A stretch of DNA of 64,000 bases from Convolutriloba macropyga. Its lineage: Eukaryota. Below, piece after piece: positions 1 to 64,000 of this stretch (position 1 is its first letter; each line of letters starts with the position of its first letter). The stretch covers positions 73,594,001 to 73,658,000 of the forward strand of contig NC_134473.1 of NCBI RefSeq assembly GCF_964194025.1, given 5' to 3'. Under the pieces are notes generated by a model. That model saw nothing but the letters and a program-made list of their open reading frames with translations, was not told where the DNA came from and did no database searches. The position numbers and the translations under genes are program-made.

Positions 1-269
1 GCAAAGTCTTTCATTCTTAACCCTCTTTTGCAAGAAAGTTGTAAGATGTTATTGTTATAAATTCAATTCACAGAAATTGTTGACAAATTTATTATTGGTC
101 AAATTGAATTATAAAACAAGCTGCGATGTCAAAAAAACCTCAAGCTCACAAATACTAACAGACAATGAGATATCTGTAAAAAATCCCTGTATCGCTCACA
201 AAAAAACGTATTCATTTCCAATTTCCTTTATAAACCAAAGTTGTGAATCCGATCAAGCAGTTTACTAAC

Positions 270-385
270 TTTTGGCTACTTTGTATATCTGCCAGTAGCA
301 GTAGGAGATCACAGCCAGAGGAAGTGCCAGAGCTACGCCTGTGTATATGATTGTGTTATACCACCAGGAGTTGTCCAGAGTAAAG
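270..385 (-). CDS. GPCR TM5 exon, distal copy (FTLDNSWWYNTIIYTGVALALPLAVISYCYWQIYKVAK)
   Basis: tttgttgtcttttaAG acceptor, GTTAGT donor, 116 nt, phase 2->1; class A TM5 signature P-x4-YCY-x2-I. Confidence 0.85.
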
Positions 386-879
386 CTTAAAAGACAACAA
401 AGAGAGTTTCGAAAACCAGTAAAGCAATATATTTTTTAAATCTGTAAAATGTAAATTTAAAATTTTATAACCATAACAAAGGTTAAACATTTACACTTAG
501 CAATCACTTTAAAATCATATGAAAAGTTTGGTCCTTAAAATACTACAAAAAATAATTTACTAGTAAAATACTAGTAAAATTTAGAAAGTGCTTTCAAAAG
601 CTGAAGTCGTTGAAATTGTCTGTTTTCAGCGAGAGACTAAAAAACCTGTTTTCTCTCAGCCAAAGTTAGATCTGATTACGTCATCTTCTAGCGCATTTGG
701 GGCTTTATGCACTTGAATTACGCATAATTACGCATAATAAAACGATGGCATAAGAAATCAGCAACTTTTTCAATAAAAAAAACGAAACGATGGATGAATT
801 ATTTGGGTGTTTCCTTGGACTAAAATTGATTTTGCAGAACAAGTAGAAAAAATGACAAAGAAGCGTAAATGTATAACTA

Positions 880-1400
880 ATTGTTTTGTAGTTTCAGAAA
901 AAACTTTCAGTCGCTAAACTCTTGTACAAAACTTATGTGCATTCAATTCTGCAGTATGTAGTTTTAGTGTATGGCAATGCAATATTAACTGAACTGAAAA
1001 AATTAAATTGAAGACAAAATCATATTTGAAGTATTAATTTTGTTCCTCGAAAGCCTTTGGAAGGTCAAAGAAGACTTGAAAACTTTAAAAGCCAAGGAAC
1101 ATCACCCGTATGAACTGGTTATGGGGTTTTTCAAGATTTTCCTACATGACTGGCCACAATAATTTTTGAATAAAACGATTAGGAAAGTGAATTAGAAGTT
1201 TTTAGGTGAGAGCCTTAGAAAAACTGTACTTAAAACTCTTAACGAAACCGACAGTAAACAAAGAGAAACATTAAAAAAGGCAAGTGCCTACATTATTCAT
1301 TTTTGTTTGCAAACTAGACATCAACTTAATCAAAAAACAATCCTATCTGACACAGAACTGCCAAATTTTCCTTACACTTTGGAATGGCTGCATACAAGGA
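880..1400 (+). mobile_element. Decayed non-LTR retrotransposon (LINE) 3' fragment
   Basis: ~920-1010 translates LYKTYVHSILQYVVLVYGNAILTELKKL, resembling the post-RT region of CR1/L2-type LINEs. It has stops and frameshifts; boundaries are approximate. Confidence 0.4.
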
Positions 1401-2432
1401 AACACTTCCCTTTTAAAACAATTCTGGTAGGGGTCAGTAAAATTGTACTTGAAGTTATGCTTCATTTCGTTCAATTTGTTGAAGAGATCCATCACTTGAC
1501 AGGTTCTGGCCTATTTGAATGTACCTCAGACGCTGACTTTTCCAATGCACTGTACCTTTTATACGGCGTTTGGAATTTCAAATATAATCTGAATCTAATT
1601 GTGACACAAGAAATTTATCAGCAGACTTCCTTAGCAAACCTATATTTTTGATACGGTGGATCCTTGATTAAACTTTATGTACAAACAGAATAGAAATATT
1701 TTTGTACAATCACAAATCATTGTGCTTCTTTCTACAGCTGCTCAAATTGAAAAAAAAAACAAGGACAGAAAAAGTAGACAAAGAAAGCAGCAGAAAAATT
1801 TATTCAAGAAAATTGACTGCAAGTTTTATTGAGAAGAAGCATGACTGAGCAACTTTCTTTAGAAACTTAAAATGAATGCTAAAAAATGACGTCTAAAACG
1901 GTAAGTCTTTTAAGAGCTTTATGAATGATTCGTCTATTTTTTCGTCGTCGTAAAATCGACTGATCAGCCAAAATGGATTAACAAAAAAGAGGGCCGGGTG
2001 TAAATTCCCATCAACCTGGGTTGGAAAAAGACCCATTTACGAATATTACGAATATGTAAATTACTAGATCAGCTGACGAACGTGCTGCAGAAAAAAATCA
2101 ATGGTAACAAAGCTCAACCGGAACGAACTTGCGAGAATTTTACAAGTTTACTATCCGATTCGCAAAGTCTTTCATTCTTAACCCTCTTTTGCAAGAAAGT
2201 TGTAAGATGTTATTGTTATAAATTCAATTCACAGAAATTGTTGACAAATTTATTATTGGTCAAATTGAATTATAAAACAAGCTGCGATGTCAAAAAAACC
2301 TCAAGCTCACAAATACTAACAGACAATGAGATATCTGTAAAAAATCCCTGTATCGCTCACAAAAAAAAACGTATTCATTTCCAATTTCCTTTATAAACCA
2401 AAGTTGTGAATCCGATCAAGCAGTTTACTAAC

Positions 2433-2548
2433 TTTTGGCTACTTTGTATATCTGCCAGTAGCAGTAGGATATTACAGCCAGAGGAAGTGCGAGAGCCACA
2501 CCTGTGTATATGATTGTGTTATACCACCAGGAGTTGTCCAGAGTAAAG
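2433..2548 (-). CDS. GPCR TM5 exon, proximal copy (same peptide as 270-385)
   Basis: Same splice sites and length; differs from the distal copy by five synonymous substitutions. Confidence 0.85.
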
Positions 2549-2965
2549 CTTAAAAGACAACAAAGAGAGTTTCGAAAACAAGTAAAGCAATATATTTTTT
2601 AAATCTGTAAAATATATATTTAAAATTTTATAACCATAACAAAGGTTAAACATTTACATTTAGCAATCACTTTAAAATCATATGAAAAGTTTGGACCTTA
2701 AAATACTACTAAAAATAATTTACTAGTAAAATACTAGAAAGTGCTTTCAAAAGCTGAAGTCGTTGAAATTGTCTGTTTTCAGCGAGAGACCAAAAAACCT
2801 GTTTTCTCTCAGCCAAAGTTAGATCTGATGCCTCATAACTTGAGACATTTATGTCTTATGAAACCGAGAAAAGTATAATAAGTGCAAAAATTTGTGATAG
2901 TTTTCTGCGTATCAGCGTTTGAAAAGTTTGAATTTGAAACAGGAGACAGATTGACCAATACTTCC

Positions 2966-3133
2966 CTGCAGTGCAGTAGAGGTGGGTTGAACGTATGTCC
3001 CCCGTAACCCACTCCTGGGTAATTAGCCAGATCAAGCAGACACACACAGACCCAAATCATGACCAAAGACAGCACTGTCCCTTTGACCCCAAAAAGTCGA
3101 GAGTACAACTCGTTCTTGCAGATGAAGATAAAG
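2966..3133 (-). CDS. GPCR ICL2-TM4-ECL2 exon (FIFICKNELYSRLFGVKGTVLSLVMIWVCVCLLDLANYPGVGYGGHTFNPPLLHC)
   Basis: tttttttttcAG acceptor, 168 nt, phase 2->2, W4.50 and the ECL2 Cys present. The frame-preserving donor reads CAG|GGAAGT (non-canonical). Confidence 0.85.
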
Positions 3134-3148
3134 CTGAAAAAAAATCCA

Positions 3149-3245
3149 GGATCTTTTCCGCTACCCCCCCCCCATTTGCACAGCGTACCTTGTGACCACT
3201 TTCTCAGTAGGGACCACGTGCCCTCACATAGTAAATTGTTATGAA
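3149..3245. mobile_element. Fragment related to the GGATCT-ended MITE at 30456-30620
   Basis: Starts GGATCT, then a C-run, CACGTG and acatagtaa in the same order as that MITE; no second TIR seen. Confidence 0.3.
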
Positions 3246-3819
3246 AAAAATACACATACGGTTATTGGGGCTTGTAAATAACGCGCACCCTCTAAGCTTG
3301 GGGTCAAAACTGGAAGAAATCCTACTTTTCATCAAACTAAATGAGCACCCTTGTCCAATTTCGGCCCGTATAATAAAAGGTCTACATTGCTGAATCTCAC
3401 AAGATAAGCTTTTTTTTACTCAAATTGATGAAATTTCTTGCAAGATATTTCTTGTTGCAGGTTGTCAGAGTTGATTGCTTTTTCCAGAATCGCACGTTGG
3501 GTATGCACTCATACACTTTAATACAAGTAGCTTTGTATCTGAGCAATCCCAGTTTGTCCAGGGCTAATCTACTCAAAGCATCAGACAGTGAGCTGAGGAG
3601 ATGCTCATCGCGGTGGGGGGGGGGGGGGGTGAGTGTCAGCAAATACCCGCATTTGCAGGCATGAATACACCACTCAAAGTCTGTCTTAATCATTTTGACA
3701 TTTTTCTCATTGTTCAATATTGCGAACTAGTACACCAAGCAGCACACGACTGAAACGATCTATGATATCAAAATTTTCGCTAATTATTAAAAACCCAAAA
3801 ATGAAAAATTCTAACTAAC

Positions 3820-3890
3820 CGGTTGATAGCGACAAACATCATCGTCCAGAGACTTCCAAAACAAGCCAGCATGCATATGATTCCAGACAC
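3820..3890 (-). CDS. GPCR TM3 exon (VSGIICMLACFGSLWTMMFVAINR)
   Basis: cattttAG acceptor, GTTAGT donor, 71 nt, phase 0->2. Splicing to 3133 gives NRFIFIC, matching the NRY-x-x-IC motif of melatonin-receptor-like GPCRs. Confidence 0.9.
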
Positions 3891-4247
3891 CTAAAATGAC
3901 TGACCCTGGAGTTCGCTGCAGATTTCGAAAAGCATTAGTTTGAGTACGGGGCTTTGACATGTCTCTTCCCAAAATAAGGTACCGCTCTTTCAGGTACCGC
4001 TCAGCAGCTCTTAAAAATTTTGGTACCCCTTTAAATTCGCACTCTAACTAAGTTTTGCCTTCAAATCAGAGATTACTGTTAAGGCGTGTCTATAAATATG
4101 GACAGATTTATATAACCAATATTCAGAAGTTGAAGCGGGAATTTTTTTAAACCTAGATTTCCTGTTTTGTGAAACTATTATGTTGATAATAAAAAAAGTT
4201 AACGGATGGCAAACGTGAACCACTTGTACGCACACAATTATTGGGCC

Positions 4248-4606
4248 TGTAAAGGAACCAAGTTCCTGTATATTTTATCTCCCCCACACCCTCATTTTCC
4301 TCCCCCACCTACACTTTCGTCCTCCAAAACCCATTCCTTTCCTGATTTCCATTCCCCCATCCTATTTCCAGTGCAGCTATTTATTTAAGTTGATTTTATT
4401 GAAGAAGTCAGAAGTGGTTGACATTCACTTTCAACAATTTTTATAGCAAGGGATTTCCCGTTTTTAACCACAACTTATGTGCCAATGGCGCGAATTATGA
4501 TGTATTTATAGAGGTTGATTTGCTACCATGGTTGCGACTTTCAGAAATACAAATATTAATGAAAAGTTGTCTTGGTATGCAAGACTTAGGCCGAAGAGCA
4601 TGAACA
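4248..4606 (+). repeat. 5' LTR of BEL copy A (359 bp, TG...CA)
   Basis: Starts TGTAAAGGAACC and ends GAACA just before the putative PBS; repeated at 12018 and inverted at 12492 and 19406. Confidence 0.88.
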
Positions 4607-4610
4607 TTTC

Positions 4611-4627
4611 TGGCGTATCCTAGGGTC
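4611..4627 (+). promoter_or_regulatory. Putative primer-binding site TGGCGTATCCTAGGGTC (also at 19025-19041, minus strand)
   Basis: TGG start 4 nt after the LTR-terminal CA; cognate tRNA not identified. Confidence 0.6.
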
Positions 4628-5494
4628 AAAAAAGGACCTTTGAAACTTGCTCGACTCAGACTGGGGAATTTTGGATTTTATAGGGGGAACTTAGACATTT
4701 GACACTTAGCACATTTAAACTCTGGTTTGATAACTTCACATGTTTTAATCAAAAACATCACAATCACAAAAGATCCAATTGATTTTTATTCTGGCTCTAG
4801 AAGTGAAGACTGATTTGAGAGTTCTCCTGAGAAGGATGCTTGCGTGGGATGCCTAGTCACGACAGATAGGCTAGCCTTACTTGCAGAATTGAAAGTCTTC
4901 ACTTCAAAAGTTGGATTTTAATAGGCGTCTAGTTATCGTTGGATCAATATAGTATCTTTCCGCATTAGTTCTGAAAGGCGTAGGTCCTCCTCTAGGTGAA
5001 ATTTAAAAGCACCACTAACACACACATTAACTTAGGATTAGTTGCAAGGCCTGGTATGCCCTTGCTACGTTAAGGTTTATAGGAACGTGAATTTATCCCC
5101 CTACCAATGTCAGTAGACACACACATTAGTCAAAAGTTAGCCACCGCAGGTTAGGGTTCTTTCTATCGCGCTCGAAAAACAAATAGGCAACCGAACAAAA
5201 AATTACAATTGTCTACCATTGTAAGAATTTCACTGATTAGTGAAAAGGTTCAACTCTATAAAAAATTATTAACGAAGCATCATGTAACATCACTGATTAG
5301 TGATTGCGACAAGCAAAAACAGCAAACAAACTTTAAGCAAAAAATATTAGCTAGGCACAGTAAGCAACAGCCTCATTTAAATAATAGGTTTTAACAAAAC
5401 AAAAGATAGAATAGGGCTGCTACAAGGAAATATAGTACAGTAACAGTGCAGTATAAACTTTTTAAAATCAGAAAAGTCTTCTAAAACAATCAAT

Positions 5495-8400
5495 ATGCCA
5501 AACAAGTCCAAAGCATCATCAACAGCAAAGAACAGCCTAAAGCAACAACTTCAGTTGAAAGTAAAAGAGTGGAACGCAGTAAAAGACCTCTTCGAAGAAC
5601 AAAGCAATAGTAACGAAGGTCTAAGCATACTACGTGAAACTTTAGAACTCTTGAGGTCTCAAAAAGACCAGTTAGACAGAAGTTGCAATGAACTCATGAA
5701 GCTACAGCTGACAAGTGAAGAGTTGACAGCACTTGCTAATGAATCTGCCGAAAGAAACATAACCATGCTGAAATGCAAACAGAGAGCAAAAGCACACAGA
5801 ACAGATGCAAGTGACACTGAATCCCCTTTTAACACATCAGCAGCGGCTTCCCCTAATCTATTAAGAAAACAGTACCCTTTACGCAATAGAGCAATGAAAC
5901 ATCATTTCGCAAGCCGCAACAATCAGGAAAGTAACAACGCTGACTCGTCCGAATCAGAAGACCCTGATAATTCTCAACCCGTTCTGAACATTGAAGAGAG
6001 AGGAAGGAGCCGGGAATTTCTCACAGGGACACTGAGAACAGATGAACGATCGAAAGAAGAGAACAATGTTGAGCCGACATGAGAGTGAGGATAGCAGAGC
6101 AGGGCATTTGCCACAACCGTGTTCTTTTCACAAAAATAACCAAGCTGCTCCGACCATGAGCTATAGGTACACACCGCAAATCAATCAACTACCAGTGAAC
6201 AATTTCAGTGGACCTGATGGACACAATAACAACGGCTATAAGAACAACCTATACAATGGCTTTCCAAGTTTCCCACCAGACTGGATGCAACACCAAGCAC
6301 TGATGATACAGAACACATTGAGTTTGCCTCAGATTTCAATTGACTATTTGACAGGTGACCCTCTGAAATGGCGTCAGTGGTTCAGTTTCTTCAAGGCAAA
6401 CATTTACAACAACAGTTTTCTCTCAGACGCCCAAAAAATGACATACTTCCCCAACTCTGTAAAACATAAAGCAAGAGATTCCATAAGTGGATACCCCTAC
6501 AATGGTGATTACTGCCATGAAGCCATCGCTGAGCTGACCACAAAGTTTGGCAAAGCACAGCATATTAGCATATTGTCGCTGCATACCTGGATCAATTAGA
6601 GAAGTGAACAAAACCCAGATTAGACTAACCAAACTCTTTTGTGAGCTTCTCGTCTTTCTTGAGGAGACTTGTACAAACCTTCCGGCTCGACAACTTTGAA
6701 GCTCATTTGAAGTCTTCAGCGGTCTTGCGAATGGCCAGAGACAAACTGAACCCTAACATGATAATCAGATGGAATCAACACACAAGAAGCCAAGGCTTGC
6801 TGCAACCTAACCTTACCAACTTTGCTGATTGGATTGACTCTTACGCGGAGGCGTGCAAGGACATCTCCCCACAACGGAACCAGAGAACCAGAGTGAAAAC
6901 TTTTTCTAGAAGGGGACCACCAGATGTGTCATATCAACTCTGCTCACAAAACCACAACCTTGTTCGTTGTCCCGAATACTTGGAAAAGTCAGTGTATGAC
7001 CGACAGGGTTGTGTGAGGAGGTTCAATCTCTGCCCTAACCGTCTAAGAGCTAACAAAAAGGATCTCTGCCAATCAAAAACAAGGTGCCTTGTGGAAAGAT
7101 GCAATGGCTTCCATCACTCAACGCTCCATAGGACAGTTGCAAGGCAACAGCAACAAAATGCACAACCAATTGGGAACTGGAATCAAATCTCACAAAACAA
7201 TGTCTTCAGAAACCAAACAAACCAAAACCAGTCAAGCTATGGACGTAACTTTAATAATGAAAACCAAATGCAGCAGACAAGTTCAAACTACAACCAACAG
7301 AGTGGAAACCAGAACAGGCAAACTAGATCTAACAGCAGCACTTCACACAGGAGCAACTGGAACAGAAGAGGTTTTCGCCCTCAGCCGATGAACGCGCAGA
7401 ACAACAACAACAACAGACAGCAGAGTAACAATTAGCGCGCTGTATCCCAACAGCAGGCAACTACTCCGCAACAAAACTACACTTGCAGCAACACACAGGA
7501 AACATCATTGATCAGACCGCAGATACAATTGCAGGCGATACCAGTAACACTTTTCAACAGAGACCTTTGCATTGAAACCTAGGCTTTGTTGGACAGTGGC
7601 AGTGACAAAAATCAAATAACACAGAAGGTTGCTGATGCACTACAAGTTCGGCAACCGAAATACATAAGCCTACCACTAGCTTCATTTCACGGTGAACACT
7701 TAGTTAAAACAGCAGATGTCATGATCGCCATAGGAGCTTTGTGCAGCAGTTGTCCTGTGATCAGAATCCTTGTGTACGCAACAGCAATGGAGGAGTTTCG
7801 AACGCCACGAGTTCAAATTGAAATGTTGAATGAGATCTGCAGAGACCATTCACACCTCCAGAACACAATTTTTCCAGCAATCAGAGACAACCGGATCGGA
7901 ACTCTTATTGGAGCAAGTTCATTCACAGCAACGGTTCCAAGACAGTTCACAACAGGACCCACTGGCACCCCATACGGAATCAACACTTTGCTTGGCTGGA
8001 GACTGACAGGGCCCATTCCTCAGAGGTACACACAGAAGAGGGTCCAACAGTCAAACAGCACAAGCATAACACTTTTCAATCATATCAGAGACGACAAGAC
8101 GATCCAGATGAAGATCTTCTCCAACTCTTCTGGACAATTGAAGGAGTGAACTTCAATCAGTGTTCTTCAAAGGGACAGTCTGCAGATGACAAAGAAGCTC
8201 TGTCCATCCTCAATGATACCATAAGACACATTGGTGACAGATACCAGATTGGACTTCCATGGAAGAAAGACATCAAACTCCCTAACAACTACTTCATGGC
8301 CAAAGTTTAGTGGCACGCTCTGCAGCAGAGACTGGAGAGGGACACAAATTTGAGAGAACGCTACGAGGAAACCATCACAAAAGATTTGGATAAAAACTAC

Positions 8401-11400
8401 ATCACAACTGCAGAGCCCAGTTGCAGACACTCTGTCTGGTACCTTCCCCATCACCCGGTGTTCAACAAACAGAAACCAGACAAAATCTGTAAAATATAAG
8501 GGTACATCACTCAATGATGCATTGCTGACAGGGCTGGATCTACTCTGCAACCTGCATGGCCTTCTTCTCCGCTTCAGACAGTACTCAGTGGCAATCACAG
8601 CTGACATCGAGGAAATGTTCAAGCGGATTGGCATCCAACCACAAGACCAGGACTATCTCCGTAATCTGTGGACAGAGAATGGCAAGGAAAAGATCTTCAA
8701 ATACAATTGACTCATTTTTTGGAGCCACATGCTCACCTTCTTATGCGATTTTTGTTCTGCAGAAGTGTGCAAAGGACAACAAACAAGAGTATCCAGAGGC
8801 GCACACATCAATCGTGCAGCAGTTCTACATGAATGATTCCATGCAGGCCTACTCTTCTGAAGGGGAGGCCCGCAGAAATGCAGAGGAGATCAAAACTGTT
8901 TTACATACAGGAGGATTCAATCTGACGAAGTTCCTGAGCAACAAACCAGCCGCATTAGAAAACCTAATGGAAGAGGACAAGGCAGAAATGAAAGCCCAAA
9001 ATACATTGCCAACAGATTGACCAAAATTCACGAGAATTCCAAATCAGACAATTGGGACACATCCCTGGAAAGATGAATCCCGCTGACCACGGTACACGAG
9101 GCCTCACCCCATCAAACATACCAAATCTGTGGCGGCTTCAACCACCAGAATTTCTAAGCACACTTCAACACTCCTGGAATTTTGCAGAGGGCAGTGATCC
9201 CCACATATGCGCTACACAAGCGACACATCTTCAGACGCCTGTCATTGAGCTTGAAAAATTTTCAACAAGGAGTCGACTACTCAACTCTACTAGAATGGTG
9301 TTCCAGGCAATAAGAAACTTCAAGGCAAAACTTCGAACTAAAAGTCAAAACGAATCGCCTGGGACCTCCAACACTGACAATTTTGCATCATATGAGAACG
9401 GGGCAAGGAACTACCTCATCAAAACGTCCCAATACGAGTTTTTCTCAGGAACAAATTCTACACTGTTGGAGGGAAGCAATCGCGAGAAAGGAGACCATCT
9501 GATGCCCTTCACTCCCTTTCTAGATGACATCGGACTCTTGAGAGTGGGAGGAAGACTCAACAAGGCACCTCTAACCTACAGTGCGGAACATCCCCTCGTT
9601 CTCCATAGCAGGAGCAGAAATGCAAGGCTGTTGATTGAAAAGGCGCACCACGACTGTGGCCATCAGGGCGTGGAACATGTAAAGGTTCACCTGCAACAGA
9701 CTTTCTTGATGATTGCGCTGAGAAGCTGGGGAAATACTGTTTCATTTGCAGACGAGGGCTACCAGCGGCATGCTACCAGCAGGAACTACAGGAGTGGATG
9801 AATGAGCTCGACGGCATGACTTCAATCCAAAGGCCTAGATGCTTGATTCCCAACACCAATGGGACCCATCAACCTCACACATTCACTGATGCCTCAATGA
9901 GTGGAATTGCTGCCATAGTTTATGTGAGGACAACCAACGCCGATGGATCTTGCATATCACAATACGTGATCAACAAAACAAAGGTGGCACCGATCAAGCA
10001 GCTGAGCGTTCCAAAACTGGAATTGGAAGCAGCAACACTTAGAGCAGAGCCAGCTGGGTTCTGTGAGAACGAGATGACAACCATAACATCAAAACACTTT
10101 TGGACAGATAGCACCGCTACACTTGGATGGATACAATCCAAGCAAAGACAGAAGATGTACATTGCCAACAGATTGACCAAAATTCACGAGAATTCCAACG
10201 CGGAAAATTGGAGACACATCCCTGGAGAGATGAATCCCGCTGACCACGGCAAACGAGGCGTCACCCCATCAAACATACCAAATCTGTGGCTTCAACCACC
10301 AGACTTTCTAAGCACATCTCAAGACTCCTGGAATTTTGCAGAGGACAGTGATCCCAACATATGCGCTACACAAGCGACACATCTTCAGACGCCTGTCATT
10401 GAGGTTGGAAAATTTTTAACATGGAGTCGACTACTCAACTCTACTAGAATGGTGTTCCAGGCGATAATACGCTTCAAGGCAAAACTTCGAACTAAAAGAC
10501 AAAACGAATCGTCTGGGACCTCAAACACTGACAATTTTGCATCAGATGAGAACGGGCAAGGAACTACCTCATCAAAACGTCCCAAAACGAGTTTTTCTCA
10601 GGAACAATTTCTACACTGTTGAAGGGAAGCAATCGCGAGAAAGGAGACAATCTGATGCCCTTCACTCCCTTTCTAGATGACATCGGACTCTTGAGGGTGG
10701 GAGGAAGACTCAACAAGGCACATCTAACCTACAGTGCGAAACATCCCCTCGTTCTCCATATCAGGAGCAGAATTTCAAGGCTGTTGATTGAAAAGGCGCA
10801 CCATGACTGTGGCCATCAGGGCGTGGAACATGTGAAGGCTCACCTGCAACAGACTTTCCTGATGATTGGGTTGAGAAAGGCGCTGAGATGTCTTGGGAAA
10901 TACTGTTTCATTTGCAGACGATGGAGGGCAGACAATGTGAGACCGAAGATGGCGGACCTGCCTGAATTCAGGTTCCCAGTGGTAAACAAGCAGTAGCCCT
11001 TCGTCAACACAGGAATGGACATGTTTGGGCCCTTCTACATTGAGGACAGGAGAGAGGGCAACCAGATGCAGTATATCTGCTTGTTCAAATGCCTGGTCAC
11101 AAGAGCTGTCCACCTAGAAGTGTGCCATGACCTCTCAACCGATTGTCTTCTCATGACCATTCGCAGATTTGTATCACAACGTGGATACCCTGACCTCATT
11201 GTGAGTGACAATGGCAAAAATTTTGGAGCCAACCAAGCAATGAAGTTGAAGTTCCAGAGAACCTACAAGCCAGACAACGAGTACGTCAGACTGCAATTGG
11301 CTCAACAGAACATTCAGTGGACTTTCAATCCTCCATTGGCTCCACATTTCGGACGAGTCTGGGAGAGGCTGATACGGACCCCGAAGAGGAGTCTACTAAT

Positions 11401-11895
11401 AGTGCTGGGCAGTCGGAAACTAACACTCTCAGTTTTCCAGACAGTTGTGGCAGAGGCCGAGGCAATTTTGAACTCCAGGCCGTTAACTCATGTGGGCTGC
11501 AGCATCTTAGATGAAGGACCACTTACTCCGAATCACTTCCTTCTTCGCAGACCTCACATATGTTTGAAACTTCTTGTGAACAGCAACCAGCGGTTCTCCA
11601 CTAAGGATTTCAAGTTGACGCAGACACTACTTGATCACTACTGCGGCAGGCTGCTGAAGGAGTATGTTCCTGAGCTCAACAAGAGAACGAAGTGGCAAAG
11701 ATCGAATGCTGAGCTTGATGAAGGTGACATTGTGTGGGTGCTCAAGGACTTTACACCCAGAGACATCTGGCCTCTTGGGAGGATTGTGAAAGCACACAGA
11801 GGTTCAGACGGAATAGCCAGGAGCAGCAGCAACCCTAAGCCGTGTATTCCCGCAAATGTCAAGTGCGCCGGAGGGTCACTGAAACAAGTTCATTG

Positions 11896-11896
<1 letters not shown>
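5495..11896 (+). pseudogene. Disrupted gag-pol of BEL copy A
   Basis: Fragmented ORFs from 5495 to 11896. RT motif reads YMND; many stops and frameshifts; internal deletion and duplication at ~9000-9780. Confidence 0.92.
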
Positions 11897-11928
<32 letters not shown>

Positions 11929-12017
11929 AAAAAAACTAAATATCAGAAAGAAAACTTTTTGTGCTTTATTTTTTTGTTTACATTTTCTTTTCAAATGTTG
12001 CTATTTGTTGCCGGGAG

Positions 12018-12281
12018 TGTAAAGGAACCAAGTTCCTTTATATTTTATCTCTCCCCACACCCTCATTTTCCTCCCCCACCTACACTTTGGTCCTCCAAAA
12101 CCCATTCATTTCCTGATTTCAATTCCCCCAACCTATTTCCATTGAAGCTATTTATTTAAGTTGATATTATTGAAGAAGTCAGAAGTGGTTGACATTCACT
12201 TTCAATATTATTTATAGTAAGGGATTTCCCGTTTTAACAACAACTTGTGTGCCAATGGCGCGGATTATGATGTATTTATAG
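12018..12281 (+). repeat. Truncated 3' LTR of copy A, preceded by PPT-like GCCGGGAG
   Basis: Matches the first ~264 bp of the 5' LTR, then breaks into the inverted LTR. Confidence 0.9.
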
Positions 12282-12611
12282 GGAAATCCATTACTATAAA
12301 TAATATTGAAAGTGAATGTCAACCACTTCTGACTTCTTCAATAAAATCAACTTAAATAAATAGCTTCAATAGAAATAGTTTGGGGAAAAGGAAATCAGGA
12401 AATGAATGAGCTTTGGAGGACGAAAGTGTAGGTGGGGGAGGAAAATGAGGGTGTGGGGGAGATAAAATAAAAAGGAACTTGGTTCCTTTACACTCCCGGC
12501 AACAAATAGCAACATTTGAAATGAAAATGTAAACAAAAAATAAAGCACAAATTTTTCTTTCTGATATTTAGTTTTTTTATGTGTGTGTGTGTGTGTTTCA
12601 ATGAACTTGTT

Positions 12612-15600
12612 TCAGTGACCCTCCGGTGCACTTGACAATTGCGGGAATACACGGCTAAGGGTTACTGCTGGTCTCTGTACCATTCCTGTAGATGTCTGGA
12701 TGTCGAAGCTCCTGGCTATTCCGTCTGAACCTCTGTGTGCTTTCACAATCCTCCCAAGAGGCCTGATGTCTCTGGGTCTTAAGTCCTGAGCACCCACACA
12801 ATGTCACCTTCATCAAGCTCATCATTTGATCTTTGCCACTTCGTTCTCTTGTTGAGCTCAGGAACAAACATACTCCTTCAGCAGCCTGCCGCAGTAGTGA
12901 TCAAGTAGTGTCTGCGTCAACTTGAAATCCTTAGTGGAGAACCGCTGGTTGCTGTTCACAAGAGGTGTCAAACATATGTGAGGTCTGCGAAGAAGTAAGT
13001 GATTCGGAGTAAGTGGTCCTTCATCTAAGATGCTGCAGCCCATATGAGTTCAAAATTGCCTCGGCCTCTGTCACAACTGTCTGGAAAACTGAGAGTATTA
13101 GTTTCCGACCGCCCAGCACTATTAGTAGACTCCTCTTCGGGGTCCGTATCAGCCTCTCCCAGACTCGTCCGAAGTGTGGAGCCAATGAAGGATTGAAAGT
13201 CCACTGAATGTTCTGTTGAGCCAATTGCAGTCTGACGTACTCGTTTTCTGGCTTGTAGGTGCTCTGGAACTTCAACTTCAACTTCATTGCTTGGTTGGCT
13301 CCAATGAAATTTTTGCCATTGTCACTCACAATGAGGTCAGGGTATCCACGTCGTGATACAAATCTGCGAATGGTCATGAGAAGACAATCGGTTGAGAGGT
13401 CATGGCACACTTCTAGTGGACAGCTCTTGTGACCAGGCATTTGAACAAGCAGACATACTGCATCTGGGTGCCCTCTCTTCTGTCCTCAATGTAGAATGGC
13501 CCAAACATGTCCATTCCTGTGTTGACGAAGGGGTACTGCTTGTTTACCACTGGGAACCTGAATTCAGGCAGGTCGGCCATCTTCGGTCTCACATTGTCTG
13601 CCCTCCATCGTCCGCAAATGAAACAGTATTTCCCCAGACTTCTCAGCGCCTTTCTCAACCCAATCATCAGGAAAGTCTGTTGCAGGTGAGCCTTCACATG
13701 TTCCAAGCCCTGATAGCCACAGTCATGGTGCGCCTTTTCAATCAACAGCCTTGCAATTCTGCTCCTGATATGGAGAACGAGGGGATGTTTCGCACTGTAG
13801 GTTAGAGGTGCCTTGTTGAGTCTTCCTCCCACCCTCAAGAGTCCGATGTCATCTAGAAAGGGAGTGAAGGGCATCAGATTGTCTCCTTTCTCTCGATTGC
13901 TTCCCTTCAACAGTGTAGAAATTGTTCCTGAGACAAACTCGTTTTGGGACGTTTTGATGAGGTAGTTCCTTGCCCCGTTCTCATCTGATGCAAATTTGTC
14001 AGTGTTGGAGGTCCCAGGCGATTCGTTTTATCTTCTAGTTTGAAGTTTTGCCTTGAAGCGTCTTATTGCCTGGAACACCATTCTAGTAGAGTTGAGTAGT
14101 CGACTCCATGTTGAAAGTTTTTCAACCTCAATGACCGGCGTCTGAAGATGTGTCGCTTGTGTAGCGCATATGTGGGGATCACTGTCCTCTGCAAAATTTT
14201 TGAGGCGTGAGGTGAGGTGTGCTTAGAAAGTCCGGTGGTTGAAGCCACAGATTTGGTATGTCTGATGGGGTGAAGCCTCGTGTGCCGTGGTCAGCGGGAT
14301 TCATCTTTCCAGGGATCTGTCTCCAATTGTCTGATTTGGACTTCTCGTGAATTTTGGTCAATCTGCTGGCAATGTATATCTTCTGTCTTTGCTTGGATTG
14401 TATCGATCCAAGTGTAGCGGTGCTATCTGTCTAAAAGTGCTTTGAGGTTATGGTTGTTGTCATCTTGCTCTCACAGAACCCACCTTGCTCTGCTCCAAGT
14501 GTTGCTGCTTCCAATTCCAGTTTTGGAACGCTCAGCTGCTTGATCGGCGCCACCTTTGTTTTGCTGATCACGTATTGTGATATGCAAGATCCATCGGCGT
14601 TGGTTGTCCTCACATAAACTATGGCAGCAATTCCACTCATTGAGGCATCAGTGAATGTGTGAAGTTGATGGGTCTCATTGGTGTTGGGAATCAAGCATCT
14701 AGGAATTTGGATTGGAGTCATGCTGTCGAGCTCATCCATCCACTCCTGTAATTCCTGCAGGTAGCATTCTGACACAGGTTGATACCAGTTTCTTCCCTCT
14801 TTAATGATTCTTTGGAGAATGCATCTAATTCTGATGGCAAAAGGTGAAATCAGTCCATCTGGATCGAACAGAGAAGCTGCTATTGAAAGAACTTTTCTTT
14901 GAGTCATCTGTTGTCCTGTGTAAAGAAACTTTGGTTTTGCAAACATCAATTTGTCAGTTTTGGGGTTCCACGGCTGACCAAGGATTCTTTGGGCTTTCAT
15001 TTCTGCCTTGTCTTCTTCCATTAGGTTTTCTAATGCGGCTGGTTTGTTGATCAGGAACTTCGTCAGATTGAATCCTCCTGTATGTAAAACAGTTTTGATC
15101 TCCTCTGCACTTCTGCGGGCCTCCCCTTCAGAAGAGTAGGTCTGCATGAAATCATCCATGTAGAACTGCTGCATGATTGATGTGTGCGCCTCTGGATGCT
15201 CATGTTTGTTGTCCTTTGCACACTTCTGCAGAACAAAAAATGCACAAGAAGGTGAGCATGTTGATCCAAAACTCAATCAATTGTATTTAAAGATCTTTTC
15301 CTTGCCGTTCTCTGTCCACAAAAAACGGAGATAGTCCTGGTCTTTTGGTTGGATGCCAATCTGCATGATCATTTCCTCGAGGTCAGCTGTGATTGCCACT
15401 GAGTACTGTCTGAAGCGGAGAAGGCCATACAGGTTGCAGAGTAGATCCGGCCCTGCCAGCAACGCATCATTGAGTGAGGTACCCTTATATTTGGAAGCAG
15501 CATTTGTGACTCTTCGGATTTTTTCTGGTTTCTGTTTGCTGATCACTGGGTGATGGGGAAGGTACCAGACAGAGTGTCTGCAACTGGGGTCTGCAGTTGT

Positions 15601-18281
15601 GATGTAGTTTTTATCCAAACCTTTTTTGATTGTTTCCTCGTATCGGTCTCTCAAGTTTGTGTCCCTCTCCAGTCTCTGTTGCAGAGCGTGCCACTGAACT
15701 TTGGCCATGAAGTAGTTGTTAGGGAGTGTGATGTCTTTCTTCCATGGAAGTCCAATCTGGTATCTGTCACCAATGTGTTTTATGGTATCATTGAGGATGG
15801 ACAGAGCTTCTTTGTTATCTGCAGACTGTCCCTTTGAAGAACACTGATTGAAGTTCGCTCCTTCAATTGTCCAGAAGAGTTGGAGAAGATCTTCATCTGG
15901 ATTGTCTTGTCGTCTCCTGATATGATTGAAAAGTGTTATGCTTGTGCTGTTTGAATGTCCGACCTTCTTCTGTGTGTTGCTCTGAGGAATGGGCCCTGTC
16001 AGTGTCCAGCCAAGCAAAGTGTTGACTCCGTAGGGGGTGCCAGTGGTTCCTGTTATGAACTGTCTGGGAACCGTTGCTGTGAATGCATCTGCTCCGATCA
16101 GAATTCCGATCCGGTTGTCTCTGATTAGTGGAAACCTTATGTTCTGGAGGTGAGAGTGGCCTCTGCAGATCTCATTCAACATTTCAATTTGAACTCTGGG
16201 CATTCGAAACTCCTCCATTGCTGTTGCGTACACAGGGATTCTGATCACAGGACAACTGCTGTACAAAGCTCCTATGCCGACCATGACATCTGCTGTTTTA
16301 ACTGAGTGTTCACCGTGAAGTGAAGCTAGTGGTAGGGTTATGTCTTTCGGTTGTTGAACTTAAAGTGCATCAGCAAACTTCTGTGTTATTTGAGTGTTGT
16401 CACTGCCACTGTCCAACAAAGCCTAGGTTTCAATGCAAAGGTCTCTGTTGAAAAGTGTTACTGATATCGCCTGCAATTGTATCTGCGGTCTGATCCATAA
16501 AGTTTCCTGTTAGTTGCTGCAAGTGTAGTTTTGTTAAGGAGTAGTTGCCTGCTGTTGAACTAAAGTGCGTTGATTGTTACTCTGCTGTCTGTTGACGTTG
16601 TTCTGCGCGTTCATCGGCTGAGGGTGAAAACCACTTTTGTTCCAGTTGCCCCTGTGTGAAGTGCTGCTGTTAGAGCCACTTGCCTGTTCTGGTTTCCACT
16701 CTAATGGTTGTAGTTTGAACTCGTCTGCTGTCTTTGGTTTTCATTATTAAAGTTACGTCCATAGCTTGACTGGTTTTGGTTTGTTTGGTTTCTGAAGACA
16801 TTGTTTTGTGAGATTTGATTCCAGTTCCCAATTGGTTGTGCATTTTGTTGCTGTTGCCTTGTATCTAACCTATGGAGCGTTGAGTGATGGAAGCCATTGC
16901 ATCTGTCCACAAGGCACCTTGTTTTCGATTGGCAGAGACCCTTTTCGTGAGTTCTTAGACAGTTAGGGCAGAGATTGAACCTCCTCACACAACCCTGTTG
17001 GTCATATACTGACTTTTCCAAGTATTCGGGACAACGACCAAGGTTGTGGTTTTGTGAGCAGAGTTGACATGACACATCTGGTGGCCCCCTTTTTGGAAAA
17101 GTGTTCATTCTGGTTCTCTGGTTCCGTTGTGGGGAGATGTCCTCGCACGCCTCTGCGTAGGATTCTATCCAATCAGCAAAGGGGGTAAGGTTAGGTTGCA
17201 GCAAGCCTTGGCTTCTTGTGTGCTGATTCCATCTGATTATCATGTAAGGGTTCAGTTTGTCTCTGGCCATTCTCAAGAAAGCTGAAGACTTCAAATCAGC
17301 TTCAAAGTTGTCGAGCCGGAAGGTTTGTACAAGTCTCCTCAAGAAAGACGAAAAGCTCGCAAAAGAGTTTGGTTCGTCTAATCTGGGTTTTGGCCACTTC
17401 TCTAATTGATCCAGGTATGCAGCGACAATATGCTGTGGTTTGCCAAACTTTCTGGTCAGTTCAGCGATGGCTTCATGGTAGTAATCACCATTGTAGGAGT
17501 TTCCACTTATGGAATCTCTTGCTTTATGTGTTACAGAGTTTTGGAGGTATGTCGTTTTTTGCGCGTCTGAGAGGCCACTGTTGTTGTGAATGGTTGCTTT
17601 GAAGAAACTGAACCACTGATGCCATTTCAGGGGGTCACCTGTGAAATTGTCAATTTAAATCTTAGGCAAACTCAATGTGTTCTGTATCATCAGTGCTTGG
17701 TGTTGCATCCAGTCTGGTGGGAAACTCGGAAAGCCATTGTATAGGTTGTTGTTATAGCCCTTGTTATTGTGTCCATCAGGTCCACTGAAATTGTTCACTG
17801 GTAGTTGATTGATTTGCGGTGTGTACCTATAGCTCATGGTCGGAGCAGCTTGGTTATTTTTGTGAAAAGAACACGGTTGTGGCAAATGCCCTGCTCTGCT
17901 ATCCTCACTCTCATGTCGGCTCAACATTGTTCTCTTCTTTCGATCGTTCATCTGTTCTCAGTGTCCCTGTGAGAAATTCCCGGCTCCTTCCTCTCTCTTC
18001 AATGTTCAGAACGGGTTGAGAATTATCAGGGTCTTCTGATTCGGACGAGTCAGCGTTGTTACTTTCCTGATTGTTGCGGCTTGCGAAATGATGTTTCATT
18101 GCTCTATTGCGTAAAGGGTACTGTTTTCTTAATAGATTAGGGGAAGCCGCTGCTGATGTGTTAAAAGGGGATTCAGTGTCACTTGCATCTGTTCTGTGTG
18201 CTTTTGCTCTCTGTTTGCATTTCAGCATGGTTATGTTTCTTTCGGCAGATTCATTAGCAAGTGCTGTCAACTCTTCACTTG
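12612..18281 (-). pseudogene. Disrupted gag-pol of BEL copy B
   Basis: ORFs 17911-18270, 17655-17951, 16701-17342, 15277-16284, 14431-15276, 13413-13910 and 13021-13440 are separated by stops and frameshifts. Confidence 0.92.
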
Positions 18282-19045
18282 CTTACTGTACTTAGCTAAT
18301 GTTTTTTGCTTAATGTTTGTTTGCTATGTTTTTGCTTGTCGCTATCACTAATCAGTGATGTTTGATACAGATGTGATGCTAATCAGAAGTTGTTTAGAGT
18401 TAAGCCTTTTCACTAATCAGTGAAGTTATTACAAACTTAGATAAATGTGATGCTTAATTTGTTGCCTTTTTGTTTTTCGAGCGCGACTGAAAGAACCCTA
18501 AACTGTGGTGGCTAACTTTGACTATTGTGTGTGTCTACTGACATTGGTGGGGGGCATAACTTCACGTTCTTATAAACCTTAAGGTAGCAAGGGCATACCA
18601 GGCCTTGCAACTAATCCTAAGTTAATGTGTGTGTTAGTGGTGCTTTTAAATTTCACCTAGAGGAGGACCTACTCCTTTCAGAACTAATGCGGAAAGATAC
18701 TATATTGATCCAACGATAACTAGACGCCTATTTAAATCCAACTTTCGAAATGACGACTTTCAATTCTGCAAGTAAGGCTAGCCCATCTGTCGTGACTAGG
18801 CATCCCACGCAAGCATCCTTCTCAGGAGAACTCTCAAATCAGTCTTCACTTCTAGAGCCAGAATAAAAATCAGTTGGATCTTTTGTGATTGTGATGTTTT
18901 TGATTAAAACATGTGAAGTTATCAAACCAGAGTTTAAATGTGCTAAGTGTCAAATGTCTAAGTTCCCCCTATAAAATCCAAAATTCCCCAGTCTGAGTCG
19001 AGCAAGTTTCAAAGGTCCTTTTTTGACCCTAGGATACGCCAGAAA

Positions 19046-19406
19046 TGTTCATGCTCTTCGGCCTAAGTCTTGCATACCAAGACAACTTTTCATTAATATT
19101 TGTATTTCTGAAAGTCGCAACCATGGTAGCAAATCAACCTCTATAAATACATCATAATTCGCGCCATTGGCACATAAGTTGTGGTTAAAAACGGGAAATC
19201 CCTTGCTATAAAAATTATTGAAAGTGAATGTCAACCACTTCTGACTTCTTCAATAAAATCAAATTAAATAAGTAGCTTCAATGGAAATAGGTTGGGGGAA
19301 TGGAAATCAGGAAATGAATGGGTTTTGGAGGACGAAAGTGTAGGTGGGGGGAGGAAATTGAGGGTGTGGGGGGAGATAAAATAAAAAGGAACCTGGTTCC
19401 TTTACA
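19046..19406 (-). repeat. 5' LTR of BEL copy B
   Basis: Reverse complement of 4248-4606, with TG...CA ends and the same PBS. Confidence 0.88.
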
Positions 19407-19507
19407 GACACTTCCTGTCTTGGACAGTCAGGTCAATGATCTTTTTCCTTTTGGGCTGTCCAAGGATGGCAGCATTGAAGTTGCAATAAAATATCTAGTT
19501 TTATTAC

Positions 19508-19539
19508 CTCGTATAGGAGCGGGTTCTCTAACATCACCC
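19508..19539 (-). pseudogene. Relic duplicate of the 3' end of the GPCR TM2 exon (VMLENPLLYE|GTAATA)
   Basis: Aligns to the real exon end VMLENPILCE|GTATGA and keeps a GT donor; truncated by the element starting at 19540. Confidence 0.75.
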
Positions 19540-19700
19540 CCCAGGTTGAGGTGTGCGCTCGAAACGGTCCCGGTCCAGACCATTTCGAGCGCACACCTGA
19601 CCTTTGTGCGCTCGAAATTACAGGGTCTGGAAGGTGGAATGAGCGCTCTTGTGTCTGATCATTGGCGGATTCGAGCGAATTTCGAGCGCATACAGACTGA
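19540..19700. mobile_element. One end of a CCCAGGTTGAGG-terminated non-autonomous DNA transposon (EnSpm/CACTA-like)
   Basis: Terminus is the reverse complement of the end at 29121-29132; shares GCGCTCGAA, CCAGACC and TCTGATCA motifs. Confidence 0.6.
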
Positions 19701-19719
19701 GTATCTAAAGTGTTCATAC

Positions 19720-19883
19720 CTCACATAGAATCGGGTTCTCCAACATGACCCGGTCCCCGTAGATGACGCCAATGAGGGCGATCGAGTTCATGAACATCAC
19801 TCCGAGATCGAACAGGGCCAAGTTGGCCACAAACAGGTGGGCCAGTTGACGCAAATGTTTCATAAACATCAGACTCACTATCA
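19720..19883 (-). CDS. GPCR ICL1-TM2-ECL1 exon (IVSLMFMKHLRQLAHLFVANLALFDLGVMFMNSIALIGVIYGDRVMLENPILCE)
   Basis: ttgttttcAG acceptor, GTATGA donor, 164 nt, phase 1->0; NLAxxD motif (D2.50) and C3.25; GC-rich island against AT-rich flanks. Confidence 0.92.
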
Positions 19884-20239
19884 CTGAAAACAAACTTTGG
19901 CTATTTTGAAATAGTTTAACGCAAAAAAAATTTTACAGAAGAATTCGTGCGAAAAATCTAGCCAGCTTTAAGTGAAAAATACGGTTGATGATGTGGTTGA
20001 TTGAAAAGATTTCTGTAAACAATGGCATTAAAAATATCATACGTAGAAACATAAATTGTTAGTATATGTGTTTCCTGAGAAAAAAAAACTAGTCCATTTA
20101 GCTAGTTCTTGATTAGATGTTCCATATTTTTTCAGATATAGCGAAATATACCATGTCTAGACACGTTATAACAAATTTAATTTTAGCGAATATAAATTTA
20201 CAAATTTTTGCTGTAAATTTAGGAAGTAATATTCCTAAC

Positions 20240-20357
20240 CGAGTATGTTTCCTGGCACTCCCATAGTTGTCATGACAACCAACCAAGTGAGGGTTATCCA
20301 CCTCATTACAGTCAGACGACCAGGGGGCACGGAATCCATAGGCAGTATCCAGTAATC
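20240..20357 (-). CDS. GPCR TM1 exon (DYWILPMDSVPPGRLTVMRWITLTWLVVMTTMGVPGNILV)
   Basis: aattttAG acceptor, GTTAGG donor, 118 nt ending in phase 1; splices to give GNILVIVSL (N1.50). True start codon uncertain. Confidence 0.88.
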
Positions 20358-22769
20358 CTAAAATTTAAATATGCGGAAGATAAATATGCAAAAGTTTGTA
20401 TTTGTAAATCTGTTCGTTTTTCTTTATATTTCTTTTGAATCATTTTGAATATTAGCTATTCGCAACGCAACCACACTAACTTTGACCACCTAAAATTCTT
20501 TTTTTAAAGTTTGTAAATATCATTATTGTTATGGCGTTGACTAAAATTCTGACGAATGGAATTTATAAAGAAATAAAATAGAAAAACTACCAATAAGGCT
20601 CGGTATTGAGCGTACGCACATAATGCTCCGACCCCTCTCATCCACATTCTTGACTTAATTGGCTACCAAATGTTGCATTGATAGAAAAAACAACAGAATT
20701 GATAGTTGAATTATTTACGACCAAAACTCGACGTCTACATCAAAACATCATAACAAAATCAAACTAGTATCAGATAAAACCTAAACAAAACAATTTAACC
20801 TATACTTCATTAGAACAAATTTGGGACCTGTCCTTAGTCGACTGGGTAACAGGTCGACAAAAAGAGCAAACAGGCGCGAACATCAAAAAGTACGTTTCTA
20901 TTTTTGAAAGCAATTAGTTTTAAAGTGATTACACTCATTAGATATAAACTGAAATAAAGAGATCGTTCATTTATATGTCCCGAGGAAGCAGTTGATACCA
21001 GTCATTATTCAGTGTACGTCATAAGACTACCAAAAGAAAGACAAATGCCGGCAAAAAAAATCAACTCAACTTTGCGCGAAAATGGCAGTAAAGCCGTTAA
21101 AACCAAAAAACTTGTCACCAAGAGCATTAAAATTGTTCAATTGCGCAAAAATTTAGCGCCAATTGGGCCTACCATCAATTTCATATTTTAATAAAAAAAA
21201 ACAAAAATCCTTTAAAATCTTTAAATATAAAAAAATCTCATTTTATCGGACTAGTATCAACGGTAATAGTAAAGAATCAATTGGTAATAGAATCAATTGT
21301 CTTAAATTAAAACCGGTACAGAGATTAAGCTTGAGTTCACTGGAAACGGGTTGTGACTAGTCTTTACAGAGGCAAAGCAACAAATTGGATTAAAAAAAAT
21401 TAAAATGGCGAAGCTCAACAATCCAAAATGTTTTCGAAAATAAAAGTTTAACAAAGCATAACATAAATAAGATTTCAACAAAAAATGGCTTAAAATGCAA
21501 CATCTTAGGAAGTCGTTTGGGCCTGTTACAATTGAGACTAAGTCACGAGACTACAAAATAGCAAAAAAACAGGCAGAAATCAAAATTTCACAAACATTTT
21601 TACGACACCACATTGATCAAGGCACTATATTTAAAGACGTTATCTACAAGTACTGTAGACCATCAGCTGCTTCTCTTCTGAACATCAACGGGTTTTCTTT
21701 ATAAAAAGAACACGGGAAAATGACAACAAAACTAAACCCAAAAACTGAAGAACTTTGAAATCTATTACAAACGAACAATAACAACTTAGAAAGTATTAAA
21801 AACAAAAATACCTCTTTTCATGAAATTAATTTGTCAAAGCCATTAGTCAAAACATGCAAAGAACGGAAATCTGAAATGCAAAAAGGCTTTAAAGACTTTT
21901 TAATAATGACAATGAGTTACAGGGTGGCGAAAATGAGAGCAAAAGGTGACAGTTAAGAAAACTTTTTTTAAACTATTAGTTTGAAAGTCATTAAAACAAA
22001 AAGCTATCAACCGCAAATTTTTATTTAAAATATATATTTCCTGGGGAAGCAATTGACACATATCGTTATCAGGTATGTGTCGTAAATAACAAAAATAAAG
22101 AAACACATAGGCAAAAATAAAAACATCCACTAAATTTTGCTTGAAACAAGTGTCCCAGACCCAAAGCAAAAATTATTCAACAAAAACAAATAACATATTC
22201 AGATGCATTTCTGTCCAAAGCTGTACTTTTCCTTACTTTTCCTTAACTTTGATTTCCTCCAATTGGACCTGTCAATAAAGTGGACCTGTCAAATTGGATC
22301 TTTGATTGGGTGAATAAACTATTGGACTACAAAAGTATTACGAATGAATGCAAAACATAAGAAGTTCACAGAATTTTACGAAAAGATTTGGTCAGAGCAG
22401 TAGAAACCTTGAGCTTAACTCTGAAACAATCATATATAAAATATATGTTTGTTGGGCCTCTTTTTGTTACTAGTATCTGTCAATAATTGAGCCTTGATTT
22501 GAAGTTCTTATCAGTATTTTACAGAAAATATATAAATGCGGAAATATTTTGAAAAAATACTGCGCCCAATCAGAATCCAAATTTTCATAACCGTAAGGAT
22601 ACATGGTGAGATCAAGATCAGCCCTGATACATCTGCACTCCTAAAAAATGATCAAATGGTTGCCAGAAAAGCAATTTTCAAACTTATTTTTTCAGTATAT
22701 CAAAAATAAGTAAAGCATTTTTTGTAATTATCGAATTTCAATTTCCGCAAAGCTAGCGAAAGTATAATT

Positions 22770-23312
22770 CCAGAAGACTCTTAAAGCCAGTGGGAGTAAA
22801 ACTAGCTCCCTTTTTGAGGTTTTGAAGAATATTATTGTAGTTTTAAGGTGTCTACTTGCGGCAAATTTTAAAAGAGTGGGCTAAAATAAATATTTAGTCC
22901 AATTTTTTAAGAAAAAGTCTGAAAGTTGATATGTTTATCTTAGATTCTAGCCAAAAAATTCGAATCGAGTAACCCAGCAACCCTCTTTTTTTAAACAAGA
23001 TCAGATCACTGTTCTTACTATTTTTGAGGTACTTCAGCAAAATTGACAAAAATTTGTTAAAAAATACGGAAAATGTGAATAAAAACAACGGTATATCGTC
23101 TCCTATTCCCAAAATTTAAGCCTCGGAAACTCCCTGCGAAAACCAAAAAACTGTAAAATTTTTTTATTCCATATTGTAGACAGGACGGGCCTTCTAATGA
23201 TATCACTCGCAACTCTCTAAATTAATTATATCGATCGGCCAAAACTGACTGAACAAAAAAAACCTATTTCAGTATATAGTTCCTCTCCCACTAAAGTGAG
23301 TCGGAACTATAA
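22770..23312 (-). mobile_element. Possible Helentron/DINE-type non-autonomous element
   Basis: Ends in an interrupted palindrome TATAGTTCC...GGAACTATA; left boundary is a guess. Confidence 0.3.
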
Positions 23313-24395
23313 GTTCTGTTTCTAAAAGCTATGTCAGTTGATCATCTCATTGGCACGAGTTTTGAATCTTTCAATTGTTAATGAAAAGCACGTTAAAATC
23401 GTGCCTCTATCAAAGAAAGGGACTACTCAAAATGTTTTAAAAAGCAGATGAAAACCAAATTTTAGTGCAAATTTTCATGCAAACTTGCCGTTGCTAGATG
23501 ATGAATTCCACCCACCGTTTTATGGTACATGATTTTCTTATGTACCATAACTGACTAGAGAACAGCAATAGAAACAATTAATGTTTTCTGAACAATCAAT
23601 GTTTTTTTTAAGAAAAATTTCGAAATTGGCTGGCAGAGTTACTTTGTAAAACGGAATATTTGTCTATTTTCTGAGACTGTCATGTCTTATTGACAGCATC
23701 AAAGTTTTATAATTTTTTAATTAAGCCAATCTGTTGGAACGGGTTTTCAAAAAGAAGCCTTTAAAACAAACTTTCTCCTGAAAATTACTATTTGCACAAA
23801 CGAAACAGATAGATGACGTTTTATCGTTTGTTTGCAGTTTTCTCAGTTTTTAAAAAAGTTTGAAGAAAATAGCTGTTTTCGCGGTCGTTCAAGGAAATTT
23901 TTTGATCATTATCATGTTTTTGTATCTTTAGACTAGAATTTAACTTCTGGTTTTCAATAATTTTAATTTTTCCAAGTAATTTTAAAATTGTATAATAATG
24001 CGGCTCTTAGGGAGAAATCCAGAGTTTTCTTTTATAAGATATAAATTTTTGCTTCGATAAAAGAAGCTAGGGAAAAAAATTTCTGGCATTAGAAGCTTTG
24101 TTGTAATTTTTAGAGTTTTAGTAACCTTAGAGTCAAAACTATTCAAAACCCTTCATAAATTAAACTATTAAAAGCTTCAATTCGTTCGAAAAGAGGCTTT
24201 TTGAACATGTTCAGTGGTCAACTTAAAAATTTGATGAAATTTCGCAGGAAGTTGTTTTGGAAAAAAGGTTGTGCTGTGTTTTGCAAAAAAAACGTATGTG
24301 AGTCCTGTCAATAGATTCTTCTGCGTACAAATTGTCATTCTTTAATTTTGATTCAGTTATAGCAATTCTAAACATAACTAGCAACGTATATAGTT

Positions 24396-25767
24396 CCCGG
24401 GCCGAGGGGTCAATGCTTAAAAACAAAAAAATGTAAGATTGGATGTTAATGCGTTGGATTTATGTAAAACCTACGCTTGAGCATAAAACTTAAAGCGCAT
24501 AAATTCCGTGCATATTTTTGCGTAGATCTTAAACAATTTTGCTTTGATTTTAGAACTGATCATACATAATTTTGCAAAGAGTTTAGAGAAGATCCTACAT
24601 AAAGTCGATGCATTCGCCACCAATCTTATATAATTTGGCGTTTAAAAGCGTAAATCTTACATATTTTTGCGTTAAATTTAACGAAGATCTTACATAATTA
24701 CATAATTCTGCGTTATTAGGCGAAGATCTTGCAAAATTTTGAGTTGATTTTAGAGTTGATCTTCTATGATTTTGCGTTGAATTTAGCATAGATCTTACAT
24801 AATTTTCGTTGAATTTAGCGTAAATCTTTCATAATTTTGCGTTAATTTTAGCGAAAATATTACATAATTACATAAATCTGCGTTTTCAAGCGTAGATTTT
24901 ACAAAAGTTTGAGTTGATTTCAGAGTTGATTTTACATAATTTTGCGTTGACTTTAGAGAGGATTCTACATAAAGTCGATGCATTCGCCACCAACATTATA
25001 TAGTTTGGCGTTTAAAAGCGTAGATCTTACATAACTGTGCGTTGAATTTAGGGTAGATCTTACATAATTTTTGTTGAATTTAGCGTAAATCTTACATTTT
25101 TTGCATTAGATTTAGCGAAGATCTTACATAATTACATAATTCTGCGTTTTTAGGCGTAGATCTTGAGTTGATTTGAGTTGATTTTAGAGTTGATCTTCCA
25201 TAATTTTTTTTGCGTTGAGTTTAGCGTTGATCTTACGTTAAGTGAACGCATTCGCCACCAATCTTGTTTAATTTGGCGTTTTTAAGCGTGGATCTTACAT
25301 AATCTTGCGTTGCATTTAGCGTAGATCTTACATAAATTTGCGTTGAAAATAGAGTTGATCTCACATAATTCTGCGCTTAATTCAGTGTAGATCGTAAAAT
25401 CGCGCAAAAGATCATCGCGTAGATCGCAAAATTATTAAAATCTACGCTAAGTTCAACGCAAAATTATGTAAGATCTACGCTTAGAAACGCAAAATAATTT
25501 AAGATTGGCTGTGAATGCGTTGAATTTATGTAAGATCTGCGCTAATTTCATCGCAAAAATGTGTAAGATAAGTGGTTACTAGCGTTGACATGTCCGGAAA
25601 ATCGCCGCAATTTTCTTACATGTTTTTTGGGGAATGCGTTGAATTTAGAGACGTATCTTTAATGCATTCAACGCAAAACTTTGTAAGAAAATTGCGGTGA
25701 TTTTTCCGACTTGTCAACGCTAGTTACCGCTATCATAAGTAATTTTGGCACAGTTCCTCGGCCTGGG
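24396..25767. mobile_element. Non-autonomous TIR element (EnSpm/CACTA-like) filled with ~31-33-bp repeats
   Basis: Termini CCCGGGCCGAGG ... CCTCGGCCTGGG (11/12 inverted match). Array of tagatcttacataattttgcgttgaatttagcg units that switches orientation near 25420; long hairpin 25573-25730; no clean TSD. Confidence 0.7.
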
Positions 25768-25899
25768 CTACAGGGAAACAATCCGCACGAACAAATTCAC
25801 CTGTTTTTTGTAACAGAGGCCTCGACTCCTCAACCACAAGAGAAAAATCAATGATCTTTTATTGGAATTTTATGAAATTAATGATGTTTTTGGAAAAAA

Positions 25900-28300
25900 T
25901 GTAATAGTTTTCGTTGACTGGCTCAGGAGCACCAATCGTTCCATTAACCAGCAAAGGATCCTCCATTTGGAAAAAAACTTATAAACTCGAATTGGAATAA
26001 ATTAGAGTTAGTTCAAAACTTCAAAACTAATGGATTTAGATGTTTCCGTTTGGTGTAACTGATTAAAAGTACACGGAAATGCATTACAATTTTATGATGC
26101 TGTAAATGAAGTTAAACCAGTTGACGGTTGTGGGAATTTTGAGAAAGAATGAAACCCATTTTTTTATTCATAAGCTGCATCGGATGATGAAATAAAGGCT
26201 TATAATCAATTGATTCTTTTTTCTGTTGTTCTGTTGCATGCTTTTTATTGGTTGACCATATCAAAAACCGGTAGAAGTAATGACTTCCGAAACTTTTCTT
26301 TAATGAAATTTTTGTTGTATATAAAAACTTAGCAGTTTAGCGGTAAACATTTTACAATTCCTTCCCTAGTTTAAAACTAATGCCAATTTTGCAAACATTT
26401 GCAAAGTTTAGCTTGATAATGCCAAATTTGTAAAAAAAATAGCAAATTATCTCTTCGCAAATCCCATTGAGTTTCTCGGAATTAATAGATAATTTTATGC
26501 AAAAACTTTATTGATATGTAATATTACTTTGTCTTACAGTAGTTTTTTACGAGATTATTTGCTGTTTCAGCAATTGTTGACCCGTAACTTATCTCGTTAA
26601 TGACAGGTCTCATACATTTTCTCTTAGAAAACCAAAAGATCTGTCCTTTGAGTTTAAATTGCTCTATTAGTATTTTCTACCCTAATATTAGTTTTTGTAA
26701 TTCAGATGAGGAAAAAATTATACCAAAGCTTATTTTTTGCAGATTAAAAAAGCACTCAATTAAATTTAGCTCTTTAATTGGAGTCAGATAGCAACGCAAA
26801 CTATTAACAACAAAACTTTAGTTCTGAAAACTTTATTTAATTCTTTTAAACAGATTTTGGTATTAAAATTTCACATTTTTGATTTTGTTGCATGTTGGAA
26901 AAAAAAGGAAACAACCTAGGATAGCCTATAAACGCAACGGCCAGGACGTGCGCAAGGATTTACATGGCTTTGTGTTCAATTCATTATTTTTTGAAAATCC
27001 CGTATTTGCCAAACGTTCTGTTTCTACCTTTGGATATTTTCTTTCTCATTTGTTTTCACCGAAGTTTTTTGAAGACATTTAGCGAAAAAAATGTCGAACA
27101 ACCAATCGTTGTAATTTTTGAGGACATTGAGCAAAAAATTATTGAACACTTAATTGGTTGTGATTACAATGAGGCCAAAAATTTTGAGGAAAAGTGCTTT
27201 CTAATTTTATTCGTTTTCTTTTCGATTTCTTTTGCTCTAATTATTTTCGTTCATTTTTCATACATGTAGCAGAGTCGTATAATGACGAACAAAAAAGTGT
27301 TTTCAATAGCTGATATTCAACGCGTTGGTAATTGTCTTGATCGTAAATCAGCGCCTGTTTTCATAGTTTTATTCCCATAAGATTTCTTTCTGGCCCTGTT
27401 TTGTTTTGTAAGGTAAATTCACAATTTTTAACACTTGTAGCTCAAACTGAAAAGTCAATTCATAAAAATGATTTTATTTTTTATCGGTTAAAAAAGATCA
27501 GAAAGTCTGCCTAAATATTTTAACTTTTTCAATGTCAAAATTTAAAGGGCGTTAAATGTTTTGATTTTTGCGCCATCTGTATATATGAATTATTATTGAT
27601 TTCTTAGCTAACAGCATATTAGTTAACTTTTTTCGTCTTCAAATTTAGTGTGCTAAAGGACAGTCCCCATCTGTTTTAATGTAAAACTTTTAACAACATG
27701 TTTAATTGTTTGATTGTGCAGTTGAAATGTCGTTGTCTTGATCATAAAATGTTAATTAGGGATTCATCTTGCTCTAATTATTGTTTTTTTTGTCTCTTTG
27801 ATCAAACTGTTTAATGGCAGCAGCCACTGGCGTTAATTGGGAGATACGAAAATTAACTAATGTTAAAAGCCAATAAATTTTATGTCTTTTGAGTTTATCA
27901 CAACGTATAAACAGGAAATTTTTGATAATTTTGCATCTTTTTGTGGTCACATCATCGCCCTCATGGTCTGATCAGCGTAGCACAATTGTATTTTCCAAAT
28001 ATCTTAATTTATTATCTAATGGAATTTTGAATTTGTGATTTTTGGAAACGTAAAGTATAATGAATTGTCAAATGTTGTATTTTTTTCCTCGTCCAGTTAT
28101 TAATGACAATTATTGACATATGTCACTAATGAAGTTTCCTAAAATTTTATTTTGGTTTCAGTTCATTTCAGGCGCTTTTAACAGCTTCAATTTTTCTCTG
28201 TCAGAATGTAAAGGTGTTTGTTGAATTTTTTTTTCTTATCTTTGTTTCTTGTTTTTATCTTTTCGTTATTTTCGTTTTAAGAATGTCTCCTCATTTGTTC
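25900..28300 (-). mobile_element. Possible highly decayed LINE (APE + RT)
   Basis: Only scattered motif remnants in plausible order on the minus strand: SDH ~27965, KTGPE ~27395, FDMVN ~26255, SYTKRK ~26050. Confidence 0.25.
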
Positions 28301-28689
28301 ATTAGGCTATAATCAACGTCTCTGATGTCTAAAACCAATAGTCTGTACACCTATCAAACATTCTTGCACTCTGACATGGTTAAATTTCTCAAAACGTAGA
28401 AAAAGTTGTTTTTAGCATATTTATCTTTTTTTCCCTGTTTTTTATTGGTGTATAAGTTTTTTAATTTTAAACGTTGTTTTTCTAAGGAGGTTGATAGCAA
28501 GTTCATTAGTTTTTCCATTTGATAGGGTAGTGTTTCTTGACTCGTTTCTGCTATGTTTTTACTCCTTCGTCTTCCTCCATTTGTGTTTCAAACGTCTAAC
28601 AACGCGTAGTCAAAGTATAACTCGATGGATGAGTTTCGGCAGCTTTACAGAAAAAAGATCGTGGTCTCGAGTTGATCAAAATTTCCTGT

Positions 28690-29132
28690 GAAGGGGACCG
28701 GCCTCTGATATCAGCTGGACTCATTTTTCTGATCACAGCTATCAGACTTTAGATAAGTCTCTGATCAGAACGCTGCTTTATTGTTGCCTCTTGGCAGAGC
28801 CAACATCTCTCAGTAAAAAAAAACAAAAAAATGAAAAAAAATAAGGCGCTCGAAATGGTCCCTGATCAGACCCAATTGCTTTCGAACACATTTCTGATCA
28901 GACCAAAGTGCACTCGAAGAGGTTATGATCAGACCCAATTGCGCTCGAAATTGCCTCTGATCAGACTTTTCAGACCAAATTGACCTCTGATCAGACCATC
29001 TCCAGACCATGGTCCAGACTGTAGTGCGCTCGAACTTCCGTCCAGACCCTGTAATTTCGGTCTGGGAACACTCGAGTGTGCGCTCGACTGGGTCTGATCA
29101 TAAACCAATTTGGGTCTGAACCTCAACCTGGG
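28690..29132. mobile_element. CCCAGG-family element end with ~32-bp subterminal repeats (GCGCTCGAA-n-TGATCAGACC)
   Basis: Ends CCTCAACCTGGG; related pieces at 19540-19700, 31435-31575 and 34360-34455. Confidence 0.65.
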
Positions 29133-30455
29133 TCTTGATGCCTTCTTCAGCTTGGCGGCTAGGTTTGCGTGCTCATTTTTTGCGCTACCAAAATCAGGTT
29201 TTCCTTGGTAAAATGTTTTTTTTGCACAATTGCATTAGTGTCTATTTCAGTTTTCAACCCAACTTTTTAATCAGCTCCAGTTTATCCCTTCTATCCCAAT
29301 TTGTCTGTTATCAATATCACTGTTATACATGTCAGAGATTCCTTTCGAATCCATCCAGTTATTATAAATTACTTAGAATCAATTACTGCGAAAGAATTTC
29401 GAAGATTCCTATCTTTGCTTCCTCTGGTACATAAATCAGCCAAATTTAGAATAAGAGGGGTCGGATCATTATGGGTAAACGCACATAACCGGGCCTTCTT
29501 GCCCTATAAATTATCCTTTTGAAAAAAAAAATCATCATGGCTCAGCAAAAAAAATTAGTTTTTTTTTTTAAGATTAAAAACGAGTATCAAACTTATTGCA
29601 GCACATAAGCGAAGCAGTTTTTTTCCGAAATCTGCACCTGCGAGGGGGAAATGTAACAGCTAAACAGGTAAAATGCAGCAACTGATGTAATATGCCAAAG
29701 CAATGATTATGGGAAGGTTGAAAACTGGTGGATGTAAAACAATTAGAAACAGAAAATTATTTGCTTTCGAAAACTGTGTTCAATGCTAAAATCTATTGAT
29801 ATTGACATTTTTCTGACCAAACTCAGTTATTCTCGAAACACTTGTAAGTAGAGCAAAACTTTTTTTAAATAAATACAGAATGAAGCATTTCAAAATAAAC
29901 TTTGAAAGCAACGACTGATGTTTTTTCAATACATTTTTTTAGTGGATACCCCGTTTGTCATTGTGTCTGACGTCATGTATGATCCCCGTATGATTACTAA
30001 GAAGTGACAACCCGTGTTGAAAATATTCTAAAAAGAGTTTTCACGAGAACAGACAAACTTCGCTTGATTTTATGATCAAAACCTGTTTCGAGCGATATTT
30101 GACTTCTCACTTTTGTTCAAAAAACGTTTCAATGATAACCGCCAAAAACATTTCTTTTCTCTGTCATTTTTTCATGCTGAATTAATTCATCAAAATCAAA
30201 ATTCATTCAAGCTTTCCTAATTATTTCAACCCGAAATTGACACCTGTGGATGATCAGCTGACCTTTATCAACAGCCTTTTTTGTGCCTTTTACCCAGAAA
30301 CTGTTCTGTATTTGGTTGTATTAACTGCAATTTATAAACTTTGAAATTTACAGAATATTCAAGCAAATTAGCACCCTATACTTTTACAAAGTAAAAATCT
30401 AATTTTTGACGCAAAGTTACTCCAATTTGAAATCACTTATTTAAAAAAAATGCAA

Positions 30456-30620
30456 GGATCTATTCTGTTTTGCCCCCCCCCACCCCAGCTTAGTGGACTC
30501 ATATTTTTACGCCCCCGGGCTCACGTGCTATTTTTTACATAGTAACGTGCTATATAACAACTTATAATTTGTAACTGGGGGGCGTAAAAAACAATGGGGG
30601 GTCCAAAACAGAATAGATCC
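30456..30620. mobile_element. 165-bp MITE, Merlin-like
   Basis: Perfect 17-bp TIR GGATCTATTCTGTTTTG; 8-bp TSD AAATGCAA/AAATGCGA (1 mismatch). GG termini with an 8-9-bp TSD fit the Merlin superfamily. Confidence 0.78.
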
Positions 30621-30753
30621 AAATGCGATGGTCATTCACTAAGCTAGTGACCTTGTCTAGGTGTGGTTTTGACTTAAACGTAAGACTAACTATAACCAGA
30701 TATCCTATTGTCAAAAACCAAAATTAGATTTTTTACTTCGTATAAAAACTAAA

Positions 30754-30910
30754 CCCCCCCCCCCCCCCCCCCCCCCAGCTTTGAGCATAAATTTTTTATG
30801 ACCCCCCCCCCCCACGTGCTATTTTCCTACATAGTAACGTGCTATATAACAACATATAATTTGTAATTGGGTCTCATAGAACACACTGGGGGGGGGGACA
30901 GAATAGATCT
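30754..30910. mobile_element. Second copy of the same MITE lacking its left TIR
   Basis: Same internal sequence (cacgtgctatttt...acatagtaacgtgctatataacaac) and right end ACAGAATAGATCT. Confidence 0.7.
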
Positions 30911-31022
30911 ATTAGATTTTTACTTCGCATAAAAAAGAATAACTTGGTATAAAAACAAACAGGGTAAAACTTTAGGGTGCTAACTTGCTTCTGATGCTTA
31001 GTAAACAACGTGGTATAGAAAA

Positions 31023-31320
31023 ATGTGCAACAAACCGATATCTCTATGTTGCATTTTCGTCGTGAACTTGGTAGCCCTATTATTATGCGTGGTTGCATTC
31101 AGCTTTACAATTTGGGCACACTCGACCAACAAACTGGACATTCTCCAAGGGGTTCCGGGTCTTGAGTTGAAAGCGAAAGATGTCGACACCATCTACTATG
31201 TTGCTTATGGGATTTTTGGGGGACTTGCAGTGGTCTGTATAATTGGAATTGTTGCGTGTTGCTGTTGCCAGAAATGCTGTATGACAGTTTATGCAATTTT
31301 GGTAATCATCATAAAAATTG
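31023..31320 (+). CDS. Tetraspanin exon 1 (TM1, EC1, TM2, start of TM3)
   Basis: ATG at 31023, GTGAGT donor at 31321; MCNKPISLCCIFVVNLVALLL...ACCCCQKCCMTVYAILV. Confidence 0.9.
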
Positions 31321-34300
31321 GTGAGTTTTTGTTACATTTTTGGTTCCAATTACTGCCAAATTATCGGCGGCCAGTTCGAGGTAGCCAGACCGATGTGACT
31401 TCTAATCACACCGTCTTTGATGGTATATGCGTACGATGCGCTCGAATTACGTGGTCTGGAAAATGCTCCAAACGCATTCTAGTCTGGACAATGGTCTGGA
31501 ACTTGTCTGACCAGAAGTCGCCTGTCTGGCACGGTCTGATCAGAGACGATTTCGGTGTGGACCTCAAACTATAGACGAGGCTTTTCAAAAAAAGGATATT
31601 GACAATAATCAATTTTTACGATCTTTAACAAAGTTAAAGTTTTCAATAGCTTTTCTTTTCATGGTAAATATGCATTTTTTCTGATGATTATCTTCGTGAA
31701 GTTGTACAATCAATTTTTTTTCCAATTTTAGAGGAACCTAGACATTACCACCACAAAATTAAATGAAATAAATTTAAAAAGAAATTGGTCACGGTAAACC
31801 GCTTGTTTTTGAAGAGCGCCAACTGCTTAGAATATGAAAGCACGCAGCTAAGAATACAATTTCGCGATTTTGTTTTAATAACGAGCGTACTAGGTTCTAG
31901 AAAAGTGTCCTTTTAAATATATTTAATTATTTGATTGTTTGTCATTCAGGTAGATTGGTAATCTAAATTGAAGTTTAAATTTTTAGCAATGATAGCGCTG
32001 TTCATTGGGTGGATAATTGTGTTTGCAATTGCAATTGTGAAACTAGAAGGTCAACTAGGTGACCTCCTCCTGAAATACCAGTCGGAGTACGCCACCAACA
32101 AGGAGTCCATTGCCACTAATCTTCTTCAGGTATTCAAGTCAACCCAAAATTGTTCCCGAAATGGCTAAAGATGATTTAAAATTTTTTGACTGAGCTTATT
32201 GTATTCAATTCATAAATTAAAAGTTTTCAGACCTCTTAAATATGACTTGTTGAACCGATTTTTTGCCTCAACTATAATTACTCGATTCTAGCAAACTTCA
32301 TTGAGGACCCGTTGAAAGTGTCATCCAAAAGTTTTACAAAAGTTCGTGCATCTGTATGTGTCTGTTAAAGAATCATTGCGAGAAAACTGTTCACTTTTTT
32401 TCTATTAAAATTTCACAATAACAACGAACTGATCCAACATAAACCGATTGTCTTGTCTATTTTATTTGTGATTTTATTTAATTTATTATATTTATTAATA
32501 GCCGCACAGCGATAGCTGGGGCTATTATTGGCCTTCTCGTGGTTTTTTACAATTCAAAAAATTTTTACAATTCATAGAATTTGAATTGTTTTGGGGCGCT
32601 GTCTTTTTTTAAGATCTGTTCACACATTTTCATGATTTTTGAAGTCAAATTGGAGTAGTGATTTTGGTCACGCCGAAACAAGAAGTGGAGCGAAAAAGCG
32701 AGTGGTTTTGCGGCGTGAATTTGTTTTGCTCTATTTTTAAAGTAGAGTGCGAAAATGGTGTTTGAACAAAAATTCGGTTTCTTGGTAGTGGTTTTTTGTT
32801 CACATGCGGCAATTTCACTCTGATTTTTACTGTTTTTTCAATTGTTTGGATTGCATTTTTTCTAAATGGTTTTCCCAATCCATTCAAAGCTCATTCTAGG
32901 CCTAGTTTTTTGTTTGAAATAAATTTTCATTTCTCGCTAATGGTTTTTTTCTCTTCACATGCGGCAATTTGACATTGATTTTTTGGTTTTTTTCCTATTT
33001 TTTGATCTGATTTTTTTATAAATGGTTTTCTCAAATCAGTCATAGTCCATTCTTGGTCTGGTTATTCTGTTTAGTCAATGAAAATTCTTTGAATTGTACG
33101 TCAGGACTTGTCCTGCTATGTTTTTTTATTTCGCCGTCGTGATTTTTGTTACGACCATATGACGTCACAGCCACTTTTTGTTCCTTCGTTCATGCAATTT
33201 CAACTGAATTGCATGTGTCACGCCATTTTTCGCTCTTAGTGGAGCGAATTTTTTTGTTCATGCGCGTGATTAATTTTTTGGTCACACTTGACTTACCTCA
33301 CTCTCGAAAATAACTTCCTCACTTTGAAATTGACTTTTGTTTACTTTAATTCAAAGAGAAAAGGTCAAATGGGTGTGTGTCACTCTAAATGAATTTTATT
33401 TGAGATCAGCTAATAGAGGCATCAATAATTTATTTATTGCTCTCAAACGAAGTTTGTTGCAATTATATTAGTCCTCTTGGTCTTTTTTTATGCGACTTTT
33501 CGTTTGACCGATTTTTGTCTGACGCTTTTGACTTTTCGTCCTCAAAAACGAGATAAACAGGTAGCACCCAGCGGACATTAAGTGCTCTTAGGGTCTGTCA
33601 GCTCTGTTTCAGCTCAAACTATTTTGGAGACTCATACTTATACACATGGTGTGAAGGGCGTTTCTCAGAGGTTGAAGACACCCTCACTGTTGACCCCCCT
33701 ATTGCCCCAATCCCCCCAGTGTGCTGTTGCCAGCCCACCCCGGTGTTGCCCACCAATCAGCCCCCCCCCCCCCCCCCCCCCCCCCCCCCGTGGCCAGCTA
33801 CTGACGAATAACCGCTTGCAAAAAAAACGCAAGTTTATGAAATTTTGCAATTTTTTCAAGCTTTTTGAAAATTTTTGACATTTTTTTGATTTTTATCAGC
33901 CCTAGGTGTCAAGGAACCTCCTCTACGTTCTAAAAATAGGTTACTACGCGTAGTTTCTAGTGGTAATGTAATGGTTTCGACGTTTTTCCATCACGAATTT
34001 TAGCATTTCTCTGACAAAACGTGCAATTTTTTTAAAATTTTTTGACATTTTTTTTCTTTTTTCAGGTCTTTCTAGACCCAGGGGCCAGAAAACATCCTAT
34101 GGGGTTTAATAATAGGTTACTGACAAATTTTTAATGGTAATTGAATATCTTTCCAACATTTTAAAGTCACAAATTTTAGCAAATTTTTGATAAAACTTGC
34201 TTTTCATGTTTTTTTTTGAATTTTTTTGCCGTTTTTTAGCTTTTTCAGCCTTAAGAAACAAGGAACCCTCTCTAGGGTTTGATATTAAGTTTCTGAATAA

Positions 34301-37300
34301 TTTTTAGATTAAATGGAAGTTCGTGCAATATCTTTGCATCACGAATTTTAGCATAATTTAGTCTGGACAATGGTCTGGAACATGTCTGACCAGAAGTCGC
34401 TTCAGTCTTGGACGGTCTGATCAGAGACGATTTCGGCCTGGACCTCAACCTGGACGAGGCTTTTCGAAAAAACGATATTGACAATAATCAAATTTTACGA
34501 TCTTTAACAAAGTTAAAGTTTTCAATAGCTTTTCTTTTCATGGTAAATATGCATTTTTTCTGATGATTATCTTCGTGAAGTTGTACAATCAGTTTTTTTT
34601 TCCAATTTTAAAGGAACCTAGACATTACCACCACAAAATTAAATAAAATAAATTTAAAAAAAAATTGGTCACGGTAAACCGCTGGTTTTTGAAGAGCGCA
34701 AATATGAATATGAATATGAAAGCACGCAGCTAAGAATACAATTTCGCGATTTTGTTTTAATAACGAGCGTACTAGGTTCTAGAAAGGTGTCCTTTTAAAT
34801 ATATTTATTCATTTGATTGTTTGTCATTCAGGTAGATTGGAAATCTAAATTGAAGTTTGAATTTTTAGCAATGATAGCGCTGTTCATTGGGTGGATAATT
34901 GTGTTTGCAATTGCAATTGTGAAACTAGAAGGTCAACTAGCTGACCTCCTCCTCAAATACCAGTCGGAGTACGCCACCAACAAGGAGTCCATTGCCACTA
35001 ATCTTCTTCAGGTATTCAAGTCAACCCAAAATTGTTCCCGAAATGGCTAAAGATGATTTAAAATTTTTTGACTGAGCTTATTGTATTCAATTCATAAATT
35101 AAAAGTTTTCAGACCTCTTAAATATGACTTGTTGAACCGATTTTTTGCCTCAACTATAATTACTCGATTCTAGCAAACTTCATTGAGGACCCGTTGAAAG
35201 TGTCATCCAAAAGTTTTACAAAAGTTCGTGCATCTGTATGTGTCTGTTAAAGAATCATTGCGAGAAAACTGTTCACTTTTTTTCTATTAAAATTTCACAA
35301 TAACAACGAACTGATCCAACATAAACCGATTGTCTTGTCTATTTTATTTGTGATTTTATTTAATTTATTTTATTTATTAATAGCCGCACAGCGATAGCTG
35401 GGGCTATTATTGGCCTTCTCGTGGTTTTTTACAATTCAAAAAATTTTTACAATTCATAGAATTTGAATTGTTTTGGGGCGCTGTCTTTTTTTAAGATCTG
35501 TTCACACATTTTCATGATTTTTGAAGTCAAATTGGAGTAGTGATTTTGGTCACGCCAAAACAAGAAGTGGAGAGAAAAAGCGAGTGGTTTTGCGGCGTGA
35601 ATTTGTTTTGCTCTATTTTTAAAGTAGAGTGCGAAAATGGTGTTTGAACAAAAATTCGGTTTCTTGGTAGTTGTTTTTTGTTCACATGCGGCAATTTCAC
35701 TCTGATTTTTACTGTTTTTTCAATTTTTTGGATTGGATTTTTTCTAAATGGTTTTCCCAATCCATTCAAAGCTCATTCTAGGCCTAGTTTTTTGTTTGAA
35801 ATAAATTTTCATTTCTCGCTAATGGTTTTTTTCTCTTCACATGCGGCAATTTGACATTGATTTTTTGGTTTTTTTCCTTATTTTTTGATCTGATTTTTTT
35901 ATAAATGGTTTTCTCAAATCAGTCATAGTCCATTCTTGGTCTGGTTATTCTGTTTAGTCAATGAAAATTCTTTGAATTGTACGTCAGGACTTGTCCTGCT
36001 ATGTTTTTTTATTTCGCCGTTGTGATTTTTGTTACGACCATATGACGTCACAGCCACTTTTTGTTCCTTCGTTCATGCAATTTCAACTGAATTGCATGTG
36101 TCACGCCATTTTTTGCTCTTAGTGGAGCGAATTTTTTGTTCATGCGCGTGATTAATTTTTTGGTCACACTTGACTTACCTCACTCTCGAAAATAACTTCC
36201 TCACTTTGAAATTGACTTTTATTTACATTAATTCAAAGAGATAAGGTCAAATGGGTGTGTGTCACTCTAAATTAATTTTATTTGAGATCAGCTAATAGAG
36301 GCATCAATAATTTATTTATTGCTCTCAAACGAAGTTTGTTGCAATTATATTAGTCCTGTTGGTCTTTTTTTATGCGACTTTTTGTTTGACCGATTTTTGT
36401 CTGACGCTTTTGACTTTTCGTCCTCAAGACGGGATAAACAGGTAGCACCCAGCGGACATTAAGTGCTCTTAGGGTCTGTCAGCTCTGTTTCAGCTCAAAC
36501 TATTTTGGAGACTCATACTTATACACATGGTGTGAAGGGCGGTTCTTAGAGGTTGAAGACACCCCCACTGTTGACCCCCCTATTGCCCCCATCCACCCAG
36601 TGTGCTGTTGCCAGCCCACCCCGGTGTTGCCCCCCAATCAGCCCCCCGTGGCCAGCTACTGACGAATAACCGCTTGCTAAAAACGCAAGTTTATGAAATT
36701 TTGCAATTTTTTTCAAGCTTTTTGAAAATTTTTGACATTTTTTTGATTTTTATCAGCCCTAGGTGTCAAGGAACCTCCTCAACGTTCTAAAAATAGGTTA
36801 CTACGCGTAGTTTATAGTGGTAATGTAATGGTTTCGACGTTTTTCCATCACGAATTTTAGCATTTCTCTGACAAAACGTGCAATTTTTTTTAAAATTTTT
36901 TGACATTTTTTTTCTTTTTTCTGGTCTTTCTAGACCCAGGGGCCAGAAAACATCCTATGGGGTTTAATAATAGGTTACTGACAAATTTTTAATGGTAATT
37001 GAATATCTTTCCAACATTTTAATGTCACAAATTTTAGCAAATTTTTGATAAAACTTGCTTTTCATGTTTTTTTTTGAATTTTTTTGCCGTTTTTTAGCTT
37101 TTTCAGCCTTAAGAAACAAGGAACTCTCTCTAGGGTTTGATATTAAGTTTCTGAATAATTTTTAGATTAAATGGAAGTTCGTGCAATATCTTTGCATCAC
37201 GAATTTTAGCATAATTTTGATATTTTTTGCATTTTCCCTATTTTTACATTTATAGTCATTATTAAGATTTGTTGAGCCTCAAGGGTCAAAAAAATCTCCG

Positions 37301-40300
37301 TTTGGTTTTGATAGTAAGTGATTTAAAAATTTTGTTGGTCATCGATTAATTTTCAAATTTTTAATATCAAATTTTAGCAATTTTTTTTAAAACTTGCAAT
37401 TTTTTCAAAGTTTTTGGAATTTTTTGTCATTTTTTAAGTTTCTCTAGCCACAAGGGCCGCAGAATTTTTTGTGGGGTTCAATAATATGTTACTGCATAGT
37501 TTATAGATGGCAATGAAATGTTCTTCAAGATTTTAATATCATGAATATAAGCAATTTTTCAAAATTATTTGCAATTTTTTGCTGCAACAGAGGCCCTGGG
37601 ACCTCCAAATTTTGATAAATAGCGGCTGCCTTTTTTCTAGAGTTAATGGGATTGTGATCACCATTTTTTAAAGGTCTAATTTTAGTAATGTTTAAAAGCT
37701 TGAAAACTTTTCGTTTTAAAATTTAAACTTTTCAAATTTTTGGCAAATTTTATGGATCTTTACGAGCCAGTAAAACTATTTCAGGCTTGCAACAGGGACA
37801 CTGGACAGTCTCTTGAGACAATGAAATGGTTTTTAAGATATTAATGTCTTGAATTTTAGCAAGATTTTTTAAAATTTGCAATTTCCAAATTTTTTCAATA
37901 TTTTTTGTCCTTTTCTGAGTTTAACGACAAAAATGGTTTTGATTTTTTTATTGCGGAGTTCAAAACTCTTTCAAAAGTTTCTGTTGATTTTGCCTTTTTC
38001 ATCTTTTTTTTCTATATTATTTATTTATTAACAAGGTTAGAAAACTAGAAGTTGCAGTGTCGAATCCAATCATGAAAGATATTTCTGTCTCCTTCTCTCC
38101 CTTTCGGTTGGGGTTCCTTTCCTTCTCTTTGTCATTCACGTTTTATCTTTTTGTTGATTCCGCACTTCAGCTGCTGTTATTTGGCGTAATGTCACCATCT
38201 CTGATCAATGAGTTATAGTTGAATTGTTGTTTATCATATATGATCTAATATGCACTTTTAGGAAACCATTGTTAATTGCTCTCAAAAGCAATTTGTAGCA
38301 AATGTATTAATCCTGTTTGTCTTTTATGCAATTTTTCTCTTCGCGGATTTTTCGTCTGACTCATTTGACATTCGTATTCAGAAACGGCATAATGAGGTAG
38401 CGCCCTGAGGAAACTAAACCGTGGCTCGCTGTTGAGGAAGCCAACCGCTCGCCGATCGTTTGAGAGCAATTCGCCCGACGTTAGTCGGTTATGTTACAGA
38501 TTTTTAATCAAATTATAACAGGTCAGCCTTCAATGAAAAGACGAATTTTTTTGGTCTGTCTTTTTTACTGTTTTTTTAGACGGGCGATCTACGAATCTAT
38601 TGCGGCTATTTTGTGGCAATCTGCCAGCTATGTTTCATTTGTGATTCCAATGCATTCATCACTATTGAACAGTAATAAATGCATATATTGGCAATTATTA
38701 TGAAACTTTACAATTGCATTACTGCCTCAATTTTTTTTGCTGAAAAATAATTTTTGACAGAATGAAACTGAAAAGAACCCGGAGCCGTTAATTGTTTTAA
38801 ATCAGCTCTGATTGATGAAATTCAATTAGTAAAATTGTTTTTCTGCACAATTCTAAGTGTGCAGCATCCTAGGGGTCCCGAGTCTTAATAGAATGTCAAT
38901 CTTGCACGATAATGTAAGAATTTTGCACAAAAATTGCATAGTCTTGCACGATTTTCTCTCATGATCTTGCAAGATTAACATCCAAAAAAATTCCGAAAGA
39001 AAGCCAAAAAACTGCCTAAAATACTCAAAAATACGAAAAAAGAACTTTTAAAATATGCTGCAGCCTAAAGCGTGCCCACCCGGGTTGACCACCATAAATA
39101 AATCTTGGCAACCATATCCAAGCCATATATGGTGACCAAGAAAACTTGGCAACCATATACCTGACCACACGAAATTTCAAACTTGAGGCTGAAAAAGCGT
39201 GAAATAAGTGCCTCTGACGTATTCTGGTGGTGAAAAGTCTCGGTTGAAACTTTGAAAAAATTTCAAGTTCATGGTTTCTTGGCAACCATATATATGGCCA
39301 TAAACGTTCATGGTGCCATGGATGACCATATATGGAAAAATTTAAATCGGTCCGCGCATTTAACTCAGATATAAATTTTTCAAAATTTTAATGTGTTGAC
39401 TTTAGATTGTGTTTGGTGCGTGTGGAGTGGATGGTTCGCAAGACTACAATGATGGACAGAAGACTCCTGAGTGGCAGAAAACGAAGAAAGATAAAAAGCG
39501 CAACAGTCTCAGTTAGTATACTCTGTACAAAACGCCACTCTTTTGTCAACACCCCCCCCCCCCCCCCCCGCGCACCGGACCTAGCGGATATATTTTGATT
39601 TCCACAAAGGCGTGAAAATGCAAAATTTTAAACCATATTTATTCTCGTTCAAACAGCTTAGACTGCTTTCGAAATGTCCGATTTTGACGGACAGAAACGA
39701 AAGCAACTCAACTTAAAATTAGAATCCAGCGAATAGCGTGTATACAATTCGCCCGACATTATTCGGTTATTTTGTTTAATTTTTGATAAGAACAAGTTCA
39801 TTTATCAAATTGTCATGCCATGAATTAAGTTTAAAAAAAAACAATCACTGTTGAAAATTCTTGGCCTCATAGTTTAAGATACATCTGACTTTTTAAGATA
39901 CATTAACTTATTAATTGATCTCGAGCGAAGTTGGTAGCAATTACTGTAAACGTGTTGGACTTTTTATGCATATTTTTGCTTGACCACTTTGCGTTTTTCT
40001 TCTAGAGTATTCTTCGACTTCTCAAGTGACTTTTTCACGAGTTCGTTCTAAATTTTTGAGTGATCTCGACTGCTCTCCGAAGTACAGCTTGTTGCTAAAA
40101 TAAAATCGATTTCACATTACGTTTTTAAAAACGTGCAAGTAAATTTACCTACAAAATCAGCTAATTTCAATTTAAGAATTCGTACAGGTAAAAATTCAAG
40201 AAACTTTAAAAGTGTTATAAAACTAGTTTAAAGATAAAAAATCTGAAACTACGGTTCGTTTCTTTCCAGCTTTGGAAAAATCATTGGGAAACGTCATGGA

Positions 40301-43300
40301 ATCGTCTTTCATATCTGAAGAGACAAACTACAAATTATTTTTTTCACGCTTATTTTTCCATGAAAATTTTTGCTTCACATTTATGCATCAAAAGCACAAA
40401 AAAGTTGCAGGTAATTTACCTGAATATTGTACAGGTAAGCAGTTTCGGGAAAAATTTTGCAGGTAAATTTTGCCTGCACAAAGCTTTACCTGCACACTGT
40501 TCAGGTAAATTTGCCTCAACCTTTTTATTTGCTCACGTAGTTGGGTTTTGTATTAGTCCTGTTGGTCTTTATTTTATACGATATTTCGCTTGACCGATTT
40601 TTCGTCTGACTCATTTGACTTCAAAACTCCAGAAAAACAAGATAAACTGGTAGCACCAAGCAGGCATTAGGTTTGATTAGAGGCCCTTAGCCGCGTTTAT
40701 TAGTCCTTCAAGTGCTTAATGTGGTGAAGCTACTGTGAAAACCGTAGTTAAAAGGTCATTTTAGGAGTTTTGAGCCCAAAAGGTTGCAAATTTTTGGTGT
40801 TTTTAAGTCATCTTTAATAGCCGCGAAGCGATAGCGGCTATTATTGAGGACACCGTGTTTTTTTTAACCCGTCGTCTCCATCGATAATTCTTACGTGACC
40901 TGACTTCTTGAAATTGATTTTTTCAGTGACTTCATTGACCTCTACTGTCTTGCGGTTAAAATTTGTTTTCGCGACGTCATTTTTGCTTTTAGGCCAATTG
41001 CGTGACTTGCATCACTCAATAAATGACTTCTGAACTTATGCAACTCCAAATATTATGAGCATTTACTAGTTAATAGTGTGCATCTAAGTGGTGCCAAACT
41101 TATATGCCCTCATTCTTGATTATTAGTCTTGAGTTTTTGATTACGAATATAATTTTTGAAAAAGCTTTTTTCGGGCTTTTTCCTTCAAGGCCTAGGTGTC
41201 ACAAAACTGACAGTCCGGCTTTAACCCAAAAAGTTTAGTGGTCTATTAAAAGACTGGTGGTCGATCTGTCAATCTTAATGCTTTAGTTCTTTCAATTCAT
41301 GGAAGGACATAAGCGTCTATCACGGCTATTTTCCGGCAGTCTGCCGGCTATGTTTAAATTTTTTGGTAGACCAGACTAAAATTGAGGCAGGTTATATTTC
41401 ATAACGGTCAGTCGCAAGAGATAATACGGTTGGTCAATAAGTTACTGAAAAAATTTTCTTATGTGCATGGATTAGTTTTCACTTTTTTAATATCACAAAA
41501 AACTTTTGTTTTTATGTTTTACTAGACTCAAGAGCCAAGGAACCTCATCTAGGTTTTAATACATACTTTCTCGATGTTGTAAGTTATTTTTCAAGATTTC
41601 AACATGACGAATTATAGAGTTTTTTGGCAAAATTGCTATTTCGTTTCAAGTTTTCTTGATTTTTTTTGGGTTTCACTAGCTTCAAGAGCCAAGGGACCTC
41701 CTCCAGAGTTTGATAATAGGTTATTTCATAGCTTTAAGATGTAATAGAATGTTTTTGAAGATTTTAATATCACGACCTTTTTCATCTTTCTACAATATTC
41801 GCAATTTTTTCAAAAATTTTTTATATTGTTCTCAAACGAAATTGGTAGCAAATATTTTAGTCCTGTCAGTTTCTTTTTTGATGCCATCTTTCGCTCGACC
41901 CATTTTTTGTCTGACGCTTTTGACTTTTCGTCCTCAAAAATGGGGTAAACAGGTGGCGCCCAGCGGGGATTAAGTGCTCTTAGAGCCTTTCAGCTCTGTT
42001 TCAGCTGAAACTCTAACCTATACTTATGTGTGGAGGGTGGTTCTTGGAGGTTGAAGACACCACCACTGTTGATCCCCCACCTTTGTCCCCATCTCTCCAC
42101 CACGCTGTTGCCCCCACCCCACTGTTGCCCGCCCACCTCTCCCTACCCAGCAGCCCCCGGTGCACATCCCCCCGTGGCTTCTGACGAACAACCGATCGCA
42201 AAAAACACGAAATTTTATACTAATTTTCACATCTCTTTCAAGATTTTTGAAAATGTGTCATTTTCTGAGTTTTTCAACCCCAGATGTCAAAGAACCTCCT
42301 CTAGGGTTTTACAATAATTTACTGCATAGTTTCTAGTGGTAGTGGAATGGATTCAACATTTTAATATCATGAATGTTAGCATCTTTTTGACAAAAAACGT
42401 GCAAATTTTTTTAACTTTTATTCATTTATTTTTAATTATTCACGTCTTTCCTGACACAGGTGACAAATAACATCCTTAGCGGTTTGATAATAAGTTACTG
42501 AAAAAAATTTTTTTCACCATGAAATAGCTTTCAATTTTTTAATCTGACAAATGTTAGCAATTTTTTTTATGTAACTTGCCATTTGTCAATTTTTTCCGGC
42601 CTCAAGAGCCGAGGAATCTCCTATATAGTTTGAAAAAAGGTTACTGCATAGTCTCTAGTGGTAGTTGAAAGGTTTCAACATTGCAACATTACGAATTTTA
42701 GCATCCTTTTGAAAAAACGTGCCAATTTTTTCATTTTTTAGACTTTTATTCTCTTAGACAATTTTCCACATGCAGTTGCCAGAAATCGTCCTGAGGGGTT
42801 TGATTATAAGCCTTGAAAATTTTTCATTTGCCATTCAATTGCTTTCAATTTTTTAATGACAAATTTTAGCATTTTTTTTTTAGAAAACTAGCATTTTCAA
42901 GTTTTTTGCAAATTTTTTAGGATTCTCCAGCCTCAAGAGCCAAGGAGCCTCCTCTAGGGTTTAACAATAGGTTACTCTACAGTTTCTGAATGACATGAAA
43001 TTCAAGATTTCAACAACACGATTTTTCTCAATTTTTTTTTTTACAAAACTGCCGATTTTCTATTTTTTTTCCATTTATTGTCGTTTTTCAGGCTCTTCTG
43101 TCTAACAAAAAATCTCCCTTAGGGTTTGATAATAAGTTGCGGGAAAATTTTTTTGGCTTATGATTAGTTTTCTTTTTTTTATACGAAATTTTTGCAGTAA
43201 TTTATGCAACTTGCAATTTTCATTCAAATTTTTTGAAATTTTGTTGCCATAAATTTAGGTTTCTTCAGCTTTAAGAGCCCCAGAAGCTCCCCTTCGTTTC

Positions 43301-45944
43301 GATTATAGGTTACTGCATAGCATCTAGTTGTAAAGGAAAGTTTTTTGATTTTATTATCAGCATTTTTTAAAAAAAAAATGCAATTTTTCAAGTTTTTTTT
43401 TTAAATTTTTATAATTTTTTCCACCAGGGTGTTAGCGACCTTCTCTAAGGCTTGATGATAAACTGTTCAATAATTTCTAGAGTTAATGGAATGATTATCA
43501 ATATTTTAATAACTACAGTTTAACCAATTTTTCGATAAAATTTGATTTTTTTTTTGAAATTTTCGGAAAATCATTGTCACATTCCAAATTTATGGATCCT
43601 TATGAGCCAGTGAAACTATTTAAAGGTTGAAATAGGGATACTGGTTAGTCTCTTGAAACACTAAAAGGGTTTTGAAGATTATAATGTCTTGAATTTTAGC
43701 AGGATTTTGTTAAAATTTGCGATTGTTGTCATAATTTTTTTAAATATTTTTGTCCTTTTCTGAGTTTAACAACCATTGCAGGCCAATGAAACTTTTCAAT
43801 CCTTGGCATAAATCCTGAATACAAAATATCTTTTTGAACTTTTCACTGCGAAGTCTGGAAGCTTTTATTTTAAGTTCTGCAACATTTTGCAAAATTTCAA
43901 AGTAACTGCTTTTATTGGATTTGTTTACTAGCAAGGGTAGAAAACTAAAAGTTGCCGAGTCCAATGAGTCTGAAGTTAGACTAACTAAACCATGGCTAAC
44001 TACTACTACTGACGAAACCAACCGCTCGCCGGTTGTTTGAGAGCAATTTGCCCGATGTTAGTCGGTTATGTTTAAATTTTTGATTTGTTTCAAATTTTAT
44101 CTGGCACCAGGGGCCCAGACACCTCCTCCAAAGTTTAATACTAAGCTGCTGCATAGTTTCTGGAGTTCAATGGAATGGTTATCAACAATTTAATGTGTTG
44201 AGTTTTTGCAATTTTTGATAAATTTTAACTTTTTTCAAATTTTTGGAAAAAAACTATCATGTTCTGAGTTAATGGATATTTGAGCAAATGAAACTAAATA
44301 ATTCTTGAAATGGGGATACTGGATAGTGTCTTGATACAATGAGATGGTTCTGAAGATATTTATATAACATTTTTTGGCAAGTTTTAAAAAAAATTTCAGT
44401 GTAACTCGTTTTTCTGAGTTTAACGATCATCACTGGCAAACGAAACTCTTCAGGTCAGGCAAAAGGATTACATGACAGAGCTCCAGAAAAAGAAAATGGT
44501 CTTGAACTTTTTTCACTGCATTATATGGAAATTTTTCTACTGAATTTTGCATTTTTCAATTTTTTTCTATTTGATTTGATTAATAACAAGGCTAGAAAAC
44601 AAGAAGTTGCAAAACTAGAGTCGAATCTCATCACGAAAAAAAATTCCTAGCTCTTATTTTCTCTCTTTGTCTGTTGGAATTTTTTCCTTCNNNNNNNNNN
44701 NNNNNNNNNNNNNNNNNNNNNNNNNNNNNNNNNNNNNNNNNNNNNNNNNNNNNNNNNNNNNNNNNNNNNNNNNNNNNNNNNNNNNNNNNNNNNNNNNNNN
44801 NNNNNNNNNNNNNNNNNNNNNNNNNNNNNNNNNNNNNNNNNNNNNNNNNNNNNNNATGCCGCACATCAGCTGCTGTTATGCGGTATGGTGTCATCTTCTT
44901 TTACCCTCATTAACGCTGAGTTTTAGTGGATTGTTTCTATCACAAATGATTTAACCAGCACTTTTTAGTAAATCGGATTTTATTCGTCTCAAACGATGAT
45001 TGCAGCAATTACAATGGTTTTTTAATGCAATTTTTCGCTTGAACGGTTGTTGTCCAACCCATTAGACTTTTTGTTCTCAGAAATGGGATAAAGAGGTAGC
45101 GCCCAGTGGGCATTAAGTTCTCTTATAGCCTTTCAGCTCACTAGTCTCCTAGTAAGTGATTAACTGTTTTGGAGACTTTTACTTATGGTGTGTAGGGTCA
45201 ATCTTAGAAATCGAAACCCCTCATCAGCCCCCCCAGTCCCCACTCCTGCACATCGGTCGGGCCGTATGGCCATGCAGCCAAAGATCCCATTCCACCGTTG
45301 CCCCCCCCCCCCCCCCCCCGCTGAGTTCATCTCAAGTCCCTTCATTTAAGCTAAAGCTAGCCTCACTAAACCGTGGCTACCTACTGATGGAGCTAACTGT
45401 TCACCGGTCGTTTGAGAGCGATTCGCCCGACATTAGTCTGTTATGTTTTAGTATAGCCAGTTTACGTTATTATTTCTAACCCTAACTCTACTTTACAACA
45501 AAAATTAAGGCCTTAGCGAATCTCTCAGCAAACTAAGTAAAGATAAAAGAAAGTAAGCAAGATGAAAATATCCCATATTGATTATTTTTAGAAGACTACA
45601 ATTTCGACTATCCTCTAACTTGCTGCGCTGGCTTGGACGACGTGAAGGACCTCACTGATACCATCAAAAATGACAAATTCAATTCGTTCAATGCCTTACA
45701 AAAACTTGTTAACGAACACAAAACTACCTTTGACCAATGCAAGAAAAATCCCCCGGACGAGGGACTGGCCAAGAAGATTAAAAACTTTCTCGGAATTGTA
45801 ATGGGTATCGGTTGTGCTATATTTGTGTGTATCATAATACTGTTGATTCTTTTGGTCTGTGCGGCTTGTAACGTCATCAAGAAAGGACCCAAAAAAGACA
45901 AATGGAGCAAAAAATATGAAGGAAAAGAGGGCGGAGACAAGTAG
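31023..45944 (+). CDS. Divergent tetraspanin, 299 aa: join(31023..31320, 31987..32129 or 34869..35011, 39406..39511, 45592..45944)
   Basis: All GT-AG junctions are phase compatible (298+143+106+353 = 900 nt). Four hydrophobic segments, TM1 Asn, Cys-rich small inner loop, EC2 with LQ...ACG...DY and PLTCC, basic C-tail. Confidence 0.88.
31987..32129 (+). CDS. Tetraspanin exon 2, copy a
   Basis: tttttAG acceptor, CAG|GTATTC donor, 143 nt, phase 1->0; MIALFIGWIIVFAIAIVKLEGQLGDLLLKYQSEYATNKESIATNLLQ. Confidence 0.85.
34869..35011 (+). CDS. Tetraspanin exon 2, copy b
   Basis: Same splice sites; differs by GGT>GCT (G>A) and CTG>CTC. Confidence 0.85.
35379..38635 (+). mobile_element. Helentron-type non-autonomous element, family 1 (5' part duplicated at 32497)
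   Basis: Head AATAGCCGC...GGCTATT; tail GCGGCTATT + hairpin TGGCA-ATC-TGCCA + GCTATGTT. Head, middle and tail are shared with 46906-49170. Confidence 0.65.
36318..38495 (+). mobile_element. Helentron-type element, family 2, nested in family 1 and carrying a ~165-bp repeat array
   Basis: Perfect 15-bp subterminal IR ATTGCTCTCAAACGA (36318) / TCGTTTGAGAGCAAT (38456), then hairpin CCGAC-GTTA-GTCGG. Absent from the family-1 paralog near 49030. Confidence 0.7.
39406..39511 (+). CDS. Tetraspanin exon 3 (IVFGACGVDGSQDYNDGQKTPEWQKTKKDKKRNSL)
   Basis: ctttAG acceptor, GTTAGT donor, 106 nt, phase 0->1; occupies the CCG-motif position. Confidence 0.85.
40813..41355 (+). mobile_element. Compact complete Helentron-associated element (HINE-like)
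   Basis: AATAGCCGC with adjacent IR GCGGCTATT at the head; CGGCTATT + hairpin CCGGCAG-T-CTGCCGG + CTATGTTT at the tail; T-rich flanks and no TSD. Confidence 0.72.
41824..44072 (+). mobile_element. Family-2 Helentron-type copy with about nine diverged ~165-bp repeat units
   Basis: Head attgttctcaaacga; tail gtttgagagcaat + ccgat-gtta-gtcgg; unit core cctctagggtttgataataggttactg...gaattttagc recurring 42290-43700. A further partial copy runs to 45448. Confidence 0.65.
44691..44855. other. Assembly gap (165 N)
   Basis: Run of N inside a repeat copy paralogous to ~38095-38160. Confidence 0.99.
45592..45944 (+). CDS. Tetraspanin exon 4 (PLTCC, rest of EC2, TM4, C-tail, TAG stop)
   Basis: attatttttAG acceptor, phase 1; in frame with ORF 45633-45944. 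Confidence 0.88.
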
Positions 45945-46905
45945 TTGTAGGAAAAAAATTGGCAGAAAGACACAAAATGCGCTTATGACGTGGAGCTACA
46001 GAAAGTACCGAGACCCCCCCCCCCCCACCACCCCCGCCCCCTCCTCCCTCACTTCTACTTTTCCCAAGTCCAACAATACTTCCTGACGTTATCTTGTATT
46101 CTAAACTTTTAATAATGGATCAGTTCAGATCCAGAGAAATTGATCTAACAAGATCTTGTAAGAGTTACATAGAAAGAATGCATTCTTTCAAGTAGAAAAA
46201 GTGCAAAAATTTCAGGGTTGACAATTTCAGATCACATTTTGATGCTTGTAGTCAAAATCAAATACTGGGTCAAATATCATAATTCTAATCGAATCCGATT
46301 AGATTAGAATTATGATATTCTAATCTGATATATTTCCTAACAAATTAAGGCTTTCTAACAAATTACATATTTGCATTCATTAAAATGTCGCAAGCACTAC
46401 CAACTTTTTTAATGTTGGGGTTGTGGGTGGGGGCGTGGGGGGCTCCTGTAGTGCAGTAGCTCCATAATCCCTTGTATGTAGAATGCATATAAGAGCTGAA
46501 TTTCAAATAATTTATATCTTTAGATCCAGTGATTTCTTATTTTAAAGTTCCGTTAAATGTTTGTTGATTTTGCAAAATAATACTGTTTTGTTGAGATAAT
46601 TTGTTGAGATCTCTCTTTGAATTAAATATTTGGGCTGTACTATTTTCTTTTCAGTTTTGGAGCAACTAGAGATGTCCATTTATAGAGTTTTGTCCAATAT
46701 AGACGAAATCCCGACAAGTAGAAAACAAATTCTACTACAATTTTTTCGAGTAAAGTGCTTACTGTCATTTTTACCGGCTTAAAGTCATTCATTTCTACTT
46801 TTTCTATTTGAAGGTAGCACAAATAAAAATATAAAATATTCCTGCAGCTTAAATAGAAAACCGAGGATTAAATTTTTGCGGTGGAAGTAAAAGATTTTCA
46901 TTATT

Positions 46906-49170
46906 AATAGCCGCACAGCAATAGCTGGGGCTATTATTGGCCTTCTCTTGGTTTTTTTACGACCCGAAGAGGAGCATTGGTTTCCTTAAGGTTTTTTTTT
47001 ACCGGAAGTACTATTCGTTCAGACAATGTTTTGACCTAAAAGCGAAAGCGAGTAAAATTGCAGTGTGAACTAATTTTTTCTGAGCGAGAGAAGTTTTTTG
47101 ATCATGCGCTGCGTTTAGTGAATGACTTTTTGACATTGAAAAGTAGTTTTTGACTGAATGGCACATATAGATAACCGTTTTTAGCCGTTTTTCGTCTAAG
47201 TGGCCGTTTTTTTGCTTGTAATTTGGTTTTTTGTAGAAATAATTTTTAATTGATGCTATGTTGAAATGTAAACCCCGGAAATTGATAGCACAGTTTTTTG
47301 CATAGCCTGAAATTGCGTTTCAAATGCAAAACTGGCACATATTTCTTGATTTTTTAGTTGATTTTTGGCTTTTTTTTCTATTAATTTCTCCATTTTTGGA
47401 TTTTTTAGCTGTTTTTTGTCAAAAATCAGTTAATATGGCAACTTCCCTTTGATAATTCATATACTCAATGCCTCTTTCTACCTCGATGTAGTTTTATTTC
47501 ATAAAATTGTACATTTGCTAATCTGATTTTCGTAGTTTTATATACTAGAAATGGTATTTTGGGGAACACGAGGGACTTTAATTTCGTTTCAATAAAAAAT
47601 CAATCATTTTTTGGTGTTAAGTTTTTGAAAAAACAGATAAATTTTTTTCATAAATGCAGTCTTAAATATTTTTTGACCACTTTTTTGCAGAATGTTTCAT
47701 TGTTTCGTATGTCTGAATTCTGCTTTTTATTGTTTTATTCTGTTCAGCAAGTAGGATTTTTATTTTTGTCTCGAATAACTCGTTGTCTTTTCTATGTCTC
47801 GAATGCTGATCAATGAAATATACTCGTTTTTCTTGATTTTTTTCAATTCGATTTTTAACTTTCAAAAATCAAGAATTGGTCTTTTTGTTACGGTGTTCCT
47901 AACATTGTGTCCGTATTCTCCACATTCTCGTTTGTATCATTCTAGTTATGTCCTGCCACCTACTTTTGTGTTCGTTATATTGATTTTTTCAGTTGTTAAA
48001 AAATTGAATGAATTCAGATTTTTCTCAGATCTTGGTTTCTTCGGTTTGCAATTGATTTAATTCAAAATAAGGCAGTACTGGGAGTTTGCTAGAGAGTCTT
48101 TTCCAACATTTCGACTTATTACTATTTATTGCAATTTTCTCCGGGCTTGGTATTGTTTTTAGACGATTGTTTGCCTTTGAATATTATTCTGTTGCTTTTG
48201 TTTTTCTATGGTTAATTTAATTTTTGAATTAGTATGAAATCATGTTGTCTAGCATATATACAACAAGGAAGAATCATGTATTATTGTTGTCTTAATAGCC
48301 GTGATTTAAAATCTAATTGTAGGGGTTCTCTGATTCTTAAGTTTGAGCACTCTGTTTTGAATAATTTTGACTTTCCTGTCTTTTTTTGAAAAGTTTTTAT
48401 CTGCCGTTTGCTTTCGCGATCTTTTTGAGATTAGAATTATTAATTATCTGAGGGCAATTGATGGCCCTGTCAGCTTTGTCAGGCTATCAGTTTTTTGATC
48501 ATCCTAAAAATTTCAGACTTCTTAACGTTACCAAACGTTTTCAATAATAAAACTTTGTTGCGTTTTCTTCCTCTTGGTGACAGTGGTTTAAATTTTACCG
48601 ATCTTTAGATCAGACCCGCGGAGGTAATGAGTTAGTGGTTTAATACAAAAGGTAATGGCTTCAGCTTTTTGTGACGTTTTGGTGCTTCGAGTCGCTTCCG
48701 GAATTCTTCCGGCTATGTTTTTTATTTCGCCGTCATGATTTTTGTTACGACCATATGACGTCACTGCCACTTTTTGTTCATTCGTTCATGCAATTTCAAG
48801 TGAATTGCATGTGTGACGTCATTTTTCGCTCTTAGTGGAGCGAGTTTTTTTGTTCATGCGCGTGATTAAATTTTTGGTCACACTTGACTTACCTCACTCT
48901 CAAAATTGACTTCCTCACTTTGAAATTGACTTTAATTTAATTTAATTCAAAGAGATAAGGTCGAATGGGTGTGTGTCACTCTAAATGAAGGTTATTAGAG
49001 ATCAGCTAATAGAAGCAGCAATAACTTATATATATTTTTAATCAAAATATAACAGATCAGCCCTCAATGAAAAGACCAATTTTTTTGGTCCGTCTTTTTT
49101 ACCGTTTTTTTTTAGACGGCCGATCTACGAATCTATTGCGGCTATTTTCTGGCAATCTGCCAGCTATGTT
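46906..49170 (+). mobile_element. Helentron-type element, family 1 paralog with a different internal insert
   Basis: Same head as 32497/35379; shared block 48712-49030; tail GCGGCTATT + CTGGCA-ATC-TGCCAG + CTATGTT. Confidence 0.65.
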
Positions 49171-51029
49171 AGCTCTTCGCGATGTATTTCAAATTTCAAA
49201 TCAGTATGTGCGTTAAAAGAGTGAAAGAGTGATAACTTTTTCTGGCGACATAAACTTTTCTCTGCGGAACGCTACAATTTAATGACATCAGAAATAATTT
49301 TTGCTGGAAAAAACCTTGAAAAACCCTGAAAAAACATAAAGCTGATTGTACACGAGTTTGTTTTTGATTGCTCTTTAAAAAAATTTGTTGCAACTATTAA
49401 AGGCTTGTTGATCACCTTAAAATTTTCCGACAGATTCCCTTCCCTCATTCCACTTTCTAAGCAGTTTTTTCACGTTTGACCAATTATTTTTTACAAGCTC
49501 AAAAGTTCTCACCCCGAATTGAAAGCCTTTTGACTTCGTTGGCATAACTCGGTGCTAAATGTCAAAAGAAATGATTTCGTAAAATTGTAAGAAAACCTTC
49601 ATAAACCTTTTTTGAAGCCCCTGGTAATAATCGTTTAGGTAAAGCAGTTCAATTGTATATGACAACTATTTCTTGTGATTCAAGATCATTTTCTGGTTTT
49701 TCTGAAACTAATTGGTTATTTTGCAAATCGTGCATGATTGTTCTACGTGGCGAAGAGGATGAAGAAAGAGATTTAAACTAACTAGTAGACGCGTAATACA
49801 GAAAACTTTTTACATTTTTTTTACGGATTCATTTTAATTGCTCTCAAACAATGTTACTCTTAATCTGTTTCTAACGCACGGTTACGAGCACCATCTTTCT
49901 ATGTTCGGGATGAAAAAATTGTTTGGACTTTTAGTTGAAACCAATTATAAAGGTGAAATCTCATCCCCAACTACATCAACAACACCCAATCGTGTCTTAG
50001 CTAAGAAAGAGTTCATACGTATTTTTTTAAAACTGTAGGTCTTCTTAGGACATACTTCAGAATAAATTTTTTTTCTTCTGACCGTCTGTTTGTCAGACCA
50101 ATTCTCAGGAAGTTTTCAATTGCTCTCGAACGAATCTCGAAGAGGAGGATTGATTTTCTTGAGGTCTTTTTAGCGGAAGAAGTATTGGTTCAGAAGGCGT
50201 TTGACCTAATAGCGAACCTGAATGAGTTTGTCATCTGAACTAATTCTTAAGAAAAACTCTTCTTAAGACAGTTTTTTTAATCGTGCGCTGCTTTCATTGA
50301 ACGGTTTTTTGAAGTTGAAGGGTGTTTTTGTCAGAATCAAGCAAATAGATAACCTTTTTTGCCGTTGTTTTAAGCAATGTGGCCCTGTTTTCTTGTTTGT
50401 AATTTAATTTTTTGTAATAATAAATATTTTTAATGCTGCAATAATAGTAAAACCATTGAAAATGATATCACAGTTTTTTTTTAGAGATTCATAATGCATT
50501 TGAACTGCAAAAATGCGTCAAAATTCCTAATTTATTAGAGAACTCACGGCTTTTTTCACTAAGTTTGTCATTTTTGGATCCTCAAGCGAATTTATTTTCT
50601 AAAATAGGTGCTTATAGCATTGTGTTAATCCATTCGATAAGTCAGATAAAAAAATTAAAATTTGGTGGTCGTCATAAATAGCGATAAATAGTAAATAAGG
50701 TTTATTTCATTTGATATCAACTGGTGGAGATTGTAAGGCTTAAAAGAAAAGCTCATGTAGAAATTGTTAACGTATTTGTGGTAGGTTTCCACTAAAATTA
50801 ACAAATTTGGAAGATGAATACAATAAATAAGATTACTATAAGTTTAAAGTGAAATTGAGCTGGAAATGTGCCATGAATGAGTGACAATTTAATTAATATG
50901 CAACGAAATGAAATGAACGGAATTAAAACTGGAAATGTGTCACAAATTAATGAATATGCAAAGGAACGAACTTAAATTTAAAGATTCACAATAAGTTTGA
51001 GATTTAGATAGCTAGTCTGAATCAAAGAC

Positions 51030-54000
51030 TTTTAAATTTTTCGATTTTCTGCCTCAAATACGGACATGCTAACTTCCCGTTTATATTCCAAATAATCGTA
51101 ATCTGGAGGAGAAGTGGTCTTGGGTCTATTCTCGGATCTTGCGTCTCTCTCGGATTTTTTCAAGTAAGTGGTTTTTTCGTACAGTACTTAATTGCCATAC
51201 GCTTCACCGTGAGAGTATACACTTTTACCGTGAGATGGATTTCGCTTTGCAAAATGCGCATTAGTTTGTATATATGATTTGGCGGCGCTGAATAAAAGAG
51301 AATGAAGCAACTGATTTTGAATTAAGAACTAAGAAGAATAAAAATGAAGTGGTAGTAAACAAATGGAATCAGGTCAACAGACGTGTCAGATCACAAAGTG
51401 TGAAAAACTAATCAACTGATTAAAAAGCAACTTGAAGCGGGAAATTTTAACTCTTGACTAATGGTGAAATAAGAACGACGGACTAACCGGAATACGAACT
51501 AAATTATAAAATCGTTTCAAATTTTAATGACGTCTTCTTCGGGCGTCTGTTCTTCTGATCTGCTAAGACCCAAGCTCGCAGATCAGGAAGTTATACAGTT
51601 CCGATGATTGGCGATTAATATTTCTTCGGGAATTTGCTCAGCAGTTGATTGAACGGTTTCCACCAGGTTTGGTCGCCAAACAATTCCCACGTCACCTGCT
51701 CTACGTGGTTTTTTTGGTGATGACAAAGTTTCTGTGTCTTTAGAGGGGTGCTTAAACCCATAGGATGATGGGCTTCGACGGTTTTGACCTTAAAACCGTT
51801 TTCTTTGCTTATGACTATGAAGTCGACCGAACATGTTGCAACGCTGACGCTGGGGCATTCGGAGAGGGGATTATGAGTTCGCTTGGCGAATCCGGGTTAG
51901 TTACTTCTTGTTGATTTTGAAGTGCAGAAAATTTCGGCAGTTTGAGGATGCGGACTCGCTTGTGTTTCATATTCTCATCACCTTTCAGTTTTCAGGTGTG
52001 TTCCTTAATATGACTTTGGATCCGTTCCTCGACTAATTTTTCGCAATTACGCGGTCCTCGACGGTCATGATACACTTTTTGGTTTGTCTGGCTCTCTTTT
52101 TGAGTACCGATTTTTGCAATATTGCTTTTGCGGACAGTCACGATCGCTTTCCCCGGTTTTTTTATTGTGGAACTTCTCGGGCTAACTTTCGGGATATGTG
52201 ATCCAAGTGCCAGCACTTCGTACAATCCTTCTAGATTTTTCTTTGACATGCTTTTCCACTGCATTTTACGGGATAGCTTCACTTGCACCAGGCGTTCCAA
52301 TAGGGTTATTGGTCTGCACAGCGCGGTACGAAAACAATCTTGATTTGAGATCCGTGCTGTTCCGCTCTCGGTCATTAGTGCCTCTGGTTGCTGTTGTCAT
52401 CACTTTCTCGAACTCGATATGGCTACTGTAGAAATTCTTCCACTTATCATCGGAAAGGACGCTTTCGGGTGTGACGGCGTCTGCATCTAAGTAACAGTTT
52501 ATAGTTTTCTCGTAAGAGAGATTAGACAATTTAGGTGTAGTACAAATTACGTTCAGCAGGGTATTAAGTTTTCCACCAAAGTGTGCTTCAAAGGGCGAAA
52601 TCTTCGTTGTTTTCTGTTTACATATTTGAAGTTGGCGATTAATGATCTTTAGTGCATGCTTTCTGTAGAACGAATTTGTAGCCGATTTTTTTCGTTGATA
52701 AATTTGGGTCTTCTGAATTTTCTGTATTAGTCTTTCTACCAGTTCAATAGCTCGATGATTGTTGATAGGAGCTTCAAAAATTTCAATTTTAATCTTGCAA
52801 CAGAAAGTCTGTACTTGATGTCCCACAAGACATTTTGCTTGATCCAAACGAATGGAACGTGGTGTTTCTTGATTTTCAATATCCATGTCCAAAAAACTTT
52901 GTACATTAGGACATTTGTTTTTTGAAATATGCACGCAGTGTGGAATTCAGAAAAATGATCTATTGCTGCGAGGAAGTATGTTTTATGCCCTTTTTCTTCA
53001 AAGATAGCTCCACCAAAATCAATTTGTGTTTCCTGGTTCTGATAAGCACACGGTATATGAGAGTAAAATTGCTTAGCGGGAATTTTTGATTTAAGGTTTT
53101 TACCAATTGTTGTGCAGGGTTTACATTCAGCTGATCTGACGATCAATTTGTTATTCATGTAAAGCCACCAGCAATGTGTAGTCATACATATCTTTCCCCA
53201 GGTACCTGGTTGGCTTGCATGAAGATCATCGATAAGCGTTTCCCGCAAACCATTTGGTATTGCTATCTTTTCGTCTATGCAGACGCAATCGGAACGCACA
53301 TGAAGATCCCGCCAAAACAGATCAACACACGGGTTTAATTTCTTTATTCTGTCTTCATTATTGGTGAGAATGCAGTCATGCACCTCTTTAAGGACAGCAT
53401 CTTTACTCGTTAGGGACGCTATCAACGACTTGCTAAAAACTTTCCCTATTATATTGTCGAGGGATGTATTTGCGGACTAGGTATGTGCTGATGTTTGAGG
53501 ACGCCGTTAGAAGTATTGGTGTAGTATGTGTAAAGGGTGGATTTGCTGTGCGGGAAGAGTATCCAGAACGATTTCTTGAAATTCGTTTTTTGGGAGGCAT
53601 AATGATTTGATTTATTGAGTTTGAAATCGTTTGTTCAGAATTTTGAAGAAAGTTGAGATGTGGTTTCGAAACATTTTTAGTTGATTGATTTTGAGAGAGG
53701 GATTGGGCAAAAAGCACTTATTTTAGTCTTGGCGATTGAGTTATGAAAATAAGCTTTGAATGTTTATTAATTAGCGCGATATTAGATTGAACAGAATTGC
53801 GTTTCTCGCCTCGCGGTGATCATTACCTTCTGAGTTTTGCGTGAAAGCTTAGAGTGAGATTTATTTTGTTTACCGAGTGTGGTGTTAATTGGTATTTGCG
53901 ACGCGGGGTAGGCATACTTAGAATTGTTTGCATTATAAATGGCATTTGTCAATGGATTTCTTTTATAGGAGATAATTGAAATTCATGTGTGTATAAGTGA

Positions 54001-57000
54001 GTGTTAAATGTGCTAACTGTATTTGTTGAATTCATGATATGTTCACTCTTAGTTGTGATTCGCGATGCGAGACGAGTCACAAATCGGTTTCTATTAATTC
54101 TTTTCTAGGCAGCTACAATGATTTTGTCTGTTGAGTTTGAATTAACTTGTTCAACATTTTGATGAAAAATGAGGTTTGGTTTGAAAACAATTTTAGTTGA
54201 GTGATATTGAGAGTTAGATTGGGCAAAAGTCATAGATTTTGTTCTTGGTGATTGATTCTTCAAAATATGCTTGGAATGTCTTTTAATCTGCGGGGAAATT
54301 AGGTTTAAAAAATTGCGTTTCTCGCCCCACGAAATACTTCACATTCTGACTTTGGAGAGAATGCTTGAAGTGAGATGTATTTTGTTTAGCGAGTGCGGTG
54401 TTAATTGCCATTTGCGACGCGGGGTAGGCATATATAGAAATTTCTGCATTACTTTGGTATTTGTCAAAGGATTTTTTTTGCAGGAATAAACCAAAATTCA
54501 TGTGTGTAAAAATGAGTGTTAATTGTGCTAACTGTGTTTATTGAATTCATGACGTGTTTACTATTAGTTGTGATTTGCGGTGCGGAATCATGTGTTTCAG
54601 CAAATTGTGTAAATTACAAGGTAAAAGTCTATCTACTCAACGAGTCAGGCGGCTGTTGTAGGACTTATTTGATCGATTTCCTTTCAAGATCAAAAAGGGC
54701 GCTCTGTGATCTGTGATAACTTTTTATTGCTTATCATACAAAAAGTTGTTAATTTATTCAATAGACCAAACTGCACTTAGTAGTTTCTGTTTACTGACGC
54801 TGTATCTCTCTTTACAAGAGTTCAGTAATTTAGAACTAAAAGCGATCGGTTTCCGCCCGCCCACTGTTAATTGTTCAAGGGCAACGCCGAGCCCGGATTG
54901 GGCAGCATCACATTTTACTCGCATTTCAAGTTGCGGGTTGTAAAGACAATTTTCAGTTGCATTTGCAATGCGTTTTGTTATTTCAAAAAAAAAGAGTTTT
55001 TTTATTCAGTCCAAATCAATGTAGTAGATTTTTTCAATAATGGGCGTAACGGATGACTTATTTGGGCAAGATTCGGAAAAAATTTGCTTATGTAGTGCAC
55101 TGAACCAAGAAAAGTACCGAGTTTCTTCACTGTTTTTAGTGCTCCAATTGACAAAATTGCAGATGTTTTACTTTCGATAGGCAATATACCCCATTCTGAG
55201 GTATGATAACTAAGCCACTCAAATTTTAAATTAGCAAAATGGAGTTTGAAAGATTAATTCTATGGTTTTCTGCTGATCCTTGCTTTCAATTAGAATATCG
55301 TCGAGGAAGCAATATGTAACTTTTAGTCCTATAAAGCAAAATTCATGGCCTTTGAATTTCTGATGGCATAGCTTTGAGACCATAAAATGCAGTTTGATAT
55401 CTGTAGGTGCCTATCATATCACAGCTTGTTATATTGAAATTACAATCATCAGCTGTATCAGGGTCTAAACTTAACTGGCTGTACTCATTATTAACATCTA
55501 ATGTAGAAAAAAGTGTGGTCCTTTTTGACGCAGGATCACTAATTTGTTGAGATAGGAATTTGAGTAGCGTATATACGTTCGGTATTTGATACTTGTTTTT
55601 GTGAATAGTTTTGTTGATTAATTTTGAATCAATTGCAATTTTTGTTGACTGGTGTTTTTCAACAGTGACTACAGTTGGTGAAATGAAATATTGGTTAGGG
55701 CATTTTTTATGTTTTTATACATTTTTCGACCAGCATTTTTTAATTCGTTATTAACTTTATCTTGTAAAATTTTTGGTTTGCGTCTCCCTTTTTGATGTCG
55801 ATGTGAATAATTTTTGTGAACTTTAGATTTTGCAGCGTAATTTTTTCATTGTCCAATTCGAATTATTAGACCGGGAAATTAAAAGGCTATCTGTTCTTTA
55901 GAATTCGGAATATGGTGAGATGTTGTTAATTTGATTACCTTCTTCTGAGGAAGATTGTGTAACTGTAAGTCTTAACTGATCAAAAAGAACGCAGCCGAGG
56001 ACGTCGCAGCTGTAGTTTGCCATCCGTTGCTAGTTTTTGATGCTTGGATTCTATCCTCAATCAGGATTGGTTCGTCTGAGAAGGTCTGCAATTGAGATTT
56101 TTTGTTTTTTCGTACACAGATTGCAAGCGGACTGATGTTAATCACTCGGGTCGCCAGTGACAGATATAAAACGATACATGCACTTCCGGAGTTGACAAGT
56201 AGAGTTGTGCAAATTTTACCAACTTTCCTGGGCGTGTTCTGGGGTTCCATTTTCTCGAGATCATTATGAATTGTAGCCAACATCTTATCATCGCCTCTAC
56301 TGTAGTCAGATTCGTAAAATTTTTATAATTGCAGGACGTTAACGGAGTCCTCAGGATGGGTTCTTCATCTATGGTAATAACTGACCTTCCCTTTGGGTTG
56401 TGGGGTTTCTGTTTTTTTTGTTTAAGACTTTAGCGAAAAGGTTTAGCAAACCACCGTATTTGCAAGTTTTACCTTCTAAGATGCATTTGTCCCCGTGATT
56501 AGTGAGCCAATTTTCCCCACAATTTGAACAATAGAGAGGAAGGTGGATGCCTTGCTATTGAAAACTGTTCGAAAGTGATCAATTAGAAAAGCGGGTGCTG
56601 GGTGGATTTTGAATTGCATTTACGCTGGCCGGAAGGAGAATCTTGTTGTGTTGTTGAGTTTTAAGCTCATTTGGCATTTCGATTTTCATGTATATTGCTA
56701 ACTTTATCGCTTTTCGCGGCTATACTGTTTGTTTGAGGAGTTCTTTTTGGATTTCGATTTCAATTAGAATGGTGATGAAACCTTCTCTGATCAGGGTTTT
56801 TTCTTTTTCTCAAAATTACAATTTTTGGCCAATTCCATTAGTTTTCCAGAGAAATGCTCAACGTTTTCGCCCACCAGTCGCTTTTTGATGAGATGAGGAA
56901 GACGTGTCTGTCAAAAGTGATATTTTTCGGTTTGATGAACGCGTCTTCTACAATTTTGCCGAATTTGGCCGTTTTTGGAGTGTCGATCATGATGTCAGGA

Positions 57001-57760
57001 TTTTTGCAGTTAAGAATTGTGCATCCCTCTACGCCAATGCTCAGGTAGAGAAGGAAGACTTGTTTTTTGATCCGCAAGTGGCCAAGGTTAATCTCTGCAC
57101 ATTATCCCAAATTCAAAAAATTTTTCGCATTTTTCTTCTGCCAATTCATCTTTTGTTGTGCATTTCGGACATTGTGTTCCCGCTCTGATTGCGCTTAAAT
57201 TCCAGTAAATTGCTTGTATATTGGTTCCAGTGGAAGCTCTACAATTTCGACTTTCGGGCCGAGAAATGTATCGAATAGGATGCTTTCTTCAGCAAACACG
57301 GCCAGTTCAAACTCTACCCTCCAATTCTCCAACCGATGGGGGTGGGTTGGGTGCAGGCTTATAAAAGAAGGCGTCGATTCCTAGTGGGAATTTTTTTGTT
57401 TGCTGGCTGCGCTTTGTCGTATTTCACTTAATTGGAGTCCGCCATGCGAGTAAACACTAATACTTTGATGTTGATTTCGCTGGTTGAAATATGTTTTTAA
57501 TTTTGACTTGATTTTGCGGAGCGAATCAAAGAGAACGAAGCAACTGATTTTGAATTAAGAAATAAGTAGAATAAAAAGTGAAGTGATTGTCATTAAATGG
57601 GATCAGGTGAACAGACGTGTCCGATCGCGAGGCGGGAAAAACTAATCAACTGATTAAAAAGCAACATGAAGCGGGAAACGTAAAATAATGTCTAGAGACG
57701 AAATAAGAACTATGGACAAATCAAAAAATGAATTAATTTAAAACATCGTCTTAATTTGTA
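51030..57760 (-). mobile_element. Decayed Ty3/Gypsy retrotransposon 1
   Basis: Order gag (ATG 57445) - PR (LLVNSGS ~56190) - RT (FLDD-like ~55300; FLGSVHYISKF) - partial RNaseH - IN (H-H-CxxC, QIDF, AIDHFS, SIRLDQ, SPFEAHFG; 52270-53430). No TG...CA LTR pair recognised. Confidence 0.85.
53600..54590. repeat. Old ~516-bp tandem duplication between RNaseH and integrase
   Basis: Anchors gattgggcaaaa (53701/54218), gcgacgcggggtaggcata (~53898/54414) and attcatgtgtgta (53981/54497). Confidence 0.8.
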
Positions 57761-57779
57761 CTGCACTAAATATTGTGAA

Positions 57780-60700
57780 AAATTAATAATAAATATACAG
57801 CTATCACACGTATGTTGGCCAATTTTTTCTTCATTTGTTTTCTCGTATGGAAGAGGTCTGTGTTGAGCGTGTTTCTCGCCGCTTTTGTGCCAAATTTGGC
57901 AATGTCGTTAATCCCGACTGTGACTTCAGGGACTCCGAGCACTCTGAAAGCCGTAGTTTTTGGAGAAGTGCGGGTCACTGCGCTTCAAGGAGCAAGGGAA
58001 TCCCACAAACTTCGAAGATCTTTCTTAGATCGCTTTGTCACCTTCCTCAATAATTTCGGCTCCAACGATTTATCTGTGCAGGTAATCGAATTGGTGAGTT
58101 TTGGCTGTAACAAATATCTGGATACTGATTTGTTATTATAAACCCTATACCGTTGTTCTGCGTCTACTAGGCTGCGTGTAATGGCCTCTTCAATTATGAT
58201 GTCGCTTCTTTCTGCCGAGACCCATCCCTCGCCATTCAAATAATCTGCTACTGGAACTGTATATGCGTCTCAATAATGATTATCAATTGGTTCATATGTT
58301 AAATTTGTTGAGTTTGGAGTTTTATTTACGTTACTAGTGGTGTTTTGGTTTCCTGCCAAAATGTGCTTGGAAAGGTTTTACGTTTGTTTTCTTTTGCTTA
58401 CAAATGCGTAATTGATACACTATTGATTTTATTGATTCTTTTCTTGTGAATGTGTTGGATATATTTGCTAGTTTCATACAACCTAAGCACCGTTAAATAG
58501 AATGTATCAATCGATCTACTAATCCGATAGCTCGGTGGTCCTTTGCAGGTGCAGTTAATGCGTTTTTATTATGTTTGGAAAACTTTAACTATATTTCTTT
58601 CTAAACATTGAGATTGATCTAAATGCTTTTTTCGTGGTGCTCCATGAATTATATTGTACTCAGCAAAAATTTTTACATTGTTGAGACCGTTGGTTTTGTC
58701 GAAAAAGTCTACTGTTGGATATTTTGAGAAACGATCTATACAATCCAGAGAATATATATCTTGATCTCTTTCATTCGTAACCGGTCCTCCCACAATCTAT
58801 TTGTTTTTCTTCATTAAGTTGAGAACAATTTTCATGTCGTTTCAATTTTGATGCAGGGATTACCGGTTTAAATTTCTGCCTATATCCGAATAGGGTCTAT
58901 TGTTGGCTGCCTTATTCAATATCTCGCGATGCATGTAGGCCAAAAACAGTACTGGTCAAAGTAAATCTTTCTCCATTCTCCTGGATTGGTTAGGCGGAGG
59001 GAATCCCGAACTGTTTCCTATATCCACTTTGGATTCGCTACTTCTTCATCGATGCAAACACACTCCGACCGTACGTGCAGGTTGCGCCAGAATGAGTGCA
59101 TACAGGAGTTAAAATCCTTGCACCGTTAGTCATCGTTCTGTAAGATTCAGTCAGGTAAATCTTTGAGGACAGCACTTTTTGCTGTGAGGACCACCTGGAA
59201 GCCTTTGATGAAAAATTGAGTCAAGTCATTCCCAAACACTTCTTTTTTAAGAGTTCAGAATTGGGAGTCGTTTATCCCTCGTTCGAAGAACGGGTTGTAT
59301 TTACATTTTAATTTGGGTTGGATTGGAATTTCACTACATTTTAATTTCGATTTGCGGAAGAAGTCTCAGGTCACAAATATTGTTGCTCATATTAAGTTTC
59401 TATCTATGGATTTGTGCAGCGTTTGCGGAGAGAGAAATCAGCAACAGTTTTGTAGGAAAATTCAGGGTTAAAAGCTATTCAGAACTTTTTGTGTGCTGAG
59501 TATTAGTGGAACGAGGGGAATGCGCCTAGTTTACTGCATTAATGAGCTGTGATTGACAATTGGGTGGTGTGGAGTTTATATAAATTGCTTCAATCGCGTC
59601 ACATATACGGGTAATTGTTGCAACCGGAAGTTCCTCCTCATTTAGGTCACCCAAATTATGAGACGAATATTATATGATTTATTAGATCAATATTGTTTTG
59701 TAATTGACAGTAAAGCTCTATGATCGGTAATGACAGTAAAATATTTCCCAATTATATAATTTTTGAAATATTACTCAGCAAAGACTACCCCCAAGAGATT
59801 TAGTTCATTGTTCATTGACACTATATCGTTCCTCATTGCTGTTAAGGAAACGTGATCCTATTGTATGCCAGTTTGTTGGTGATCGTTGTTCTAATGCAAC
59901 ATCTGAACTTGGGCAAGATAAATCGCATTTTTTTCCAGTTGTGGATTGTATTACGTTTTTTTGTTTGTAATTGCTACCATTTTCTAATGTGTTGATTTTT
60001 TTCATTATTCCATTCAAATTTCGTGTTCTTTTTTAAACGAGGACGTGGTGGATAAACTGGTTGTGACATTTTTGGAGTGGGTTTTCCCAAATAATGTACT
60101 GGGCCTCAGAATGAACGTAACTGTTTAAGATTTTAAGGTAGATTTACAATTCCTGAACTTTTTGGTTCTAATGGGGAGATGCCTGATTGATTAATTTTTT
60201 AGCCATTCTTTGCAAAGTGACACCTAAGTAAGTTTATTCTAAGGTTATCGTCGCCAATTTTTTATTACATTGATAGAATAACTTTGGAAGTTCCTCTTTA
60301 GTTCCCCGATTAAAAACAAGTTTATCATCAAGGAAGCAACGTTTCCTCTTAAATCTAACTGGAGTATATTCTATCACGTTTTGAAATGCCACTGGAATGT
60401 CATTCAGAACGTATAAACCGATTAAAAAAACCTCTATGTACCTGTACATTTGCCACCTATTATATCAAAGTTGAAATGGCGAGACGTTACTGGGTCGAAA
60501 TTCCGTTGATTGTAAGTGTTTTTCATGTCAAGTGTTTTAAAGTATGCAGTCTTATTTGATGCGTTCTCATTTATGTTTGTTCGATAGTCTCTATTAGATT
60601 TTCAGTAATAGTCATCTGGTATTCCTTTTTATAAATAGACTTATTTAGTGTTTTGGAATCCAATGCAAGTTTTTTAGTTTCATATCGTTTCACAGTAATG

Positions 60701-62100
60701 ACAATAGGAGATCAGTATTTAGTAATGGTTGAAGGTTAACTGGTACTCGTCGGCGTTTCTTGTGACGGATGTTTTTATGAAATGTCGAATTGAGAGTTTG
60801 TTTGCGATACTTAACGATAAGGGAGATCAGGGCAGGAAAATCAAGTGCTAATTGTTGCTTTTTTGCACTGAATTTTGATTAACATTTATTAATAGTTTCG
60901 ATTGATTTACAGAGAGTCCTAGCTGAAAAAAAATATCACGTAGAGTGATTGGTCGATGATACTACGACTGTTACTTTAAAATTTTTAGCCGACGAGTCGT
61001 TGCATTTTACTGTAGTGTTGATGGCGCCAACTATCTTGATTACAACAATTGAGGATGTTTTTAAGTCTTGAATTCCTGACGGCTCTAAACACTAGTTTTA
61101 CTTGTTGTTCATAACCACTGCAAATCGCGAGATTTTCATGGATAATTGTGCAGACGCTGCCGGGATCCACTAATGTTGTCGTCTCAATGTTGCCGAAATG
61201 TAAATGTACAATGATTTGTTTTACCTCCCCAAAGTTGACGTTCAAGGTAATCAGTCGCAGTCTGCATCGTAGAGATTGTGCTTCTTAGCACGCTTTTGAT
61301 TTGATTGACTTATTAACCTACCGATGGTGACGTTCCTTCTGTACTGGTTTCATTTTTTATATCTTCTACATTGTTGAATCTAGGTTTTGTTTCATAGTGT
61401 TCTTTTGGTTTGGGCTTTTTGCGAAGTGATTTTTGAAAACACACTTTTTGTTTGCAAGCTTCTCATTGTGCTGGACAACTTTGGGCATAGCCAGAAGAGC
61501 ACGTATAGCAGCAGCAAGGACATTGAATGGATTTGTATTTATTTGGATTAGTCGTGGGGTTGTTCCACGTTTTATGAATGTTGTTAGCCGACGGGTTAAC
61601 GTTTGAACTGGACATCGTTTAGGCAGAGGTTTTCGAAATTATGTATTGATATTGTCAACTCTTTTTTGCATTAATGTCTAGTTCTAACGCTTTCTTAGCA
61701 GATTGTGAAGGTAGATTTACTTTATACGGATTGCGTTGCGTAGAATGTTGATTATATTCCTTTTTTCACAATGATTGTTCACTTCAGAATGATTCGCTTC
61801 TTTCCCATCAGAGTGGGAGTTTCCAAATGGGTTCAAACCCAACAAGGGTACTTTCTTTTGGTGGCGATTGCACCATTTGATACTCTGTTTGGTAGGTTAT
61901 CAATTGTAACTCTAATGCTGCCTAATTCTGACGAACTGGATTCGGGGCAAAAATCCGTATTTAGATGTGACACTTGAGGTCTCTGCTCATTGAAATAGTA
62001 GTGGAAAGCTGACGCAAATTCACACAGAGAATTTACCTTGGAGAGCTGCTAAGCTTCCACTTAAAAATATTTTGCCCCCAAGAGTTAAAGTTCATAAAGT
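57780..62100 (-). mobile_element. Decayed Ty3/Gypsy retrotransposon 2 (related lineage, 3'-truncated)
   Basis: PR LVDPGS ~61165; RT FLDD ~60335; RNaseH SRFLNSNEERYSVNE and ITDHRAL ~59720-59860; IN CIDRFSKYP ~58730. Confidence 0.85.
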
Positions 62101-62109
62101 TAGAGTTGT

Positions 62110-64000
62110 TCCTGGACACTATATCGTTCTTCAATGCTGTTAAGGAAACGTGATGATATTGTATGCCAGTCTGTTGGTGATTGTTGTTCCAATGCAACAC
62201 GTAAACCTGCGCAAGATAAATCGCATTCGAAACGGGTTTCTAGATGTGGAAAATAATAAGTTTTTTGGGTTTAATTGCTCTTTTTAATGTGTTGTTTCTA
62301 TTTCATTATTCCCTTCAAGTTTGGTGTTCTTTTTTAAAAAAGTGCGTGGTGGATAAATTAGTTGTAACATTTTTGGAGTGGGTTTTCCCAAATAATGTAC
62401 TGGGCCTCAGAATGAACGTAACTGTTTAAGATTTTAAGGTATATTTACAATTCCTGAACTTTTTGGTTCTAATGGGAAGATGCCTGATTGATTAATTTTA
62501 TAGCCATTCATGTCAGAGTGCACCTAAGTAAGGTAATTCTAAGGTTATTCTGGTCGCGTTTTTTATTACATTGATAGATTAACTTTAGATGTTCCTCTTT
62601 AGTTCCTCGACTAACAACAATTATACCACCAAGGAAACAACTTGTCTTCTTAAATCCAACTGGAGTTTAATCCATTACATTTTGGAATGCTGCCGGCATG
62701 TCAATGAGACCGTATAAAGTGATAACAAATTACTTTCGATTGACTAACAGAGATTCCTAGCTGAAAGAAAATATCACGTACAATGATTGTTCGATGTCCG
62801 TTTTCTACGACTGTTACTTAACATTTTTAGCCGACCAGTCGTTGCATTATATTCTAGTGTTGATGACGCCAACGATCTTGATTACATCAATTGAGGATGT
62901 TTTTAAGTCTTGAAGTCCTGACAGCTCTAAACACTAGTTATTCTTGTTGTTCAGAACCACTGCAAATCGCAAGTTTTTCTTGGATAATTGTGCAGACGCT
63001 GCCGGGATCCACTAATGTTGTCGTCTAAATGTTGCCGAAATGTGAATGTACAATGACTTGTTTTAATTCCCTAAAGTTAAAGTTCTACGTAATCAGTCGT
63101 CTTCTGCATCGTAGAGATTGTCTTTTTTAGCATACTTTTGATTTTGTTGACTTGTTAACCTGATAACCTACCGATAGTGACGTTCCTACTGTACCGGTTT
63201 CAGATTTTATATCTTCTACGTTGTTGACTCTAAGTTTTGTTTCATAGGGTTTTGGTTTGGGCTTTTTGCGAAGTGATTGTTAATAATAACACACCTTTTG
63301 TTTGCACGCTTCTCATTGTGCTGGACACTTTTGGCGATAGCCAGAAGAGCATGTATAGCAGCAGTGAGGACAGGGGGTTGGTTTGTATTTATTTGAACTA
63401 GTCGTGGGGTTGTTTCACGCTGTATGGATGTTGTTAGCCGACTCGTTAATGTTTGAACTGGACATCGTTTAGGCAGAAGTTCCCGAAATTTTGCATTAAT
63501 GTCTAATTCTAACGCTTTCTTAGGGGATAGTGGAGGTAGATTTACTTTATCCGGATTGCGTTGCGTAGAATGTCGATATAAATTCCGTTTTGAGCAATGA
63601 CTGCTAACTTCAGAATGATTGGCTTCTTTTTCATTGGAGTGGGAGTTTTCCAAATGGGTTCAAATCCAACAAAGGTACTTTCTTTTGGTGCTGATAGCAC
63701 CATATGATACTCTGTTTGTTAGGTTATCAATTGTATTTCTAATGCTGCCTAATTTTGATGAACTGGATTTGAGGCACAAATCCGTATTTAGATGTGGCAC
63801 TTGAGATCTCTGTTTTTTGAAATAGAATTGTAAAGCTGACGCGAATTCACGCTGAGAATATGCCTTGGAGAGCTGCTAAGTTCCTCTTCGAATTATTATG
63901 CAGTCAAAATAGAATTAAAAGAACAACTGAACTTAGGATTAAGAAGAGAGTGAATTGTTAAAAAAAAAGGGTGGCATGATCAATTTTTCATCCTTTTTGG
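62110..64000 (-). mobile_element. Diverged, internally deleted duplicate of the gag-PR-RT-RNaseH part of Gypsy 2
   Basis: 62115-62725 matches 59815-60430 and 62738-63882 matches 60900-62060 (roughly 85-90% by eye). Confidence 0.85.

What the first reader, a model, noticed from the sequence alone, without database searches (positions are those of the whole stretch)
39406..45944. Tetraspanin that has lost both cysteines of the family-defining disulfide (CCG->ACG and EGC->EGL)
Seen: the spliced EC2 reads ...NLLQ|IVFG-ACG-VDGSQDY...YPLTCC...FDQC...DEGLAKKIKNFL-TM4, with GCG in place of the first CCG Cys and CTG where the TM4-proximal 'GC' Cys belongs. Known: in tetraspanin EC2 the first CCG Cys bonds to that last Cys (CD81 C156-C190), and the usual six-Cys pairing is C1-C6, C2-C3, C4-C5. 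Inference: exactly one bonded pair was removed and four pairable Cys remain. Both changes need more than one nucleotide substitution and the ORF is intact, which fits a functional tetraspanin with an unlatched head domain better than decay or base-call error. CCG-based screens would miss it.
Basis: partly seen in the sequence, partly recalled or inferred. Interest (0 to 1): 0.78.

Follow-up and report, generated by a model that had tools for sequence, protein, structure and literature searches.

The report
Acoel tetraspanins lacking the CCG disulfide
This is a real, expressed membrane-protein gene of the acoel worm Convolutriloba macropyga, and it belongs to a whole lineage of tetraspanins that has lost, together, the two cysteines of a disulfide bond usually described as universal in this family.

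Summary
The window (Convolutriloba macropyga, contig C6) holds an intact four-exon tetraspanin gene at 31023-45944, encoding 299 aa. Exon 3 reads FGACG, with GCG at 39418-39420. Exon 4 reads DEGLAKKI, with CTG at 45765-45767. Pfam PF00335 matches the full length (62 bits).

A 97%-identical second copy on contig C1763, annotated by NCBI with the same splicing, carries both changes. dN/dS between the two copies is 0.09. RNA-like contigs end exactly at the borders of exons 2 and 3.

The assembly gap lies in intron 3 and touches no codon.

An exhaustive HMMER search shows a clade. All 16 closest full-length relatives lack both Cys1 (xCG) and Cys6 (Gx). About 66 more distant hits have both. The clade includes a Symsagittifera roscoffensis orthologue and at least 11 loci in this genome, against about 19 canonical loci. 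With the two trait columns removed, the clade is one branch (SH-aLRT 98), sister to canonical acoel tetraspanins.

The solved PRPH2 structure confirms the pairing C1-C6, C2-C3, C4-C5, so exactly one bond is gone. I read this as one ancestral paired loss that selection has since maintained. What the loss does to the protein is untested. The scan had not recorded this elsewhere.

The parts
31023..31320 (+). Exon 1: start codon, TM1, small loop, TM2, a Cys-rich inner loop (CCCCQKCC) and the start of TM3. Donor G|GTGAGT, phase 1.
   Evidence: PF00335 matches profile positions 3-102. The spliced model is in frame. It is 99% identical to residues 1-99 of NCBI protein P0002.
31987..32129 (+). Exon 2, copy a (143 nt): the rest of TM3 and helices A/B of the large loop, ending ..NLLQ. 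Its two diagnostic letters are the ones seen in the RNA-like run.
   Evidence: The X1 contig laid on copy b carries G at 34941 and G at 34954, which are the copy-a letters.
34869..35011 (+). Exon 2, copy b (143 nt), three nucleotides and one residue (Gly to Ala) different from copy a. Including both copies would shift the frame.
   Evidence: A DNA contig of run X2 matches it with no differences (record 9).
31480..37217 (+). Head-to-tail tandem duplication of 2.9 kb (31480-34359 and 34359-37217, 96.8% identical) that carries exon 2. The C1763 copy has only one exon 2.
   Evidence: Self-BLAST. Single exon 2 match on C1763.
39406..39511 (+). Exon 3: IVFGACGVDGSQDY plus a Lys-rich variable loop. 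Ala152 (GCG, 39418-39420) replaces the first Cys of CCG. Acceptor cttag|, donor A|GTTAGT, phase 1.
   Evidence: X1 contigs of both alleles (depth 30 and 21) end exactly at 39511. At the 5' side they run on only into six letters that resemble the end of exon 2 (records 7 and 8).
39512..45591 (+). Intron 3 (6.1 kb as assembled), full of dispersed repeats. It contains the assembly gap at 44691-44855.
   Evidence: No tetraspanin-like ORF and no CCG tripeptide in any frame of 29000-47500 apart from the five exons. Gap position.
45592..45944 (+). Exon 4: DYNFDYPLTCC (Cys3, Cys4), FDQC (Cys5), DEGL (Leu241, CTG at 45765-45767, in place of Cys6), helix E/TM4, a basic tail and the stop at 45942-45944.
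   Evidence: The codons are the same in the C1763 copy.

Best explanation
The locus is a working tetraspanin gene of the acoel Convolutriloba macropyga. It is a four-pass membrane protein whose large extracellular loop descends from the common six-cysteine type (CCG..DY..PxxCC..C..GC).

In an ancestor of an acoel gene clade, the first Cys of CCG and the Cys of the 'GC' motif before TM4 were both lost. In canonical members these two form the disulfide that ties the turn after helix B to helix E. The clade then diversified to at least 11 loci in this genome without ever regaining either Cys.

The four remaining loop cysteines (153, 193, 194, 232) are invariant. By homology they form the C2-C3 and C4-C5 bonds. 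The variable 'head' would then stay stapled, while its link to the helix E/TM4 stalk is held only by non-covalent packing.

Shown: the gene model, its expression, purifying selection, the paired absence across the clade, a single origin on the tree, and a confidently predicted tetraspanin fold.

Inferred: which cysteines pair, and any gain in flexibility or change in partner binding.
For: - Sequence and splice model.
- PF00335 matches the full length at 62.2 bits, E 7.5e-17, profile positions 3-223 of 225.
- The NCBI model LOC142356217 for the C1763 copy is 299 aa and residue-for-residue the same as my splice of that copy.
- Between the two copies there are 17 synonymous and 6 non-synonymous differences, giving dN/dS 0.09.
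- In run X1, contigs stop at 35011 and at 39511, whereas contigs of the DNA runs cross those borders.
- The exhaustive HMMER search gave 98 hits. The alignment shows 16 rows with neither C1 nor C6 and about 66 rows with both. The only exceptions are three truncated or misaligned rows that have C1 without C6.
- Named members come from C. macropyga and Symsagittifera roscoffensis.
- The genome census found 11 xCG loci and about 19 CCG loci.
- On a tree built without the two trait columns, the xCG rows are one side of a branch (SH-aLRT 98), next to canonical acoel tetraspanins.
- The AlphaFold2 model has mean pLDDT 84.5 and pTM 0.79, with 92-95 around both substituted positions. Its top fold matches are PRPH2/ROM1, uroplakin Ia/Ib, CD53, CD81 and CD9.
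- The disulfide pairing in a solved 6-Cys member is given in PMC9645710.
Against: - No experiment shows which cysteines are bonded in this protein.
- The tools return no model coordinates, so I could not check whether residues 152 and 241 touch.
- Run X1 is not on record as RNA. I judged it RNA-like from its size and from contigs that stop at exon borders.
- The exon 3 to exon 4 join was not seen directly in reads. It rests on the NCBI model, the reading frame and colinear homologues.
- The paired absence is one evolutionary event that was then inherited. It is not many independent covariation events.
- The supporting tree is the quick search; the careful search did not finish.
- Most non-Convolutriloba members come from unnamed short contigs, so 'acoel-specific' is not proven.
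Confidence: 0.85

Rival explanations
1. The loss has no functional consequence. The C1-C6 bond had become dispensable in this lineage, and both Cys were lost by drift, the second quickly after the first because an unpaired Cys is harmful. The loop keeps the same shape and dynamics through ordinary packing. The clade's expansion would then have nothing to do with the loss.
For: The residues now at the two positions vary freely: A/T/S/G/V/K at C1 and L/I/S/G/T/V at C6. There is therefore no specific compensating pair. AlphaFold2 predicts a standard fold with high confidence at both sites. A paired secondary loss has a precedent: CD53 lost Cys 4 and 5 (PMC2965184).
Against: This pair is invariant in every other full-length hit. 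In the tabulated vertebrate large-loop cysteine patterns, every listed subtype keeps CCG and a final Cys (PMC2965184). Nothing here tells neutral maintenance from adaptive maintenance.
Confidence: 0.35
2. The four remaining cysteines pair differently from the canonical C2-C3 and C4-C5, or one of them forms a bond between molecules, as Cys150 does in PRPH2. The loop would then be re-wired rather than simply missing one staple.
For: No bonding data exist for this protein. The loop carries a 20-residue Lys-rich insert of low model confidence (residues 171-190, pLDDT 63-72).
Against: All four Cys sit in the invariant columns of canonical relatives, with the same spacing motifs (xCG, PLTCC, C). An even number of Cys leaves none free.
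Confidence: 0.08
3. It is a decaying pseudogene, or an artefact of assembly, base calling or gene modelling. For example, the true CCG exon could be hidden in the N gap.
For: The locus has an assembly gap and a tandemly duplicated exon. Continuity across the gap was not tested.
Against: - Two genomic copies have the same changes and intact ORFs, with dN/dS 0.09.
- An RNA-like contig matches exon 3 exactly. Its single listed difference falls in the six letters before the exon.
- The exons cover the family profile without a hole, and there is no other tetraspanin-like ORF in the locus.
- The same two substitutions define a clade with an orthologue in another genus.
Confidence: 0.02

Closest known systems
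Animal six-cysteine ('6-cys-a') tetraspanins: CCG..[DN][WY]..PxxCC..C..GC (for example CD151, CD63, TSPAN3/6/7/18, PRPH2, uroplakin Ia/Ib; classification in PMC2965184)
   Same: Four transmembrane helices, a PF00335 match over the full length, and the motif order xCG-DY-PLTCC-C-Gx-TM4. The predicted fold matches PRPH2/ROM1, uroplakin Ia/Ib, CD53, CD81 and CD9. The nearest canonical relatives are acoel 'tetraspanin-7-like' and 'tetraspanin-18-like' proteins.
   Different: Cys1 (the first C of CCG) and Cys6 (the C of GC) are both absent in every clade member, so the bond equivalent to PRPH2 Cys165-Cys250 or CD81 Cys156-Cys190 cannot form. Every vertebrate large-loop subtype in that classification's table keeps CCG and a final Cys.
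CD53, a tetraspanin that secondarily lost a cysteine pair (PMC2965184, Table 1)
   Same: Two bonded cysteines were lost together from a six-Cys ancestor, leaving a working four-Cys tetraspanin.
   Different: CD53 lost Cys 4 and 5, the extra bond inside the variable head, and keeps CCG and the final Cys. The acoel clade keeps that extra bond and lost the pair that every tabulated vertebrate subtype retains.
Fungal tetraspanin-like Tpl1 proteins (PMC2278132)
   Same: Four-pass proteins related to tetraspanins that lack the CCG-based cysteine pattern.
   Different: Tpl1 lacks the whole pattern and keeps only two Cys, near TM3 and TM4, and it is treated as 'tetraspanin-like'. The acoel proteins keep four of the six canonical Cys, match PF00335 and branch next to canonical acoel tetraspanins.

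Membership tests
Tetraspanin superfamily (Pfam PF00335) | Significant match to the family profile over the whole protein | tested here: met
   62.2 bits against a cut-off of 32.1, E 7.5e-17, residues 9-275 on profile positions 3-223 of 225. Exon 1 alone scores 34.9 bits.
Tetraspanin superfamily | Four transmembrane helices, a short first loop, a large second loop between TM3 and TM4, and the tetraspanin fold | tested here: met
   AlphaFold2 model: helices 4-36, 51-81, 84-128 and 241-280, with loop helices 138-150 and 201-234, pLDDT 84.5. Foldseek's best eight matches are all tetraspanins.
Tetraspanin superfamily (motif definition used in the literature) | Cys-Cys-Gly motif in the large loop | tested here: not met
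   The window copy reads Ala-Cys-Gly (GCG TGT GGA, 39418-39426). The same holds in the C1763 copy and across the clade (xCG, or GCA in one member). The protein is therefore a homologue that fails the motif definition.
Tetraspanin superfamily (motif definition) | A conserved Cys shortly before TM4 (often 'GC') that bonds to the first Cys of CCG | tested here: not met
   Leu241 (CTG, 45765-45767) sits in the GC column. Gly240 is kept.
6-cys-a subtype | PxxCC motif plus one further Cys, forming the C2-C3 and C4-C5 bonds | tested here: inconclusive
   The motifs are present and invariant: P190, C193, C194 and C232. Whether they are bonded is not testable with these tools.
Acoel xCG clade (defined here) | Branches with the other xCG/Gx sequences, apart from canonical tetraspanins | tested here: met
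   One side of a branch, SH-aLRT 98, with the trait columns removed. The nearest named relative outside the species is S. roscoffensis LOC134846757, 54% identical, reading FGACG.

The most novel reading that the evidence does not exclude
Losing the C1-C6 staple may have changed how these proteins work. With the head no longer tied covalently to helix E/TM4, the large loop could swing more freely over the transmembrane bundle, which would be an exaggerated form of the open/closed switch proposed for CD81 and CD53. That new behaviour might have driven the expansion to about a third of the acoel tetraspanin repertoire. If so, the clade is a natural knockout series for a bond that mutagenesis treats as indispensable.
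Probability: 0.15. Interest if true: 0.7.

Novelty: new variant of a known kind. Interest (0 to 1): 0.5.

Why it matters
Reviews and gene-family surveys use CCG and its partner cysteines as the signature of tetraspanins. A constrained, expressed and expanded clade without that bond bears on three points.

- The C1-C6 disulfide is not strictly required for a tetraspanin to persist under selection.
- Motif-based surveys undercount tetraspanins in acoels. About 11 of roughly 30 loci here would fail a CCG filter, and NCBI leaves four of the five annotated members found here unnamed.
- The clade offers paired natural material for asking what the bond does for loop dynamics, folding and partner binding. 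Clade members can be compared with their canonical sisters in the same animal.

The scope is modest. This is a lineage-specific variant of a well-known family, not a new kind of protein.

Tried and rejected
- Sequence search of solved structures with P0002 gave only marginal hits (best E 0.073, uroplakin). It was useless for residue-level alignment.
- Word-indexed homologue searches added almost nothing. Exon 1 found 2 proteins. The clade profile found 5 within the 8000-candidate limit. P0018 found 3. The taxonomic reach beyond Convolutriloba and Symsagittifera therefore stays open.
- The assembly GCA_013332895.1, which holds P0008, could not be tied to an organism. A paper search for the accession found nothing.
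- Literature searches for tetraspanins 'lacking the CCG' found only fungal Tpl1, excluded Entamoeba candidates and L6-family proteins. They found no animal clade like this one.
- Gap continuity: the 250 nt to the right of the gap match a diverged repeat at 38157-38405 (68%), and the left flank matches nothing. This gives no test.
- The 'careful' tree did not finish in time; the quick tree is reported.
- In the first tree I wrongly labelled P0109 as xCG. It is canonical (HCCG...KGC). The label was corrected.
- An alternative exon 1 donor at 31301|GTAATC (phase 0) was rejected. It breaks the frame with exon 2 and disagrees with the NCBI model.

Full report
**What is there.** The window is contig C6, 73,594,001-73,658,000, of a 1.18-Gb genome. 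Protein matches identify the genome as the acoel Convolutriloba macropyga.

After an acceptor cttag|, an exon starting at 39406 encodes IVFGACGVDGSQDYNDGQKTPEWQKTKKDKKRNSL. An exon starting at 45592 encodes (K)DYNFDYPLTCC...FDQCKKNPPDEGLAKKIKNFLG, followed by a transmembrane helix, a basic tail and a stop at 45942-45944. Ala152 is GCG at 39418-39420 and Leu241 is CTG at 45765-45767.

**Gene model.** The stated range holds only the last two exons. Upstream ORFs supply two more:
- Exon 1 (31023-31320): start codon, TM1, TM2 and the start of TM3, with donor G|GTGAGT.
- Exon 2 (143 nt, ending ..NLLQ|gtattc).

Joining exon 1, one exon 2, exon 3 (39406-39511, donor A|GTTAGT) and exon 4 gives a 900-nt ORF of 299 aa with GT-AG introns throughout.

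Exon 2 occurs twice, at 31987-32129 and 34869-35011. It lies inside a perfect head-to-tail duplication, 31480-34359 and 34359-37217, that is 96.8% identical. Using both copies shifts the frame, so only one can be used.

**The assembly gap.** The only N run is at 44691-44855. It lies in intron 3, 5.2 kb after the exon 3 donor and 737 nt before the exon 4 acceptor, so no codon crosses it.

I could not test whether its flanks are continuous. 

The gap does not matter for the protein, for three reasons:
- A profile built from 74 tetraspanins is covered end to end by the four exons, with no missing segment.
- No other ORF in any frame of 29000-47500 resembles a tetraspanin or contains a CCG tripeptide.
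- The relatives P0003 and P0005, found on short contigs of 1.4-1.6 kb, are colinear across the exon 3/4 join.

**Is the gene real and in use?**
- Pfam PF00335 matches exon 1 alone at 34.9 bits. It matches the full protein at 62.2 bits, E 7.5e-17, over profile positions 3-223 of 225.
- A second copy sits on the unplaced contig C1763 with a single exon 2. Its exons are 94-98% identical in DNA.
- That copy also reads GCG TGT GGA and GAG GGA CTG.
- My splice of the C1763 copy is identical to NCBI protein LOC142356217 (P0002, 299 aa), so NCBI's pipeline reached the same four-exon model.
- The two copies differ at 17 synonymous and 6 non-synonymous sites, giving dS 0.10, dN 0.0085 and a ratio of 0.09. 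This indicates purifying selection, whether the copies are alleles or a recent duplicate.

**Read evidence.** Four public runs hold exon 4, and none is on record as RNA. Run X1 has only 80 Mb of contigs. One of its contigs ends exactly at 35011. Two more, one per allele, at depth 30 and 21, span 39400-39511 and end exactly at the exon 3 donor. Their six extra letters at the 5' side are explained by the resemblance of cttTag to the end of exon 2 (CTTCAG).

The three Gb-sized runs have contigs that run across these borders into the introns (table 8). I therefore treat X1 as RNA-derived, and conclude that exon 3 is expressed and spliced at the predicted sites from both copies.

The X1 exon 2 contig carries the two letters that are diagnostic of copy a. 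Copy b exists in DNA contigs but was not seen in X1 (tables 3 and 8). The exon 3/4 joint could not be seen, because both exons do not fit into 6000 letters.

**The cysteine pattern.** The large loop has exactly four Cys: 153, 193, 194 and 232.

In every alignment Ala152 falls in the first-Cys column of CCG. Leu241 falls in the Cys column of the 'GC' motif, with the preceding Gly240 nearly invariant. The DQC Cys falls in an invariant Cys column of its own.

PRPH2 has Cys165-Cys250, Cys166-Cys213 and Cys214-Cys222, and ROM1 has the same pattern (PMC9645710). Exactly the C1-C6 pair is missing here. The CD81 numbering (Cys156-Cys190) comes from my own knowledge of Kitadokoro et al. 2001, and I could not find it spelled out in the library.

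**It is a clade, not a one-off.** An exhaustive HMMER search of 1.84 billion representatives with P0002 gave 98 hits.
- Among full-length sequences, the 11 best representatives and their cluster mates (16 rows) all read xCG (A, T, S or G, and GCA in one member). All have a non-Cys residue (L, I, S, G, T or V) in the GC column.
- About 66 further rows have both Cys.
- Only three rows have C1 without C6, and they are truncated or misaligned.
- No row lacks only C1.

Named members are four more C. macropyga genes: LOC142350108, LOC142353166, LOC142357801 and one called 'CD82 antigen-like'. There is also Symsagittifera roscoffensis LOC134846757, 54% identical and reading FGACG. The rest come from short unnamed contigs.

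Six-frame searches of the genome with the clade profile and with PF00335, followed by alignment of the exon ORFs, found 11 distinct xCG loci and about 19 canonical CCG loci. Wherever the last exon was recovered, it agrees with the CCG-region exon. These counts are lower bounds.

**One origin.** A tree of 13 xCG and 39 canonical sequences was built with the two trait columns removed. It puts all xCG rows on one side of a branch (SH-aLRT 98). Next to them is a group of canonical proteins that includes C. macropyga 'tetraspanin-7-like' (P0035) and S. roscoffensis 'tetraspanin-18-like' (P0099) (an earlier version is).

This is the quick search; the careful one did not finish. Within the clade, pairwise identity falls to about 24%, so the paired absence has been kept through long divergence. 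Because it is one inherited event, it is not statistical proof of covariation. The point is that neither Cys was ever regained alone.

**Structure.** AlphaFold2 on the 74-row alignment gives mean pLDDT 84.5 and pTM 0.79, with four long helices and loop helices. Confidence is 92-95 around residues 152 and 241, and low only in the Lys-rich insert at 171-190. Helix 241-280 starts at Leu241, where the GC Cys of canonical members sits at the start of helix E. Foldseek's best matches are PRPH2/ROM1, uroplakin Ia/Ib, CD53, CD81 and CD9. The tools return no coordinates, so I could not measure whether residues 152 and 241 are in contact.

**Mechanism.** Shown: a constrained, expressed tetraspanin that cannot form the C1-C6 bond. 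Inferred by homology: Cys153-Cys193 and Cys194-Cys232 hold the variable head, and the head is joined to helix E/TM4 only by packing.

The residues now at the two sites vary freely across the clade, so there is no specific substitute interaction such as a salt bridge. Whether the loop is more mobile, or whether the bond was simply dispensable, is open. I put the neutral reading at about 0.35 and an adaptive, function-changing reading at about 0.15.

**Comparison with what is known.** The motif order matches the '6-cys-a' class, CCG--[DN][WY]--PXXCC--C--GC. The same paper records that CD53 secondarily lost Cys 4 and 5, so paired loss has a precedent. Every vertebrate large-loop subtype in its Table 1 keeps CCG and a final Cys, and its Figure 1 legend calls CCG the tetraspanin signature (PMC2965184).

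Fungal Tpl1 proteins lack the whole pattern and are called tetraspanin-like (PMC2278132). Surveys use CCG as an inclusion criterion (PMC6895871; PMC4592607). My searches found no description of an animal clade without the CCG-GC bond. The library is incomplete, and the key paper on cysteine-pattern evolution (DeSalle et al. 2010) is not held in it.

**Verdict.** The finding is a new variant of a known family. It is of moderate interest to tetraspanin and acoel specialists and useful as a natural experiment, but it is not a new kind of system.

Noticed in passing
window 31480-37217: A perfect head-to-tail tandem duplication of 2.9 kb (96.8% identical) doubles exon 2 of the tetraspanin gene. The C1763 copy has one exon 2. 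Three exon 2 versions (a, b and C1763) exist in DNA contigs, and the one RNA-like contig carries the copy-a letters. Copy b may be skipped, rarely used or mutually exclusive.
   Followed up: partly
G000:C1763:227047-237024 (minus strand; loci L002, L009, L014, L017): A second full copy of the gene lies on an unplaced 378-kb contig, with dS about 0.10 against the window copy. Its intron 2 is about 1 kb, against 4.4-7.3 kb in the window. Both copies appear expressed. It could be a divergent haplotype or a recent duplicate; I did not resolve which.
   Followed up: partly
window 45864-45923 (protein residues 274-293) and relatives P0003, P0005, P0006, P0007, P0013, P0016, P0022, P0054: A strongly conserved cytoplasmic tail follows TM4: AAC-x-V/I-I/L-K/R-K/N-G-P-K-K/E-D-K-W/Y/F-x-K-K/N-Y. 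It is conserved in one sub-branch of the clade, even where the loops have diverged to 30-45% identity. It looks like a binding or sorting motif.
   Followed up: no
window 39440-39450 and 45592-45602: The same 11 letters (AAGACTACAAT, encoding D-Y-N) occur inside exon 3 and at the very start of exon 4. The relative P0003 also has two D-Y motifs there, so this may be a conserved peptide feature or chance.
   Followed up: no
window 5495-17342: Broken ORFs on both strands match Pao/BEL retrotransposon peptidase, reverse transcriptase and integrase. The composition skew flips near 13 kb. Observed only.
   Followed up: no
window 35350-36550, 38330-38730, 39924-40122, 40521-40700: Intron stretches with summed contig depths up to millions in the DNA runs, and hundreds to thousands in the RNA-like run. 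They are very abundant dispersed repeats, some apparently transcribed. Long poly-C tracts also flank several of them (for example 39551-39570 and 45301-45320).
   Followed up: no
G000:C8:12434736-12436125 and G000:C5:59250633-59252024: Two near-identical two-exon xCG tetraspanin loci (SALETCGVN ... SEGT) lie on different large contigs. This suggests recent inter-chromosomal duplication within the clade, or an assembly duplicate.
   Followed up: no
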